Shown in pieces: positions 1 through 64,000 of a DNA stretch of 64,000 nt; position 1 is the first letter of the stretch, and each line of letters opens with the position of its first letter. Below the pieces are notes generated by a model. The model ran no database searches. It was not told the origin of the DNA and saw nothing but the letters and a program-made list of their open reading frames with translations. The stretch is taken from contig OZ210884.1 of assembly GCA_964658305.1 (NCBI GenBank), positions 2,666,001-2,730,000 on the forward strand, given 5' to 3'. The stretch is from Leptogorgia sarmentosa. Its lineage: Eukaryota. The position numbers were made by a program, and so were the translations under genes.

Positions 1-234
1 ATGCTCTATCTTTTTTCTGTAAGAGCTTTGTAATAATTTTTGGTACTTTTCTAGTAGCTAGCTGTACGGCGACTAAATTAGTAGTTCTTAAATAACTAAT
101 AACAGCTAGCAGTTCAAGATACTTTTTGAAGCAGAAATTGAATAGATTTTCTCCATTTTAAATATCCGTGCTTAAAATATATAACAGCAATACAATAATA
201 AACAACTTCTATTTTTTACCTTTATTTTTTTAAG

Positions 235-2098
235 GCGAAGTGGATTTTGGTCCAGAAGTCGAAGGCCAAGTGTGAGAACTCCTAGCGTTAGGATACCAAC
301 AATCCGAAAACCTGCTTTAAGGTAAATGAACATTTGAACAGACATGCATGTAGCTACACCCTATTTTCTAGAAATACATACATGCAGCAAAGGCAAAGCA
401 ACGTACATTATGCATTTTAATAAATACTTTCCTAAATTTTATAATTACATTTTCTGGCCAAAAAATACAGTAAAATATATAAAGCGGCTTTGGGGTCTAG
501 TTCCCCCAAATTCGAATTTACAGCAAAACTTGTGGATTGTTGTGTCTCACTTATTTGTCCAGCCTGGAAAAAATGCACATTCTGCCTTAAAACTACAGAA
601 AAACAAAAATAACTATATAAGCCTAAAAGCACTTTGATGATGAAAATTGTGGGGAAAGTATTATTCTTTTTGTAATTTTATTAATTTTGGTTCAGACGAT
701 CCAATTGGTGGTCTAGAAGAACGCCAACCCCCGTGAGGACACCCAGGGTCAGGAAACCGACTTCGAGGTAAGAAACATGGTGACTTTCCGAAACACCGTA
801 CAAAAATAATAGTACTTTAGTTTTCAGGGGATAAATGAATTCACGAATCTGATACAGATTTATTTATATTTGCGCGTCAGGCGTACAAGCTGGTGGTCTA
901 GACGAACTCCAACCAGTGTGAGGACACCAAAGGTTCGGAAACCCAGTTCCAGGTAACAAAAATCTCGAGCTCCTTTCAAAATACCAGCAAATAATTATGG
1001 TACAATTAAGGAATAGAAACCATGACTCAAAATGGCGGTGAAGTAACTTTGGATTCCCCCAAATTCGAATTTTCACCAAAAACCAGTGGTTTGTTGTGTC
1101 TTACTTATTTGTCAAGCCCGGAAAAAATGGATATCCTACCTTAACACTAAAGAAAAACAAAATAACTACATCATTACGCTAAAAGCTTACTTTGATGATG
1201 TAAAATGTTGGGAAAATATTATTTGTAAATTCATTCATTTTGGTTCAGACGTTCCAGTTGGTGGTCTAGAAGAACGCCATCCCCCGTGAGGACTCCCAGG
1301 GTGAGGAAACCGACTTCAAGGTAAGAAACATGGCGACTTTCCAAAACACCGTACAAAACTAATAGTACTTTAGTTTTCAGGGGATAAATAAATTCACGAT
1401 TCTAATACGGGTTTATTTACATTTGTGTGTCAGGCGTACAGGCTGGTTGTTTAGACGAACTCCAGCCAGTGTGAGGACACCAAAGGTTCGGAAACACAGT
1501 ACCAGGTAACAAAAATCTCAAGCTCCTTTCAAAATACCCAGCAAGTAATCATGGTGCAATAATAATATAGTTGTTAGGAAGAATAAAGGAATCACTTTAA
1601 TCAATAAACTCTATTCATTTTAATATGTTAGGCGTACAGGCTGGTTTTTTCGGCGAACTCCATCTAACGTCCGGACGCCAAGTACCAGGTAATAAATATT
1701 GGTTTGATGACTACTGTTTGGTATGAAATATTGTGCCAAAAAAGGATGAAAATTTTCACATTTTTCCAAGTAGAAAAGAAACAAGAAGCATGAACGAAAA
1801 CTTATTTTTAATTTCTTATTCATAAAGATACGCGACGTGATAAAGTTTTTTTTATTTTAATGGCTTTCATAAAATATTTTAACAACGATAGTTTTGTTTG
1901 TCATGTTTGTAATAACAGCATTACGTCGTTTACAACTAACTTATATTATATTTTAACTAACTCGTAAAGAATTACATGACATTTACAATAAGCTACTAAA
2001 GTTAATGTTTATAATATTATACGATGTTGAGGTGAATATTACTAATGTACAAATTCTTTTGCAGGTTTACAGGACCAAATCCAAATTCCAACAGAAAG
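235..2098 (+). CDS. Micro-exon array encoding cationic Arg/Ser/Thr/Pro/Trp-rich repeats; 5' end lies upstream of the window. Exons 235-321, 696-767, 881-952, 1249-1320, 1434-1505, 1632-1688, then probably 2065(or 2073)-2098
   Basis: Each of the six repeat exons has an AG acceptor and a GTAA donor, a length divisible by 3 (87,72,72,72,72,57 nt) and phase 2-2. Joined, they read open: RSGFWSRSRRPSVRTPSVRIPTIRKPALR / RSNWWSRRTPTPVRTPRVRKPTSR / RTSWWSRRTPTSVRTPKVRKPSSR / RSSWWSRRTPSPVRTPRVRKPTSR / RTGWLFRRTPASVRTPKVRKHSTR / RTGWFFRRTPSNVRTPSTR. There is no Asp or Glu in about 144 aa. Confidence 0.8.
500..1560. repeat. Tandem duplication of an approx. 553-bp two-exon unit
   Basis: Exons 696/881 and 1249/1434 are each offset by 553 bp, and the intron sequence is also repeated (e.g. 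CCCCCAAATTCGAATT near 523 and near 1056; GTAAGAAACATGG after both first exons). Confidence 0.85.
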
Positions 2099-2879
2099 GT
2101 AAATTTTTCGTCCGCTATATATCCATTATTTAAATTCAATTATGCTTAACTGCTATAAACCGCATTCAATAAATATTTTATATCTATTTTACACACAAAT
2201 CAGACTTCCGAATAAGGAAATGCAAATAATCTTTCCTTGAGAAAGACCTTTGCAGCATCTTTCCGATTTGGCACTCAATTCAGGGTAAATTAGTGTGACC
2301 TAATGAGGTTGTATGTTTGTCATCAATGCGCAATGTCGTTTTAAATTTTGAAATCCCTCAGACTCGTCAAAATAATCTTGGTATTTAACAATTTTCTTTT
2401 CAAATTTAACATATTTTCCAAAAGGTTTCTTTTCCTTCTTTTTATGATTTGATAAGGTGCAGAATGTAAACAAGCTGTTGAAAGGTAACGTATAGGTTAA
2501 ACTGTTCATAATATCACTGAATGAATGATCCACTGCAGCCACGTCGGATTTTATCCTTAAATATGATAATAGCAGGGCTCGCGAATGTTGTTATATAATC
2601 ACAGCCATAGACAATGACGGATTACTTGCTGCAGCGCCTGTAAGCTAAATTAAATTCGCGGACCTTGGAGGTTGGTTTTTCACAGGTATGCACGTTGTGA
2701 CATCCCGTGTTCTGGGACGTTCAAGTAGTCTATATTCAGACTTCGTGATCCAATGGAGCAACAATACCACTACTTAAATAGTTGAGGAGTCGTTTCTCAT
2801 TTAGAGAAAAGTCAAAAGCTGACGAAACCTTCAAAACCGATAACATTACGGAACTCCCAAAAGCGCGGGGTTTATTGAA

Positions 2880-3590
2880 TTTATTCTAGAAACACATACA
2901 TGCAGCAACCCCTCGCTCGCCTTACTAACGTACCTAGACTACATTCAACTTAGTGCAACTGCAACTATATCTAACAATATAAAGTACTGTAATAATTATT
3001 GTTATAATGATAATGCGGCAATTCAATTTTTTTGAATATTTTTTTAAAATAATTAAAGAAGTACAAAAAACTTTAGATTTTAACCTGAAACATACATGTC
3101 ACACTAATGTCATTAAATTTACATTTGATGTAAAATATTCGCATGAGACGTTTGAGAAACTATATTTTATTTTATGCCACTTTCATCTTTGAAATTAAAC
3201 CACTTTAAGCCAATATTCGTTCATAGTCCTGATATATCTAGTCCGTTAGCATTTTTAAATTAAAAGTCAGTCTTAAATTTACAAAACGTAAACTGAATTT
3301 CTCAAATTAAACTGCAAACAGAATGATTTTAGCTAAGCCTGTCATTCATATCAATACGTATATGTTTTGTATTTCACTGCATGATCGTTTCTCCTGGCTT
3401 TCCGTCTTTTTTTTCAGCATTAATGTATTCAAAAGTGTCTTTAAATTCCTGCAGCAATAGTTTTCGTCTTTGTTTTCGCCTTTTCAATGTCTTTAGTGTT
3501 CGCCTTTCATGATAGTCTGTCATAATTTTGAGATCAGCGATAGCCACCCTTCGACGACGACCCAAAATGGCGCTCAAACTTAGGAACTTC
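2880..3590. mobile_element. Dispersed repeat, unclassified non-autonomous element; inverted copy at approx. 11700-12435
   Basis: CTAGAAACACATACATGCAGCAACCCCTCGC (approx. 2886) is the reverse complement of approx. 12405-12435. CCACCCTTCGACGACGACCCAAAATGGCG (approx. 3544) is the reverse complement of approx. 11700-11735. Confidence 0.6.
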
Positions 3591-4307
3591 AGACTCCGCT
3601 ATGCTGCCATTTACTGGGGGTGGATCCATGATTTTTCGTACTGTACGTCAGGCAAAAATTTTGTTGCTAAACATTGGCAGGGGGGATGAGGAGGATGTTA
3701 TGGGGCGAGGGAATGTTAACTCTTTGTTGAGATAGTGGGAGGAAGCAAGTGAAATCTTATATGTTTTGATTTATAAAATTTGCAGGAAACGTCTGCTTCT
3801 GACAATGTCAGAATGACTATTGACTATGAAACATTTAAGGAATAGAAAACATTTCCCATGTTTACATCGAGTTATGTAAACACGAGTGCAAGTTTTGGTG
3901 AACGAGAAATGTGTTTGACAGTCTCCATAATTGATTTTTATAATACTTTGGAAAATAAATAACCAATTTCCCGAGTTATCGTTTAAGATATCGCAAGGTT
4001 AGTCTTGGTTTAATTGATACTAGAGGTCTCCATGGAATCAGAATGGGGACACTTCGATGGAATTATTCTAAAATTATTTATAAACTCATCCAGAATTACA
4101 ATTATGAAAGTTCGTTAGTCTTAAATAAATAGACATAATTGTATTGTATTTTTAATTAACAAAATTGTTGATGAAATTATACATATTCCAGTGAACAATC
4201 CTAATCCCGCTATACAAGCCATTTATTAATTACGCTAATGTTTATTGAAGGATATACTATAGCTAAGTTGGGGAAGTTAAAGATGTAGGAGCATAATCAA
4301 TTTCAAC

Positions 4308-4502
4308 ATTAATATCATTGAGTCAATCTCCTGGACGCTGATTGGCTAGAAAATTTCAACAACTGTGCGAATTAAAACGAAATTACACGGTTCTCGATGT
4401 ATTGATGAAAAATTGCACTTGTGTTTGTAGTTTATTTCGCCAAACACGCGTGCAATTTTCCATTAATACTTCGAGAACCGTGTAATTTCCTATACGAATC
4501 AG
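4308..4502 (+). repeat. Dispersed repeat; second copy at approx. 63200-63432
   Basis: ATTAATATCATTG..AGTCAAT.TCCTGGACGCTGATTGGCTA and GAACCGTGTAATTTCCTATAC are shared by both sites. Confidence 0.75.
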
Positions 4503-4566
4503 TAATTTACTTTGAAAATTAAGATATTTAATTAAATATTTTCTCTTCTGAAATTCTTTCATTTAG

Positions 4567-5093
4567 GAAAGACGATGTCTAAAACAATCGCGGATTTTGA
4601 GGGAATAGAGCCTAAGGTTTACAAAGATACCAAAGGCTTGCGAACCGTTGGTGTCGGCTTCAACATGGATCAAAAGAATGCTAAAACAACGTTTGAGAAA
4701 TACATACCTAAAACTGAAGTTTCCTTTGACGATGTTCGCCAAGGAAAAAAAAGTATAACCGAGAAGCAAGCCCTGAATCTTTTCCAAGGAACACTGAACG
4801 AAAAAATTCAGACAACGAAACGCATTTTTCCGAAATACGATAAATACCCAAAAGCCGTGAAGACGGCCCTCGTGAATGGAGTTTTCCGTGGTGAATTCAA
4901 AAAAAGTCATCAGACGGTCAAAGATATCAACAACGGTAAATGGGATAAGGTGCCGAACGAATATCTTGATCGAAAAGATTATCGCAACTCAAAACCTGGT
5001 ATAAATGGTGGCATTAAGACACGTATGGATTTTAACGCCAATATCTTCCGCGAATATGCAAAAGAATTGAAAAACCAAAAGAAAAATGGATAA
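4567..5093 (+). CDS. Phage-type (T4-like, GH24) lysozyme/muramidase, terminal exon; ATG-started ORF 4575-5093, 172 aa
   Basis: N-terminal FEGIEPKVYKDTKGLRTVGVG carries the canonical GH24 E-x8-D-x5-T catalytic motif followed by VGVG. The helical C-lobe includes ITEKQALNLF and KTALVNGVF. A strong polypyrimidine/AG acceptor (TTCTTTCATTTAG|G) ends at 4566. Confidence 0.85.
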
Positions 5094-8000
5094 CTGTTAA
5101 GTGTATATGAAATGACTGAAATCAAAAGGAAAAGCAAGAAGAATACTGGACATTGCCTCACCATTCATGACACTTGATTTATTAATTTTACATGGGTGGT
5201 TTAGTTTAGTTTAATTTAGTTTAGTTTAGATTAGAAAGATATTCTCGATCGTTGTATGTAATCAATGTTTGTTTAAAACTTTCGTTCATAATCAACACAA
5301 TATGTTAATAAAGATAAGGAAAAAAAACATGATAGAGTTGCCTGTCCGCTCATTTTTGTCAGCAATATTGCTCCGCATAATTGTGGTTGCAAGCAACTTC
5401 AGGCAAAACAATTCATTCAATATCCATGCTGGCAGCGAGATAGTGTTTATCAACGTTATGATAGTTTTAGGCCCCGTCCTCACAAGTGTGTTTTCAAATG
5501 TGTGCGCTTCCCGGTAAGACAGAAAACACATCAATCGATTCGGGTCCATACTACCGTTTTCGTAGCGTATTCGACTGTCCACACTAAAGCACTTGAACAC
5601 GCTCATCCGATGGTAAAGTGGCGTAAATCAGCAATTTACGTATGTTCGGTGTCTGCCATGTAAATGTAAAAGAGCTGATCAAACGATCTCAAATTTCATT
5701 TCTGCCTCTTATATGGGCTAAACTGTTTTGGCCCTAGCCAAAAGCCGTAAACGACATCTACGAGTGCATTTAGCGCAACAAACTAGCCTATTCGACCCCT
5801 TGCATTTTAAATCAGCCCATTTGAGCAAAGTAGCCCTAGACTTGGCTTAAAGCGATCGTTATAGTAAACGTTTCAGCGCTATAATTGTCATGATTATATT
5901 AGTTTTTATATTGGCATCGTTCAAAAATGGATTGAATCTTTACTTTGAATTGTTTCAGAACTTTGTGAGCTTGTACTGTGAATTCCAAATATAGCCATTT
6001 ATATAAATTTACGCATGATATATTGGCGCAGACTCGCAGAGGGTGCTACTTAAGCGTGATATGTAAATCGTGAGTTGCACCTCGCATTATATCGCAGCCA
6101 TATTTTTCAACTTCATATTATGTTGAATGCTTTACACAAAGAACACACTTTTTAATGAAAATATGCAGTATTTTTCAGATGGATTACATCAGCAATGAAT
6201 GCAATACTAAGGTGAGAATATGTTTATGCTTTATGTTTAATTAAATAATGTAAAAAATAATAAAATATTTCGTATGTTCTATTAATGAATTTTGAGCATG
6301 TGCGCCTGGTTGAAATTTGAATTTGGCGCGTCAAAATCACAGCTACGAATTAAGGCATCACTTGTGTACATTTATTAAGGTCTTAATTTCGTTTGACTTA
6401 GACTTATCTAGGATCGAAAGTCGGGCTTTAACATTGATTATTAGGCAAGTAGCTATATTACAGTTTCTCAGTTGCCTATTGGTTGAACATTATATTTTAC
6501 TAATAATAAAGGCATGACTCTGCTTGGGCGTTTGAGAAAATATAATTTTTAATGACTGCATGACTTGAAATCGGTGCCTGTATACTCGCTTCTGTGATTA
6601 GTTGCTTCTGCCATAAATCGTCATACTTATAATATGAATGAATTGGTATACTATTTACACGAATTCGAATTATTACTTGTGCTGTATTGGTAGCCTGATC
6701 CTATTGTATTTTAGGACCAAAACTTTATACTGCAAGTCTTATGATCTAAAAATATTACAATTCTTTCAAAGCGTATAAAACATATCTGTTGTGGAAATTA
6801 ATATATTTTTTTATTTTTATTTCTGTGGTCTGTACCATGATATACATGGGCGTACCCCAGTGTTTGCCTGGCTGTTGGGCAGAACAATTTTATGTTCTGC
6901 TTACCAGCTTAATATGTTTATGAACATTTTTATGAGTCCTAAACACGAAGTGCAGGTGCGAAGATTTTGTGTAGGAACAGACCTGCACAGATTAGAAATA
7001 TCATTCTTGATATTTTTCTATATATAATATATTTCGCACATAAGTATGCGTATAGTCTTAAGCCTTTCAATTGAATATTGATATAAAAGCCTACCGATGC
7101 ATCCGATTGTAAAAGCATCTAAGAAGTGTTAGAAATTGCGCAGTTTAATATGCACCCTTTGAATGACTAGGATTTAGCGCGCCTCCACACATCAAGTCAG
7201 ACTGTCGTTGTCGACCCGAAACACATGAGTAATTCCTGGAAAAAGATCGGCGCGAGAAAAAAAGTAGCAGGACAGAATATCGGTGACTTCGTAAAGAAGG
7301 GAGGAAAAGATTACTCTCTCTTTGGCGGCAATTGTCACAATGCATCCGAAAAACTCAAGAATAGAGGTTAACGTCGTTGGAACTAAGGTGTATTGAGAAT
7401 GGACGGATGACACGTGGTGTCGCAGGATAATGAGCTACATGCATTATTTGAGAAATCACTCGGGTAATGCTCTATCAGCCCAAAACATAAAAATGTCGAC
7501 AGAGGTTCAATTCAATAGGAACTATATTCATTTTACTCATAAATTATAATGAAGAAATTATTTCTGAATTGGCTCGTTTTGACCATTTTCAACCAAGACA
7601 GAGACGAGGGTCCTATTAAATTCTGTCAAGCTATATTCACGATCATAGCGGACTGCAAAGTCATTATTAATTATCATGGAGGGTTTTACTTGTTGTATGC
7701 ATGCAGGAGTCTACACAGATTACAAAAATATGGCCAATTGTTATGAAAGCGAACAGTAGGCAATGCTTCCTGAACACAGAGACAGACACTCCCACAAAGG
7801 GCCCCTCAGATGCGAGAAATGCTAAAAAAAGGCAATAAAATACAGAGAAACGACTACGGATGGACACACTAAACAGGTTTGTCGTTACTACAAGTTTGTT
7901 GTTATTTGGTTTGCCCAACATAAACTGCTGGGTATTATGAAGAGAAAATTTCAACTTGAAGTAGACAACGTTTTTCCCCCTTGGATTTTCACCAACATCA

Positions 8001-8555
8001 AAGAAATTGGATTTTTTTTTGTACGGTACAGTTTTTAATATCCTGCATACACTTTCACAAGTAATAGAGTAAAAAATACAAATTTATAGATGCATGATAA
8101 ATGCAAATACACAAATCCAAACAACTATTTATCATTATTTTGCCCACAGGGTAGAAAAATAAAACTATAACAATTTCTACAATAATTAAGACATTATCAG
8201 GGCGCATTTTTACGTACAGACTTCTTCTAAGATTGCTATGATTATGTCGAAAACCTACAGTACCAATTCATAACAATATCTGGAACAGATTTTAACAGAA
8301 ATGAGTAGCACTCGATATTCTTTTACTTTAATGACTTGCAAAAAGTTGGATAACTACGTACAACTCCAGCTCCCCATTTTTCGGCCGGACTGACTTCTGA
8401 CATTTAAAATGTGGTTACATAGCGATACATTTAACGTGCAGGTGCAATATATGTCCAAGGAAGGTTGTGCATGGGATTAATAATACTGAGGTATATAAAG
8501 GTATAATTAATAATACTGAGGTATAACGTCAATGTGACATTTCCTGTCGCTCTTA

Positions 8556-11500
8556 TTAGGCCAACGGGACTGGCGTCCATGGACGAGATCGCACAAACAT
8601 TCGGAAATTTTGGTAAGCAAGTGTCAGATTCTGGCCGACAACCACGCCATGTACACTGTTATAATCTTTCCCAGCAACACGTATGCCGATTCCAATAGCT
8701 TGAACTTCTGGCAAGTTGCAATCTATATAAATAGAAAAAGGTTCAGAAATTTTAGCGATAATCATCATTCATCTGATAGTGAAAAAAATAATCTTTTCAA
8801 TGGATGAGAGAGCATTACGAAGGTAAGGGATGAGCAATATGGCAGTTCAGAAAACGCAATGATTTTGAATGTTTCACCTTAATTAAATAAAATGGGAATA
8901 ATAATATATAGTAACTAATTCAATTTAGAACTTTTCTATTGTGTTTGCTGGATTGCGGCTGTTAGCGGTTCCGTTTTGGAAATACCGGACCACAAACGAA
9001 TGGAAATGATTGGCTAAAAAGCATACGGAACTCGACCGGAAACGATTCTCGACCGTTTTAATAAATCCTTTCATTCTTCAAAATGAATGCGATGTTTATA
9101 ATTATGTTTCAAGGATAAAAGTTAGTCTTTATATTGGCAAATCGGAAACGTAAAGAAACCACGAACCTGTATTGTTTTTGGTCACAACTCCAATACGTGC
9201 TTGTATCTCATTCTCGTCACCCACATTGAACCCTATTTCGAAACAGCCCTCCTGAAAGTCATTGACAGAAACAACATCCTCCGTTATAGCATTTATCCAG
9301 TCTTCAGGATTTAGGTCAAGAATTTTCTTTTCAAAGAATAAACTGTGGAAGTTCGGTGCGTTGACAGGGAAAGAAATTCCAAAACTCTCGGAAGACAAAC
9401 AAACTTCGGTAACCTTGGCATCAAAATGCGTGGAGGCCAGCAGATAAGGATTCTGGGACGTCCATCGCCCGGCGTCATACCCTGTGCTATCCTAGAAATA
9501 AATTCAATTTTTCAAAATGGAATCTATTTTTAATAAAAAATTCTAGTATAATACAAAGCATGGGCAACGTGTGCTTCGTATTTTGAAGTTAACGCCCAAT
9601 TGGCCGTTATCTCTCATTGATTTCGAATTTGTGTTTTTGTTTTGACCCCATCACGCACCTAGCGCATGCGCGTGCTCTGCGGGGCCAATGAGCAAATCCT
9701 TCAACGCTTGATATGCTTCCCTCACATCCACGTTTCATGTCGCAGGGGATCGGGATCGCGTTCTATTTAGTAAATAACTCGGTGGTATTATATAAAAAAG
9801 TAGCAGGGCTGATGCACATTTTATAGAATTTGCAGCATTAACATTTTTTACCGTTGATGCGCTCCCATTTGAGTAACCAACGAAGGTCCATCCGTTCCCT
9901 TGGCAAGAATTCGTATCTTCTTCACGGACGCACAGAGTAGCCGTGTGGCCGTCAGCATTTCGTGCTTTTATTCTGTAATTACCGGATCTGGCATCGCTGC
10001 AAATTTAATATGATAAGCGTCAGAGAACAAGGGCGAAAATCCATTCCTGAAAGTGGACGGGACGGTTCTTTATTTTCTTGGAGTTTAAAACTTTCATACA
10101 TCCCTACTACAAGTACGTTCCTACAAGTAATCCAGGAGGGTCGTAGCAGCGTATTCAACCTAGAGGTGGTGACCTAACTTTGGCGCCCAACAAAAATTTT
10201 TTTTCAACAATTAAAACTTCTAAATTTCGGGGGGGGGGGCAATTATATATTCGTCTCCGCTAATGCCTAGAACTGGTGGATCAAGTCCTCCCCTTACCTC
10301 ACGTGTAGCAAAAATATGCAAGAATTAAGTCGGAGTAATATATCTACAAATTTGTTCTGTTTTCAAATCATTCCTCAATTTTCTGCACTTCTATGCTTTA
10401 TTCTCACAATTCACCCAAATCTGACTTCCTTATGGCAGTACCATCACAATCTCTGGCAATCAGGGGCGTCGCGAGGTGGTGTGTGACAACCAACCCCCCC
10501 CCCCCTCCCCCCCCCCCCCCCCAAAAAAAAAACCTGCCATTGTCGGTCAGTTAATCATTGGACGGCAAAACTTTTTCACTGTTCCGGCTCTTGGGTAGGT
10601 CTGATGAATAAATCACATGCTCCATCGCTTAAGCCAATAGAATGTACCACAATTCTTGTCATGGTTAACACGTTTTAACGTTTAAAAACACTCAATTCAG
10701 AGGACATTGTTATGGGTGTTAAACTACTCAGGCTAACCGAAAGTTGTCGGAAATTTTGAGCGGTCGTTAGTTTAAAAAAATGTTTTATCAGTAAACATTT
10801 TTTGATACACCCTGTATATCACCTAAGATAAATCATTAACTGTTTTGATCCGGCACGTCCATTGAACACGCCCATTTGTCGGCAAAATCAGGTATCCACA
10901 CCCCCTCAGTTCAAATACCTTCGCGACTGCCCAGCTGGCAATATTTACGTTTCCAAGAGTTGCATACTTACCAAGATGTCCTGTGTGCTTCCACGCAGTC
11001 ATCGTATAGGACACCTTCGATGAAATCTAGGATATATTTCATGAGACGAATGTTGCAAATATTTCACCGTATATGTTACTGGAGATGTTCCAGCACATGC
11101 TTTGTCTTAAGATGAAGTGTTACATTCAACATGGATTCCATTGGTGATGTCACAATAGGAGTACAAAAAAAAATGGCGAGAAATCAATTCTAAAAAAATC
11201 GTCAAATTGAAATCGGATGCCTGTTTCCTATAAATCAATGTTTTGCTCTTGACTGTTTTAATATCCAATGGCTGAAATATTGGAAGCTAGGAGTGAGAGG
11301 AGAGTCTAAGAATTAATTAGCTGTAAACCTTGCTGAAAGAAATATTAAATTCGTAGATTCTTATCAAAAACCACCATAATACCCATTATTTTCTTTCAAT
11401 GAATGATGTAATGATAACTGCGATTGGCTAATCTCCAGCCACATGAATGTGCAAGTTTATAAATAGTTTTTTTTCTTTCGAGCTTTTTAAATAAACACTA

Positions 11501-12714
11501 CGGAATTAAAAAGAGATAAAATTACACAACATGCAACAGAAAATGCTGTGGAAAACCTCTAGGCAAGATTTTAAATTTAAAATTGTTTATATTGTATTGT
11601 TTTTTACTCGCAAAATAGAATCGTCCCCGAGCCACGGCGTGAAGCGCCGTCCGGGCGTAGGGTAATAATTCCGCATAGCGAGTTCAAAGTTACTCGATTT
11701 GGCGGCCATTTTGGGTCATCGTCGAAGGGTGGTCACCACTGATCTCAAAATTATGGTGGACTACTGGACTATCATGAAGAGCCAAAGCTTTTTAAAGCTT
11801 TTGGGCCTTTGGAAGGGCGAAAACAAAGACAAGACCTACGCTGTAAGACTTGGAAAGCCTTCTCAGAAGATATAAAACGCTGAGAAAGGGAACAAACGAC
11901 TACGGATTGAAACACAAGATAAGTTCGCCAATAGGTTGCCGGCAGTGAACTTTGTTTTGCATATTTACTATCTACAGTCTACTATTTGTATGAAAGGTCG
12001 CCGTAGCCGCATTTAATCTGTTCACGGCTCAATTCCAGAGTATAAGTTTATCATTTTAAAGGCAAGACTTCACAAAATATTTACAAACTTTACTCCAAAA
12101 GAACGCGAGCGAACTCGGCCTGGAAATTTTTTCATATCAAAGACTGACTTATTTAAACCGTTTTATGCAAATAAATGCAGTATTTCGCCCCAAATTCAAG
12201 TTTATATTAGTCCTAATAGCGTACGGATAACAAATGGTTCTCGAAATTTAAAAAAAATGCCAATAAAAAAAAGATAAAAGCTGATATTTGACAGTTTTCA
12301 AAAAATTACGGAAATATGAATTTCCGATCGTGTTGCCATGACAACAACCTCAGGCAGCCTTCGAAGTACTTCATGTTCCTAGTTGCATTAATTGGTTAGT
12401 AAGGCGAGGGGTTGCTGCATGTATGTATTTCTAGTATACGAATATATTTTCATTTTTAATTCGTCGTTATATGACAAAACACTTGAGGCCTCTTTCGAAA
12501 AAACAAATGTAACTATATAATCTAGTTCCCTTGCGAGCAGTCATCAAGTGTATTATAATTTTACCGTCTGATGGGCAGGCAACATTTTCGATTGTAAATC
12601 CGTCCACCTTAAAGATCCAGGAACCAGGCCGAATTTGGCAGTTTGATGTCGAAGCGATGTCCATAATAGCAGCAGTGCGAGAGTCTGGAAGGCTGTAATA
12701 ACGAATTCCATCAC
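8556..12714 (-). CDS. NIDO (C-terminal part) + fibrinogen-like/USOMP5-like domain extracellular protein. Exons 12714-12565, 11026-10972, 9996-9852, 9491-9167, 8722-8556; 5' exons not found
   Basis: All five exons have AG acceptors, the four internal ones have GT donors, and phases are compatible (1-1, 1-2, 2-0, 0-1, 1-stop). GDGIRYYSLPDSRTAAIMDIASTSNCQIRPGSWIFKVD matches the NIDO C-terminus. DCVEAHRTSCDARSGNYRI..LC..GNGWTFV is fibrinogen-N-like. FQEGCFEIGFN..QARIGVVTKNNTDC..AIGIG resembles the coral skeletal-matrix USOMP5-like domain. Confidence 0.75.
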
Positions 12715-13404
12715 CTGCGTTGAAACCAATCTAAAAGTCAAATTATTTGTATATAATTCATATAGCAACAGAATGTGTTTTCAAGTTGAATATCAAAAAG
12801 AAAAAAATAGTTTAAATACATCCTACGTAATTCTACGAGAGGAATCAAGGGAGATGCCGTTCGTATTTCCTGGAAAGTACTGAATTTATCTTATAGGGCA
12901 AGTAATTTTGTCTCAAATTATATCTCTTCGAAGTAGATGGCCATGCAGCGATTCTGGGCATTACAATATGCTCGAACATTCAAGCAGCAAAGCTATTCAA
13001 ATGCAAATTCCACAGATTTTATGCTTCATTTTGATATGCTTTGTGACGGAGTTCTTTTAGTATGTTGCACGCAATAATAATTATGAAGTATGATTCCGCT
13101 GTTTCTCGTCGTTCTGCTTTTGATTTGAAAAAAGGAAAGCACGTGGATATAAATTCTCTATAGGACGAACAGGAGCTGTATTGACATAATTTATACTACA
13201 TCCATGCACGATTTGATTTGCCTGTTAAGTACGTTTATTCGCTTGAATAGTATGAGATCTTACTTTTCCTATCTTCATCTGGTATACGTTAGTTGTTTTT
13301 ATAGCTTGGAGTCGGGTGAGAGTGAGGTATCTTCAGATCGAAAAAACTAAAGACGAAGTTTAAACTTTGGTCACAAAGTCTTAGAAATAAATTTGCGTTC
13401 GCTA

Positions 13405-13550
13405 AAACGTTAATTGGGGGGGTGCATATTCATATTTTGGCGTTCTGCCGATTGATTTCATAAACAACTGATTTCAAAAGAAATCAGTCGGCAGAACGCC
13501 AAAATATGAATATGTACCCCCCCCAATTAACGTTCTAGCGACGGCCCTGT
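13405..13550. mobile_element. Short palindromic MITE, hAT-like family related to 54148-54319
   Basis: AACGTTAATTGGGGGGGTGCATATTCATATTTTGGCGTTCTGCCGA pairs with TCGGCAGAACGCCAAAATATGAATATGTACCCCCCCAATTAACGTT; the right end is GGCCCTG. Confidence 0.7.
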
Positions 13551-14013
13551 ATTTAGCGTTAGCTTTAGGTTAGGTTCATTTATTGCTTGCAAACCAATAC
13601 TTTAGTGATAGATTTAGGTGCAACCTGGACTCTTTAGCATGGCACATCCGACGACTCATCCGTCAGTTCTGCTTCACCATTCGCAGATACATGTCGCTTT
13701 GCGAACCTATTTTTATATATATGTATGTGTTCACAATGTAAATGATATGTGTGGGCTAGTAACACCAAGATCGCGAGTTCGATCTCGCCGCGGTAAAGCA
13801 TTTCCGCTTACCCGGTTATTATAGACGTATCACACTAGATAACATCTAAACATACATATAATTATATACATGAATGTGTTTGAGGAAACATGTCTGGACT
13901 AGTTATGAAGTTTCTTGTAGTGCTTCTTCAGACATAAAATTTATTAAATATTTTCCAAACGTTTCGCCTATTACGGCTTCTTCAGTGGAAATGATTTACA
14001 GTACTAATTCCAT

Positions 14014-14016
<3 letters not shown>

Positions 14017-14058
<42 letters not shown>
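14017..14058. repeat. (TA)n microsatellite
   Basis: Perfect TA dinucleotide run. Confidence 0.95.
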
Positions 14059-14061
<3 letters not shown>

Positions 14062-15301
14062 TGCATGTTAATATCTAATATGCTAAAATGTACGTATTGT
14101 TTATAAAATGCTAAAAACAACTGTTTAGTGTCCTAATAATATTTAACAGGTAAGACCTATATTAATTGTCCTCCCACTACAGCCGTTCATTAATTAAGTG
14201 TCCAGAGTATTTTTGTATTTCGAACGCCTCGATATACTTTCGTTCTTCGTGGTTACCAATATTTGCATGTATAATGTTCCAAGTTATTAGCGGTAATTTA
14301 ACGGCATAGCGTGAGAAAGGCTAATTAATAAGAAACACTTGTTTCTGAAGCCCGTTTTCCACTCACATATTTCGCCGCCGCTGGCGGAAAACTTCCCAAA
14401 CACAAAATTTAATCCGTTGTTCTTTCGCCCTATCAACCAAAGGTCTGACAAAAGTTGAACATTTTCAACAACCAGAGAGGCGGAACAAATTCCTTCAGGG
14501 AGAAATGAATGCAAAAATTAAACGTGATTTCTTTCTAATTTTTTTTAACGGGCGACGGCGAAATACGTGAGTGGAAAACGATCTTAAGCCATTTTTTTCT
14601 CTCAAAAATAACTAAATTGGAACAAAATCCCTTGAAAAACCGAAAGAATTATACTTTTCTCAAATTAGAAGATGAAGCTTCACTTTTCTGTTTGCTATTT
14701 AAAAAAGGCATAACATCGTGCAAAAGGTCTCTTAAGTTTTCTAAAATTGGAAATATAAATGTACAGGTTTATCAACTGTCTGCTTGGAAAGGGAAAAACT
14801 ATGTTCTTAACAATGACGTAAAGGTAATGGTGATTGGCTAATTTGCGGTCACATAACTGTAATTAAATGCAATGTTGCCCGGCGGGCAACAACTGCCAAC
14901 AAGTAAGCAATTGTAGCCCTCCAGAAAAAGAAAATGACGACTTTATACTCGCAAGTCTAAATGTTATTCAAGTTTTTTAAAGACTACAGAATGTAAATGA
15001 GGCAAAAAATACACAGCAGGCAAAATAACATGCTGTGGAATCCTCCAGGCAAGAATTAAAATTTAATATTGCTCAGTTTGTATTGTATTTATATACAAAA
15101 TACAATTGTTGTTTGAATATAATTATTATCATTATTATTCATCATAATTATTATTATTGTTCTTGGGAATAAGTTAGCGTTCTTTTCTGCGCAACTCAAT
15201 GTTTCCCTCGACTTCGGGAAAACAAAACTAACTATTTTTCTCCAGAGGAGACGTCAAGTGTATAATGTTTGATGACAAAATACGCACGATTTGAACATAA
15301 C

Positions 15302-16183
15302 TTATTGCTCAGATCGAGATTCCGTCAGTCGAGATATTTTCAAGCTTTTGAAAACTTTCAGTCCTTCCTTACGTAAAACTTTGTCCTTCCAAAAAAAGAT
15401 TAAACAATTGAATGTTGAATTCATAGACGCTATTGTCATACACCAGATTGCTGTCAGATTAGAACTATCCAAATTAAGCATTTTATACGTCGAATTCATC
15501 CTCAGTCCAACGTAGACGAACACAGGAATGGACAACGTCACATAACAAGCGACTGCCAGCAAACAGCTTGAAACATTTTTTAACGAAAAAGTATTTTCAA
15601 CGTCAGTACATGTTTGGTTACCTCTACGACTTTTTCTTACTACCATGAGTAGTTTATAGTTGAGAAATAACATTGGAGGAGAAACAATAACAAAAAAAAT
15701 CAAAACATGCACTTGGTATAAAATGACTGAGTCGTTGACAGATATTGATGTCAGGACCACCTCGATGAACAATAATACTGCAAAAATGGTAAAAAGTCTT
15801 CTCTTCGTTACCGATGTTCGATGAAAGATGGGATGTGATGTCGCCAAATATCGATCAAAATTCATCACCAAAAGAGCAATCAACGAAGAAGCAGGAAATA
15901 TATTTGTTGACCTTGAGAAGAAATACGGCCAGCTCGCATTTAAACCAAACTTCCCAGTCATGAACAACATCGCTGTTACAACAGCGAATGAATTTTTAGC
16001 AATGACTCCAAGCAGGTCGCAACACGACAAAACCATTATCATGAAATAGCACAACTTCGTGCGAATCCGCATTGATCTCCAAAAACATATGATAACGACG
16101 GAGTTTAAACATACTCCTGAGAAAAAGAAGAGTAGGTTGGTCAACAATATGAATATCAGGTTGACGAGAAAAGAAGATTCCAT
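15302..16183 (-). CDS. Intronless rhodopsin-like (class A) orphan GPCR, 293 aa
   Basis: Seven hydrophobic segments; TM1 LNS, TM2 LSCCDLL, TM3 MNFDRYLA (DRY motif), TM6 LSIP, TM7 NSTFNCLIFFWKDKVLRKE (degenerate NPxxY plus helix 8). Confidence 0.92.
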   Translation of the reverse strand: MESSFLVNLIFILLTNLLFFFSGVCLNSVVIICFWRSMRIRTKLCYFMIMVLSCCDLLGVIAKNSFAVVTAMLFMTGKFGLNASWPYFFSRSTNIFPASSLIALLVMNFDRYLATSHPIFHRTSVTKRRLFTIFAVLLFIEVVLTSISVNDSVILYQVHVLIFFVIVSPPMLFLNYKLLMVVRKSRRGNQTCTDVENTFSLKNVSSCLLAVACYVTLSIPVFVYVGLRMNSTYKMLNLDSSNLTAIWCMTIASMNSTFNCLIFFWKDKVLRKEGLKVFKSLKISRLTESRSEQ

Positions 16184-19100
16184 CTTTCAACAACTTTTTC
16201 TGAAGACTCGAACGTCAAAATAAGATTGTTGCTAAGGGCATGGAGAAGTTAAAGTGGGTGCGACTGACATGTCTAAGTGGATTTTCTATATTACAATAAA
16301 ATAGAATAATTAAGTTACTGGCCCAAAGAACACAGCACGTGGAAAGCATCGCGCATGGTAGTCGAGTATGATAAATATACCTTTGTTATTCTTGGGAGAA
16401 AATTTCAGCGCAGCATGCAGTGTCGTATTATTTTCCTTGTTGAGGAAAACTTAGCTTTTTCCGAACACTAGAATGCATTTGTGTTGACAAATCGAAAATG
16501 ACTTCCCGTCTCACAACTTCCCATGATGTGCACTCGAAAGTTGGGTTCAAAACGTCAGAATTCGATTTATCACTTCCTATAGCCCAACATATTTATGCTT
16601 AACGGAAAGGTTTAGTATATGTGACTTGCCATTTTCATTCGAATTTTGTGTTATTAAACTATTAAATGAATATAATAGCCTCCTTTTCAAGGAACTTATT
16701 GGTAAATTATAATTATACCCTTAAATAACGCTATTGTGAAGACTGCACGACGATCGAGTATGTGCGATTGATGTCGTTAAGTGGTGAAATGTCAATGATA
16801 CTGGAGTATATGTATATAACTCTCATGGTGTCTTAACTTGCCGTGTTTTTCATATAGCTAATGTTTTATTTGGAAAACTGAGTTTTTTTTATAGATAAAT
16901 ATCGATATGATGCCTCCAATGACAAAGCCCTGTTTGAGCGACTTGAGCACGAAAATGATCACGATATTACGACATACGTCATCATTAGTCATCCTTTTGA
17001 CAATGTTCCAATATTTTTCGTGTATACCCGAGAAACACAAGCACGACTTCAGCAAAATGGCAGGAAAGCTTCATGTTATTGTTAAAGTTTTAAAAGGGCA
17101 AAGTGACGAAGAATTAAATCGAAGTGCTCATGTCACAATACTGTCACAACTCAATGCGTTATCGTCTCTTTATTATAATAATAGGCACGCACGATGCGTG
17201 CATGCGTCTACGTTGATGCCTTGCATTTGAAATTCGCCGTATGATCAGTATATATAATACAAATATAATACAAGTATAATCCCACGAAATAGTTAATGAG
17301 AACCCCGTTTAGAAATCGCTTTACAGAATCTTGGAAATCTCTCCTTGGAAATTAGTCCTTCGAACGAACGTTAGAACAACGCACACTTGCGAAACACGCC
17401 CAAGTAAATCACATACGTCACGAGTTAACTTGCTGAAAGTTCGATACATCGTTTACCTTGAGAGCTCGTGACGTAAAAATACGTCATATTCGTTGTTGAA
17501 ACACAGCCAGCCAGAAATTTTACGCTTACATAGCCTCTACGTTGCTTAGCAACGTAGACGCAAAAATCAAAGCCCAACATAATGCTATATAAGTAGAGCC
17601 ATTAAAAACACAGCTTTAAATTTAAAAAAAAATTACACAGTGACGTTTCGTCTTAACTGAAGACATCTTTAGACAAAATTGATTATATTGCGTATACAAG
17701 TAGAAATTTAACTAACGAGCTAAGGAACCGGTCATTATTTATGGCAGAGGTGAGAGCTGGAGAGAAAATTGTGCGGTAGCCTTTTAACCAGCATGTCTGG
17801 CGTGGGGTAAGAGAAAATCTGAGAAGAATATATGCGTGGGATGAAATATTTCCATGCAATGTTCACCAGTCGGCACCAACTTCCTTGCACTACATTGGAA
17901 CTTGTTCCAGCCTGAATGATTACCCCAGTTATTTTTCAAAGTATTATTTGCAATATTGCTAATGCTCCATTAATATTATTTACAATCTGTTAAAAGTAAA
18001 TTATTCTTTGTATACGAGATGTACTGAAAAAGAAATCGGAATGAATAGTCGTCTCGCCCAACAATCCAGTGTTAGATCTCCGCCTGTAAAAATGCAGGGC
18101 TTCAAGCGGAATTATATTGAATTGCCTTTCCATCCCCTATTTTAGTCGTGGACGATTGTTCAATATATTAAAGGACGCCTGCCTTCTCTATTGCTTAGGA
18201 ACTGTATGCGCTAAAGTTTAGGAAAATGTTCGCTAGATTTTTACATACATCGATATCATAAATTAATTACATTAAACATACAAAACCAAATGGTGCTTGC
18301 CAGAATACAGCAGGATAGCTCAGAATTGAACAATCGATGTCTAAATAAAGATTATTAATATTTACAATCAAGCAAAACTAATATTATTTGGTTGCCACGT
18401 TTGGTCAAGAGTTTTTTTTCCTTCGCAATCAACTTAGTTGCTCGGAAACATAAGTCATTTCCGAGTATCGATAAGTGCACAATTGATTCGCCCTATACAG
18501 GGACTTCTTTTAAGTATTTTCCCGTTGGCGGGGAGCATTGTATGAAAATGCAACGCCAGAAGGGTCTGGGTTGGGGTTAGGTAAAGATCAAACAAGTCGG
18601 TGCCAGTATAAAATCCATATCTTCTCATGCACCACCGTTTAATATCTCCTTTATATAGATATAAATTCGATTCCTAATTCGATTATTTCAAATTGATGTC
18701 AGGAATCTGAATTGATGAAGAATTACAATTGATCAAGACCACTTCCAAGGAAGTTTGAACGAAAGCCAGTTTTTCTCGTGCACTTAATTCTGTTCTATAA
18801 CCTTATTCCCGAGTTCCAATTCGAATTATAATATGAGAAGGTATATTGTAGTATACACATGTTTACTTTCCGGTTAAGTTGGACTTAAAAGACGAAAGCT
18901 GTAAAATCATATAGAATTTTTGTTTTCGTACGAGGAAACCTGCACATGCATGATACAATTAGCTCATTCCTTGTTATGCAATATCCTATTGGGAGCGGGG
19001 TTGCGTTTTAATTTTTTTAAATCGTTTAAAACACCAAGATATTGCGATCTATATTTTGCAACATCAATTTCATACATTTCTTGTTTTGCAGTATTTATAT

Positions 19101-19903
19101 ATGATTTTTGAAACTTGAAGTCATTGCTTTGTCGCTTCCCATTGATTTAATGTCAATATTTATGTCTAATTAGTTACCCAAGACCAGGGTATTCCTGACC
19201 AGTCCATTGTACAAAATAATTGTGCTTTTTACGCCAGTTCATTTCTTTGCAACCATGTTTCATGGCTCATGCTCAATTCGACTTTTGATATCATTCAACT
19301 TAAAATGTAGAGGGTAAGTATAAGGGGCTCTCATTTAGAATACAAAGGATTTTTGAACATTTCAAAACTATATAGCTAAGGGCGATTTGAAAACAATTCT
19401 CGAGACTATTCTAAATATTTCAAATAAATTTCACACGGTACAATTTGCCAATTTCATTAAATCCTTCAGCATGAAACATAATCTGGGTATAATGTGATCT
19501 ATTTCAGGTCGACTTCAATATGGAATTAGCTACCAATGAGTATGAAATAGGGAATACGCAAACAACCTTCTCTCGAATAGTCGACGACGTCAACAATGTA
19601 TTTAATTCGAAGTAATTTACATTGCCTCAAATAGCAACGAAGAGCCCCCCAATTATCGATCTTCCGACGCCACTTATTGTTTTAACAATCACGCAACCAA
19701 GTTATTATTGTCAGCCTAATATGCCAAAAATTCCTATCCTTTCCATGAAACTTCAAAATTCGAAACTTGTTGTTCGACGAATTTGAGTTTTGAGCGCGAA
19801 ATACCTTACATACAAAAAATGGTCGTCGTCTTAATGCATAACAAAACCCCTGGCCACAGCTGAGTAATTAGTGTGCATCCTAGTCTTGCCAAAGGCATGT
19901 TAT

Positions 19904-20321
19904 CAATGGAACGATTGCATAATAGACAAAATTTGAAAAAGATCGAAATAGCACAATTCATAATAACAGCGTGGAAGAGCATCCCAAAGTTAGTAAAATT
20001 GAAGAGTTTGGTTGCGAAATGTTGTAAAGTGCGAGAAATACGCCCCTGTGAATTTTGAAATTTTGTATATTTTAGTATAACGCACGCGAAATTGATACCC
20101 TTTCTCGACAGGGGTATGAATTTGTCGTGCGTAATACTAAAATATATAGCATTTGCAAATTTATAAGGTCATACTGTATCTTGCACATTTTACAACACTT
20201 CGCTCCCGAACTTTGCATTTCTACTAATTATGGGAATGGGGATGCTCTTTAACGCTGTTGTTATGAATTGTACTAATTCGAGATTTTTAAAAATTTTGTC
20301 TATTATGCCATCGGTCCATTG
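19904..20321. mobile_element. MITE with long imperfect inverted arms
   Basis: CAATGGAACGATTGCATAATAGACAAAATTT pairs with AAATTTTGTCTATTATGCCATCGGTCCATTG, and complementarity continues inward. Confidence 0.65.
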
Positions 20322-20530
20322 AAAATAGATCGAACATCAAGGGGGTCATGTAGTTCATTTCTTTGCAACCATGTTTCATTCTCAATTCGAATTTTCATAT
20401 CATTCAACTTAAAATGTAAAGGGTGAGGTATATAAGGGGCTCTCATTTAGAATACAAAGTATTTTTTGAACGTTTCAGAACTATATAGCTAAGGGCGATT
20501 TGTGAACAATTCTCACGACTATCCTAAATA

Positions 20531-21574
20531 CAGGGGGTTGCCAAAAAAAAGAGCCCCCCTATTTATAAAGGGCTTTTTGTGTAACTGTAGACGCACATGC
20601 GGTATGGATAAAATATATTGCCTCACAAGCATTCAACAAATAGTTCGTGCTAAAAGTGATGGGTTTTAGCCAATCTCACTGCAATCAGTGTGAAACTGTT
20701 GCCATCGAGGAAGCAAATGAGAAGAAGGGGCTAAGAAGAAGATAGGTAGAAACCTTCAATATTGGACTCACCCCGTGCTAGACGCGAGTGCTTGGAAAGT
20801 AGCAACGAATATAGACTCAGCTATTCTTGGGCAAAAAGTCGTATAAAGGAAAGTGAGAGTGCTGGATGAATGCCAGGTTCTGGAACACCGCACAAGACAA
20901 GGATTCACGAAGACAGGCTTTTGATGAGAGAGGCTGTTAAGAGATTATCAACTCTCGAATGTTTGCCCAAATATCGCTGACCTCGCACAGCCACTGATAA
21001 AGCGCACATATATGTAACCAAATATCACCATGGACTAAAACGCCGCCTCTGCCAAAATAAACCGAAAAATTTAATTCAAACAATCTTCAGTCCGATTACT
21101 CAATGGAGATAACTTAATATGGCAGCATGACAAGGACTCCCAGGAACGATTCGTATTGTGGAATATTATCTGAGGAATCAATTTTAATTGAAAATTGAAG
21201 TGTTCTTTTGCTAACACAAAGCCCAGACCCCAATCCCATTGAGAATTTGTTACGGAGCCAGAAGAGAAGACTAGATATGAAATATTCATCTCGAATTGAG
21301 GAGTAGTTATTTGAGGAGTCAGGGTTGGAAGAATAACAACCATGAATACGTTCATAAACTTGTCTAGAACATCCTTGGGTGCAGTCCACAGATCATCAAA
21401 GGTTGCGGATATCATATTGCTTACCAAATGTTGTGTTCTTAGAGTGAAATAGGACTATTTCTTTACATCTCATTTGTCGTGCAATCCTTTTTTTACGACA
21501 TAAGGAATATGACTTATATAAACCTTGTTTATTTCTGTGTGAGACAAGGGGGCTCTTTTTTTGGCAACCCCCTG
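20531..21574 (+). mobile_element. Degenerate Tc1-family DNA transposon, 1044 bp
   Basis: TIRs CAGGGGGTTGCCAAAAAAAAGAGCCCCCT / AGGGGGCTCTTTTTTTGGCAACCCCCTG with TA target duplication. Transposase remnants PGSGTPHKTRIHEDRLLMR, LIWQHD and SPDPNPIENL (cf. Tc1 SPDLNPIENLW). The empty site is visible in the paralogous sequence at approx. 19410. Confidence 0.9.
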
Positions 21575-21719
21575 TATTTCACATAAATTAGACCCGGTAC
21601 AATTTGCTAATTTCATTCAATCCTTCAGCATGAAACATAATCTGGGTATAATGTGATCTATTTCGGGTCGACTTCAATATGGAATTACCAATGAGTTTGA
21701 AATAGGGAATACGCAAACA

Positions 21720-24330
21720 ACCTTCTCTCGAATCGTCGACGACGTCAACAATGTATTTAATTCGAAGTAATTTACATTGCCTCAAATAGCAACGAACAAA
21801 TTAACAATCACGCAACTAGCTACAAGTTATTATTATACTGTCTGCCTAATATGCCAAAAATTCCTATCCCTTCCATGGGATCCTTATTTATTAAATAATA
21901 GATCAATTTCTGAAGCCTTTATATTAATTGAACAAGCCGACCAAAAATAGAGTCAAATCTCTGCATTGACCATTTTTGAGCACGTGTCTTACCAATTTGC
22001 CCAACTCTAGTTCATATATAAAGCATTCCTACCTCCTTATAATTCCTCTATAGCATCTTGTTTCGCCATCCTGTTTTATTCTTGAGCCAAAGAGCGAACG
22101 TTTTAGCCCCGTACGTGCATGGGTAGTAATACCGCTCGGCTTTTTTACCCCCGTAAAGACGGAATAGTGGAGTCTGTGATAGCAATTAGAAGAAAAGTCG
22201 ATAATGCTAACGATTTATAATTAAAATTTGCATAGCTGAACCACATTGTTTGGATGCCTTCGTCACTGTTTATATATATCCTCAAAAATCAATCAACGCC
22301 TTCCTTTTGTGACAACCAATTTCAAAGCGAAGTCTCTATCTCTTTATAAGAGTAATATCGAAAATAAAGCATGTTAATATCCAAAGTAAAACAATTGTTG
22401 CTATTTGCTCTGTTTTCTGGAACAATATTCTTCATAGGCCTACATCTATGGCTAAATCCAGATTGGAAGGGACATTATCGCATAACACCTACGAATGAGG
22501 AATCAACCGAAATCCACTTGTTAACCAACTACCCTCTGATGACGGAAAAGCCCTGGAATGAAAATCAAACAGATGCTGACAGGTCCCGATTATGGCAAAG
22601 ACAGCTGGAATTAGAGGAAACCTTACAGAGAAATCTTAACCATACTTTTGTTAAAACTGTACATCTGCTCGTAAATCAACCGTCGGCTCAGCAAAGATTA
22701 AAGAACTTGCCATTCTACAATAAGGATAAAATACTTGTACATCCCATTCATGCGCTACCTAAATATAGGGACTTTTTGGACTACGCAAATGAAAGACTTC
22801 AAAACAAGGTTGTCGCAATGCTAAACATGGATATTTACCTTGGAGAAGGATTCGACAAATTAAATAAAACGTTGATGGTAAAACGGAATATATCATACGC
22901 GTTGACCCGCAGTGGACGGCAGGAGCAAAGGTGTAATATGGCAGGAAAGCGTGGATATTGTAATCAAGGAAGATATATTGGTTCGCACGATGCATATGTA
23001 TTTGTCGTTACGCAACGCATAGCTGAGTCCACTTTGTCTGAGTTGAATTATAACATGAATGTTATGGGGGCAGAAAATGTCTTTATTTGGGTTTTAAAAC
23101 AACGAATGAAAATGAAAGTTCTCAATCCTTGCAAGTACCTAAGAACCTATCACAACCACTGTGTCGATATACATGGTAGTGTTAGACCAAGGATAAACTG
23201 GGGCGGCAAAAGTGGTACTGCCCCTTTCAGCGGCTTATATAAATGAGATGCGATACATAAAATGAATATCGAACACCGCATTCATCTAATTCTTTGTTAA
23301 GTAGATTGTAAATTTAATAAGCAATTCTCGTAGATGTACTGTTGCGCTCTAATAGCAAAAACTCTTATCACAAAACGTTAGTCAAACGAGATTTAGATGG
23401 TTGACCATTAAATATAAGCAATTTAATAATTAGTCATAGAGACGGTTATTTCTAAAACAACATGTTTTAGTAGAATCTATAGTTTATTAAAAGGTGATTA
23501 ATTCATTGATGTTGTCCTTATTTCTGCAGCATTCATTATAAGCTTGTTTTACAACCATAGTTGTCGCTGCAATTTTAGCGTTTTGAGTAATAAAATGAAT
23601 ACATAAGTATACCTGGACATTCCTAAGTGTTTAACCATACGAGCTTAAAACATGCGATTGCATTTCGAGAGGAAATTTTAAAATTCATAGAGAATAGAAG
23701 GCGAAATGGTTGCCTTGATATTCGCTGGCGTTACAAATGGATTTCCTACACTTCTTCGATCAAAACTTTGAATAGAGATCTGACAAAGAGAAGATGTATA
23801 CGCATGTTGCGTAGGCGTTGAGGTTTTTTATTTGTTCACAATGACTTTGCTGCCTATAAATTCTAAGATATTTATCGACGTAAAGAACTTGAGAGTTTAA
23901 ATAAAACATTTTATGCTGACTTACAGCCACCGTTAGCCGAAAATTCGTAGCTGCTTTAAAGCCAATCAGAAAGTGGAAATTTGGCTTAGAGAATTCAACT
24001 GGTGTAATTTCCAGAAGGAATTTGAAAATTGGTAAAGTGGCAGGTCACGATTTTGGCTTGATATTCGCTGCCGTAGGAGGAATTCATATCAAGTGAAATT
24101 AATTGGTACCTGTGAGTCTAGCTCAAACAAGTTCAGTTCTTAATAATAAAATAATTCTCTTCATTAGAAATTACATAGACGTGTCCCAGTGCTAATTTCT
24201 GGCGACTTCTTCTGAAAACATATTATTGAAGTGTTACTATAGTGTCGCTAAAATACGCTTGTTGTAAACATGGCATTATAAATTTACAATTTGGAACAGG
24301 ATTCCACTCAATTCTTCAAAATTCTGAGTG
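21720..24330 (+). repeat. Segmental duplication paired with approx. 58765-61150; partial copies of the flanks at approx. 19235-19750, 20350-20530, 24555-24650, 25065-25530
   Basis: Near-identical non-coding flanks on both sides of the two ORFs, e.g. GTCGACGAC..CAACAATGTATTTAATTCGAAGTAATTTACATTGCC and GCTGCCTATAAATTCTAAGATATTTATCGACG. Confidence 0.9.
22371..23246 (+). CDS. Intronless type-II membrane protein, putative GT-A-like glycosyltransferase (copy 1), 291 aa
   Basis: Short basic N-tail plus a hydrophobic anchor (LLLFALFSGTIFFIGLHLWL), a stem, then motifs RQLELEETLQRNL, VAMLNMDIY (NxD), YALTR, GSHDAYVF, GAEN, LNPC, HNH. An intact paralog lies at 59452. The enzymatic function is inferred. 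Confidence 0.75.
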   Translation: MLISKVKQLLLFALFSGTIFFIGLHLWLNPDWKGHYRITPTNEESTEIHLLTNYPLMTEKPWNENQTDADRSRLWQRQLELEETLQRNLNHTFVKTVHLLVNQPSAQQRLKNLPFYNKDKILVHPIHALPKYRDFLDYANERLQNKVVAMLNMDIYLGEGFDKLNKTLMVKRNISYALTRSGRQEQRCNMAGKRGYCNQGRYIGSHDAYVFVVTQRIAESTLSELNYNMNVMGAENVFIWVLKQRMKMKVLNPCKYLRTYHNHCVDIHGSVRPRINWGGKSGTAPFSGLYK

Positions 24331-25759
24331 TGATTGACATTTCTCATTGAATATTTTGAAATTAGGTGCAGGAATTAAAAGAAACCCTTTATTTTACCCG
24401 GATCATGATTGTGTATATGCCACAAACAAAAAACATCTTAATTATGGACATAAATGATAAGAATTAATGCCGAAAGTTGCATTGAAAATTTTCCTTCCGT
24501 TGCATGGTAGATAATTCATTTTCACAGGCAACTGCGTTAGTTGATATATAATTAATCCTAAGATATTTATCGACGTCAAGGATTTGTGAGTTTAAATAAA
24601 ACATTTTATGCTGACTAACAGCAACCCTCATCAGAAAATTCGTAGCAGATAATTCATTGTCAGAGGCTACTGCGTTAGTTGATATATAATTAATCCTAAT
24701 TTTCTATGTTTTTGTCGATATAGGACATCCACACACATGATTAGATGTTGTATTCAATTCATTCAATAAACGCTTTAGCGTTTGGCCTCAATTGACTGTT
24801 AACAATAATAAAGCATGCTGTTCAAGAAATGGAGCCCATATAATTTGCATAATTATATACTATTACCGGATGTTTTCAATAATTGAAGTGTTTTTAAGTA
24901 TTGTGGAATTTATATTTTCTTTTATGTGAAAAGGCTGCAAGCAACAAAATCTCATCAATTCTCAATTGAAGCAATGAAGAACTGAACAACAAAGTTTTAA
25001 CACCCATTAAGCTCACGCCAATTAAACAATCGCCGAGATTATCTTTCAATTTTTGGAACTTGGGTCTGCCTATAAATTATAAGATATGTGAAGGATTTGA
25101 GAGTTTAAATAAAACATTTTATGCTGACTTACAGCAACCCTCATCCGAAAATTCGTAGCTGGTTTAAAGCCAATCATAAAGTGGAAATTTGGCTTAGAGC
25201 ATCCAACTGGTGTAATTTCCAGAAGGAATTTGAAAATTGGTAAAGTGGCAGGTCACGATTTGGCTTGATATTCGATGCCGTAGGAGGAATTCATATCAAG
25301 TGAAATTAATTGACACCCGTGAGTCTGGCTGAAACAAGTTCAGTTCTTAATAATAAAATGATTATCTTCATTAGAAATTACATAGACGTGTCCTAGTGCT
25401 AATTTCTGGCGATTTCTTCTGAAAACATATTATTGAAGTCTTAGTGTCGCTTAACTACGCTTGTTGTAAACATGGCATTATAATTTTACAATTTGGAACA
25501 GGATTCCACTCAATTCTTCAAAATTCTGAGTTAAAAAATTTCAATTTCAATGATTGCCCAACAGAGTGGATGTGAAACAGTTGGTTCTATTTTCGTTAGT
25601 TCGAGAAGGATATATTAATTGTTTCAACTGGATGATATTTAACAACTATTGAATGAGGTCGAGCAGGATATGAGGAATTATAAAGGCCGAGGTTTGTGTT
25701 ATTTGCCGAAGCCAAAGGCTGAAGCAAATAACTCAAAGTGAGGCTTTAATAAGCATATC

Positions 25760-26854
25760 CATGGCCAAAAATCTCGGTCATTTGAGCCTGCGCGCAAAAA
25801 GCGGTTGCACGGAAAATTCAAATTAATGAATTTAAAAATGTATATAGAGTTGCATAGAAAATAGAACTTAACCGGAAAATAAAGCGAAAACAAATCAGAA
25901 ATTTGAACTTGCCAAAGTGGACAGTTATTGCTGCACATGCATGGAAAGCGCTTGTAAAAATACTTTTTAAAAATCATAAAACCGTACCTTTCCCTTTGAC
26001 ATTTTTCGGTTAGCGATTTCCAAGTGTGTTGAATGCCTGAAGATGTTCCATAATTTGGTGAAATTAGAGTTAAATCCAATGTTACAAGCGAAGTACCCAA
26101 CGAACTATTCGCGAAATAGACTTTGCCAAAGTTGTTTGCCAAAATATAGTTAACGTTCAACTCGAGTTCAAAAATATAAACAATATCCATGAAATCGAAC
26201 CTTTCCCTTTTGCAATTGAATCTGGTTCATATTTCCGCAGTTAATCTGAAAAAATTATCTACAAAACAAATATTTTTTTAAAGACTTTAAACAACAACTT
26301 TGACTGAATATGCAGGAAACATGCAACCTTTTTTGGCGTGATTCATTACGAATTGTTACAATCTGCGTGATAAACTGCGGAAATATGAACCAGATTCAAT
26401 TGCAAAAGGGAAAGGTTCGATTTCATGGATATTGTTTATATTTTTGAACTCGAGTTGAACGTTAACTATATTTTGGCAAACAACTTTGGCAAAGTCTATT
26501 TCGCGAATAGTTCGTTGGGTACTTCGCTTGTAACATTGGATTTAACTCTAATTTCACCAAATTATGGAACATCTTCAGGCATTTAACACACTTGGAAATC
26601 GCTAACCGAAAAATGTCAAAGGGAAAGGTACGGTTTTATGATTTTTAAAAAGTATTTTTACAAGCGCTTTCCATGCATGTGCAGCAATAACTGTCCACTT
26701 TGGCAAGTTCAAATTTCTGATTTGTTTTCTCTTTATTTTCCGGTTACGTTCTATTTTCTATGCAACTCTATATACATTTTTAAATTCATTAATTTGAATT
26801 TTCCGTGCAACCGCTTTTTGCGCGCAGGCTCAAATGACCGAGATTTTGGCCATG
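25760..26854. repeat. Near-perfect long inverted repeat (fold-back): arms approx. 25760-26246 and 26370-26854, spacer approx. 120 bp
   Basis: CATGGCCAAAAATCTCGGTCATTTGAGCC pairs with GGCTCAAATGACCGAGATTTTGGCCATG. The ORF track shows an almost identical peptide on opposite strands (25699-26190 minus, 26638-26964 plus). Confidence 0.92.
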
Positions 26855-29639
26855 TTACAAAAACCGAGAGCGAGAGTGGTCTTCGCATGGAAGCCGGTGC
26901 AGAAAAAGAAACAATTTTTACTGATCATGATTGTGTATGTGCCACAAACAAAGAAAATATCTGAATGCAAACATGAAATTACAATAATGGACGGAAATCT
27001 TAAAAATTAAAGTTGTAGCATATGTTGCACTATTAACATTGACTTGTTTTGCCTTTGAACTGCGAGTGCAAAAATCAATAATTGTTCCATTATTTATTTG
27101 TATTTTTACGGACATAGGGCAAACGATTGCACTTCAAACAATAATCTTTATTCTCAGGAAGCCACTTGTATATTCCCGCGTTTGGCGTAAGCAGCATAAG
27201 GTCATAATGTCATATAGTTTTCAATACATGACCAGTTATAATTACGCCGTATTGTCGAATATGTGTGTTACCAAACGGACATGCATGGACAGCACGAACA
27301 ACAACCGAATGGTAGTATCACCGTGCTTTCAATTGATGCAAACCTTCTGTTACTATAACGTGAAATCACGCAAAGATTTCGGGGATTTTCTTCTCAAAAC
27401 ATGCTAAATTTAATGTACAACCAAAGTTTGAATAATACCTACATTGTAATTAACGGTAATCTTCGGTAAATAAATTCGGCGAAAAAATTGGTTGTTTCTG
27501 CGGAAATATGACAAAGGTCATAAAGGGAGAGCATCGATATGAATCGATATTAATATCTAAATAGCTCAGAAGGCCTCTTGCCTTTGAAACGGTTGATAGT
27601 TTTCGACATGTCGTAGGATGGATAAATTTCAAGTGGATTTCTTTGGCAGCGTAAGACTTACACGTTGTTAAAAAGAACAGAATTTTAAATTTTTGAACAT
27701 TAGCCTAGCTATAGCTACATTGCGTATTTCTATATTATTTCTATTTCATATAATAATTCATTTTACTACGGGTGAACCGTCAAATTTTCCCACAATCCAA
27801 AATATAAGTATATCTATGCATGCACATCGCCTTACTGAGCATTCACAAGACGATTTATTGTTCCTTTTTGAACGAAGATGCATCCGGAAATAATTGATCA
27901 GCTCGCGCCCAACAAAACACGATGTTATCCTCGACCTCGTTAATAGTTGATAAATAATACGAGCTTTATACAAATAAAATGGCACATAGTCCTCTAGCTA
28001 CTGTAACTAATCCGGAGTCATTCCGATCACAACTGGGGCTTTAAATACAAATGAATATTTTGAATTATAGTGTAATATATTGGCTATATATTCCGCATGA
28101 TTTTAATACCAAAACGTGTTTGGCTATTTGCCCATGTGGACAAATGTCCACATTCCAAGTTTTGAATTCATTCCAATAGCGAAGAGCTCTTTGTTTTTGA
28201 ATAATGATGAGTCAATGAGACAAAACATAGCATAATAAAATTAATATGACTGTAATCAAAGCTATGTTCTCCACTATGTAACAGCAGTGCGTTTAAACGT
28301 TAGTTAAGATCTGATTTCAAAAATGGAGAGGACAAACATTTATCTCTCCTCATAGCGCGTGCATTACTATGATTCCGTTCATTTTAATTAATATATGGTT
28401 TTACAAAGCCCCCTTTGTCAATAATATTTTAGCTATATTAGTATAATTACAATAATTACGTTATATTATATAATTATATATATTAGACCAAACCTTAAAC
28501 GTTTGTGTTTTTTTTTTCATAGCCAGCTGCTGTGATTTCTCGTGACGCAAATTTTATAATAACTGTAGGTAGCCTAAAGTTTATAAATTATTTAACTTTT
28601 AAATTTTTGCCAGCGTTTCATAAATGATCAGAATTTACTTTTATCAGTTGTCAAAAAAAAATATGCAATCAAGATAATGGTTGATGAATTAATGGACAGG
28701 GGGAAAAATCTTTATTATCGATAATATGATATGTATAGCTAGCGCAACAACAAACAGCAATTAATTGCTGAACTTTGGCCTATAAATATGACAGAAAGAA
28801 TTATGAAATCGTTATAATTGTTTCAACGATAATACCCTCAATATCATGCAAAAATAACATTCTCCTTCGAAAATGCTTGGGGAAATTTGAGACGGAATAA
28901 TGTCAATAAAAATGCAAAAATCGCTCAAAAACGATGTTGTCTAAACGTCATCGCCATGCATGGGTATATAACTATGATCATCGAGCCATTGCAGAGTCAT
29001 TAAAGGAACTATAAATCTGATCGCGAGAGCCAATGCCAAGCTAAGCACTAATCTCTTTAGCAACTTAAAAAAACAAACAATATTTCTTTGCGGAACTTTG
29101 AGCAACTTCAGAAAAATACTGAAAATTTCTCAAATTCAAAAAATGACGAGGATTTTACAATAATTAAATGTTTTCAAGTTAATTATTAATAGTACCAAAT
29201 AATGACTATGTACTAATAAACGTTGAAGCAATAAACGCAATGTTCCTTTCTCATCAGAAGGACGATATGTGGCTGAAGGAGTTTTTGGCGTGTGATTGAA
29301 CACAATAAGCACTGATCGTTATGATGATTGAGCTATGGCAGGGGCGTACCTGAGAAAATGATCCGATTGTGTGGGTTAGCGCACGCAAACTCTCTGGCAA
29401 TCTAGAAAAGCAAAATTACAGGATGTTTACAATAATTGAAATGTTTTTTCCAAGTAAATTATCACATATTACAAACAATGTCTTTGTATCGGAAAGTGTT
29501 GAAGCAACAAAATCTTTCAGTTTCCAGCTGTTATGAAGAGAACTTTACATGCACAGCTTGATTACCTATTTTGGCCTCGCGTCAATTATTAATTAATAAC
29601 CATCTGTAAGAACCTTTTAGTTCTTTCAATTCCCCACTG

Positions 29640-29751
29640 TATAAAAGCAGCACATCAGAACCACTGCAATACGTTCAACTCAAAAGGGTAAAAGGATCAG
29701 TGAAAGAATCAAAGAAATCGTCAGTGCAAGCAGAAGAAAACGACTGTCCAT
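29640..29751 (+). promoter_or_regulatory. TATA box and putative non-coding first exon of secreted gene A
   Basis: TGTATAAAAGCAGCACATC is followed approx. 110 nt later by the donor CCAT|GTAAGT; both are conserved at the paralogous position 42995-43107. Confidence 0.65.
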
Positions 29752-31348
29752 GTAAGTAGCTAATAAGTGACTGCATAGCACGCACATACCTATCAGCTAT
29801 GTTGAATGTAAAGAAAAACGGATATAACCGTTCTTAAAAATAATTATGGTGAACATAATAATGGACATAATATAACGACTTGTATCTCTATTTTGCGCAA
29901 TTTCCTGTTAGGCCAGGAAATATTTGTTTAAACTTTTTAAATTTCCAACTGTTAAATTAATATAAGCTTTCCATAAAACTATATGTCAGCCGAGAAACGA
30001 CCTTCTAAGAAACTTTAACAAAAATAAACAGGCTAACCCTGCATTTTCATGTGCAAAATTTAAATACACATGATAAAAATTTTACTGTTGGTATCGTTAC
30101 AGTGATTTCTGCCATTTGTCCGAATAAACATTTTTACTTCATCCCACCTACAGTATAGAGTTTATAATCGATTGCAACCTACGAACTGATTGCAAAACTC
30201 CTATCCTCGACGGACTCCCTCATTGTAATCGAAAACTGAAAAAAATAGCCAATCGCATGGCCCTCAAAACGAATTTACGCACCCGAAAGCAATAGAGAGT
30301 TTTAGGTCTACAACGCGGCCAGTTCGACCACGCGGTCTCAAATTTTAGCTCAAAAATGAGCGTTGGGCAATTTTATACTATGATATTAGATATTCGAAGC
30401 TTCTTGGAATAACATTACCCACAGTCATATAGTCCTGCTAAAGCGTTGCAATATTTGTTGTAATGTCGATATTAAGTAATAGCTCACAACTCTTAGATTG
30501 TAAACTGCATTCATGTTGCAAAAGACGTATAATTAACAATTATTGGGTGAGGTTTTTGTGATATGCGAAATTATCAAGATCGATGTAAGCGTTATAAACC
30601 ATGCTGAAAACAGGCTCATTTTGTACCTAATTAGGTAGCTAGATAACTCAGTTATCTGCTAGCAGATAACTGGATTTCCTGTGGGTTGCGTGATTGCGCG
30701 ATTTAACTGTATGCTCTTAGCCAATCAGATTGCTTTTACCATCTACAATGTATAATAATAATCCTTAGTTTGATTATTAGAACGACAAAGCCTCGTAAAA
30801 TACTCGTGAAACCAGAGGTTATTCATATAATTCTTTGTCCTTGTTGGCAAATTTCTTTGTTTCGAAAACGCGTCGTTGAGGCGGCCGCGTCGTAGATCAT
30901 AAACTCTCCAATATATTTTCGCATATGCATAGAATACCTCGTGAAACAAATACAATTTTTGAGCGTTAATATAAATTTCTCAAATTAAATAAAAATTCAA
31001 TTGCTTTAAAATTATTTTCAAAAGAAATTGGCAGCAAACAAATGAATCTAATTTTATACCCAAGACTCGGGCAACAGCTGAAATTTTCAATTGCCAGTCA
31101 TTTTTTAACTTAATTTTACGCATGCACTCAAATGTTTATCTATATAAACCAATTTCATATCTCGTTATAATTATAAGACAGAACAATAACAGTTGAAACA
31201 TACTCGGGGAATTCAAAAACCTAAATTAACCAGGCCAATTATTCACAAATATTATAATGGTAACAAAACGATTGTTGGCCTTAATGCATTTTAACGATAT
31301 AATAATGTTAATAATATCTATAATAATAAATTATTTTTTCCTCATAGA

Positions 31349-34300
31349 ATGACATCTAAACAATCGGTATCTTTGTTGGCATTCATATTTCTTGCTCCAC
31401 ACATCATTTGCAAGGTTGAAGGTAGTTATTCACAAATATATAATCGCATTAAAATTAAATAAATAAGAGCATGCCCACATATGTAGCAAAACGGAGGAGG
31501 AACACAAGAGATGTGGATAAACACAGTACTAACCGATAATCGGTTGAGGATTTTTTAAAGGTGATGTCCACTCCGTTCTGCGCATCGGTTCTGCTCATAA
31601 CAAATCGGGACCCGCAGATATAACATTGCAAAAATTTTGTAATGTTCCGAACTTTTTCTGAATCAAAACTCTGGTTTATATCCATTTATGACCATAGCAA
31701 ACCAAAACAGCGTTAGATATGCTGTTAGTATTATCATATTTTACAAATATAGCTGTTCAAAATGTCAACAAAGCATTTGTTTACATTATGAGTGGAGGGC
31801 ACCTTTAAGTGCAACATTCGTATGTTTAGAAAATGTAATAAAAAAATATGCCGTAACTCCTGGTCCGTAACCTAAATAGAGCTTTCTGATTGGTTCCCAA
31901 TACCGTAGGGCACGGCGTCCGCTGTTAACGGTCTTTAGTGATTCCAGTTAGTACGGTCTAGCGCTTTGAATACCAAAAAAATGAAGTCATGAAGTCCGCT
32001 GATCGTATTCAGCTTGGGTTCGATGAAAGATGTGCCAAAGTTCTACAGGCAGCGTCCTTTATGCTCGAGCCTTGTCGAATTCGATCTCCGAGCTTCGAGA
32101 TCTGAATTCTACTGCTTACAAGCTTTAATTTGATGTGTTAGGCGAATGTTTACACCAAATACTTTCCAAATTGCCATCGTCCGAATTTTGGTAATTATTA
32201 TATCGAATGCGATTCTGGCTATTGCCATTATGTTATCGAATGGGTAACTTTGGATTTAAAAAACTGAACATCGATTTAAACATTATCAATGTAAACAGTC
32301 TTAGAGAATACAGATAATAGATTGAATGGCAACATTGATTCTTAAAATACAGACTTTTAGTACAGTTTGAACAATTTGTGAACCTGACACGTGAATAAGA
32401 AACTTATAATCTAAGTTAGAATCCAAAATTTTGTTGGAAAACTTTAAAAAAGGTGTTGCCTTTTACAACGTTAAATTTTTATAGGTACCAGAAATGGCAC
32501 AAAGACGAGACAGGCTAATATAAACCCTATTAATTTGATAAAATATGTCATTTTCATTTCCAAATTTGAACGAAATAATAGCGCTAGGGAAAAATGTGAA
32601 CCTCAGGCGATTAAATTCAATATATTATCCGTATTCTCAAAGACTGGTTACATTGATAATGTTTAAATCGATTTTCCTTTTTTAAATCCAAAGTTACGCA
32701 TTTGATACATAATGGCAATAGCCAGAATCGCATTCGATATATTACCAAAATTCGGACGATGATAATTTGGAAAGTATTTCGTGTAAACATTCGACTAACA
32801 CATCAAATTAAAGCTTGTAAGAAATAGAATTCAGATCTCGAAGCTCGGAGATCACATTCAACAACGCTCGAGCATGTTTTAAGGCCAAAGGACGCTGCCT
32901 GTAGAGCTTTGACACATCTTTCTTCGAACCCTTGGTTATTTCAAAGCGTTAGACCGTACTAACTTGAATCACTGCTGACAGTTAACAGCGTTCGCCGGGG
33001 TTACGATTTCTGGCCATATGAAAAACTCACGAGATAATAAAAAGCGTAGTTTCGGCAGATAACATTGACCTCGGTCTGAATAATTCTTGAATTCATGCTC
33101 AGCCTCATCCAATAATTGTTTAATATACATGAAAAAATTTTAATAAATTATACTTGTCTCGCTTTGTTCGGCCGCTATTATACGAACCGAAGTTGTTTGC
33201 TTGTCCATCGAGCACTTAGCTGAACGAGGAGAAATCTCTGTCTCGTATTATAAAATGGTTGCCATCATCGACTGCTGTTAATATAACTTTTAAGCTGTCT
33301 GGTTCATATTCATCGCCCTTTCTTCCGCATAAAAACAATCGAGCAAGTTAATATATATTAACTCCTGTTGCGGAGCAACATTTTTTCATCAACGGGCAGC
33401 CATTTTTTCATCTTCGAATAATTTCATATTTTGTTATTGTTCGCCAGAAATGGCTTTATCTGATTGGCCAGCTTTGTAATCTCAGTCACAATACATATTG
33501 AGAAAGAAATAGAAATTTGCGCTGGATTTCTTTTTTTGGCACTGAATTTGCTTTTTAGCACTGTATTTCCTTAAAATTGCTCTCCTTAGAATCGAGAATT
33601 TTTTTTCATTTGACATTTTCATTTTTTTTCATTTTCATTTTTTTCATTTTTCCAATGACATTATATAGCATTCGTCCTTCGGAGTCCTACTCCAAGGCGT
33701 GCATTCGGACCCGTCATAAGGCTTGTATTCAATGAATTAGTCAATTATTCAAAAAAAAAATCACAAGTACATAATTACATTCGTGGATTAATCATGGATT
33801 GTTTACTTATTAGGCAGTCCTACTCCACCACCGGGAAATACGACATCAACAGCGCCTCCACAACCACCTACAACAACTGAAGGTTAGTGAAAGAATAAAA
33901 ATAACACCAAGTGAAAATGCATTCCTTAACGATTTAAGGACTTCCACAATGAAAATCTCTCTATAATAGTGAAGTGAGTTCTAGACTGTTTTACCATAAT
34001 TTAAAAGAAAAGCATCGTCGCTTTTTATTATGTACTTTCAAGCGTGTAGAAAGGTAATTAATATTTATGAGATAAAAATATTAAGAATTAGGTCAAGTCG
34101 ATATCATTGTCATACCTTCCAACCGATTTGACCTCGTAGCTCAGTTGGTAGCATTGCACTAGCAAACCAAAGGTCCAGGGTTCGGTTCCCACCGACGCCA
34201 GGCTAATTTTTCAGCCTGCCCGGTGTAGATATATAATCAGAGTAACATCACAGTAACACAGTGGCTGGGTCAATTGAGGCTGGTGGGGGTTACATCCCTG

Positions 34301-37300
34301 TGTTGGGGAGCTCTAGTCCCAATGTCGGGCAATTAAGTCAGTATGTCGATCGGCGAAAGCTGAGAAATTATAAGGGTAACAGAAATGCACAATCTTGTTA
34401 CGATGTAAATTCTCCCAGAAAGAGGTATATAGAAGACAGAGCTGCCGTTCCACCGAAATATAACCCATTTCTAACGCACTGTTAACGTATCATATTGCTC
34501 TGCGAAGGAGAACGTCTAGTGGACTGTAGACCCCCCTTCCCCACTGCCATGGATAACCAAATCCGGTCCTGATGCCTGTCTCGCAATCGTTACGATCGCT
34601 CCATATTATTCCATTTCGCCGCTCAAGAATTATTTGATGCATCGTTATTGTAGCAAAATATCCCAATGTATATGAGACCTCGAAAATGGCTTTTCCAACG
34701 GTGTAGAGATCTAGAGTATTTTCCACGTCGTTGGCTTAAACTATCTTAAAGTACTTCACCTTCTTATTTCGAAAGTTTTTTTCTTATTTTCGTTGCAAGT
34801 TGACTTTCAACGTTTCAACAGAAACTCTTAAAATGCAACATTTATGAAAACGAAGTGTGCAATGATTCAATGAATTATTCAATTATTCAAAAAATAAATC
34901 ACAAGTATATAATTATATTCGTGGATTAATCGAGGATTGTTTACTTAATAGGCAGTCCTACTACACCACCGGGAAATGCGACATCAACAGCGCCTCCACA
35001 ACCATCTACAACAACTGAAGGTTAGTGATCGAATAAAAATAATACAAGTGAAAACTAAGAAAAGTAGCATCTCCTTAACGATTTAAGGACTTCCACAATG
35101 AAAATTTGTCCAATAGTGAAAAGAGTTCAAGATTTTTTACCATCATTTAAAAAGAAAAAGCATGGTCGCTTTTTATAATGTACTTTCAAGCGTGTAGAAA
35201 GGTAATTTATGAGATAAAAATAAGAATTAGCTCAAGTCGGTACCAATGTCATACATTTCAACCGACTTAAGTTGGTAGAGCATTACACTAGTAAACCAAA
35301 GGTCGAGGGCTCGATTCCCACCGATTCCCTACGTTAAAAAACTGGAATTAATTGGAATAAACTCAATGCACGCATTATAGGTGTTCAATATCCGTTGTCG
35401 CTCGCTTCTCTTACCTAGAAAGTTCATGTTTAATTCACTTGTGTGTTTACCATTCGAGATATTCTTGTTTCGAGTGTTTCCGTTTTGGTAGAGAACCTGA
35501 CTGCCTTACGTATACTTTAAGTACTTCCCCTTCTTACTTCACTACCAGTTTTAATCAATCAATTTCGAAAGTTTTTTTTCTTACTTTCCTTGCCTGTGGA
35601 CAATCAAAGTGTCAACAGAAAATTTCAAATTGCAATATATTTGTAATGAAGTGTATAAAATAATTCAAGAATTTATTCAATTATTCAAAAAATAATCACA
35701 AGTAGATGTCGATTATATTGTTCGTACTTAATAGGCTGTTCTACTCCTCCATCGGAAAATGCTATATCAACAGCGGCACCACAACCGACTACAATAGCTG
35801 AAGGTAAGTCATCGAATAAAAATAACACAAAATGAAACTAGGAAAAAACATTTGAGGTATACAGGTACCGTGTCCTTAATGATTAAAGGACCTCAATACA
35901 GTGAAACTCTAAATAGTGGTTATAAATTCAGATCTTTCTCTGGTATTCTCAATGTGCAATGTTGCAAATGCTAGCATGGTAGAAATAAACTCTATCTATC
36001 ACAATGAGCCTGCGATCTTAAGCTTCGCAGGCAGATCCACATTGGATTGGAGTTCGCGCTGTCCAGTTAACAATATGAAATAGTAAAGGTTTTAGTTCTT
36101 GATCGGAGAGACACATTTGGCGTCTTGCCTACTGGATATGGAAAGTCGTTAATATACCAGCCTCTTTTCTTTGTGTTTAACGTTTACTTGGGTCAAGACA
36201 TATGTCTATAATTTATCATTCACAATTTGAGATATAAAATCTGTTAAAATTAAATGTTTACTTTCCATTCCGGGAAAACAACCAATCAGATTCACTTCTG
36301 ATGAAGATTATCCCAGAGCCTTCGATCCTACCTCCGAAGATCGCAGGATCAGAGTACGAGTTTGCAATAAATCCTTTAGAGAAACATACGTTTCACATAG
36401 CCAATTCATTCAAAATTAGTTACATTATTCATCCGAAATGCTCGAAACTTAAAATCCCATTACGCTATATTATATATGCACAAGCAGTCGATATAGGGCT
36501 ACTATTTTGAAGTTAAAGTTTGCAATATTATAGCTATGTATACCGCGTTTGAAAATACCGTGAGTAGGTTAAATTAGCAAGAGCTAATTCGTCATGGGTT
36601 AAAATTAAATTAGTATGTTGGAATAAAGCAATTTTACTTAGTTTGACAATACAAAGCTTAAGAATTTCCAGTAACCTTTCATAAACGTTGTAATTATATA
36701 CCGAAATATAAGAGAAAACAAACTCCGAAAATGAACATCTTGTAAACTCAAGATATATGAGCTGTTATAAAAACAAGACACAATATTCAAGGTAATATTT
36801 CGACTCTATTTCAAAGTCATTGTCAATAATACCATATATGATATACATCAAATATTACATTGAATATTGTGTCTTGTTTTTATAACAACTCATATCTTGA
36901 GTTTACAAGATGTTCATTTTCGGAGTTTGTTTTCTCTTATATTTCGCAAAATTGTCTGCTGGAAAAGGTTTTTGGACTAATATAAACCGAAATAATGCTA
37001 AAATTGACGACAATACTTTGGTTTTTATATCTTTTTTCATTTTTCAGGGGGAAAGGATGAAGAGTGCACTTGCCATCCCAAAATTGTATGTGGTGATGAT
37101 ATGAAGGTGTCTGTGAAAAGGAAAGAGCAGGAAAACCCGCTAAGGTTCAAGTGGATAAAATGCACTTTGAAAGAGTTGATAGCAGACAACGAATGTAAGC
37201 CTGATGATTGTTCGATTATTGATACAAAAATTATGCCGGTGAAAGTCAAATGTCCTGATAACGAACAACTGGAATTTGGTGATTACCATATCACCATAAA

Positions 37301-37325
37301 ATGTAGCCGGGTAGCGATACCATAG
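31349..37325 (+). CDS. Secreted protein A (185 aa): signal peptide, three Pro/Thr-rich micro-exons, cystine-knot-derived domain. Exons 31349-31421, 33814-33882, 34952-35020, 35735-35803, 37048-37325
   Basis: All junctions are GT-AG, phase 1, and the frame is open. MTSKQSVSLLAFIFLAPHIICKVE / GSPTPPPGNTTSTAPPQPPTTTE (three variants, 69 nt each) / GGKDEECTCHPKIVCGDD..KCTLKELIADNECKPDDCSIIDTKIMPVKVKCPDNEQLEFGDYHITIKCSRVAIP*. Paralog at 44151-50176. Confidence 0.82.
31920..32990. mobile_element. Fold-back element with approx. 370-390-bp imperfect inverted arms (approx. 31920-32312 / 32630-32990) in an intron of gene A
   Basis: AGTTAGTACGGTCTAGCGCTTTGAA pairs with TTCAAAGCGTTAGACCGTACTAACT; GATCTCCGAGCTTCGAGATCTGAATTCT pairs with AGAATTCAGATCTCGAAGCTCGGAGATC. 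Confidence 0.85.
34130..34230 (+). mobile_element. tRNA-derived SINE head; decayed copy at approx. 35262-35325
   Basis: A-box TAGCTCAGTTGG and B-box-like GGTTCGGTTCCC, followed by a non-tRNA body (CAGGCTAATTTTTCAGCCTG); no complete acceptor stem. Confidence 0.6.
36005..36350 (+). mobile_element. Transposon relic containing a RecQ-type helicase motif I fragment
   Basis: From 36071 it reads QYEIVKVLVLDRRDTFGVLPTGYGKSLIYQ (RecQ-family Walker A). It is bracketed by the imperfect inverted repeats CCTGCGATCTT / AAGATCGCAGG. Confidence 0.6.
36702..36946. repeat. Hairpin/MITE with approx. 95-bp inverted arms just upstream of the last exon of gene A
   Basis: CGAAATATAAGAGAAAACAAACTCCGAAAATGAACATCTTGTAAACTCAAG is the exact reverse complement of CTTGAGTTTACAAGATGTTCATTTTCGGAGTTTGTTTTCTCTTATATTTCG. 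Confidence 0.9.
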
Positions 37326-38586
37326 CCTGCATGACTTTAAAATATGTACATGTGTACCATTGTTGAGAGTGATTAACAAAAAAAACGAAGTTGTTTTACC
37401 TGGCATAAGTTTAGAAATAAAGTCATTTGTTGAAAAGAGAAATGTCTTAGAAATTGTCAAAACCACCCTCAATATTCTTTTCTCACTTTCTAAATGTTAA
37501 ATTACAGAATGCAGCATAGATTTATTTCTCGTCCATCTCAAACGTCCCAAATACATCATACTATACCATTGCCATCTCTTTCTCAATGCACATCATTTAG
37601 AATGATCTCGAGCCTCAGTAATGATCTTAGAACTGAGGACCGAAATCCTCGGTTTTCTAGGACCTTGACTTTTAACCCCACTGACCAATCGTGTCGAGAA
37701 TGTTTGCCTCCGTAAACTGTAGTCCTCGACAAGTCACAATACGTTTTCCAGTTTTATTTAATAATATAGAGTTTAAAATAATCACATTGCTCGTTCGCTG
37801 TCTCAGTCTCGCTAAGCCTCACACCTGTGCAAAAGTGTGCTCATTTTCACCAGTCTCCCTTAGTTATACCCATCCCTAAATGTTATATGATACCTCATTA
37901 GCTACGTAATTTAATTAAAGCAAATGTCTTATCTGTTCCGTCAGTTCCCAACAATCGATCGGTTACCTGCCTTGCATTGGTATAGAATTAATTACTGGTA
38001 CAGTACTTTACATTTTTACCAGTTTTTATTTAAAAAGCAAACGTTTGTAAGGGCGAATAGAACCTGGGGTTTGCTCCCTCGACATCGGGTACCTTTATAG
38101 GAGAGAAAAGACCTGACTCCTGCTCGAACTCAACGTGGCAAGTGAACCGCTGGGATTATTGTGTTTTATGTAGAATAGTTTTTTGAACGTAACGCAGGGA
38201 GAAAAAGTGAAATATCGAAAACAAGGATCAATGCAGTTAAAAATAGTAGCTAAAAACTTTTTTTTATACAACGGCAAAATTGAAGAATGTTAGAAAAAAA
38301 GTTGAACTTTACGTAAAGTTAAGTTCATTGCTCACGCTAACATCAAATTTAAAATTTCAGGACAATTTTGGAGAACATTATTAATCCAATTTTATGCGAT
38401 TATTGAATGTGGTCAAGAACTGTAGCATATGTCGCACTATTAAGGCCTTAACTTGTGTTGTCTTTCACCAGCGGGTGCGAAAATTAATAATTCTTCCAAT
38501 ATTTATTTGTATTTTATCAGACATAGGGCAAACCCTTCCACTGTAAACAGCACCTTCCTTTGAGGAAGCCATTTGTATATATTTCC

Positions 38587-39357
38587 GTGTCTGAAGCGTA
38601 TTTTAACAATGTTTATATCGTGAAACGAACGGGAAAATAAATAATTTCAATAAGTTTACCTTTTTCGTAGTAATGTTGAGTGGAAAAACGTCAATATTGA
38701 AGCAAATGCTTCAATATTGAAGGGGTTTTTCTCACTTCATCTTTCGAGACCTCGACAAAATATTTTCCAGTACGGACCGACCTAAATGGTAATTAAATAA
38801 CTTTTATTTTTTATGCTCGAAGCTATAATAAAATTGTGGGGAATTCTCTTGTATTTTGGCCTCTCACGCTTTCCCTTGCACCTGCGACACTAGATAGTCA
38901 CTCACTGCTCATCAGTTTTATGTGATTTTAATTTAATATCAACAATTTTGTGTTAAAATCGCCACAAAGGGCTGCATAACCATATAAAAAGTATTAAACC
39001 GTTTTAAGAACGTTCTCGCCACGTTTTTTCCTGCCTTCAACCTGCGAACAGGTGGCCTGACGCAACAGCCTTCGAACAGGCCGCGTAAGGTTTTCTACAA
39101 AACTCATAAGAAATATTCCAGTGTTGCGAACTATAGATTTTGAGATCAATTGGGTTTGTTTACTTTGCTACTCTAACGCAAGTATGGCTGCTAAACAGGC
39201 AAGACGAACTGAGAAAAAACCCTTCAATATTGATTCATTTGCTTCAATATTGACGTTTTTCCACTCAACATTACTACGAAAAAGGTAAACTTGTTAAAAT
39301 TATTTATTTTCCCGTTCGTTTCAAGATACAAACATGCTTAAAATGCGCTTTAGACAC
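38587..39357. mobile_element. Element with approx. 145-bp inverted arms
   Basis: TTTACCTTTTTCGTAGTAATGTTGAGTGGAAAAACGTCAATATTGAAGCAAATG pairs with CATTTGCTTCAATATTGACGTTTTTCCACTCAACATTACTACGAAAAAGGTAAA. Confidence 0.8.
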
Positions 39358-42300
39358 TGAAATATTTCGCCGAGAATGTTTTGTTTTATTCATACTGATG
39401 AGACTTTGTTGATGAGTTTTTGTCGCAGTAAGTACCCCCTAAAATACCCCTTAGCATAATAAATGAACTTTCATTTGCTTCGGCTATTACGTAGCGCGTA
39501 ATATTTAGGATTCGCTATTTAGGATTCCGAACCGCGGTCAAATATCGTAAAATTCCGCCCGCTACTGAAGCCAATCAGATTGCAGAAAACGCTCGGATTC
39601 CGCCCGCTGCTGATTTGCAAAAAAATAGAAAACTGTCTTTGTTGTAGATTTAATGTGCATGATCATTTCAATGGAATTTACATGCCTATATTGCTTACTT
39701 TTACTCAATCTAAGGTTGGCAATGACGAAACGCCTCGCCTAGTGGGTTGGATATTCTCTTGTGTTTAGTTGGGGTTTTTAATCCCGCCTGGCGAGACGAA
39801 ATTCCACAAGAGAGTTACTTATTGACGTTTTTTTCGCTAAACGTCTCACACCAAAATGGGAGAAAATCACGTGGTACGTTTCCCGCCGTTGTTTTCGTCT
39901 TGTTCCTTTACGTTTTGAATGCGTGGATACACCTCTAGAGGTAATTAATCTGATTACCTCAAGATATATATTATGCACTAAATAATGAGTCAATGCACGT
40001 TCTAGGGAAAATTAATGGCATGAAGGAATAGTTCCTGTAAAAAATGTGATAGCACCCAGTATAGAGCATTCGCATTGCTCAGTATTATGAGATGTTCAAA
40101 GCGATCGCAGCCTGATTTTAAGTCATCGTTTTCGAAAACTTCCGTTTTAGCCTGGAGAGCGTTTTTGAAAACCTCCGCCTTCCGTTGCCAAAAATGCCGT
40201 TTACATGTGAACGCTACGCCTAAACGGAGAAAAAATATCCACGCATTCTCGAAAATATCCGGATACGTGTGGACGGGGCCTTAAAGTTTTTGCAATTGTT
40301 TTCCTGATGGGGCAGTAAAAATATGCGTATTATTTCCGGAGGGTAATACGGGAAATCCTGTCTCGCCAACAGCCAAACAGATTGCGCTATTCGCCAAACA
40401 AATGCCTACCATATGATACAAAATGAAATGATAGATAGCAAGGCTGAATAATAATACGAGCTTAATACAAATAAAATGCCACGTAGTCATCTAGCTACTG
40501 TAACTAATCCCTATAGACATTCCGTTCACACTGGGGCTTTAAACAATGATATCGATATTAATATTTCGAATAACATTATTAATATCGCAATAACCAACAG
40601 CAATTAATTGCGGAACACAAAGAAGTATGAAAGCCTCATGATTGTTTCAACGCAAATAGCCTTCATTCCGTGCAAAAATAAATTCTTCATTATACATTTT
40701 CGAAAATGCTTGGGAAAATTTGAGACGGAATAGTGTGAATAAAAATGCAAAAATCGCTCAAAAACGATGATTGTCTAAACGTCATCGTCATCCATGCTTG
40801 TATAATTACGATAATTGAGCCAACGCGGAGGCGTGCACGGGAACTATAGATCTTGTCGTGAGAGTCAATGCCCAGCAGTAATCTCTTTAGCAACCTAAAA
40901 AACAAACAATAATTAATAACCGAACTCAGAACAACCGATATAGTAATTATAAATATCTAATGCAGCCCCCAAATTTAAGAAAATTCCGATCATTTTACAA
41001 TAATTCAAGTGTTTCAAGCTAATTATCAATCGTACAAATGATGCCCTTCAATAATGGAGATGACAAAATTTCGTTACCTCATAGCGCTTGCAATACGATG
41101 CATCCGTTCCCTTTAATTAATATTTTTTTACAAAGCCCCCCTCGCCAATAATATTCTATGTTAAACATAATTACACTAATTCTATTAATTTTCTTAAATG
41201 ATATTATTCTATGGCTTTTTAAAAATTCTCTATTCTGATTGGTTGACAAGCGGTTGGTAAAAATCGAAATCTTGACCGTGGTCCGTATTTTCCGTATCTG
41301 GACCTGTGTCGCGGATGTCGTTTATCTTGGGGGAAACTTCGCTTCGCCAACAGAAAAGAATTTTGCTTTTCAATTTTCCAATTTTCTGACTAAATCATTT
41401 TAGATTGAGGATGTATGTCTACCGTATACTGTTACCCAGAGAAACTGATGATAGCCGATGTTAATTCGCGCGAAAAGAATATGCTCAAATACTCAATTCA
41501 GCCATGTAATAAACAGTTTATTGACCTCGCTTGTTCGGTCTGTATTGTGAAATATCAGACCTCAATCTTTTGCATTGACCTCGCTCCTTCGTCGCTTGGT
41601 CCATACTAAAAAAACCTCGGTCTGATATTATATAGTACAGACCTCACGCTCGGTCAATAACTCTTTATTATATACTTATGTAAATCTCAAGCCTGTCCAT
41701 AAGCAGTTGGTGTCATTTCACGTGCCGCAAATTTTCAAAATATGACTGTAGGTATAGGCGTATAGCCTAGCTGATGTTTATAATTATTTATTTTATATTT
41801 TGAAGTACTTTAAATTTTTGCCAGCGGTTTCATAAATGATCAGAATTTACTTTTATTTTGCAAAAAACTATGCAATCAAAATAATGGTTGATGAAAGGAC
41901 AGTGAAAGAATCTTTCATTGATAATTATAATAGGTGTCGCAATAACAAACAGCAATTAATTGCGGAACTTTGCGCTATAAATATGACAGAAAGCAATGTG
42001 AAAGCGTTAGGATCGTACAAAAATCCTTCATACCGTGCAAAAATAAATTTCGAAAATGCTTGGGAACATTTGAGAAGGAATAGTGTCAATAAAATGCGAA
42101 AATCGCTCAAAAACGACCATGCATATGCTTGTGGATCATTGAGCCATCGCGGAGGCGTTCAAGGGAACTATGGATCTTGTCGTGAGAGCCAGTGCCCAAC
42201 AGTAATCTCTTTAGCAACCTAAAAAACAAACAATTAAACACGGAACTCTGAACAACCGATATAGTAATTATAAATATCTAACGCAGCCCCCTGAATTTCG

Positions 42301-42994
42301 AAAATTACGAGGATTTTATATTAATTGAAGTGTTTTAAGCTAATTATTAATAGCACAAATAATGTCTTTGTTCAATAAACGTTGTAGCAACAAATTATAA
42401 TCTCCCAGTCGAACCCAACATTGACCTTACATATCATTAACGTAGCGCCACGGATACTTTGGCTAATTCTCGAGTTCATTCGTCCAAAATTAATAGACTT
42501 ATTTGTATACCCTACGCTCCTTTCTCACCAGAAGCACGATATGTGGCTTAAGAGCAAAACTTTTTTTTTTAGGCGTGTGATTGAACACAAATACACAATA
42601 AGCACTGCTCATTAGCTATGATGATTGAGCTATGGCTGGGGCGTACCAGAGAAAATAATGAGATCGTGTGGGTTAACGCACGAGAAGAAACTCTCTGGCA
42701 ACCAGAAAAACAAAATAAACACTAGCTCTCGACAACCGAGAGAAAAATGTATCGAATCCACCCCCGAAGTTTCACAAGTACAGGATGTTTACAATAATTG
42801 AAATGTTTTTTTCAAGTAAATTATCACATATTACAAATAGTGTCTTTGTATGCAAAAAGTTGAAGCAACAAAATCTTTAAGTTTCTAGCTGCTATGAAAA
42901 GGAACTATACACAGCTTGACTACCTATTATGCCCGCGCGTCAATTATTAAATAACCATCTGCAAGAACCTTTTAGTTCTTTCAATTCGCCACTG

Positions 42995-43107
42995 TATAAA
43001 AGCAGCACATCACAACCACTGCAATACATTCAACTCAAAAGACTAAAGAGATCAGTGGAAGAAGCGAAGAAATCGTCATTTGAAAGCAGGAGAAACCGAC
43101 CATCCAT
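42995..43107 (+). promoter_or_regulatory. TATA box and putative non-coding first exon of secreted gene B
   Basis: Paralogous to 29640-29751; TATAAAAG and the CCAT|GTAAGT donor are conserved. Confidence 0.65.
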
Positions 43108-44150
43108 GTAAGTAATAAATAAATTGTCTATATAGCACGCACGTATAAGCTATAGTAAATGTACAAAAACAGATCTATAACCATACATGAAATATTTATA
43201 GTGAACATATTAATAGACATAATATTTTTATAACTGGCTTCTATCTCTATTTTGCGCAACTACTGATTGTAGCTATTACTGCTAGATCTGTAATTATTTG
43301 TTTAAACTTTTCAAAGTTCGAACAGTCAAATTGATGTTTCTATAAAAATATACAGTATATCAGACAAGAAACGATCTTCTATAGAAAGTTTATCAAAAAT
43401 AAGGACGCTAAACCTGCATTTTCCTGTTCAAAATTTAAATATAGTTGTTATAGTTACAATGATTTCTTTCATTTGTTAACAAAAAAAACTTTTTACTTGA
43501 TCCGACCTAGAGTTCATAATCTAGTTCAACTTACCAACTGATTGCAAAACTGCTATCCTGGAGGGACCCGATCCTTGTAATCGAAAATTATAGAAAATAT
43601 GGCAAATCACAAATGCCATGTAGCTATGGCCCGGTTCAAAACGAATATACGCACCCAAAAGGAATAATTTCCCGCACATGCCTAGAAAATACCGCATGAA
43701 ACAACGTAGCCTAAGAATTACAAAATATCTATATTCCACCTAAGTTAACGTTAATATATAAAAGTTTATCGAAATACAATTTTTAACTTTGAATTGCCTT
43801 AAAAGTTAATTGATTTAAATTTGTTTTCAAAAGAACTTAGTAGCAAGAACATAAATATATAAATATTTAAATTTAAGAAAATTTCACGTCACAGTGAGAC
43901 TCGGGGAATTACCAAAACTTTCAAATTTCCTTAATAATTTTACGCAGTCCCATGTTTACCTATATAAACCAACTTCATATCAGATCCTGTTATGAGAATA
44001 ATAGCTAAGGCAGAACAATAGTACTTGAAATAGGCTATCCTAACTTAACCAGGCCCACATAAATTAGAAATGGTAGCAGAACGACAGTTGGCCTTAATGC
44101 ATTAACGATTTATGATTACAATATTTTTAATAGTATTTTTTCCGTATAGA

Positions 44151-47100
44151 ATGACTTCTAAACAATTGGTATCTTTGTTGGCATTCTTATTTCTTGCTCC
44201 ACAAATCATTTGGAAGGTTGAAGGTAGTTATTCAAAAATTTATATTATCGCATTAAAATTAACAAAAAATTCTGATAGCATATTCTAGCTATGTAGCAAA
44301 ACGGAGGAAGAACACGAGAGATGTAAATATTCATAGCTACCAACCGATAAATGCTTTTTCAGTGTTTTTTTTTATGTGTGTAACATTCGTATAGTTAGAA
44401 AATACAATAAAAAAACAGTCATGTATCATCTGCAAGAAAATAAATAAATACGTAGCTAACGTTCAAAATTTGAATTAATTAGAGGATAAACTCAATGCGG
44501 AAATTTAGGTATAGCTGTTAAATATACCCGTTGTCGGTCGCTTCTCTTACCTGCTTGGATCATTTTTAATTCACTTGTGTTTTTACGTGTCAAGATTTTG
44601 ATACTTGGGTTGTTTTAGTCTTGTTAGAGGACCTGATGACCGTCTGTAGGCGTATACTTTATGTAAGCCTTCCAACAGAAACTTTCAAATTGCAATAGTT
44701 TTTAAACAATTAGGTGTAAAATTACTCAAGTAATTATTCAATTATTCAAAAAATAGTCACAAGTAGTTAATTATATTCTTGGATTAATCGTGGATTGTTT
44801 ACTTAATAGGCTGTCCTACTACACCGTCGGGAAATACGACATCAACAGCGCCACCACAACCGCGTACAACAACTGACGAAGGTAAGCGCGATTGGATAAA
44901 AAAAACCAAGTGAAAACTAAGAAAAAAACTTTCTGGTACCATCTCCTTAACGATTTAAGGATTCCACAGTGAAACTCTCTGTAATAGTGAGATTCAGATC
45001 GTTCTTTGGTTGCAAGTGCTAGCAATGAATTTACCAGAGACGCTAAACCCTTTAGAGAAATATACGTTTAACAAAGTCACTACATTCAACACTATTATAG
45101 TCAATTATTCAATTAAAAAACTGGAAACTCATTATGCTATTACGCCATATATGCATTAGTAGTCGATATTTGGTAGCTATATAATATTACTTTGAAGGTT
45201 AAAGTTTACAATATCATTATACCAGTTTTCAAAAGACCGAGAATAAGTACATATTACGAGCAATAATTCGTAAAATTCGTTCGCTGATTTTATTCTTAAT
45301 AGGACCCACTACTTCACCAACAGGAAATCAAACATTAACCGCAAAACCAACGACAACACCATCGCATAAAACAACTGAAGGTAGGTAACCAAATAGGAAC
45401 AAGGTCGATTGAACAACGCGTTTAAAAACTTTATAATACAACTGTCCTTTGCCTGCAAGTACTACTAAAGTTTGAAATGTTGCAAATTCTCCATCCCTAA
45501 CTTAGCTATATGGGCTGCATAAAAAAAACTTACACAACTTTTGTATCTTAGCTAATGGCCCTTACAGATTTATTGCTGACATTTTCATAATGGCTTATGA
45601 AAATGTATGGCTTATAAATTCAAATTAAGCCTTTAGCTTCTTTCCAAATTATTGTAAAAATAAGACTTCATACGAATCGGTAAAAAAATGGCATTCAACG
45701 CCGCATTTTTCGAAAGGCGAAAGAGGATGGAATGAAAAGAATAGACGGTAGAAAAGTTATTTTTTTAACTAGCTTCTGTCCGGCCTTCCTGGCTAGAGCT
45801 TGACAATTGCATAATCACATATCCAACACAATTTTGTGGACCTGTGTCATTTCCAATTTATTTGCAACTTATTTAATATCGAATTATTCACCTCAATCCT
45901 TTGTAACAACGATGCTTCTATACTTTGTAAAAAAGGTTTTATAGACACATTGTAAGGTAGATAGAAATATATTCTGATATTTGTCTAATATCAACAGGCT
46001 CCGATAACGAGGATGAATGGGAGATTTCTTTCGTTGAACAAGGTACGTGCTTGATCCAAAGCGAATTTTTTATTATCATTATATAGAATGGTTATTATAA
46101 TCATGTTAAAATCGATTGGAAATTCCAGGAATTTACAATTCTTCCAAAGGAAGTAAAGCGCACACATTTTCATGCAGCCAATTAGATTCAGATAAGGAAC
46201 CAAAATAGCCAATCAGCTTTTAGCGAGGATTGGACAAAAACGCAGACATGAAAATAAATAATAATGTTTATAAACATGTTTTTGTTTATACACTTGATTA
46301 TTTCAAACAAAATTTGGTGACAGGAAACAAAAAAGGGAAATACTGAATTAACCATTCAGCATTTCTAATTACTAATTCACAAAATTCTGCTGCTCTCTAC
46401 TACGATTTGACAAAGTTCATGTGGCAATTACTGTTATACAACAGTTGCATCTTTCAAAAGCAAGCAGGTGGATGTGGGTCTTTTGCAAACCAAAATGACT
46501 TCGGTTTTAAAATTGTTTATGTTTCCAAAATGAATATAATAAAATGGTAATTACGCTTCGTTTCGTGTTATTTTGGTCGAAAATCACACTTTTGATCAGA
46601 CACTCCATTCTCGCTTCGAAGACGCACATTTTTTTCCAACTCGGCTTTGCATGAATTGAGACCATTGAACTATATAAAACTGGAAGGCTACTTCCGGCCG
46701 GAAACTTGAAGCCAAAATATGCAAAATTGGCGCCAGTCTTCTCACGCAATGTAAACACGGCCACAACAAATCATTCTGTGTTTTTCGGAAAAAACCTGGA
46801 AAAACCTTGCAAAAAATAATTTTAAAAGGTTGGAATCATTCATATTTAAAATAAATTTGATGAAGATTTTGTCCTCTTAATAATGGCCAGTTTTTGTACC
46901 AGATTTTGTATGGTAACGTCTGATAACACTAGCGCTTTTTGTAGAAAAAACCGATCAGCACTGATAAGCATGGTGTTGAGGTTTGCTATAAAGCTGGGTT
47001 AAGCCGTGATTTTTGGTTAATTTTTTATATTTTTCAAACATCGTTTACCCACAGGCTATTTCCATTGATAGACAGTTTTCGAATCATTATGTCAAGCATT

Positions 47101-50100
47101 TGAGATCCGTTTTATTCCAGGCGCAATCGTTTTCCGCGCGTTTACCTTACAGAAATTCATTTGATCGGCATAAAATTGAAATGTTCTGTATTCATAGCAC
47201 AAGAAATGGCTTTGAAACAGTAAAAAAACAGCAAATTCATTTCTCTATCGCATCGCAAGTTCCTACGTTCTCTTTCGACAACATGTTGTTCACTTGTTCG
47301 CTACTTTCAACCACGCGAGAATGTCACGCAGCTGAACTCGCGTGAAGTTATCTCCAGACACGCGTGCCTCCATGCAAAATTTTTAATTTATTTCCCGTTA
47401 ATATTAAGGTAGCCTTCCATATATTGTTCAATGATTGAGACCAAATTGCACTGCACTCAGTATATACCGACATATCTGTCCGTTTCAGCATGATCGTACA
47501 ACATGCTGAACTGGGTGTCTTTTAGTGCACTGGGATTTAGGAATTGACCATTATACAATGAAGACTTGTTGACAAATATTGAAATTTTTCTTCCAGGAGC
47601 AGAAAATATTACATGTACACCAACACAATCTACGTCAGGAAAAACTTCACCTTCACCAAAATCACCACCAGCTATACCAAAACCATTTAAAAAACCAAAA
47701 GGTACGAGCTCGAATGAAAAATAGGAACATTAGGCATGCGTAATAATCACTTAGCTACTGACTGAGATTGAAAAATATCAAACTGAGGTCTTGCTGTATT
47801 AACCGTGCGATAGGGAGGTTACTACAGCTAGACCGATGTTTGATGTTTTCCCGTACAGAACGAACAGTCGAAGTCAGTAGTTTATTATATTTTATTTTAT
47901 GGCTTTACGAAGCTCTCTACTGATTGGTTGACAAGCAGTCCGTAAAAACCCAATTCCGGACCGTTGTCCGTATTTTCTGTATCTCGACCGGTGTCCCAGA
48001 TGTCGTTTATCTGGAGGGAAATTTCGCTTTACAAATAGAAAAGATTTTCGCTTCTTCATTTTCCAATTTAATATTTACAGATAATAACAATTTCAAATAT
48101 CCAAATTGTTTTTATGGAAGATGTATGTCTACTGTACTATTATCCAGCGAAACTGATGATAGCTGATCTACTCAGGGCGAAAGGCATATTAATGCTCTAA
48201 GACTCAACTCAGCCATGTAATAAACGGATTATTGACCTCGCTTGCTCGCTCTCTACTGTTATATAATAAATATCAGACCTCTTTTTTTTTCATTGACCTC
48301 GCTACCTCCCCCGCTCGGTCCATACTAAAAAACCTCGGTCTGAAATTTCACAGTACAGACTGCACGCTCGGTCAATAAACTTTATTATTATATGGCTTTT
48401 CAAAATTCTCTATTCTGATTGGTCGACAAGCGGTCCGTAAAAACCCATATCCGGACCGTGGTCCGTATTTTCCGTACCTGGACCGGTGTCCGGGATGTCG
48501 TTTATCTGGCGGGAAATTTCGCTTCGCAAACAGAAACGATTTTTCCTTTTAAATTTTCCAATTTAAAATTTACAGATGAAAATTTCAAACAACCAAATTG
48601 TTTCAGATTGAGCATGTATATCTACCATATACTGTTACCCAGTGAAACTGATGATAGCCGATTTGATTCGCGCGAAAAGCACATGCTCAAATTCTCAATT
48701 CAGCCATATTTATTGACCTCGCTTGTTCGGTCTGTACTGTAAAACATCAGACCTCAGTTTTTTGCATTTACCTCGCTCCTTCGTCGCTCGGTCCATACTA
48801 AAAACCTCGGTCTGATATTTCACAGTATAGACCTCACGCTCGGTCAATAACCCTTTATTATTATATGGCTTTTCAAAATTCTCTATTCTGATTGGTCGAA
48901 AAGCGGTCCGTAAAAACCCATATCCGGACCGTGGTCCGTATTTTCCGTATCTGGACCGGTGTCCCGGATGTCGTTTATCTGGCGGGAAATTTCGCTTCGC
49001 AAACAGAACAGATTTTTGCTTTTTAATTTTCCAATTTAAGATAAAAATTTCGAACAACCAAATTGTTTTAAATTGAGCATGTATGTCTACCGTATACTGT
49101 TACCTAGTGAAACTGATGATAGCCGATTAAATTCGGGCGAAAAGCATATGCTAAAATACTCAATTCAGCCATATAATAAACAGTTTATTGACCTCGCTTG
49201 TTCGGTCTGTACTGTGAAATATCAGACCTCAGTTTTTTGCATTGACCTCGCTCCTTCGTCGCTCGGTCCATACTAAAAAACCTCGGTCTGATATTTCACA
49301 GTACAGACCGAACAAGCGAGGTCAATAACCCTTTAATATGGCATATGTGCGTTTTGAAATGAGCTTAGGCGATATACAGGAATAAACCAAATATTATCAT
49401 ACTGGGGCCGGTTGTATAAATCTCTTAACTACCCGTTTCGCAATTAAAATGCGGGTTTCTGATTGGTCAATTTTTATCATTTATAGACCCGGAGCGAGGG
49501 GGATTCGGCGTAATATTTCCCGAAGTGATGATATTTTCCTAGGGCTCTGCCCCGAGGAAAATATCATCACTGAGGGAAATATCGCCGAATCCCCCGAGCG
49601 GAGGGTCTATAAATGATATATTATACCGAACGAAACATTTTTGCATAATTGTTTTAAAGAAGTCTATTTATTTCTTCATTCGAGTCTTGCTCGCCCGCCA
49701 TTTTGCATAGATATGCTAAGCGCGTGTTGCCCACGCGTCACGCGTGAGCGTGGGATACTATAATATTCCACGGCGGATTTGCCGTGGGATATTATAGTAT
49801 CCCACGCTGGATTGCGAAATCAGGAATTTGAGTGAAATACCGTAAAAAATCACACTATCACGTGGTACAAATGCTGTTTTTTCATTGGACAATTTGAATT
49901 TGAGGTATAATATTAATTTTTATCAACCTCTTGCATTTTCCAGGTGCCGGTATAGATTGCACTTGCCATCCAGTACTTGGGGTTTTTAAAATAACCAATC
50001 GAAAGAAAGGATTTACATGCACGTCAAAGTTTGTCTATGCAAACAACGAATGTAAACCTAATCCACCCTGTGTTCCTATTAACCCAAAGCAGATCAATGT

Positions 50101-50176
50101 TCCAATGATATGTCCGAATCCACATCCAAATGTAGTGGTAAATGGCGAAGTGGTCATAAAGTGTGGTATAAAGTAA
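44151..50176 (+). CDS. Secreted protein B (186 aa), paralog of A. Exons 44151-44223, 44810-44881, 45303-45380, 47597-47701, 49944-50176
   Basis: GT-AG, all phase 1, frame open. MTSKQLVSLLAFLFLAPQIIWKVE / GCPTTPSGNTTSTAPPQPRTTTDE / GPTTSPTGNQTLTAKPTTTPSHKTTE / GAENITCTPTQSTSGKTSPSPKSPPAIPKPFKKPK / GAGIDCTCHPVLGVFKITNRKKGFTCTSKFVYANNECKPNPPCVPINPKQINVPMICPNPHPNVVVNGEVVIKCGIK*. Confidence 0.82.
47895..49335. mobile_element. Three head-to-tail copies (approx. 470-490 bp) of a non-autonomous element; solo copy at approx. 41205-41670, related hairpin at approx. 61630-61815
   Basis: The unit begins TATGGCTTTT..AAATTCTCTATTCTGATTGGT and ends with the internally palindromic TTATTGACCTCGCTTGTTCGGTCTGTACTGT..ACAGTACAGACC..GGTCAATAAC; it starts at approx. 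47900, 48392 and 48865. Confidence 0.85.
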
Positions 50177-53100
50177 AATCTGTTTTTTTTTTGTAAGGTA
50201 TTATATCTCGGATCTTTTTTTTCTTTTATTTGTTCGAAATAAATTGCGAATAGGCTAAAAGGCGTTCTAGACAATCGATTTTTGTATTCTTAATTCTTTT
50301 CAATAAATACTGATATAGTTTCAATCATTATACGTATTTTGTACCTGTCTTGTCTGATGTCAACTTGACTTCTAAGATTGATTCGAAATTGATGGTTTGT
50401 AACGTGTGCTAGAGCACAATAGAACGTATCGATTTTGGCAAACTTACCTTGGATTTTTCGGCGGCACATTTTCAAAACGCAATTCTGATACCAATTTCCA
50501 TCGTAAAAGGGAACCCCGTTTTGTTATTCTTTTGAGCCGTTTTATCTTCGACTGATCCGGAGTTGTGCAAACGTAGTTTAAAATACTACTCGCCGCTAGG
50601 TTGCTCGTTTAAACTTGGAAAAAAACTTGTCATGTGATTAAAAGGAAATTTTCTCCATTTTATTGATAATAGAAATGTTTATGAAGATTCCAGCAAAGTT
50701 ACTTGATAGTGTTAGGGTTTACATAATGTGATTTACACACAATTTATCAAAATATAAAAACCTGACTGTGGTCAACAGAATGATATATCCTTTCCGTGCA
50801 TGATTACATAATTATACTCATATATAGTACACAAAAAATAAAAGTCAATTCAGAAATTGAGCAAGTCGTGATACAGATCTACGTTACAGTGTAGCAATAC
50901 AGTAGAAATCGGTACAGTACAATACAAAGCACTACAATACAATACAATACAGCGGCAAATTGGAGAGGGGGGCTTTCTTTTCATCTGTTTTTGCATATTT
51001 AAAGTATAGATTTTGATTCGAAATATCTAAATTTCAGCATTAAATCTCTTTCCTTTATAAAGGAAATAACTCAGGTAAAGAAAAAATGCCATAATTACGG
51101 CAAAAATTACCACAAATTTCGGACATTTTTGTCTTCAATTTTTGAAGATATGAACTGCACAAGTCAATAATGTTGATGTGAAACCTATTAAAGTTTACAT
51201 GCCAATGCCTATGCGTCTTGTTTGATTTCGCCAATTCCAATTTTACTTTGCATGTTTATGACCTGTGTAAAGCCATACAATTCTTTATGCGGACGATAGA
51301 CTTTAAGGTTAACTTTTATAATGGCTTTTACGCCACCATCAAAGTTTGAACTTCTGACACACTGTCAAATTGTTCACTATAAAAATTACCGTCCTTCGTT
51401 AACAATTTGCCAAAAGCACCCCCTCTTCCCACCCGTTTGGCTTCTAGGACAACCCTACGAAATACAATACGATTACTCTATTTGTATCACGACTTGAATT
51501 ACATCAAATGACTTGCAAACAGTTTCTAGTTTTCTGCCATGTTTCCGTTGCCAAACGCCATCATTTTGTCAGAGGGATATTGCATGGGGATCACCTCAAG
51601 GGATTTTGTGGAATTTTTTGCGCGACGTTTTCTTAGCAGAAATACGACGGTTGCGGTAAGCAAAACAACAATGAGCCCGGCACACACCAGTATGGCAATC
51701 ATGATTGTATTTGGAGTGGATTCAGCTTCATCATCTACAAACGAAATGAAACATTTGCATGTACATCTTTTCTTGAAAGGTCGAATTGGGTAGAATTCAA
51801 TTGTATCGTTTATGCCGAGTGGGTATATGGAGGTTTTGCGGCTTTTTCATGGTATATTGATTACTTTTTGATGTTTTTTCCCACTATCTGTGCCGTGACG
51901 CCGAAAAAGACGTTGTTCATAATTATATCTTTATCTCGAAATATTGAATATGAAAATTAGCTAAATCCAAAAGTGAATTGAATTCTCCTCAAATTAAAAT
52001 TTTAGCTGATAAAGGTAACGGCGAATTTAACAAGAGAGTTTCGTGCCTTACGATCCGACTCTCAGCTAATCTTTCTGTGCAAAGACTCTCTATCTATTTA
52101 TAATGATGGAGTGTTTTTGTTTTTCGGGTCTGCAAGAAATTTTACACGAAAGTTGGAACTTGAAACGGTGCATTCATGATACAATATAGCTGCAATCGAT
52201 ATTTTGAAAACATATTTTAAAAAAGAAAATTTAAATAAACTACAATACCGGAAGATTTTCGTTTTTTTAGATTATCTTAGATAATTTCGTTGTAATTTTG
52301 TTCTAAATTTAAAACTTAAACTGTTTCATGTTGATAAGTCTAGCCTTATTTTGATAACAAAAACCAAACAAATGAACAATTTCAGATTCCGCTGGTCAAT
52401 TGAACCGTAATGTTAGCTTGGACGTCGGAATTAAGATTCAACACAAGGAAATAGCATATCCAGCAATGTCAGCGCAAATCACCAAAAAGTTCCAAAAGTT
52501 ATATAAATTGACGAAAAAAGATGCCTCATATAAAAGACGCCTCATTGTCTCTAACAAAATGCCACAGACGTTTTTATGACTGCTATACTAATGTCCCCCT
52601 ACTATCCCTTCATGCACTCTTTGCGATATTGATTAAAAGATGGCTAATTAATGGATCGTTAATATTTAACAATTAGACAACGAGGCCGAGTTGTCTATGA
52701 GCCAATAGTGAGTTTTCGCGAAAACGCGAGTTTTCTGCAGTAGCCAATTGTTTTCCTTTGCTTTTTCGCGAACCGTGGTCTATCACAGAATAGACGACGG
52801 CTGAGTAGCCAATGAGAATGTAGCATTTGTAATAGACGATGGTTGGGTGTATACTAAAAAGAAATAGCCAAACCGACAAACCTTGATCTTTGTTACTTTC
52901 CTCTTTAATTTTTTCTCGATACATGATGGGACCAATAGAGAGTTGGTAACTGCGTTCCGTAGCATCTGACGCATCACGACGTTTTCTGTTGGAACAAGTT
53001 GTACTTCGGGCACAAACAGAATCCTGTGTATTGATGTTACAAAGTCGCAGATCACAGTGGATGTAAACGAACGTGTGATTGGCGACGAATCTGAAAACTT

Positions 53101-54147
53101 GGATGCTAAATCGATGACTCTGCTGTAAGCCAGTCGTGTGATGGATGATAGTTGAGTCCTTGTCACAGCTATAAGCAAGCAAGTTGAGATTTTTAGTTTT
53201 GTTAGAAAATACTTGTCAAGTGTAAACATTTTGAGGAGTGGTAAATGATAATTCCGCGACTCATTCCCTGGGGCGGCGCCAATTTGTAGAGGCTGGGAGG
53301 GGTGTACGGTGAACACAGAGGACGTGATATTTCCACGGAGATTTTGCAGCATACATACCTCCAAAAAAAATTGCTATTTCTGTGGTCTCTAAAAGCTATT
53401 TTTTACCATATTAGACAGGTGTGTTGGAAATTCAAAAGCAACAAATCCGAGTGTTGCCCGAAAAGGTCGTGCAGGCAGCTAAACATGCACCCATTGTTAG
53501 ATTATATAACTAGATGCACCTTTTACGTCATTCCAGTATTTCACAAAAGCTTTGTGTTCTTAGCTAATCGAATATCTCCAATGTTTATATGTTGATATGA
53601 ACAAGCATTTTGAATAGTCGTACCCTCACCAACCCCATTTTTCCGGCTTACGATTTAGATCAATCTGAAAGTTGGCTTCAGTCCAGGCGAGAAACCAGGC
53701 ATTAATTGAAGGGGGGACAAAAATATTCGTGTTTTCTCCTTATGATTTCGTTTCCCATGCAGTAAATAAAAAAACTGATTGCAAACATCACTTACGCTTC
53801 AGATATGAACTCGTATTGCGGTGTATCATAAGGCTTGCTACTTGGTGTTGCACGGCATGTTTCGGCTCGCACAACGATGTCGCTGTTGCTGGTGGTTAAA
53901 CCATACTGGATGTGAATACGATCCTCGAAACTTTTAAAAGCAGGATATTTCTCTGAAGTGCTAGAGAGGAAACCGGCATCGGGATAGGTTCCCAAGTTGA
54001 CTGTAAAGTTTCCCAGGTCGCCTGAAATAAAAAATATTGCGATAAACATAAAATTGCGGCAACATAAAAGGCAGTTTTATACTTCAAATAATTTGAAGAT
54101 CCACTCTGTAATGTTTCTGTAGGGTAACTGTAAATGTAGGTCTAGTC

Positions 54148-54319
54148 CAGAGGCCGCGGAAGATCGATAATTGGGGGGGGGGGGGGGGGGGGGGTGCACA
54201 TATTCATATATTCGTGATGTGCATTACTGATTTCCTTTGAAATCAATTGTTTTCAAGGTCTTTGAACACGAATATATGAATATGTGCCCTCCCCAATTAT
54301 CGATCTTCCGCGGCCCCTG
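54148..54319. mobile_element. hAT-like MITE
   Basis: TIRs CAGAGGCCGCGGAAGATCGATAATTGGGG / CCCCAATTATCGATCTTCCGCGGCCCCTG; 8-bp flanking repeat GTCTAGTC / CTCTAGTC (7/8 match). Confidence 0.8.
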
Positions 54320-56673
54320 CTCTAGTCATTTAAGTGCTAGCAGAATACTGTGTTTCGTGGAAGAATCATTGAAGTCTATGGGTACTCTGGAATGATAGCT
54401 AACTTTAAATAAACAAGCCGATACTTGCTCAAAGCCAAGATGGCCGCCTCCAAATTCAAGTGATTGGCACTTAAATCTTACTTTCTACTCAGTAACTTCT
54501 TAACTTTCTAGAAAGCCCAAAACCACTAAAAACCTAAAAATTTTCGCGAGATTTTTTGCTCGATTTTCGTGCGTGATTTGAAAGTACTAGCTGTTGTCCT
54601 ACCATAATGCTTTTAGATAAACATTAATACTATACAATGAAGAAATAAACAGGGACGAAATTTATCCATTTTCAACGTGTATTTTTGGTCAAAATTTTGT
54701 AAACTGGACTGGGACGAAAATTGACTCCTGTTGTTGAAAATACAATTATCGCCCCAATAATTCCGTTCTTAATGTATTTCGGTGGTTTATTGGATTTCAC
54801 CGGGAAAACGCAACATTTTCCAAACCATATACATATAGAACCAATACTTACTTTCTTCAACTGTTATAACTGGGTTTGGAGGTTCAAATTTCAAACCGCT
54901 GACACTTAACAAACGGCTGTAGGTACATTTGAAGGCAAATGCTAACGACTGTTTTCTTGTAATAACAGACCCAGGCGAGATCGGAACAGCTGCAGTCAAC
55001 GTGTTGTTGTAGAAAAATTCCCGTTCAGTTTGAGAATACGTATTTCCGCATCCATTCAACGGTGTGGTCACGTAAACGTGGGTTTGGTTATAGCTTGCTT
55101 TACATGCACGGTCCGCAAGGTACATGTTGTCAATGTCAAGTGATGTTACTTCATGCCTTCCAAACACCACGGTGATCGAATCTTCGCCACATAAGACACG
55201 ATATGATGTGGCTGTGAAAAAAATGCAGGTAAAATGGCGATTGAATTTCTGACTGCACAATTAGGCAATACAATAATTTTGTATTGCATGCTGCATACAG
55301 CTGATACAGCTGATTGAGCTCGAGAAAATGTTGTCCTTCCAAAATCTTAAACGATGAATTATGAGCGTGCTGGGGATGCCTGTTTGTCACTTACATATTC
55401 AAAGCTGTTATTCTCGACAAATAAGTGTAATAACTAACTAGGCTCAGTTTTTTTCTTGTTTGCTATTATGCTATTGCATTGTCGCCATGTGAAGTACCCT
55501 TATAGTCTGTGGCTCCAAATGGAAATTAACCACCATCACTTGCACGCTTATAGTTCATTGTCCAAGGTTTGGAGGACAACCTTTTTGAATAAGCTCCATA
55601 ATTATGGGATAAATTAGAAATAATGAGTTTGAGACTCGTCGTAAATAACGTTAACGTTTAATTTTGATACATCGCGCGACAACAATCAACCTCATTAATT
55701 ATAACATGAAAGTATATTGGACACTTGTTTTTTAGATGCTCTTATTGTAGTCGCCAAGTTTCCGGATGAAACCTTTTATTTCGGTCCCAAATTTCTATGG
55801 TTTGCAACATTCGGTTAGTTATCAAAACTTGACTTATATCAATTATATTTCAATTCTGGAGTGTGTAAAGGTTGACACCATGCATGCATTATATGATGGG
55901 TGACATGCAGTAAAATAAATATCCTAATTCGACAAAGTTAATGATATACCATCGCAAGTTGACTGTGACATTTTCTCTGCCAAAGTGGAAAGCTTATTGA
56001 AATTTTCCAACAGATAAACGTGTTCACTAACTGGGGAGGATGCCATTGTTTCCAACTCAGATACTCTGATAGCAGAACCAACTCCAATGGAAAATATAGT
56101 AACACCAATGCCTTTGAGCTGCTGTGCTGGTTGGTCGACACTTCCGACGCTCTCGCCATCGGTAAGCACTACTAAAACTTTTTTCGCATCTTAAAGGAAT
56201 TGTAACATTATAATCAGTGTAATAAGGTCGCTTGAAATTGAGAATTAAAAAAACGCGATGAAATTCCGAGTAAAACATCAAACGTAGTTATTTTTAAGGG
56301 ACCGGTTATGGCAGGGTTGGGGGCCGAAGACAAAATGGTGGGGTAGCTAAATAACTAGGCATGTCTGGGGTGGGGTAAAATATTATGTAAGAAGGTACCA
56401 CTAGCTACGGTCCGCTTGCACAAATTTTGGAACTTTTTTCAGCTTGAATGATTACCCCAGTTATTTACCAAGTGTCCGCCTTGTTTTAAAAGGTGGGATA
56501 AAGAATTTTTTTGAAAAAGAAAGTGGGTAAGAAAAATGTTTGGCTTTAAACTAATATTTTCTCTTCAGGCCCACCTCAAGGATTCAACAGGTTGTTCTCG
56601 TTCGACAACTAGCTGCCTGCAATAGGTTTGCCTCGTTAGAGTACTTGGTGCATACAATTTATTGGCCTCATTT

Positions 56674-56940
56674 CCCTTATGAAAAATACACATGTGTTTC
56701 ACAAATGTTTCACATGTGGTTCACATGTGGAATTGGAACAATCACATGTAATTCACATATGATTCACATGTGAACCACTTGTGAACTGAAACACATGTAA
56801 AAACCCACATGTGAAACACATGTGAATCACATGTGAATCATATGTGAATCATATGTGAATCAAATGTGATTGTTCCAATTCCACATGTGAACCACATGTG
56901 TTTCACGTGTGGGTTTTTACATGAGTATTTTTCGTAAGGG
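56674..56940. mobile_element. MITE filled with CACATGTG/CATATG short repeats
   Basis: Ends CCCTTATGAAAAATAC / GTATTTTTCGTAAGGG; the interior is a palindromic array of approx. 10-12-bp CACATGTG-type units. Confidence 0.75.
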
Positions 56941-57957
56941 TTGTGACATTATTAGGCGCAACAGGTCAGCCTCGCTGCATGTATAATGTTGGATAATGGC
57001 GATTTAAGTTTAAATAAACTTTCATAAAATTTTCGTGCAATATGGCGCTAAATAGTTTAATTCTTGACTCATCAATTGCACGATGTTGGCTTCGTTTCAA
57101 CGGACTTGTGAATTTGATCCGACCAATGAAATCATGCATCGACGCGATTGCATTCTATAAAAACCTGTAGTTTTGCCAAAACTCTGCATGACCGAAAATA
57201 CTGCATGAGTGCACCATGTATAATTTTCCTTGTTCTCTTTCATCTTTGCACTTGCAAAAAAAAACTAACAAACCTGAAAGTCGAGCCCCGTTGTTGGAAT
57301 TGAACATCTCCGAATACGCTTGGGCTAAAGCTTTGGCAGTGTTTGTGCCACCTCCGCTGTAGGGAATGTTGTCGATTGCGGAATGGAGCGCCTCTCAGTT
57401 CAGAAATTGTTGAGAGAATGGAAAATGTAGTGTAGAAAATGACGCGTATGAGATAACGGATACTCTCGTGTTTTCTTGGGATATCTCAAAATGATCGGTA
57501 AGATCTTTTACGAAAGATTTCATTTTGTCAAAATCATCTGAGCTGATGCTGCCGGAGCTATCTAGAACGAACCCAAGATCAATTTTCTTTGTGCAAATTT
57601 CGTCTAAAAGAAACAAAAATAAAAATTTAATCTAGAAAATGCTACCTTCCGGTTTGATCATGAATATTCCATGGCGCGCACGCTTTTTAATTAATTCTGC
57701 AAATACATGCAAGACTGAAATATTGTTACGTATAGTGTATTCAGACCCGCTAACCAAAGCGCTGAATGACGTCACAAAAAACATTGGAAGACCCCATTTC
57801 AGCAGAATAAAAGTTCTGGATTCATAAAAGAATCGGTCGTTTACACTCCAGGTGCTTTCTTCTGTACGTATTGGAAACCAGCATAAACGGGTCGAGTATT
57901 TTTGTAACATATTCGACAAAACAATAATGCCCGTCTTGTTGTCTGCCATTTTCAATG

Positions 57958-58275
57958 CAAGGGCCGCAGAACAGGGCGGGGGGGGGGGCACTGGGGCGCG
58001 GTACCCCCCCCCCCACTTTTTGAAAACGAGAAAATGTGCCCTTTTTCCGATTAGATTTGCGCCCTTTTTGTAGTATATAGGGCCTTTTGTGTCACATAGT
58101 GCGCGCTTGATATAATAATAGTATCTTACGGCATTGGGGGCAAGTGCCCCCCAATTTTGGACAAAGGGTAAATGTGCCCTTATTTTGAAAGGAAAGTGCC
58201 CTTTTTCATCCGTTCCCTTTTTTGATTGTGCACCCCCCCCCCCCCCCCACTTTTGAGGTGCTTCCGCGGCCCCTG
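57958..58275. mobile_element. hAT-like MITE
   Basis: Ends CAAGGGCCGC / GCGGCCCCTG; flanks TTTCAATG / CTTCAATG (8 bp, 7/8 match); internal G/C runs and GTGCCC repeats. Confidence 0.7.
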
Positions 58276-59451
58276 CTTCAATGCTTGGTTTTCGAATAAT
58301 AGCAACCTTCTAGATCTAGACTTGGTTAAAAGTGATATGCCGCTTTGTCTAATTCGGAAATGACGATTCAAAATACTATGATAAGTCCAATAAGATGAAT
58401 GACAGGTATAGAAAGGGGCCGATGCCTACATAAAATTTGCTTCACCGGAAAGAAACGCTCTACACCGTATTATTTGCGAATTGGCTATCTGAAGAAATGA
58501 GTAGCCCACTGTATTAAAAACAAAGCAATTTCAGTACCTGGTGGTAGTCCACTCTCTGCACTTGCAGACGTCGTCGGTGTTTCTCTCTTCACAACAGATT
58601 TCCTAATTGGTTGTTCACGAAGAGCCATCAACTGATTGTTTGATCCATCTTCTTCAACGTTAAGGTCACCTTTTAGCTCTATTTCATACCAAAGTTAAAA
58701 AAATGTTTTTATTAAGACGAAGATTTTCTGCGCTCAAAACTCAAATTCGTCGGAATATATATCGGAATCGTCGACGACTTCAACAATGTATTTAATTCGA
58801 AGTAATTTACATTGCCACAAATAGCGAGGAAAGAGCCCCCCAATTATCGATCTTCCGATGCCACTTATTGTTTTAACTATCACGCAACTACCTACAAGTT
58901 ATTATTGTCTGCCTAATATGCCAAAAATTCCTATCCCTTCCATGGGATCCTTATTTATTAAAAAATAGATGAATTTCTGAGGCCTTTATTCGTATAATTG
59001 AACAAGTCGACCAAAAGTAGAGTCAAATCTCCGCCATGACCATTTTTGGGCACGTGTTTTAACAATTTACCCAACTCTATTTCATATAAAGCGTTCCTAC
59101 CTCCTTCCTCTATTGCATCTTGTTTCGCCATCCTGTTTTATTCTTGAGCCAAAGAGCGAGCGCCGTTTTAGCCCCGTACGTGCATGGGTAGTAATACCGC
59201 TCGGCTTTTTTACCCCCGTAAAAGACGGAATAGTGGAGTCTGTGATAGCAATTAGAAGAAAAATCGATAATGCTAACGATTTATAATTAAAATTTGAATG
59301 GCTGAACCACATTGTTTGGATGCCTTCGTCACTGTTTATATATATCCTCAAAAATCAATCAACGCCTTTCTTTTGTGACAACCAATTTCAAAGCGAAGTC
59401 TGCGCTCCATTTATCTCTTTATCTTGAAAAGAGTAATATCGAAAATAAAGC

Positions 59452-60324
59452 ATGTTAATATCCAAAGTAAAACAATTGTTGCTATTTGCTCTGTTTTCTG
59501 GAACAATATTCGTCATAGGCCTACATCTATGGCTAAATGCAGATTGGAAGGAACATTATCGCATAACTCCTACGAATGAGGAATCAACCGAAATCCACTT
59601 GTTAACCAACTACCCTCTGATGACGGAAAAGCCCTGGAATGAAAAGCAAACAGATACTGACAGGTCCCGATCATGGCAAAGACAGCTGGAATTAGAGGAA
59701 ACCTTACAGAGAAATCTTAACCATACTTTTGTTAAAACTGTACATCTGCTCGTAAATCAACCGTCGGCTCAGCAAAGATTAAAGAACTTGTCATTCTACA
59801 ATAAGGATAAAATACTTGTACATCACATTCACGGGCTACCTAAATATAGGGACTTTCTGAACTACGTGAATGAAAGACTTCAAAACAGGCTTGTCGCTAT
59901 ATCAAACATGGATGTTTATCTTGGAGAAGGATTCGACAAATTAAATAAAACGTTGATAGCGAAACGGAAAATAGCATACGCGTTAACCCGAAGTGGACGG
60001 CAGGAACAAAGGTGCAATATGGGAGGAAAACTTGGATATTGTGATACAAGATACATTGGTTCGCACGATACATATGTATTTGTTTTGACGCAACGCATAG
60101 ATGAGTCCACTTTGTCTGAGTTTAATTATAACATGCATGTTATGGGAGGAGACAATGTCTTCATATGGGTTTTAAGAAAACGAATGAAAATGACAGTTCT
60201 CAATCCTTGCAAGCACCTAAAAACCTATCACAACCACTGTGTTAAAATACATAGTAGTGTTAGACCAAGGATAAACAGAAGCGGCAAAAGCGGTACTGCC
60301 CCTTTCAGTGGCTTATATAAATGA
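59452..60324 (+). CDS. Intronless type-II membrane protein, putative GT-A-like glycosyltransferase (copy 2), 290 aa
   Basis: Co-linear intact paralog of 22371-23246 with a single-codon indel; the same motifs are present (SNMDVY, YALTR, GSHDTY, GGDN, LNPC, HNH). Confidence 0.75.
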   Translation: MLISKVKQLLLFALFSGTIFVIGLHLWLNADWKEHYRITPTNEESTEIHLLTNYPLMTEKPWNEKQTDTDRSRSWQRQLELEETLQRNLNHTFVKTVHLLVNQPSAQQRLKNLSFYNKDKILVHHIHGLPKYRDFLNYVNERLQNRLVAISNMDVYLGEGFDKLNKTLIAKRKIAYALTRSGRQEQRCNMGGKLGYCDTRYIGSHDTYVFVLTQRIDESTLSEFNYNMHVMGGDNVFIWVLRKRMKMTVLNPCKHLKTYHNHCVKIHSSVRPRINRSGKSGTAPFSGLYK

Positions 60325-62238
60325 GATGCGATACCGAGTGATTCATATCGAACACCGCATTCAACTAATACCTTGTTTTAACTACTTAAAAGTAGCTAGA
60401 TTGTAATTTTCATAAGCAATTCTCGTAAATGTACTGTTGCACCCCAATACCAAAAACTCTTATCACAAAACGTTAGTCAAACGAGATTTAGATTGTTGAC
60501 TATTAAATATAAGCAATTTAATAATTAGTCATAGAGACGGTTATTTCTAAAACAACATGTTTTAGTTGAATCTATAGTTTATTTAAAGGTGATTAATTCA
60601 TTGATGTTGTCCTTATTCCTGCAGCATTCATTATAAGCTTGTTTTACAGACATAGTTGTTGCTAGACATTCGTACTGTAAGTGTTTGACCAAACGCGGGC
60701 TTAAAAAATGCGATTGCATTGCGAGAGAAAATTTAAAATTCATAGAGAATAGAAGGCCAAATGGTTGCCTTGATATTCGCTGGCGTTGAGGTTTTTTATT
60801 TGTTCACAATGACTTTGCTGCCTATAAATTCTAAGATATTTATCGACGTAAAGAATTTGAGAGTTTAAATAAAACATTTTATGCTGACTTACAGCTACCG
60901 TTAGCCGAAAATTCGTAGCTGCTTTAAAGCCAATCAGAAAGTGGAAATTTGGCTTAGAGAATTCAACTGGTGTAATTTCCATAAGGAATTTGAAAATTGG
61001 TAAAGTAGCAGGTCACGACTTTGGCTTAATATTCGCTGCAGTAGGAGGAATTCATATTAAGTGAAATTAATTGGCACCCGAGAGTCTAGCTCAAACGAGT
61101 TCCGTTCTTAAGAATAAAATAATTGTCTTTATTAGAAATATAATTACATATAGTTGAAGGCAAGCCAATAATTCAATTGAAAGTCTAGTATCACTGAACT
61201 CCGTTCTTGTAAATATGGCATAAAGCCCTGATTCCACGACGGCGAAATATTTCGCGAGAAATTGTGTCTGCGAAATGCGGATGGTTACAAATGAACGATT
61301 CTATTGAATTCTCCCAACATTTTTCGCTTTCGCAGTGAGTAGGACTGACTACTACTCACTGGCGAAGCGAAATTTCTTCTCAAGAAATCTTATTTGCTCT
61401 TATGACGCATGCGTACAATTATTCCGGGCGAAAATTTTCGCATTTCCCCAAGAAATACCGCCCGTATGGAATCGGACCTTTATAGTTTTACAATTTGGCA
61501 CGTGATTACACACAGTTCTACAAAAGTGTGCGCGAGATAAGCTGAAAAATTTCAATTTCAATGATTCCCCAACAGAGTGGGTGTGGAACAGTTTTTGTTT
61601 TCTTTTCGTTAGTTCGAGAAGGATACATTAATTATTTCAAGTGAATTATAATAAGGACTTATTAACCGAGTGCGAGGTCTGTACGGGAAAGTATTGCCTG
61701 AGGGTTTTCGTACAGACCGAGCGACGAAGGAGCGAGGTCTGTGCGTTAAAAACCGAAGGCAATACTTTCCCGTACAGACCGAGCAAACGAGGTTAATAAG
61801 GGATTTATTATATGGCTTTGTTCGATCGCAATTTGTTCTGACATTGGGGAAAGAACTAGAAAACACTTTCGCTGCTAAAACGTTCAGCCGTATACACTGG
61901 CATACTGAATGGCGGTTTCTGGCCGTTCACTGCTGTACAACAACAAAACAATAAAAATACAACAAAGGAAAAAATTGAATAAAAAAATATAATGTAAATG
62001 TTGTGATAAACAACAAATGTTCGACGCGAAATGAAGCCATTTAAGTGCTGTGAAAACAATGTTCGCAACAGTTTTCGAACTGTTATTTTGTTCGCCGTTA
62101 TTTTCACTTTAAAACTCAGCATTTTGGATCGTGTGTTTTTCTGGGACAGCAAAATTCAATCGGGGAGTGTTCTTCAACGTCACCGTACGGCATAATAAGA
62201 TTTAGTTTCCTTAAAAATTTAATTTGTATAATAGTTTC

Positions 62239-62308
62239 ACGAGCGGGCAAGATGACTTTCCTGAGCGGGCAGGGCAAGATGACTTTCCTGAGCGGGCAAG
62301 ATGACTTT
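62239..62308. repeat. Short tandem repeat (GAGCGGGCAAGATGACTTTCCT) x3
   Basis: Direct inspection; it lies at the end of a dispersed element, followed by AACCAATCAG. Confidence 0.8.
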
Positions 62309-62745
62309 TTCCGGACCGCTAATCAACCAATCAGCGTGCGCCATTTATGTCAGCCATATAATAATAACCATTATTGAATGAGATCGGTTAGGATATGATG
62401 AATTGTAAAGGCCGAGATTTGTGTCATCTCCCAAAGCCAAAGGTGAAGCAAATAACATAAACTGAGGCTTTAATAATTTAGCATATCCTACGAAAAATTT
62501 GTCGAACATGAGTTTTGGCATGGCAATTTGCAAAGCAATTTGAAGTTGATTCCAAGGGCAACATGTATTCACCCTCTGGCATTCAGTCGTTAAAGCCATA
62601 CACAATTTCTAAGGAAAGTGCTTTATTGGATTAATATATATATCATTAATTACCATGCAACATGTGAATATTGAATTCAGCTACAAATTTGTGTATACGA
62701 AAGAAGCATAAGTTCGCTGCAATTTAACTGTTACGTACGTAAATT

Positions 62746-63877
62746 CTAAAACTTGCAGTCACATGCTAAGACGATTGGGAAAGATATGTTTTTGTCAGGT
62801 CTTGGAGGAGGACAATCCATTGGCAGCTGGATTATTTTTACCAAACTTGGGGCACAATGACGTGTCATTTGTATACCGTTTATACCATCATATATGGAAG
62901 TACACCATCCCACGCAATGACCTACTGTAATATTCTTGTATGCGATACAATCAAAGCCATCATTATGAACAGGTTTTCGGATTTGCACGTTTTTTTGTTT
63001 CACTAGATGACATTCTTCTTTACTGGTTATTACAATGAAGCGTGTTTTAGGAACTATAAAAAAAAAACAATTTCTCAGTTATCTATCGCAAATGATTATT
63101 GTAATTTACGTGTAGCTAATACTAATACATAATTAATATATACATATATTTTCCTTTATGCATCACAATTAATTTTTTGCATTTTCAACTAATTTTGAGA
63201 TTAATATCATTGTAGTCAATTTCCTGGACGCTGATTGGCTAAAAAGCTTCAACAACTGTGCGAATTAAACATTAGTAATTAATTTCTCAAATCCACACTT
63301 CGAGCCCGCGATACATTATAAAAACAAATAAATAAACGCTTATCAACGCTAAAATTCCTGTTTTTTTCACCAACCAGGCGTGCAATTTTTCATTAATGCT
63401 TCTCGAACCGTGTAATTTCCTATACAAATCCGTAAAAACACCAATAGTAGCACATTTTCGTAATAAGTTTTAAGCGTTCTGTTGGCAAGAGGTCCGGGCG
63501 AGCAAGCTAGTTAAAATGCAAATGTCCACGATTTCTGGCGATTATTTTCGCTTATAGCTATCAACTAATTATGAAAACTTTTTATTACATTTTAGTGCAG
63601 ATTTTCCCGAAATTTTGAGCGTTGAAGGAATTTTACCAATTCTTTATTTTATTCCCATTTTACCTCTAACAAATTAGACTGAAGGCCTTATTTTTATCTT
63701 ATAAACTCTATTTTAGAGTAAAGAAAATAGTACATGCGCGTTTTAATAATTTACGCAATTTAATAAGTTTAAGGGGAAGAGAAATTAGACTAAGCACAGC
63801 TTGCAAATTTGAATTATAAACTTACCACAATTAGGGCAGCAGCCCCAGCCACTTCCGTTGACTGGTCTCGTAAAATT
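62746..63877 (-). CDS. 3' end of a secreted VWC + C-terminal cystine-knot (CTCK/DAN-like) protein. Exons 63877-63826 and 63053-62746; the gene continues beyond the window
   Basis: NFTRPVNGSGWGCCPNC matches a VWC end motif (CCPxC) and splices in phase 1 to VPKTRF..ECHLVK..GFDC..HCVGWC..HCAP..MDCP..ACDCKF*, with canonical CxGxC and CxC and 8 Cys. Confidence 0.8.
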
Positions 63878-64000
63878 CTATATCAATATTAATATTAAAC
63901 AATTATTGAATGAGGTCCAGTAGGAAAAGAAGAATAATTAGTAAGACCGAGAGTTGTACAGGGTGTATCAAAAAATAGGTAATCGAACTTTGGCATGCCA

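Follow-up and report, generated by a model that had tools for sequence, protein, structure and literature searches.

Six small exons encoding Arg/Trp/Pro-rich repeats are spliced to an exon encoding a phage-type (GH24) lysozyme, and at the level of transcript and open reading frame the fusion of the two is real. The gene lies on the forward strand, at the left end of the window (the whole stretch of 64,000 nt analysed). The fusion had been put forward in a sequence-only reading of the same DNA, and is borne out by spliced contigs in which repeats and lysozyme share a single open frame, and by the same architecture in a relative. The interpretation we favour, for and against which we see equal weight, is that of one gene, in which six acid-free micro-exons and two linker exons lead in frame to the lysozyme; the encoded protein is probably secreted, and its polycationic tail would bind and disturb anionic bacterial envelopes, giving the muramidase access to peptidoglycan.

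The features of the gene are reported below; joints are written as last base>first base, as placed in the contigs, and X4, X5 and X6 indicate sequencing runs.

235..321, + strand: repeat exon A, 87 nt, phase 2/2, AG/GT borders; long-type repeat (..SGFWSRSRRPSVRTPSVRIPTIRKPAL..); joint 319>694 used in 3/3 runs (X4-X6)
669..1521, + strand: B-C, two exons together with their introns, copied in tandem as D-E, period 553 nt; 669-968 and 1222-1521 are 91% identical over 300 nt
696..767, + strand: repeat exon B, 72 nt, 24-aa unit RSNWWSRRTPTPVRTPRVRKPTS; joints 319>694, 765>879
881..952, + strand: repeat exon C, 72 nt; joints 765>879 (X5, X6), 949>1246 (3/3 runs)
1249..1320, + strand: repeat exon D, 72 nt, duplicate of B (identical at 66/72 nt); joints seen in contigs
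1434..1505, + strand: repeat exon E, 72 nt, duplicate of C; joints 1318>1432 (X5), 1503>1630 (X5, X6)
1632..1688, + strand: repeat exon F, 57 nt, shortened final repeat; joints 1503>1630, 765>1630, 1685>2062, 1688>2071
2065..2098, + strand: linker exon G, 34 nt; joint 1685>2062 (cut +3) in X5, X6; alternative start 2071 (28 nt, in frame), joint 1688>2071 in X4, X6
2457..2484, + strand: linker exon H, 28 nt, encoding ..NVNKLLK; joints 2095>2454 (X5, X4), 2482>4565 (3/3 runs); alternative start 2463 (22 nt, in frame), joint 2096>2461 in X4, X6
4567..5317, + strand: last exon, with 8 coding nt (..GKT), GH24 domain 4575-5090, stop 5091-5093 and 3' UTR

Repeat exons, linker exons and their joints

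The six symmetric micro-exons with acid-free repeats, claimed from the sequence, are found as described: all six are flanked by AG and GT, their lengths are multiples of three, they share one phase, and their peptides, rich in Arg, Trp and Pro, contain neither Asp nor Glu. Each exon carries one repeat unit, opening with RR; RR is thus present at every exon junction, while RTPR is found within units, and paired Trp/Phe in all of them. The N-terminal 167 residues encoded in the window include 51 Lys or Arg, no Asp or Glu, 9 Trp and 21 Pro (pI 12): the charge is extreme, and amphipathic or hydrophobic segments are absent. The tail matches no PDB sequence at E <= 10 and no Pfam family above cut-off, the only match being Extensin_1 (26.5 bits, cut-off 105).

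The symmetry of all the repeat exons means that the tail can gain or lose length, by exon duplication or skipping, with the frame kept. The tandem duplication of B-C into D-E, recovered by a repeat search along with the exon family, is a way in which the array grows, and exon-skipping or extra-repeat joints among the contigs describe several tail-length forms, to be read as a list of forms rather than as isoform proportions, because the data are contigs.

The contigs come from public runs, all from one study. Runs X4-X6 are taken as RNA because of their GT..AG joints, absent in the DNA-like run X1; the run records do not state RNA. The splice sites of exons A-F are all used in X4-X6 contigs with GT..AG joints (15 joints listed); joint 1688>2071 has GT..AC ends by the letters of the window. 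Ahead of the lysozyme domain, eight introns with GT..AG ends are spliced out. A contig of 1378 nt from X5 has no mismatches to the window and stays in one open frame throughout: its path runs through 232-319, 694-765, 879-949, 1246-1318 and 1432-1503 and on to 4565-5173, and joints 1503>1630, 1685>2062, 2095>2454 and 2482>4565 are each GT..AG. When the window is translated along this path, one open frame of 339 residues is obtained, stopping at the lysozyme stop. The exon or exons before exon A fall to the left of the window: the X5 contig has an extra 274 nt ahead of position 232, and there is no contig match on 1-231. Of the upstream exon, only 30 nt are visible, and the 5' end of the gene, with any signal peptide, is outside the window.

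All three RNA-like runs show splicing onto the lysozyme exon, and no contig of DNA-like X1 does. The joint uses the acceptor, 8 nt ahead of the start codon, that had been pointed out in the sequence-only reading, where junction mapping was suggested as a check; the contigs of the public runs supply it, linking repeats to lysozyme in all three RNA-like runs. The path there proposed, from 2073-2098 into 4567, holds in part: the linker is used, but it starts at 2065 or 2071, not at 2073. The direct joint 2098>4567 does exist, but in only one of the three runs (X6), and the route that is open in frame includes an exon that had been missed, 2457/2463-2484. With a start at 2065 or 2071 the direct joint is out of frame, and would therefore yield a repeat-only product; the presence of exon H restores the frame between repeats and lysozyme. 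The alternative acceptors 2071 and 2463, each offset by 6 nt, leave the frame intact, and all the observed paths with two linker exons are open. The competing joint into 2204, also suggested, does not appear among the 15 joints listed.

One X4 contig (3708-4594) crosses the lysozyme acceptor unspliced; because of this contig, and of the Met kept at the start of the domain, the lysozyme may also be expressed separately. An Rfam scan of 1-9000 gave no matches, and a scan of the last intron for bacterial promoters and terminators gave nothing informative.

The lysozyme, its relatives and its genomic setting

The downstream exon had been read as a GH24 lysozyme, and Pfam agrees: the ORF at 4575-5093 (172 aa) matches PF00959 with a score of 35.7 bits (cut-off 22.3, E 1.2e-8). 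Glu11, Asp20 and Thr26 are the catalytic positions of T4 lysozyme (T4L), and in the phmmer alignment to T4L chains they are occupied by E9, D18 and T24 of the query. The AF2 model of the domain has a pLDDT of 93.7 and a pTM of 0.85; each of the top 50 Foldseek matches in PDB is either T4 lysozyme or a T4L fusion (prob 1.00, TMq 0.52-0.68). On the evidence of sequence and model, the lysozyme encoded from 4567 onwards is a complete T4-type GH24 enzyme, with catalytic positions filled and fold intact, and muramidase activity is predicted. The domain is contained in a single exon, uninterrupted by introns. The ORF taken alone has no signal peptide, and the Met at the start of the domain is kept in all relatives. 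The last exon is covered by contigs at 4565-5173 (X5) and 4565-5317 (X4), and its 3' UTR contains AATAAA at 5307.

A relative with repeats and GH24 in one ORF, which had been indicated as a further check, is found in another assembly. This intronless, cDNA-like contig of 1402 nt, here L001, has a 395-aa ORF starting from ATG, composed, in order, of a hydrophobic, signal-peptide-like N-terminus (15-aa Kyte-Doolittle mean 2.5), six Arg-rich repeats (204 aa, with 70 Lys or Arg and no Asp or Glu), the linker peptide NKLLKGKT, common to the window, and a lysozyme (33.3 bits on PF00959) 82% identical to that of the window. WW is kept between the two, while the number of repeat units differs. The dN/dS between window and L001 is 0.26 for repeats and linker (167 codons) and 0.12 for lysozyme (168 codons), values indicating that purifying selection acts on both halves. 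A single-sequence model of L001 has no secondary structure in residues 26-215, and pLDDT is below 50 for 24-258.

More distant relatives, L002 and a protein from the octocoral Paramuricea clavata, the only named relative, appear to be stand-alone; L002 has a stop just ahead of its ATG. In an unrooted tree, built without bivalve rows, 19 close relatives lie on one side of a branch (96/96) and 18 metagenome relatives on the other; the latter are what remained of 19 loci, hand-picked from 80 returned, after one was removed by a stop-codon filter. In a library of 1.84 billion proteins, the best 150 of 1456 matches contain a single close relative, P0002 (98% identical, 172 aa). Among the same 150, the closest non-animal relatives are 33-54% identical, and most have a hydrophobic N-terminal segment, not cationic repeats; the N-terminal extensions of 18 more distant, longer library matches that were inspected also differ from these repeats. 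Among longer database proteins, a search for the fused protein with the lysozyme as query gave 0/265 candidates at E <= 0.001, and the whole L001 ORF, used as protein query, gave two matches, neither with repeats. This absence is weak evidence, because the collections hold mostly unspliced gene calls.

The window also carries an ORF for a rhodopsin-type GPCR and a ZP-domain gene; the Atlas clusters nearest to a neighbouring ORF occur most often in Cnidaria. Spliced onto host exons and with animal genes as neighbours, the lysozyme resides in an animal genome, probably that of an octocoral.

Possible roles of the cationic tail

In the proposed mechanism, a secretion leader would export the repeat-lysozyme protein, its polycationic N-terminal tail would bind and disturb the anionic bacterial envelope, and the muramidase could then reach and digest peptidoglycan; duplication or skipping of symmetric exons would set the length of the tail. 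Secretion of the window product is likely: it is argued from the leader of L001, since the 5' exon of the window gene lies outside the window, and a signal peptide is predicted. Its composition and the example of engineered polycation-endolysin fusions suggest that the tail may permeabilise or target bacteria, and that dose may be tuned by exon number; the protein would act as an uncleaved fusion. Counted against a fused effector is the comparison of B-C with D-E, where exons (91.7% identical) are no better kept than the internal intron (90.3%), a result uninformative on constraint.

If the chain were cut, the gene would encode a polyprotein precursor, a secreted pro-protein cleaved at dibasic sites into several short Arg/Trp/Pro antimicrobial peptides and a free lysozyme, with two activities side by side. 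Multi-copy antimicrobial peptide precursors are processed at dibasic-type sites, and a layout of one unit per exon, each opening with RR, is consistent with such processing, as is the fact that both a Met and a compact domain border are conserved where the lysozyme begins; unit number varies among transcripts and relatives, as expected if copy number sets dose. We judge it unlikely, however: acidic or spacer pro-regions, usual in such precursors, are absent between units, where Asp and Glu do not occur, and basic residues are so dense that cutting would leave very small fragments. The absence of fusion protein is far less probable still. The joined contigs would then be chimeras, read-through products or non-productive transcripts, and translation of the lysozyme alone would start at the ATG at 4575, under a separate promoter or from a bicistronic message, repeats and lysozyme being two neighbouring genes. 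The conserved Met, the unspliced contig spanning the acceptor and the apparently stand-alone relatives, with the stop just before the ATG of L002, are in keeping with it; but the frame is open along every observed two-linker-exon path, the linker peptide is kept in L001, dN/dS is below 1 across repeats and linker, the same ORF, complete with start codon and hydrophobic leader, recurs in an independent assembly, and a lysozyme alone would be without signal peptide.

A tail that anchors rather than permeabilises is held to be improbable. The predicted-disordered polycation would tether the enzyme to bacterial cell-wall polymers, or to the polyanions of host sulfated mucus, matrix or secretory granules, with no damage to membranes, and lysozyme would stay concentrated at the surface. 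Binding-type partners (PGRP, MALRD2, HSPG) are fused to bivalve GH24 genes, according to the accessible text of PMC5303276, and argue for this role. So do the extreme charge, unaccompanied by any amphipathic or hydrophobic stretch, and the lack of structure and low pLDDT in the L001 model. Paired Trp/Phe are typical of membrane-interface-active peptides, and their recurrence here, with the conserved WW, fits such an activity better than a pure charge anchor.

Comparison with known systems

Among Pro/Arg-rich and Trp-rich antimicrobial peptides are apidaecin, Bac7, indolicidin and tritrpticin. The tail resembles peptides of this type in its acid-free Arg, Pro and Trp composition, but no sequence relationship is detected in PDB or Pfam; its Pro content (21/167) is below that of typical Pro-rich peptides, and the repeats are attached to an enzyme, while the known peptides are free. 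The enzyme shares the fold and the Glu/Asp/Thr positions of T4 lysozyme, with an identity of only about 22%.

The closest published parallel for the fusion of phage-derived GH24 to host genes is in bivalves, with partners other than this one; none was found for cnidarians in the literature searched. As far as the accessible text goes, bivalve co-opted phage lysozyme (BCPL) genes gained introns and paralogues, some species fuse GH24 to host genes in a single transcript, and in one case the lysozyme is expressed alone too (Ren et al. 2017, Open Biol 7:160285, PMC5303276). Like the window gene, they place a phage-type lysozyme in an animal genome, fused to host sequence; the host is here cnidarian-like, and the partner, in place of PGRP, MALRD2 or HSPG, is a predicted signal peptide (from L001) followed by a micro-exon array in which acid-free Arg/Trp/Pro repeats stand in tandem. 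Literature on GH24 or phage-type lysozymes in octocorals, corals and cnidarians, judged by title and with subscription journals outside the scope, gave no paper on such a gene. The concept of an acquired fragment combined with host-derived sequence bearing a signal peptide is shared by the HGT-chimeras of arthropods (PNAS 2026, PMC13389597), a survey which covers arthropods and, in its accessible part, mentions lysozyme only via citing the bivalve paper. Phage-lysozyme co-option would extend from bivalves to a cnidarian-like lineage, and a route would be outlined by which a foreign gene becomes a host effector, gaining a secretion leader and a functional module via symmetric micro-exons; for coral biology, the product is a candidate effector with a possible influence on the microbiome of the surface.

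The engineered counterpart is represented by Artilysins, in which, in the accessible text, killing of Gram-negative bacteria across the outer membrane was strongest when endolysins carried a polycationic nonapeptide at the N-terminus, and was helped by linkers (Briers et al. 2014, mBio 5:e01379-14, PMC4161244). N-terminal polycation, linker and peptidoglycan hydrolase are likewise found in one chain here, at the level of transcript and ORF. Tentatively, and with somewhat more doubt than belief, the gene may be seen as a natural 'Artilysin' predating the engineers: a cnidarian would have taken a phage muramidase and added, by exon shuffling, a secreted, copy-number-adjustable Arg/Trp/Pro array that takes the enzyme across the outer membrane of marine Gram-negative bacteria, with exon duplication or skipping tuning its length between alleles, paralogues and isoforms. 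If so, it would be a natural counterpart to the leading design for endolysins against Gram-negative bacteria, with a ready, evolution-tested tail and linker for comparison with engineered tags. The Artilysin tag is engineered and nine residues long, whereas the tail described here is natural, repetitive, rich in Arg, Trp and Pro and of about 170-200 residues, is accompanied by a predicted eukaryotic secretion leader, and has a predicted activity.

Repeat exons and lysozyme exon

Within 235-1688 six short exons lie on the + strand, every one bordered by AG on the acceptor side and GT on the donor side. They are listed here with the lysozyme reading frame that follows.

Repeat and lysozyme features (coordinates, strand, description)
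235-321, +, repeat exon A, 87 nt, AG/GT borders
696-767, +, repeat exon B, 72 nt, AG/GT borders
881-952, +, repeat exon C, 72 nt, AG/GT borders
1249-1320, +, repeat exon D, 72 nt, AG/GT borders
1434-1505, +, repeat exon E, 72 nt, AG/GT borders
1632-1688, +, repeat exon F, 57 nt, AG/GT borders
4575-5093, +, lysozyme reading frame starting at the ATG, 172 codons, within the exon from 4567

The lengths of exons A-F are all divisible by three and a single phase is common to them, the first base of each completing a codon. A single 24-residue unit with the pattern RS.WWSRRTP.PVRTP[RK]VRKP.S is specified by every 72-nt exon; the unit of exon A is longer, and related in type. The pairs B-C and D-E form a 553-nt tandem duplication, introns included (91% identity over 300 nt; 91.7% for the exons, 90.3% for the internal intron). 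The N-terminal part encoded in the window, indicated here as the tail, consists of 167 residues, with 51 Lys+Arg, no Asp/Glu, 9 Trp and 21 Pro, and has a calculated pI of 12. No family was detected for the tail among Pfam profiles and PDB sequences.

The lysozyme scores 35.7 bits against PF00959 (Phage_lysozyme of Pfam), for which the curated threshold is 22.3. The catalytic residues of T4 lysozyme are E11, D20 and T26: in the alignment to T4 lysozyme chains, E9, D18 and T24 of the window are found opposite them. The model, folded with a 17-sequence alignment, has a pLDDT of 93.7, and its best 50 PDB matches are, in all 50 cases, T4 lysozyme or T4L fusion constructs. A tblastn search found no second lysozyme copy within the window. 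The 2.1-kb intron 5' of the lysozyme exon contains three very high-copy repeats (2701-3000, 3601-3900, 4201-4500), where the summed contig depth in X1, a DNA-like public run, is ~1.4e4 to 8.6e4, versus ~100 nearby; in the last of them, 4379-4427 and 4441-4489 form an inverted repeat with 49-nt arms, 90% complementary, of MITE-like appearance.

Splicing of the repeats to the lysozyme

The ability of these exons to be joined was evaluated on contigs from X4, X5 and X6, three samples of one study, indicated as RNA-like: their RNA nature is inferred, as the runs carry no RNA record for this stretch. Their contigs feature GT..AG joints that coincide precisely with the exon borders predicted, while none of these joints is present in the X1 contigs. 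An X5 contig of 1378 nt, with 0 mismatches to the window, includes exons A, B, C, D, E and F, the linker exons 2065-2098 and 2457-2484, and 4567-5173; its joints, to which alignment cut shifts apply, are 319>694, 765>879, 949>1246, 1318>1432, 1503>1630, 1685>2062, 2095>2454 and 2482>4565. Translated from the window, this path is a single open frame of 339 residues, from exon A through the lysozyme stop. The repeat tail and an intact GH24 domain are joined in one spliced reading frame, a possibility raised by the sequence-only reading, and the same architecture is present in L001, a metagenome relative described below.

The acceptor anticipated at 4567 is used in all three RNA-like runs, and the contig joints agree with a linker exon ending at 2098. 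Its start, formerly placed at 2073, is instead observed at 2065 or, in X4 and X6, at 2071. The path originally drawn was also incomplete, since it did not include the second linker exon, present in X4-X6 contigs and starting at 2457 or, again in X4 and X6, at 2463. As the alternative acceptors are 6 nt apart within each linker exon, all observed combinations of the two are in frame. The 1688>2071 joint has GT..AC ends on the window letters. The direct joint 2098>4567, earlier suggested as an in-frame link, does exist, in one run only (X6), but it breaks the frame after either of the observed starts (2065, 2071), with a stop about a dozen codons on, so that the product of this form would consist of the repeats alone. 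Among the 15 listed contig joints, none corresponds to the competing splice into 2204.

Repeat number also varies. Shorter forms are generated by joints B>F (765>1630; X4 and X6) and A>D (319>1247; X6), and a joint that "goes back 63", with 9 extra letters, indicates a differently arranged array in X4 and X6. The repeat exons being symmetric, the frame is kept in every change seen. Compared with the window, the main X4/X6 lysozyme-exon contig (4565-5317) has 31 differing letters and, after 4630/4631, a 6-nt insertion; it represents another allele or a paralogue, equally fused but with fewer repeats, so that part of the variation stems from it, and not from alternative splicing. It may also be the source of the GT..AC reading. 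The 6-nt insertion is located just past the catalytic Asp.

Upstream end, relatives and genomic setting

The X5 contig carries 274 nt ahead of position 232 and no sequence on 1-231; the first exon or exons are therefore located left of the window. In X4, the final 30 letters of the exon upstream encode, by eye, a Gly/Ser/Arg/Thr/Pro stretch, resembling what comes after the leader of L001. L001, a contig of 1402 nt belonging to another assembly, was found by scanning metagenome contigs with the family alignment and contains an intronless, single ATG-started frame of 395 residues. Residues 1-21 are hydrophobic (15-residue Kyte-Doolittle mean about 2.5, the whole-protein maximum); six Arg-rich repeats follow, three of the long and three of the short type (204 residues, 70 K+R, 0 D+E), then NKLLKGKT and a lysozyme 82% identical to that of the window. 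The fused architecture is kept in a relative with a secretion-type leader. A single-sequence model of L001 hints that the tail might be disordered: residues 2-25 form a helix, 26-215 lack secondary structure (pLDDT <50 for residues 24-258), and the C-terminal domain is folded. Between window and L001, dN/dS is 0.26 for repeats and linker (167 aligned codons; dN is biased downward, the repeat alignment having been picked for best match) and 0.12 for the lysozyme (168 codons), with dS about 1.1.

A search of 5.8 billion proteins found 23 close relatives, 57-98% identical, the sole organism-named one being from the octocoral Paramuricea clavata (63%). In an unrooted tree, 19 close relatives are split from 18 metagenome relatives (18 kept of 19 loci, hand-picked among 80 returned) with branch support 96/96. 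The window gene clusters with L001 and two protein relatives, P0002 and P0003; the "..GKT-Met" acceptor context of P0003-like genes, the same as in the window, suggests that they may share the fused architecture. In L002, a metagenome contig of the Paramuricea-type clade, a stop immediately precedes the ATG, and repeats are absent from the 391 nt upstream. L002 (1-1813) comes from the same assembly as L001; its lysozyme is 65% identical and appears to be stand-alone, with a convergent TPR-like frame at the 3' end. Another protein relative, P0006 (227 aa, 73-75% identical), features an acidic, non-repeat N-terminal extension of 54 residues, ending in ..EGKT-Met, which may derive from another 5' exon or from read-through of an intron. 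Outside the clade, identity is 33-54% for the best matches in a library of 1.84 billion proteins; in the 18 distant library proteins examined, the lysozyme domain is mostly preceded by a hydrophobic N-terminal segment.

Other genes of the window (coordinates, strand, description)
15302-16186, -, rhodopsin-family 7TM receptor (GPCR) frame, single exon, 294 aa; PF00001, E 1.2e-8
52673-55260, -, zona-pellucida-domain gene; ZP-N (E 9.9e-14) and ZP-C (E 6.5e-13) on separate exons
22368-23246 and 59449-60324, +, two paralogous frames of ~292 aa, N-terminal hydrophobic segment

For a neighbour frame in the window, the closest Atlas clusters occur most often in Cnidaria; taken with the Paramuricea relative, the GPCR frame and the zona-pellucida-domain gene, this points to a cnidarian host, probably an octocoral. 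The two paralogues have no Pfam family, and the Atlas clusters closest to them (score 0.99) consist of unnamed cnidarian proteins; a glycosyltransferase-like match (score 0.90) is probably due to chance.

Proposed action and comparison with known systems

The fusion protein is presumably secreted. In the reading considered most likely, its acid-free Arg/Trp/Pro tail would bind and disturb anionic envelopes (LPS, teichoic acids), after which the muramidase would cut peptidoglycan. Alternatively, the product may be a polyprotein, cut at RR sites into peptides and free lysozyme, which we consider unlikely; the tail might also serve purely for anchoring or retention, an explanation to which we assign an equally low probability. 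Much less probable is that the joined transcripts are non-productive and the lysozyme is translated by itself, as the conserved frame, the conservation of the linker and L001 all argue against it. The structure of the fusion is solid; its antibacterial role is putative.

PMC5303276 describes, in bivalves, animal-acquired phage-type GH24 lysozymes with intron gain, duplication and host-gene fusions expressed as single transcripts, where the partners are PGRP, MALRD2 and HSPG; in the window gene, in contrast, the partner is a polycationic repeat tail. Given this precedent, and a tail without detectable family, the window gene is classed as a phage lysozyme that has been co-opted and carries a polycationic partner both new and modular. 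Neither a published cnidarian GH24 gene nor this repeat partner was found in the open literature searched, subscription journals not being covered. A GH24 lysozyme of the annelid Owenia fusiformis (P0056 / P0205; 44% identical), one of the 18 distant proteins above and with a signal-peptide-like leader, is also an animal chimera, whose partner, in contrast, is a C-terminal Cys-rich, Lys-rich domain.

Finally, the fusion may be seen as the natural analogue of a principle used in engineering, the joining of a polycation to an endolysin. In Artilysins, the engineered fusions of this kind, the topology that performed best, according to PMC4161244, was an N-terminal polycationic tag followed by a linker. 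Both they and the window fusion, the latter known at the transcript and reading-frame level, are composed of an N-terminal polycation, a linker and a hydrolase.

Follow-up and report, generated by a model that had tools for sequence, protein, structure and literature searches.

An octocoral gene splices a phage-type (GH24) lysozyme domain to a cationic Arg/Trp/Pro repeat tail

The question raised by this locus is whether a short, phage-like lysozyme reading frame in a gorgonian assembly belongs to the animal and, if it does, what protein it encodes, where its enzyme domain came from, and what that protein might do. The frame lies in the stretch of Leptogorgia sarmentosa DNA analyzed here, 64,000 nucleotides of contig OZ210884.1 (positions 2,666,001 to 2,730,000), hereafter called the window. 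A preliminary description of this DNA read the frame as a domesticated lysozyme and a candidate for horizontal gene transfer, perhaps recruited for microbiome control or digestion.

Results

The lysozyme ORF extends from an ATG at 4575 to a stop at 5093 and encodes 172 amino acids without interruption, in agreement with the intron-free domain of the preliminary description. The domain matches the Pfam profile PF00959 (Phage_lysozyme) with 35.7 bits against a gathering cut-off of 22.3 (E = 1.2e-8), which bears out the assignment to GH24. The triad reported earlier (E9-x8-D18-x5-T24) is intact; E9, D18, and T24 align gap-free with residues 11, 20, and 26 of T4 lysozyme, where E11, D20, and T26 form the catalytic triad. 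Taken alone, the triad pattern is weak evidence. A six-frame translation of the window contains it three times, and the identification therefore rests on the profile and the fold; the fuller pattern EG-x7-D-x5-T-x-G-x-G occurs once in the same six frames.

The T4-lysozyme fold expected by the preliminary description was predicted by AlphaFold (mean pLDDT of 94.9 from a 52-row alignment). Among the Foldseek matches listed, T4 lysozyme entries were recovered with a probability of 1.0 and TM-scores of 0.55–0.67, and the remaining matches are presumably T4 lysozyme fusion constructs, judging from their titles. The likeness to T4 lysozyme and GH24 (PF00959) thus comprises the fold and the spacing of the catalytic Glu, Asp, and Thr; the differences are that identity in the structural alignment is only 20–22% and that the window gene is spliced, is animal, and carries a long N-terminal tail. 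Sequence and model together identify the domain as a GH24 phage-type lysozyme with a predicted T4-lysozyme fold. It is basic, as noted before (net charge +16, pI 9.85). Of the 21 rows in the octocoral clade described below, 20 retain the triad and one has a gap at this place. The domain would be expected to act as a muramidase on peptidoglycan.

Assembled sequencing contigs revealed that this ORF is not a gene in itself. In contigs from four of the eight runs examined (X2, X4, X8, and X10, belonging to two studies), upstream exons are joined to the lysozyme via GT..AG introns; the GH24 lysozyme constitutes the terminal exon of a spliced host gene in which eight coding mini-exons precede it (235–2484). 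These runs are not recorded as RNA; we infer an RNA origin of the contigs because the introns are precisely removed. Run X4 contains all eight GT..AG joints, from exon 235–321 through to 4567 onward. Run X10 contains seven of the eight together with one skip (952 to 1632), and X2 and X8 each have at least six among those listed. Positions 235 and 4567 lie 494 nt apart in the contigs of X2 and X8, the exact sum of the eight upstream exons. None of the joints is among those listed for the four other runs (X1, X5, X14, and X15); X14 and X15, which cover a small share of the window, contribute repeats and 168–177-nt pieces of the lysozyme domain only. The skip of two repeat exons in the X10 contig could stem from an allele that carries fewer of them, from repeats collapsed during assembly, or from alternative splicing. 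The DNA-like runs X1 and X5 have joints that skip ~2.5 kb (386–2931) with short sides of 21–26 bases, probably owing to a shared short repeat.

All exons lie on the forward strand. The first one within the window, 235..321 (87 nt, phase 2 out), encodes an Arg/Pro/Trp repeat unit and is joined to 696 in X2, X8, X4, and X10; more of the gene lies upstream of base 1. The X2 and X8 contigs extend past the window at their 5' ends by ~274 and ~70 nt, respectively, and the gene start is therefore outside it. Five internal exons with symmetric 2-2 phase follow, four of 72 nt and one of 57 nt. Exon 696..767 (24 amino acids) carries a cationic W-W-S-R-R repeat, and 881..952 is likewise a cationic repeat, both placed by the spliced contigs and the translation. 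Exon 1249..1320 duplicates 696–767, as seen from the contigs and a direct repeat. Exon 1434..1505 duplicates 881–952; its joints are 1320 to 1434 in X4 and X10 and 1505 to 1632 in X4, and the exon sum fits the contig offsets. The last of the five, 1632..1688, also taken from spliced contigs, is a shortened cationic repeat of the repeat family D2. Two coding micro-exons, both with joints in X2, X8, X4, and X10, lead to the enzyme: 2065..2098 (34 nt, phase 2-0) encodes an Asn/Pro linker, and 2457..2484 (28 nt, phase 0-1) a short basic helix ahead of the enzyme domain, whose equivalent is helix 216–221 in the model of the related locus L001. The joined frame is open across the exons, and the alternative two frames contain 22 and 17 stops.

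The last intron, 2485..4566 (2082 nt, GT..AG), is defined by its joint and is full of high-copy host repeats, visible as depth peaks in the DNA-like runs. The eukaryotic splice acceptor of the preliminary description is genuine: its AG ends at 4566 and is used, 2484 being joined to 4567 in the four runs with spliced contigs. Among the DNA-like contigs listed, none spans this acceptor with 31 bases on both sides. Host repeats had been reported on both sides of the domain. They are there, with high-copy interspersed repeats upstream at about 2880–2930, 3460–3600, 3830–3915, and 4300–4505 and a (GTTTA)7 microsatellite downstream at 5199–5234, but the upstream ones lie inside the gene's own last intron, and the eight coding exons beyond them had been missed. 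An inverted-repeat element in this intron (4379–4489) has a copy at 63191–63435. The terminal coding exon, 4567..5093, contains the GH24 domain and an internal Met at 4575 that is conserved among homologs; it likely marks the place where translation began in the gene as captured, which was then intronless. A probable 3' UTR extends over 5094..5312 and includes the microsatellite; the spliced contigs reach to 5173–5191, and the poly(A) site is placed by AATAAA/ATTAAA at 5307–5312, the only such signal within 500 nt of the stop.

The product is therefore different from the lone 172-residue lysozyme assumed at the outset: it is a longer cationic fusion with the lysozyme as its C-terminal domain. 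In frame, the eight upstream exons encode at least 167 residues of Arg/Trp/Pro repeats with a net charge of +51 (24% Arg, 13% Pro, 5.4% Trp, and zero Asp, Glu, or Cys). Each of the five internal repeat exons contains one W-[WLF]-[SF]-R-R motif. A direct repeat (669–968 and 1222–1521, 300 nt with 91% identity at a 553-nt spacing) includes introns and shows that a two-exon unit was duplicated recently. The tail is predicted to be disordered.

L001, one of 12 loci from a metagenome scan, is an intron-free gene of 395 amino acids that consists of a hydrophobic N-terminal helix (peak hydropathy of 3.5), a 204-residue tail with a net charge of +70, a short linker, and a GH24 domain. Its domain is 82% identical to that of the window, and the tail motifs and the short linker are common to both. 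In the AlphaFold model of L001 the N-terminal helix is confident, the tail has a pLDDT of about 40–45 (mostly <50), and the domain is mostly >90. In the comparison of the window gene with L001, the domain gave a dN/dS of 0.125/1.08 and the tail, from an uncertain alignment between repeats, one of 0.30/1.12; the ratio for the domain was about 0.12 against L001 and 0.10 against L002. Both domain and tail are under purifying selection. L002, a locus of the assembly that contains L001, holds at its positions 330–890 a paralog of the short type with 65% identity. An in-frame stop immediately precedes the ATG of this paralog, and the AG found two bases ahead of the ATG could represent a junction in phase 1, as in the window gene; the paralog may lack a tail or may have a further exon upstream. 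Purifying selection and splicing with host exons are what a domesticated host gene would show.

The part outside the domain varies among relatives. Most domains of the tail-bearing type have net charges of +16 to +20 and those of the short paralog type −1 to +7. The close relative P0006 has an acidic extension in place of the cationic tail. Short or near-neutral proteins (net −1 to +7) also appear to be frequent among the close relatives, so that the tail is not needed family-wide. Proteins of Mercenaria mercenaria begin with a signal-like start followed by W-W-x-R-R/Pro repeats ahead of GH24. The sponge protein P0308 has an acidic N-terminal part, and that of Owenia lacks an N-terminal extension, its Cys-rich part being C-terminal. 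P0179 combines a signal-like start with Cys-rich repeats resembling the rusticalin type and then GH24 of the window's subfamily; it groups with Mercenaria at 99/93 in the IQ-TREE analysis. A fused homolog of greater length was not present among 265 candidates, which is weak evidence, since L001 exists. The ESM Atlas gave no usable match for the signal and tail of P0306, and the only Pfam match, to Extensin_1, was sub-threshold (26.5 versus 105 bits) and was regarded as compositional.

A word-index search returned 23 homologs with 57–98% identity among 43 candidates. The only one of these with a species name, and the nearest such relative, is from the octocoral Paramuricea clavata (63% identity). 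HMMER recovered 1456 proteins at E up to 0.001, the best of which beyond the octocoral cluster are ~30–55% identical. Taxon names were looked up for 30 clusters, 16 of them among the 149 non-octocoral HMMER rows; named members include Pacearchaeota, the annelid Owenia fusiformis, the venerid clam Mercenaria mercenaria (40–44% identity), and, via a cluster member, the homoscleromorph sponge Corticium candelabrum. A viral scan gave 94 relatives, of which 80 were kept (28–42% identity); cultured phages are represented by five records with at most 32%. A scan of GTDB by two patterns yielded four distant loci only (30–31%), and PHROGs contained zero families for P0001 at 1e-5. Two proteins of the freshwater sponge Ephydatia muelleri, P0294 and P0311, are GH24 with a signal-like start, lie elsewhere in the tree, and likely form a further separate animal GH24 lineage.

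Because the non-animal relatives are mostly viral or metagenomic proteins with some archaeal ones, a foreign origin of the GH24 domain is likely from the sequences compared. To this extent the horizontal acquisition proposed before stands. A single event confined to one lineage is not supported: the members from sponge, annelid, and clam point either to a domain acquired long ago and lost many times or to more than one transfer, and not to one recent lineage-specific event. Broad vertical descent among animals, which the preliminary description had set against a transfer, is partly what is seen, given these members and the fit of a single animal clade.

How often the domain was captured is addressed by the trees. 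In a FastTree phylogeny of 268 rows, phage-like rows surround the octocoral clade (0.968) at a node with a support of 0.934, and the other animal rows group elsewhere (0.969). This topology speaks for an octocoral capture of its own from phage, with virion-protein-type lysozymes as the source; the sponge, annelid, and clam genes would then have a different origin, and the similar tails would be convergent. The C-terminal lobe points the same way, being closest to the phage-like rows P0076, P0084, P0106, and P0094 (47–48% mean identity), but P0119 and the animal rows are the nearest to the N-lobe. An IQ-TREE analysis (LG+C20) was run on 61 of the 268 rows: 13 from the octocoral clade, seven other animal-type (two of the seven without a species name), and 41 others picked by distance or at random, with Ephydatia P0294 left out. 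It recovered the octocoral clade at 100/90 and placed all animal rows together with P0119 and P0193 at 56/89, the bootstrap not having settled. When octocorals were constrained to group with 10 phage-like rows, the log-likelihood was 40 units worse than for the free tree, a grouping that the AU test did not reject (p-AU of 0.089); when all 20 animal rows were constrained together, it was 3.35 units better (p-AU of 0.565). Under LG+G4 with the long row P0193 removed, the all-animal split received 50 and, with P0119 included, 80. Phe29, too, is common to the octocoral (20 of 21) and the other animal-type rows (10 of 10) and is present in 28 of 236 rows elsewhere.

The trees thus slightly favor a single animal clade, which fits at least as well as separate transfers. 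By our judgement, one old capture followed by losses has about an even chance of being correct, a separate octocoral capture is a serious but less probable alternative, and transfer between animals is unlikely.

The intron-free domain and its nearest non-animal relatives, which are viral or metagenomic, could also suggest contaminating DNA from bacteria or phages, or a piece of an inserted prophage. The spliced contigs, in which the domain is joined to eight host exons in two studies, refute this, and we give it practically no weight. The stretch is present in 13 runs with one organism label from four studies, and no phage record exceeds 32% identity. The GC content of the lysozyme gene (0.39; GC3 of 0.41) is that of host genes (0.37–0.39 and 0.39–0.42). 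Of eight window ORFs scanned, four had a Pfam match, and the neighbors carry 7tm_1, ZP-N, ZP-C, and DAN domains, which identify the window as animal DNA. The earlier judgement against contamination was correct; this is a genuine spliced animal gene among neighbors with animal domains.

These neighbors include an intron-free rhodopsin-family GPCR ORF with 7tm_1 (15302–16186, reverse strand), exons of a ZP-domain membrane protein (51526–55260, reverse strand; ZP-N at 54787–55260, ZP-C at 52673–53215, and a transmembrane-like segment at 51526–51846), and an exon with a DAN/cystine-knot domain (62746–63078, reverse strand). Two paralogous intron-free ORFs of ~290 amino acids, 37 kb apart on the forward strand (22368–23246 and 59449–60324), have an N-terminal hydrophobic segment and no Pfam match; our impression is of glycosyltransferase-like proteins with a type II membrane topology. 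Two ORFs on opposite strands (25699–26226, reverse, and 26587–26964, forward) have a long part of their translations nearly identical and mark an inverted duplication, and 47898–49342 holds three 473-nt tandem units with 83% identity.

Discussion

Animal lysozymes of the GH24 family have a precedent in the bivalve co-opted phage lysozymes (BCPL; Ren et al. 2017), described in the part of PMC5303276 available to us as phage-derived GH24 genes that contain introns, include fusions, and encode lytic enzymes. Like the window gene, they have a likely phage origin, have gained introns, have been duplicated, and have become fused with other domains. The hosts of BCPL, however, are (heteroconch) bivalves, whereas the nearest named homolog of the window gene is from an octocoral, at 63%, with clams at 40–44%, and the available text makes no mention of a cationic repeat tail (PMC5303276). 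BCPL are represented here by their primers, which, read by eye, encode F-G-I-G-H and A-F-N-L-G; the window family has G-V-G-F-N and F-R-G-E. Because these motifs are unlike each other, the window family is probably a second animal GH24 lineage distinct from BCPL that is also present in a clam. Its distinguishing features relative to known co-opted phage lysozymes are the cationic repeat tail and the range across phyla.

Octocorals also have g-type lysozymes. These genes are reported from the soft corals Xenia and Dendronephthya, and, as in the present case, the g-type lysozymes of soft corals and placozoans are patchy in animals and have a proposed prokaryotic origin, as far as the sections available show (PMC11576321, PMC12855814). 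They differ in being GH23, whereas the window gene is GH24. Rusticalin-like proteins resemble the window protein in that they come from marine invertebrates and have repeats N-terminal to a phage-type hydrolase of the cell wall, according to the portions available (PMC6339383, PMC7379824); two supplement rows of the 25 in PMC7379824 are both fungal. Their repeats are Cys-rich and their enzyme is an M15 peptidase, whereas the tail described here is without Cys and its enzyme belongs to PF00959. P0179 bridges the two types, with Cys-rich repeats and GH24 in one protein. A report of an octocoral GH24 or of a GH24-cationic tail fusion was not among the top-ranked matches of our literature search, which had subscription journals outside its scope, and the available parts of PMC11896702 and PMC13342648 contain nothing on the window gene. 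PMC11576321 mentions, in the part available, unpublished non-conventional cnidarian lysozymes, so others may already have seen this family.

We lean, by a little more than even, toward a reading in which the octocoral spliced gene, with its GH24 domain and cationic tail, encodes a likely secreted antibacterial protein whose tail acts on envelopes and whose enzyme acts on peptidoglycan. A signal peptide encoded upstream of the window, as L001 suggests, would direct the precursor to secretion. Arg/Trp cationic peptides in general bind anionic envelopes and loosen the outer membrane. The Arg/Trp tail may likewise bind anionic envelope polymers and loosen the outer membrane, either attached or after trimming at basic sites, and the GH24 domain would then hydrolyze peptidoglycan. 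Marine ionic strength weakens cationic peptides. As to how the gene arose, the domain would derive from an old capture from a phage or prokaryote, and the tail may have grown by accretion of exons, symmetric phase-2 units having been duplicated in tandem. A bivalve phage-type lysozyme is bacteriolytic, and lysozyme-like activity is on record for gorgonians, both according to the parts of the papers available (PMC5303276, PMC5880021).

The 22 dibasic sites in the window part of the protein mean that the fusion may be cut apart or its tail trimmed as a pro-region. A polyprotein, from which ~24-residue Arg/Trp antimicrobial peptides are cut at basic sites and freed alongside the lysozyme, is possible, though we doubt it. 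Every repeat exon starts and ends at an Arg-Arg junction, and the predicted disorder would leave the tail accessible to cutting. One R-x-[KR]-R site, the furin consensus, occurs in the window part and three occur in L001, but Mercenaria P0307 has none. Dibasic pairs are found inside the repeats too, and cleavage at every such pair would break up the units themselves. Acidic spacers usually flank peptides released from polyprotein precursors, and the tail has none. Alternatively, the tail could be a non-antimicrobial pro-region or anchor, serving granule packaging or binding to mucus or skeletal matrix, with the enzyme alone acting in digestion or general defense. The variable N-terminal parts (acidic in P0006 and sponge P0308, Cys-rich in P0179, absent in Owenia) are compatible with this, but every repeat contains the W-W-x-R-R motif, as do the clam proteins, and most tail-bearing-type domains are far more basic than the short type, as expected for targeting to anionic surfaces. 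We therefore consider a pro-region or anchor rather unlikely and retain the secreted fusion as the preferred reading.

The closest architectural counterpart is artificial. Artilysins are engineered fusions of polycationic peptides with endolysins that pass the outer membrane, as described in the section available (PMC4161244). The likeness is one of architecture, a polycationic segment in one chain with a phage-type peptidoglycan hydrolase (+51 in the window tail, +70 in L001); the difference is that this fusion is natural and that its tail comprises 170–200 residues of Arg/Trp/Pro repeats versus a nonapeptide. A broader proposition would be an unrecognized ancient GH24 animal family, captured once before the sponge/cnidarian/bilaterian split and patchily kept, with octocoral and clam members being natural Artilysins whose Arg/Trp membrane-permeabilizing repeats arose by tandem exon duplication. 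We regard this proposition as speculative and improbable as a whole.

A 2026 paper states, in its available part, that early-branching animals are without lysozyme subfamilies beyond the g-type, bar one report of a sponge i-type (PMC12855814). A conserved spliced GH24 gene in octocorals and a sponge would correct this g-type-only view, and the family would supply a candidate enzyme for the lysozyme-like activity of gorgonians. The architecture is what engineers built so that phage lysins kill Gram-negative bacteria, and it is a testable natural design of relevance to coral disease defense and lysin engineering. The gene would also illustrate how a captured intronless gene gains a secretory and targeting front end through exon accretion.

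Follow-up and report, generated by a model that had tools for sequence, protein, structure and literature searches.

Two tandem genes of Leptogorgia sarmentosa predicted to encode secreted stalk proteins with an un-knotted relative of the DAN-type cystine knot

We analysed 64,000 nt of the Leptogorgia sarmentosa genome (assembly GCA_964658305.1, contig OZ210884.1, positions 2,666,001 to 2,730,000; hereafter the window), in which two neighbouring genes, A and B, are predicted to encode secreted stalk proteins with a shrunken cystine-knot relative at the C-terminal end. In the reading we favour, to which we assign a probability of about 60%, they are tandem paralogues with last exons that are homologous to DAN/CTCK exons and would supply a two-finger, unknotted head that sits on a Thr/Pro stalk and serves in binding or dimerisation. 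Two knot cysteines out of six are missing from the domain: all four known members of the family (A, B, P0001 and P0002) lack Cys III, the second in CxGxC, and Cys VI, the second in CxC.

Gene A spans positions 31349-37325 and gene B 44151-50176, both on the plus strand. Exon 1 of gene A (31349..31421) holds the start codon and a predicted signal peptide in 24 codons plus one base, followed by a GT donor (mean Kyte–Doolittle hydropathy 2.35 for residues 7-21), and is 93% identical at the nucleotide level to exon 1 of gene B (44151..44223), which also contains a start codon and a predicted signal peptide; both of these exons are hydrophobic. The stalk cassettes of gene A are all 69 nt long and in phase 1-1: the first (33814..33882), located by a scan for splice sites, phase and composition, is Thr/Pro-rich with an N-x-T sequon and confirmed AG and GT borders, the second lies at 34952..35020 and the third, with one Cys, at 35735..35803. 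In gene B, cassettes of 72 nt (44810..44881, one Cys) and 78 nt (45303..45380) precede a Ser/Thr/Pro/Lys-rich linker exon of 105 nt (47597..47701, one Cys and one N-I-T sequon), all again in phase 1-1. The last exons, 37048..37325 in A and 49944..50176 in B (corrected from an earlier start at 49943), encode un-knotted cystine-knot-like domains with eight and seven Cys, respectively, and a stop codon; AATAAA is found at 37416 and 50238, placing the poly(A) signals 62-91 nt past the stops. The two models, of five exons each, give open reading frames of 185 and 186 codons; their internal junctions all carry AG/GT and fall in phase 1, and we infer that the exons of each gene are spliced into one transcript. 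At 38% Ser+Thr and 20-26% Pro, the cassettes make up a Thr/Ser/Pro-rich stalk in both genes; an earlier count of three or four stalk exons per gene was too low, the scan having added Thr/Pro exons. The stalk measures 69-85 residues in the models and is probably O-glycosylated.

An intact counterpart of the domain, exon K (62746-63053, minus strand), lies in the same window at a distance of 12.6 kb. It encodes a complete 8-Cys DAN-type cystine knot with both CxGxC and CxC, has a phase-1 acceptor and a stop codon, and scores above the Pfam threshold for DAN (27.5 bits; cut-off 22) and below that for Cys_knot (20.3 bits; cut-off 24), with a weak match to lutropin beta; no exons upstream of it were found within the window. 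The gaps between successive Cys are 1, 5, 23, 10, 4, 13 and 16 in the gene A domain, 1, 17, 10, 5, 13 and 16 in that of gene B and 20, 10, 3, 15, 13, 16 and 1 in exon K. Cx10C, Cx13C and Cx16C are thus common to all three in identical order, as had been described. A six-frame translation of the window has three matches to the pattern C-x10-C-(3..25)-C-x13-C-x16-C, namely A, B and K, against none in 60 Markov-1 simulated windows. The three exons are also all entered in phase 1, each behind an AG. In A and B, 'NECKP' occupies the place of CxGxC and no Cys stands two residues beyond the last one, which bears out the proposed reduction to CKP and loss of the second Cys of CxC. With a loop 2 remnant of just 4-8 residues in all four members, what is missing is indeed exactly the III/VI pair plus most of loop 2; that Cys III pairs with Cys VI in cystine knots, as the preliminary description had stated, is confirmed by the available excerpts of two papers (PMC3843708, PMC3328748). 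In P0002, C-x-G-x-H stands where CxGxC would be and the loop still has eight residues, a state that looks intermediate. The new Cys reported in CTCHP is present in A and B, but P0002 reads CTSHP and the conserved Cys is the first of 'CTC', which makes the second a candidate for the extra one.

The resemblance to K goes beyond spacing. BLASTP of B against K gave an E-value of 2e-5 with 13 of 35 residues identical across finger 2, and in a tblastn search of the whole window with B, K (E 7e-5) was the sole match besides B itself and A, the next best reaching E 0.89. When the finger-2 segment of B was shuffled with its Cys fixed, one of 20,000 shuffles reached the observed score (p about 5e-5). 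The claimed residue match therefore holds for finger 2 of B, but not for its finger 1, where GFTC/GFDC alone was not significant by Cys-fixed shuffling (p 0.14), and not for A compared with K directly (BLASTP E 0.72; Cys-fixed shuffles, p 0.025 and 0.20). Since the latter comparison was not significant and A matches B at E 3e-9, A is tied to K only via B. P0002 matched K as well (E 1e-4, 13/39 identical). Profile comparison had been suggested earlier as a check: hhalign of the four-member family profile against K returned E 5.5e-5 at a probability of only 66%, and the family profile found no cystine-knot chain among PDB sequences, the lone match being aspartoacylase (E 0.088). Overall, these comparisons support the A/B domain as a diverged homologue of a DAN-type exon, with homology to K supported for B and P0002 and extending to A through B alone. 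The last exons of A and B share 54% nucleotide and 35% amino acid identity and retain the frame, all shared Cys and two motif islands (CTCHP and NNECKP); in the flanking intron and 3′ flank, alignment is lost, a contrast that suggests selection on the exons.

The derived Cys pattern is kept in both outside relatives: P0001, with 78% identity to B, and the metagenome relative P0002, with 45%. A family profile search of 1.84 billion proteins returned only two at E ≤0.001, with no DAN protein among the matches. Pfam searches of all four members at E-values up to 10 yielded nothing beyond sub-threshold chance rows, in line with the expectation that standard profiles would overlook the family: DAN and Cys_knot missed 4/4, and IL17 gave no match. 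An Atlas search with B was likewise without a match. The language-model features of P0002 fell nearest to a 'CTCK domain' cluster (0.87) and then to a DAN cluster (0.80), which we treat as leads only.

AlphaFold models of A and B were built on a four-row alignment. The B model is all-beta (pLDDT 69.9), and that of A, at low confidence (pLDDT 51.1), shows two long hairpins. When 48,161 representative chains were searched with the B model independently of Foldseek, ranks 1-11 were all cystine-knot growth-factor-superfamily chains by title and the first clearly unrelated chain appeared at rank 13 (Z 3.1); sclerostin scored Z 5.4 (rmsd 4.1, 67 aligned), gremlin-1 4.8, the CTCK of VWF 4.5 and Norrin 4.2. 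After re-ranking of Foldseek's 347 best chains, the superfamily made up all of the best 50 of 347, with VWF CK/CTCK at Z 5.0 and PRDC, Grem2 and NBL1 at Z 4.6-4.8; the VEGF-A disulfide mutants 1mkg, 1mjv and 1mkk were also listed. IL-17A ranked low among the structural matches, at Z about 3. The Foldseek list of the A model consisted mostly of neurotrophins, VWF CTCK, sclerostin, NBL1 and IL-17. The fold check proposed earlier thus singles out DAN/CTCK/Norrin fingers as closest, but with modest scores: the best Z, 5.4, is below the value of about 8 at which, according to the tool's note, a match exceeds a common arrangement, and Foldseek E-values for both models were 0.13 or worse. AlphaFold may simply be picking up the Cys spacing. 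As they stand, the models support a predicted fold closest to these fingers, which likely survives without a closed knot.

The DAN family (sclerostin, SOSTDC1, gremlin-1/2, NBL1; Pfam PF03045) consists of eight-membered-ring cystine knots whose fingers are the ligand-binding and dimerising parts in BMP antagonists, and sclerostin has the same three gaps (Cx10C, Cx13C, Cx16C). A and B resemble this family in their best structural matches, in having a homologous neighbour exon that passes Pfam DAN, in the spacing shared with K, which places Cys II, IV and V and the two finger-stapling Cys, and in a predicted secreted, two-finger architecture. They differ in the missing Cys III and VI, the shortened loop 2, the extra Cys in 'CTC', the N-terminal Thr/Pro stalk of phase-1 cassettes and the failure of Pfam DAN to detect them. 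By homology with DAN proteins, Cys I (the first of 'CTC') would pair with IV, the Cys after the short loop, and II ('NEC') with V, the last Cys, and the two mid-finger Cys would tie fingers 1 and 2 together. Without III-VI, I-IV would have no eight-membered ring to thread, leaving the domain topologically unknotted, and each head is predicted to form two beta-hairpin fingers with the ring open. After presumed signal cleavage, both full models contain nine Cys, so at least one pairing must depart from this simple scheme. The loss would predate the split of A and B, as it is common to both genes and to two outside relatives, and the family probably arose by local duplication and phase-1 shuffling of a cystine-knot exon.

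Three other readings were weighed. We consider it very unlikely that A and B end in a small beta domain rich in Cys but unrelated to DAN, which it would resemble by chance or convergent spacing. The lack of a cystine-knot family match in Pfam, PDB sequences or the large-library profile search would fit it, as would the A–K comparison, the insignificant finger 1 and the modest structural scores, but it leaves unaccounted for that two independent members, B and P0002, match the same K segment, that non-Cys residues agree beyond the spacing, that three identical gaps keep their order, that exon phase is identical to a K lying in the same window and that cystine-knot proteins fill the first 11 ranks. 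Quite unlikely, too, is that A and B are non-working, either decaying duplicates deprived of essential Cys or exons wrongly joined. Databases contain hardly any members of the family, and sclerostin C142R, in which knot Cys VI is lost, is described in an excerpt of PMC3843708 as disease-causing and poorly secreted. However, since neither Cys of that disulfide is present here, no unpaired ring Cys is left; moreover, the models are open with proper splice junctions and nearby poly(A) signals, the domain exons kept frame, Cys and motif islands where the flanks diverged past alignment, and the derived Cys pattern recurs in P0001 and P0002.

A third reading, unlikely but somewhat less so, accepts the cystine-knot derivation and takes A and B for small mucins whose head does no more than link them covalently, tail to tail, into dimers, the role that the CTCK plays in VWF and gel-forming mucins, and binds no signalling ligand. 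The layout of signal peptide, PTS cassettes and C-terminal knot-like domain agrees with it, as do the odd Cys count in both models, the placing of VWF CK/CTCK among the best structural matches (those to VWF/mucin CTCK and Norrin span Z 4.2-5.0) and the nearest cluster of P0002. Unlike these proteins, A and B have no VWD, C8 or TIL part, a stalk of modest length, about 185 residues instead of thousands, no ring disulfide and no Pfam Cys_knot match, and their nearest relative, K, scores higher with DAN than with Cys_knot. Nor does an odd Cys count equal a covalent dimer, Grem1 and Grem2 being non-disulfide dimers according to an excerpt of PMC7473711.

Returning to the finger-bearing head that we favour, the idea has more precedent than the preliminary description implied: knot-deficient proteins, both natural and engineered, appear in the literature excerpts at hand. 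Chordate IL-17 has naturally lost a knot Cys pair (Cys to Ser), leaving two knot disulfides (PMC4517768), and is thus, as far as that excerpt goes, a natural growth-factor cystine-knot fold minus one Cys pair. It comes from another family, no relation to A and B in sequence having been found, and is an obligate dimeric cytokine that retains its long loops. In sclerostin, the two changes seen in A and B were engineered one at a time: C84A/C142R takes out III-VI, the third knot disulfide, and deltaLoop takes out loop 2. These variants could be produced and bound LRP6 more weakly or not at all (excerpt of PMC3843708), and disulfide-deficient VEGF-A mutants keep their structure without a knot disulfide (excerpt of PMC3328748). 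Whereas these are laboratory constructs with one change each, in A and B the two changes occur together naturally and have persisted over a long divergence. In sclerostin, loop 2 bears the LRP5/6-binding NXI motif (PMC3843708, excerpt); with no counterpart of this loop in A and B, only the fingers would be left for any binding. Our best guess is that the head, borne on the end of a glycosylated stalk, would mediate protein–protein contact through its fingers, whether by associating with itself or by capturing a secreted ligand. That sclerostin and VEGF variants stay structured or active, as excerpts of the same two studies indicate (PMC3843708, PMC3328748), makes such knot-deficient domains feasible.

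The A and B models, two tandem plus-strand genes (31349–37325 and 44151–50176), lie in an AT-rich window (GC 0.33–0.40). The window contains genes split by introns with GT-AG boundaries, as well as a ZP-domain gene, a DAN-type exon and a receptor of the rhodopsin type, which makes an animal source most likely. A and B follow the same design, with a hydrophobic first exon of 24 codons that begins with the start codon (31349–31421 in A, 44151–44223 in B) and a last exon that encodes a knot-like domain (37048–37325 in A; 49944–50176 in B, behind an AG at 49942–49943). By scanning for open phase-1/phase-1 exons that are rich in Ser, Thr and Pro and flanked by a pyrimidine tract plus AG and by GT, we found three stalk cassettes of 69 nt in A (33814–33882, 34952–35020 and 35735–35803), two cassettes in B (44810–44881 and 45303–45380) and a Lys/Pro-rich exon in B (47597–47701), all on the plus strand. 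The preliminary description had implied fewer stalk exons. The cassettes and their flanks align among themselves. When the five exons are joined by coordinates, A gives an open frame of 558 nt (185 codons) and B one of 561 nt (186 codons), with AG/GT at all internal junctions of both models. An AATAAA lies 91 nt past the stop in A and 62 nt past it in B. No further Cys-rich exon was found at the two loci except a non-conserved 11-Cys frame in an intron of A (35361–35660). We also observed a pyrimidine tract and AG one base before the start codon of each gene (31346–31348 and 44148–44150, plus strand), a hint of either a trans-splice acceptor or a non-coding exon further upstream.

The stalk comprises 69 residues in A and 85 in B, with 38% Ser+Thr, 26% (A) or 20% (B) Pro and an N-x-T sequon in most cassettes. 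Its composition alone points to O-glycosylation, as had been proposed, and the hydrophobicity of the first exon indicates a probable signal peptide and hence secretion. After the presumed signal cleavage each full model carries nine cysteines, so that at least one of them is free, paired across chains or paired between stalk and head. An odd Cys count as proof of covalent dimers is weakened by Grem1 and Grem2, which are described as having odd Cys counts, yet forming non-disulfide dimers (PMC7473711).

We compared the last exons with the reference exon K (62746–63053, minus strand), which encodes a complete DAN-type cystine-knot domain. Successive cysteines were separated by 1, 5, 23, 10, 4, 13 and 16 residues in A, by 1, 17, 10, 5, 13 and 16 in B and by 20, 10, 3, 15, 13, 16 and 1 in K, in agreement with the identical spacing of 10, 13 and 16 noted in the preliminary description; in P0002, one of two metagenome relatives, the corresponding gaps are 10, 13 and 15. 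Likewise, all three exons are entered in phase 1 as first described, each preceded by an AG and starting two bases into a codon. Six-frame translation of the window gave exactly three matches to the combined Cys pattern, whereas 60 simulated windows gave none. Numbering the six knot cysteines I to VI, Cys II, IV and V as well as the finger–finger pair sit at DAN-typical spacing in A and B. In DAN structures, this extra pair connects one finger to the other. Where K has CxGxC, both A and B read NECKP, and neither has a Cys at +2 from its last Cys, which bears out the reported reduction of CxGxC and truncation of CxC. The second Cys of CxC (VI) is missing in all four members (A, B, P0001 and P0002) and the second Cys of CxGxC (III) in the three that cover this region (A, B and P0002); K has both motifs. 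The loss of the wrist/heel, or loop 2, which lies between Cys III and Cys IV, also held up on counting, as Cys II and Cys IV are separated by 4 (A), 5 (B) and 8 (P0002) residues compared to 19 in K.

The growth-factor knot is described as consisting of bridges I–IV, II–V and III–VI, with a two-bridge ring pierced by the third bridge (PMC3328748), and its six cysteines have been called invariant (PMC4079206). Aligned with K, the cysteines missing from A and B are exactly III and VI. The bonds left would be I–IV, II–V and the pair tying both fingers together; as there is no closed ring without III–VI, the domain would, by this predicted connectivity, be unknotted. P0002, which has six cysteines in all, carries C-x-G-x-H at the CxGxC site together with the loop of 8 residues, a combination that seems less reduced. 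Its motif, C-R-G-D-H at residues 59–63, keeps the Gly of the knot motif as a vestige and incidentally spells an RGD tripeptide. At the CTCHP site of A and B, P0002 reads CTSHP, so the conserved N-terminal Cys is the first of the CTC pair.

The similarity to K was significant for B (BLASTP E 2e-5, 13 of 35 residues identical). In a tblastn search of the whole window with B, the only match other than A and B itself was K (E 7e-5; next best E 0.89), and only 1 of 20,000 Cys-fixed shuffles of B finger 2 reached the observed score (p 5e-5). The finger-1 segment of B was not significantly similar to K in such shuffles (p 0.14), nor was A (BLASTP E 0.72; shuffles p 0.025 and 0.20). Since A is linked to B (E 3e-9) and not directly to K, its relation to K is through transitivity only. 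K itself matched Pfam DAN (PF03045) with 27.5 bits (cut-off 22) and reached 20.3 bits for Cys_knot (PF00007; cut-off 24). None of the four members matched either profile at E values up to 10, and a profile search of PDB sequences found no cystine-knot chain, confirming the expectation that standard profiles miss the family. The single match of the PDB search, aspartoacylase (E 0.088), was taken as chance, as were Pfam DUF5760 for A (E 0.011, below cut-off) and Lipase_2 for B (E 0.11). Rfam gave no match in the window.

Outside the window, a profile of A and B searched against 1.84 billion representative proteins recovered two sequences at E ≤0.001 and no annotated or DAN protein at this threshold. 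Both are single-member metagenome ‘hypothetical proteins’ from short contigs: P0001 (51 residues, 78% identical to B finger 2) and P0002 (103 residues, 45% identical to B, E 4e-15). P0002 independently matched K finger 2 (E 1e-4), and hhalign of the four-member profile with K gave E 5.5e-5 at a probability of 66%. By language-model features, the nearest neighbor of P0002 was a CTCK cluster (0.87), with a DAN cluster also among the neighbors (0.80); a language-model Atlas search with B had a best score of 0.80, which was taken as chance. Word-based searches with the B domain and with K found no homologs. Scanning metagenome loci with the family alignment yielded 66 pattern matches, none of which was confirmed; as P0001 and P0002 themselves fit the patterns used, the collection evidently lacks their contigs. 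The distribution of the family is thus very narrow so far.

Comparison of A with B revealed a mosaic. Across the promoter, exon 1 and the cassette region, their DNA is 72–93% identical (31111–36569 aligned with 43935–45248; 93% in exon 1, 72–87% in the promoter and cassette region), which suggests recent gene conversion or mosaic duplication. The last exons, in contrast, share 54% nucleotide and 35% amino acid identity, and the adjoining intron and 3′ flank cannot be aligned. The 5′ halves hence appear, from these alignments, to have been homogenized or re-duplicated much later than the domain exons. The last exons nevertheless retain an open frame, all shared cysteines, their spacing and the islands CTCHP and NNECKP, and amid such diverged flanks this looks like purifying selection on an old duplicate. 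The derived Cys pattern is likewise kept in P0001 and P0002. Faster-than-neutral evolution of the domain exon was rejected, as the intron and 3′ flank of the last exons are just as unalignable.

Several other features surround the pair. A high-copy interspersed repeat (41200–41600 and 47900–49300, both strands) fills the region between A and B and the last intron of B; summed contig depth, from three runs of DNA contigs of one sample (genomic, with introns covered and spliced joints absent), was about 125,000 at the repeat vs about 250 in unique parts, and several repeat copies yield similar spurious ORFs. On either side, the A/B locus is flanked by a duplicated gene pair (22371–23243 and 59452–60321, plus strand). 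The two ORFs resemble each other closely, lack introns, are ∼290 codons long and have a hydrophobic stretch at the N terminus; neither matched Pfam, and the exact sequence of the 22371–23243 ORF was absent from the protein collection. Between B and K lies the ZP-domain gene (51529–55260, minus strand), which has exons for ZP-N (51.9 bits) and for ZP-C (49.4 bits); ZP-C is followed by a basic R-K-R-R site, and a further exon is transmembrane-like. Elsewhere in the window, an intronless 293-codon ORF (15305–16183, minus strand) matched rhodopsin-family 7tm_1 (35.2 bits), and a single-exon ORF of 173 codons (4572–5090, plus strand) matched Phage_lysozyme (Pfam, 35.4 bits, cut-off 22.3). The latter may have been acquired horizontally, as reported for a phage-type lysozyme in bivalves (PMC5303276).

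AlphaFold2, run on the four-row alignment, returned an all-beta model of B with a mean pLDDT of 69.9; the model of A was poor (pLDDT 51.1), with two long hairpins. For B, no Foldseek match reached E ≤0.001; sclerostin took the first three rows (E 0.13–0.30), followed by alpha2/beta5, VEGF-B, PDGF-B, IL-17A and a heel-deleted TGF-beta2 monomer. In a Foldseek-independent structure search of the B model against 48,161 representative chains, ranks 1–11 were cystine-knot growth-factor-superfamily chains, judged by title, including sclerostin (Z 5.4, rmsd 4.1 over 67 aligned residues), gremlin-1 (Z 4.8), VWF CTCK (Z 4.5) and Norrin (Z 4.2). Rank 12 was a 98-residue chain from the RET/GFRa3/artemin complex, and the first clearly unrelated chain came at rank 13 (Z 3.1). 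On re-ranking the Foldseek list, PRDC, Grem2 and NBL1 scored Z 4.6–4.8, and the best 50 of 347 entries were all superfamily members. The low-confidence A model drew neurotrophins, VWF CTCK, sclerostin, NBL1, Grem2 and IL-17. The best Z of 5.4 falls in the range (Z <8) for which the structure tool itself warns that a match can mean a common arrangement. Cystine-knot chains rank first, but the scores are modest (Z ≤5.4, Foldseek E ≥0.13); we regard the predicted-structure ranking as consistent support for a DAN/CTCK-like fold, as assumed at the outset, not as proof.

How does the family relate to known systems? A three-finger (Ly6/uPAR) fold was not among the matches listed in the structure searches, which is weak evidence against it. 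For chordate IL-17, loss of a knot disulfide is described as a natural event (PMC4517768). IL-17A chains appear in the structure lists of the B model with a Z of only about 3, and Pfam IL17 gave no row for any of the four members. Gel-forming mucins and VWF resemble A and B in that a region rich in Ser, Thr and Pro precedes a knot-type domain at the C terminus; in A and B this domain is encoded by the last exon. A and B have neither VWD-C8-TIL assemblies nor a long PTS domain and consist, in 185 and 186 codons, of a presumed signal peptide, a 69–85-residue stalk and the domain. For the DAN/CTCK proteins, the similarity to a bona fide member, K, is significant for B, P0002 and the family profile, albeit not for A alone. 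A and B nevertheless differ from them in three of the features tested, namely the six knot cysteines, a profile match and loop 2, and we therefore keep the family apart from DAN/CTCK membership. The family is predicted to descend from DAN/CTCK domains and to work like them. Engineered variants indicate that the A/B design is viable, as sclerostin C84A/C142R and deltaLoop are described as producible (PMC3843708) and VEGF disulfide mutants as retaining structure (PMC3328748). In the literature on incomplete or degenerate cystine knots, as represented by listings and the first parts of abstracts, we found no DAN-type family without III–VI.

We put at about 0.45, somewhat short of even odds, the reading that A and B belong to an unannotated, lineage-restricted family of secreted stalk proteins with the first natural DAN/CTCK-type domain to shed III–VI and loop 2. 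In the mechanism that we propose, A and B would be secreted, and a short stalk, probably both O- and N-glycosylated, would hold out a C-terminal head of two fingers, about 75–90 residues long and derived from a DAN/CTCK-type knot minus III–VI and loop 2. Sclerostin is reported to bind LRP5/6 through loop 2 (PMC3843708); with loop 2 gone, any binding by A and B must use the fingers. In BMP-antagonist DAN proteins, the fingers are described as the surface for both ligand binding and non-covalent beta-strand dimers (PMC7473711). The head might self-associate, acting as a small mucin-like cross-linker, or trap a ligand.

If this reading is true, the eight-membered-ring knot is dispensable for a two-finger scaffold in nature, and the family represents a minimal extracellular binding module of a new, ‘finger-only’ type, invisible to current DAN/CTCK profiles. 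Family profiles are built around the six knot cysteines. The family would be an experiment of nature on the knot, and one to which profile searches are blind. A natural domain without III, VI and loop 2 would show that three disulfides alone can sustain the finger scaffold, would mean that too few derivatives of the cystine knot are counted when poorly annotated animal genomes are surveyed with profiles, and would provide a natural template for finger-only binders that is compact, at about 75 residues. For the organism itself, the predicted stalk-plus-head layout and the long-kept tandem pair suggest an extracellular role, possibly in surface mucus, matrix or ligand trapping.
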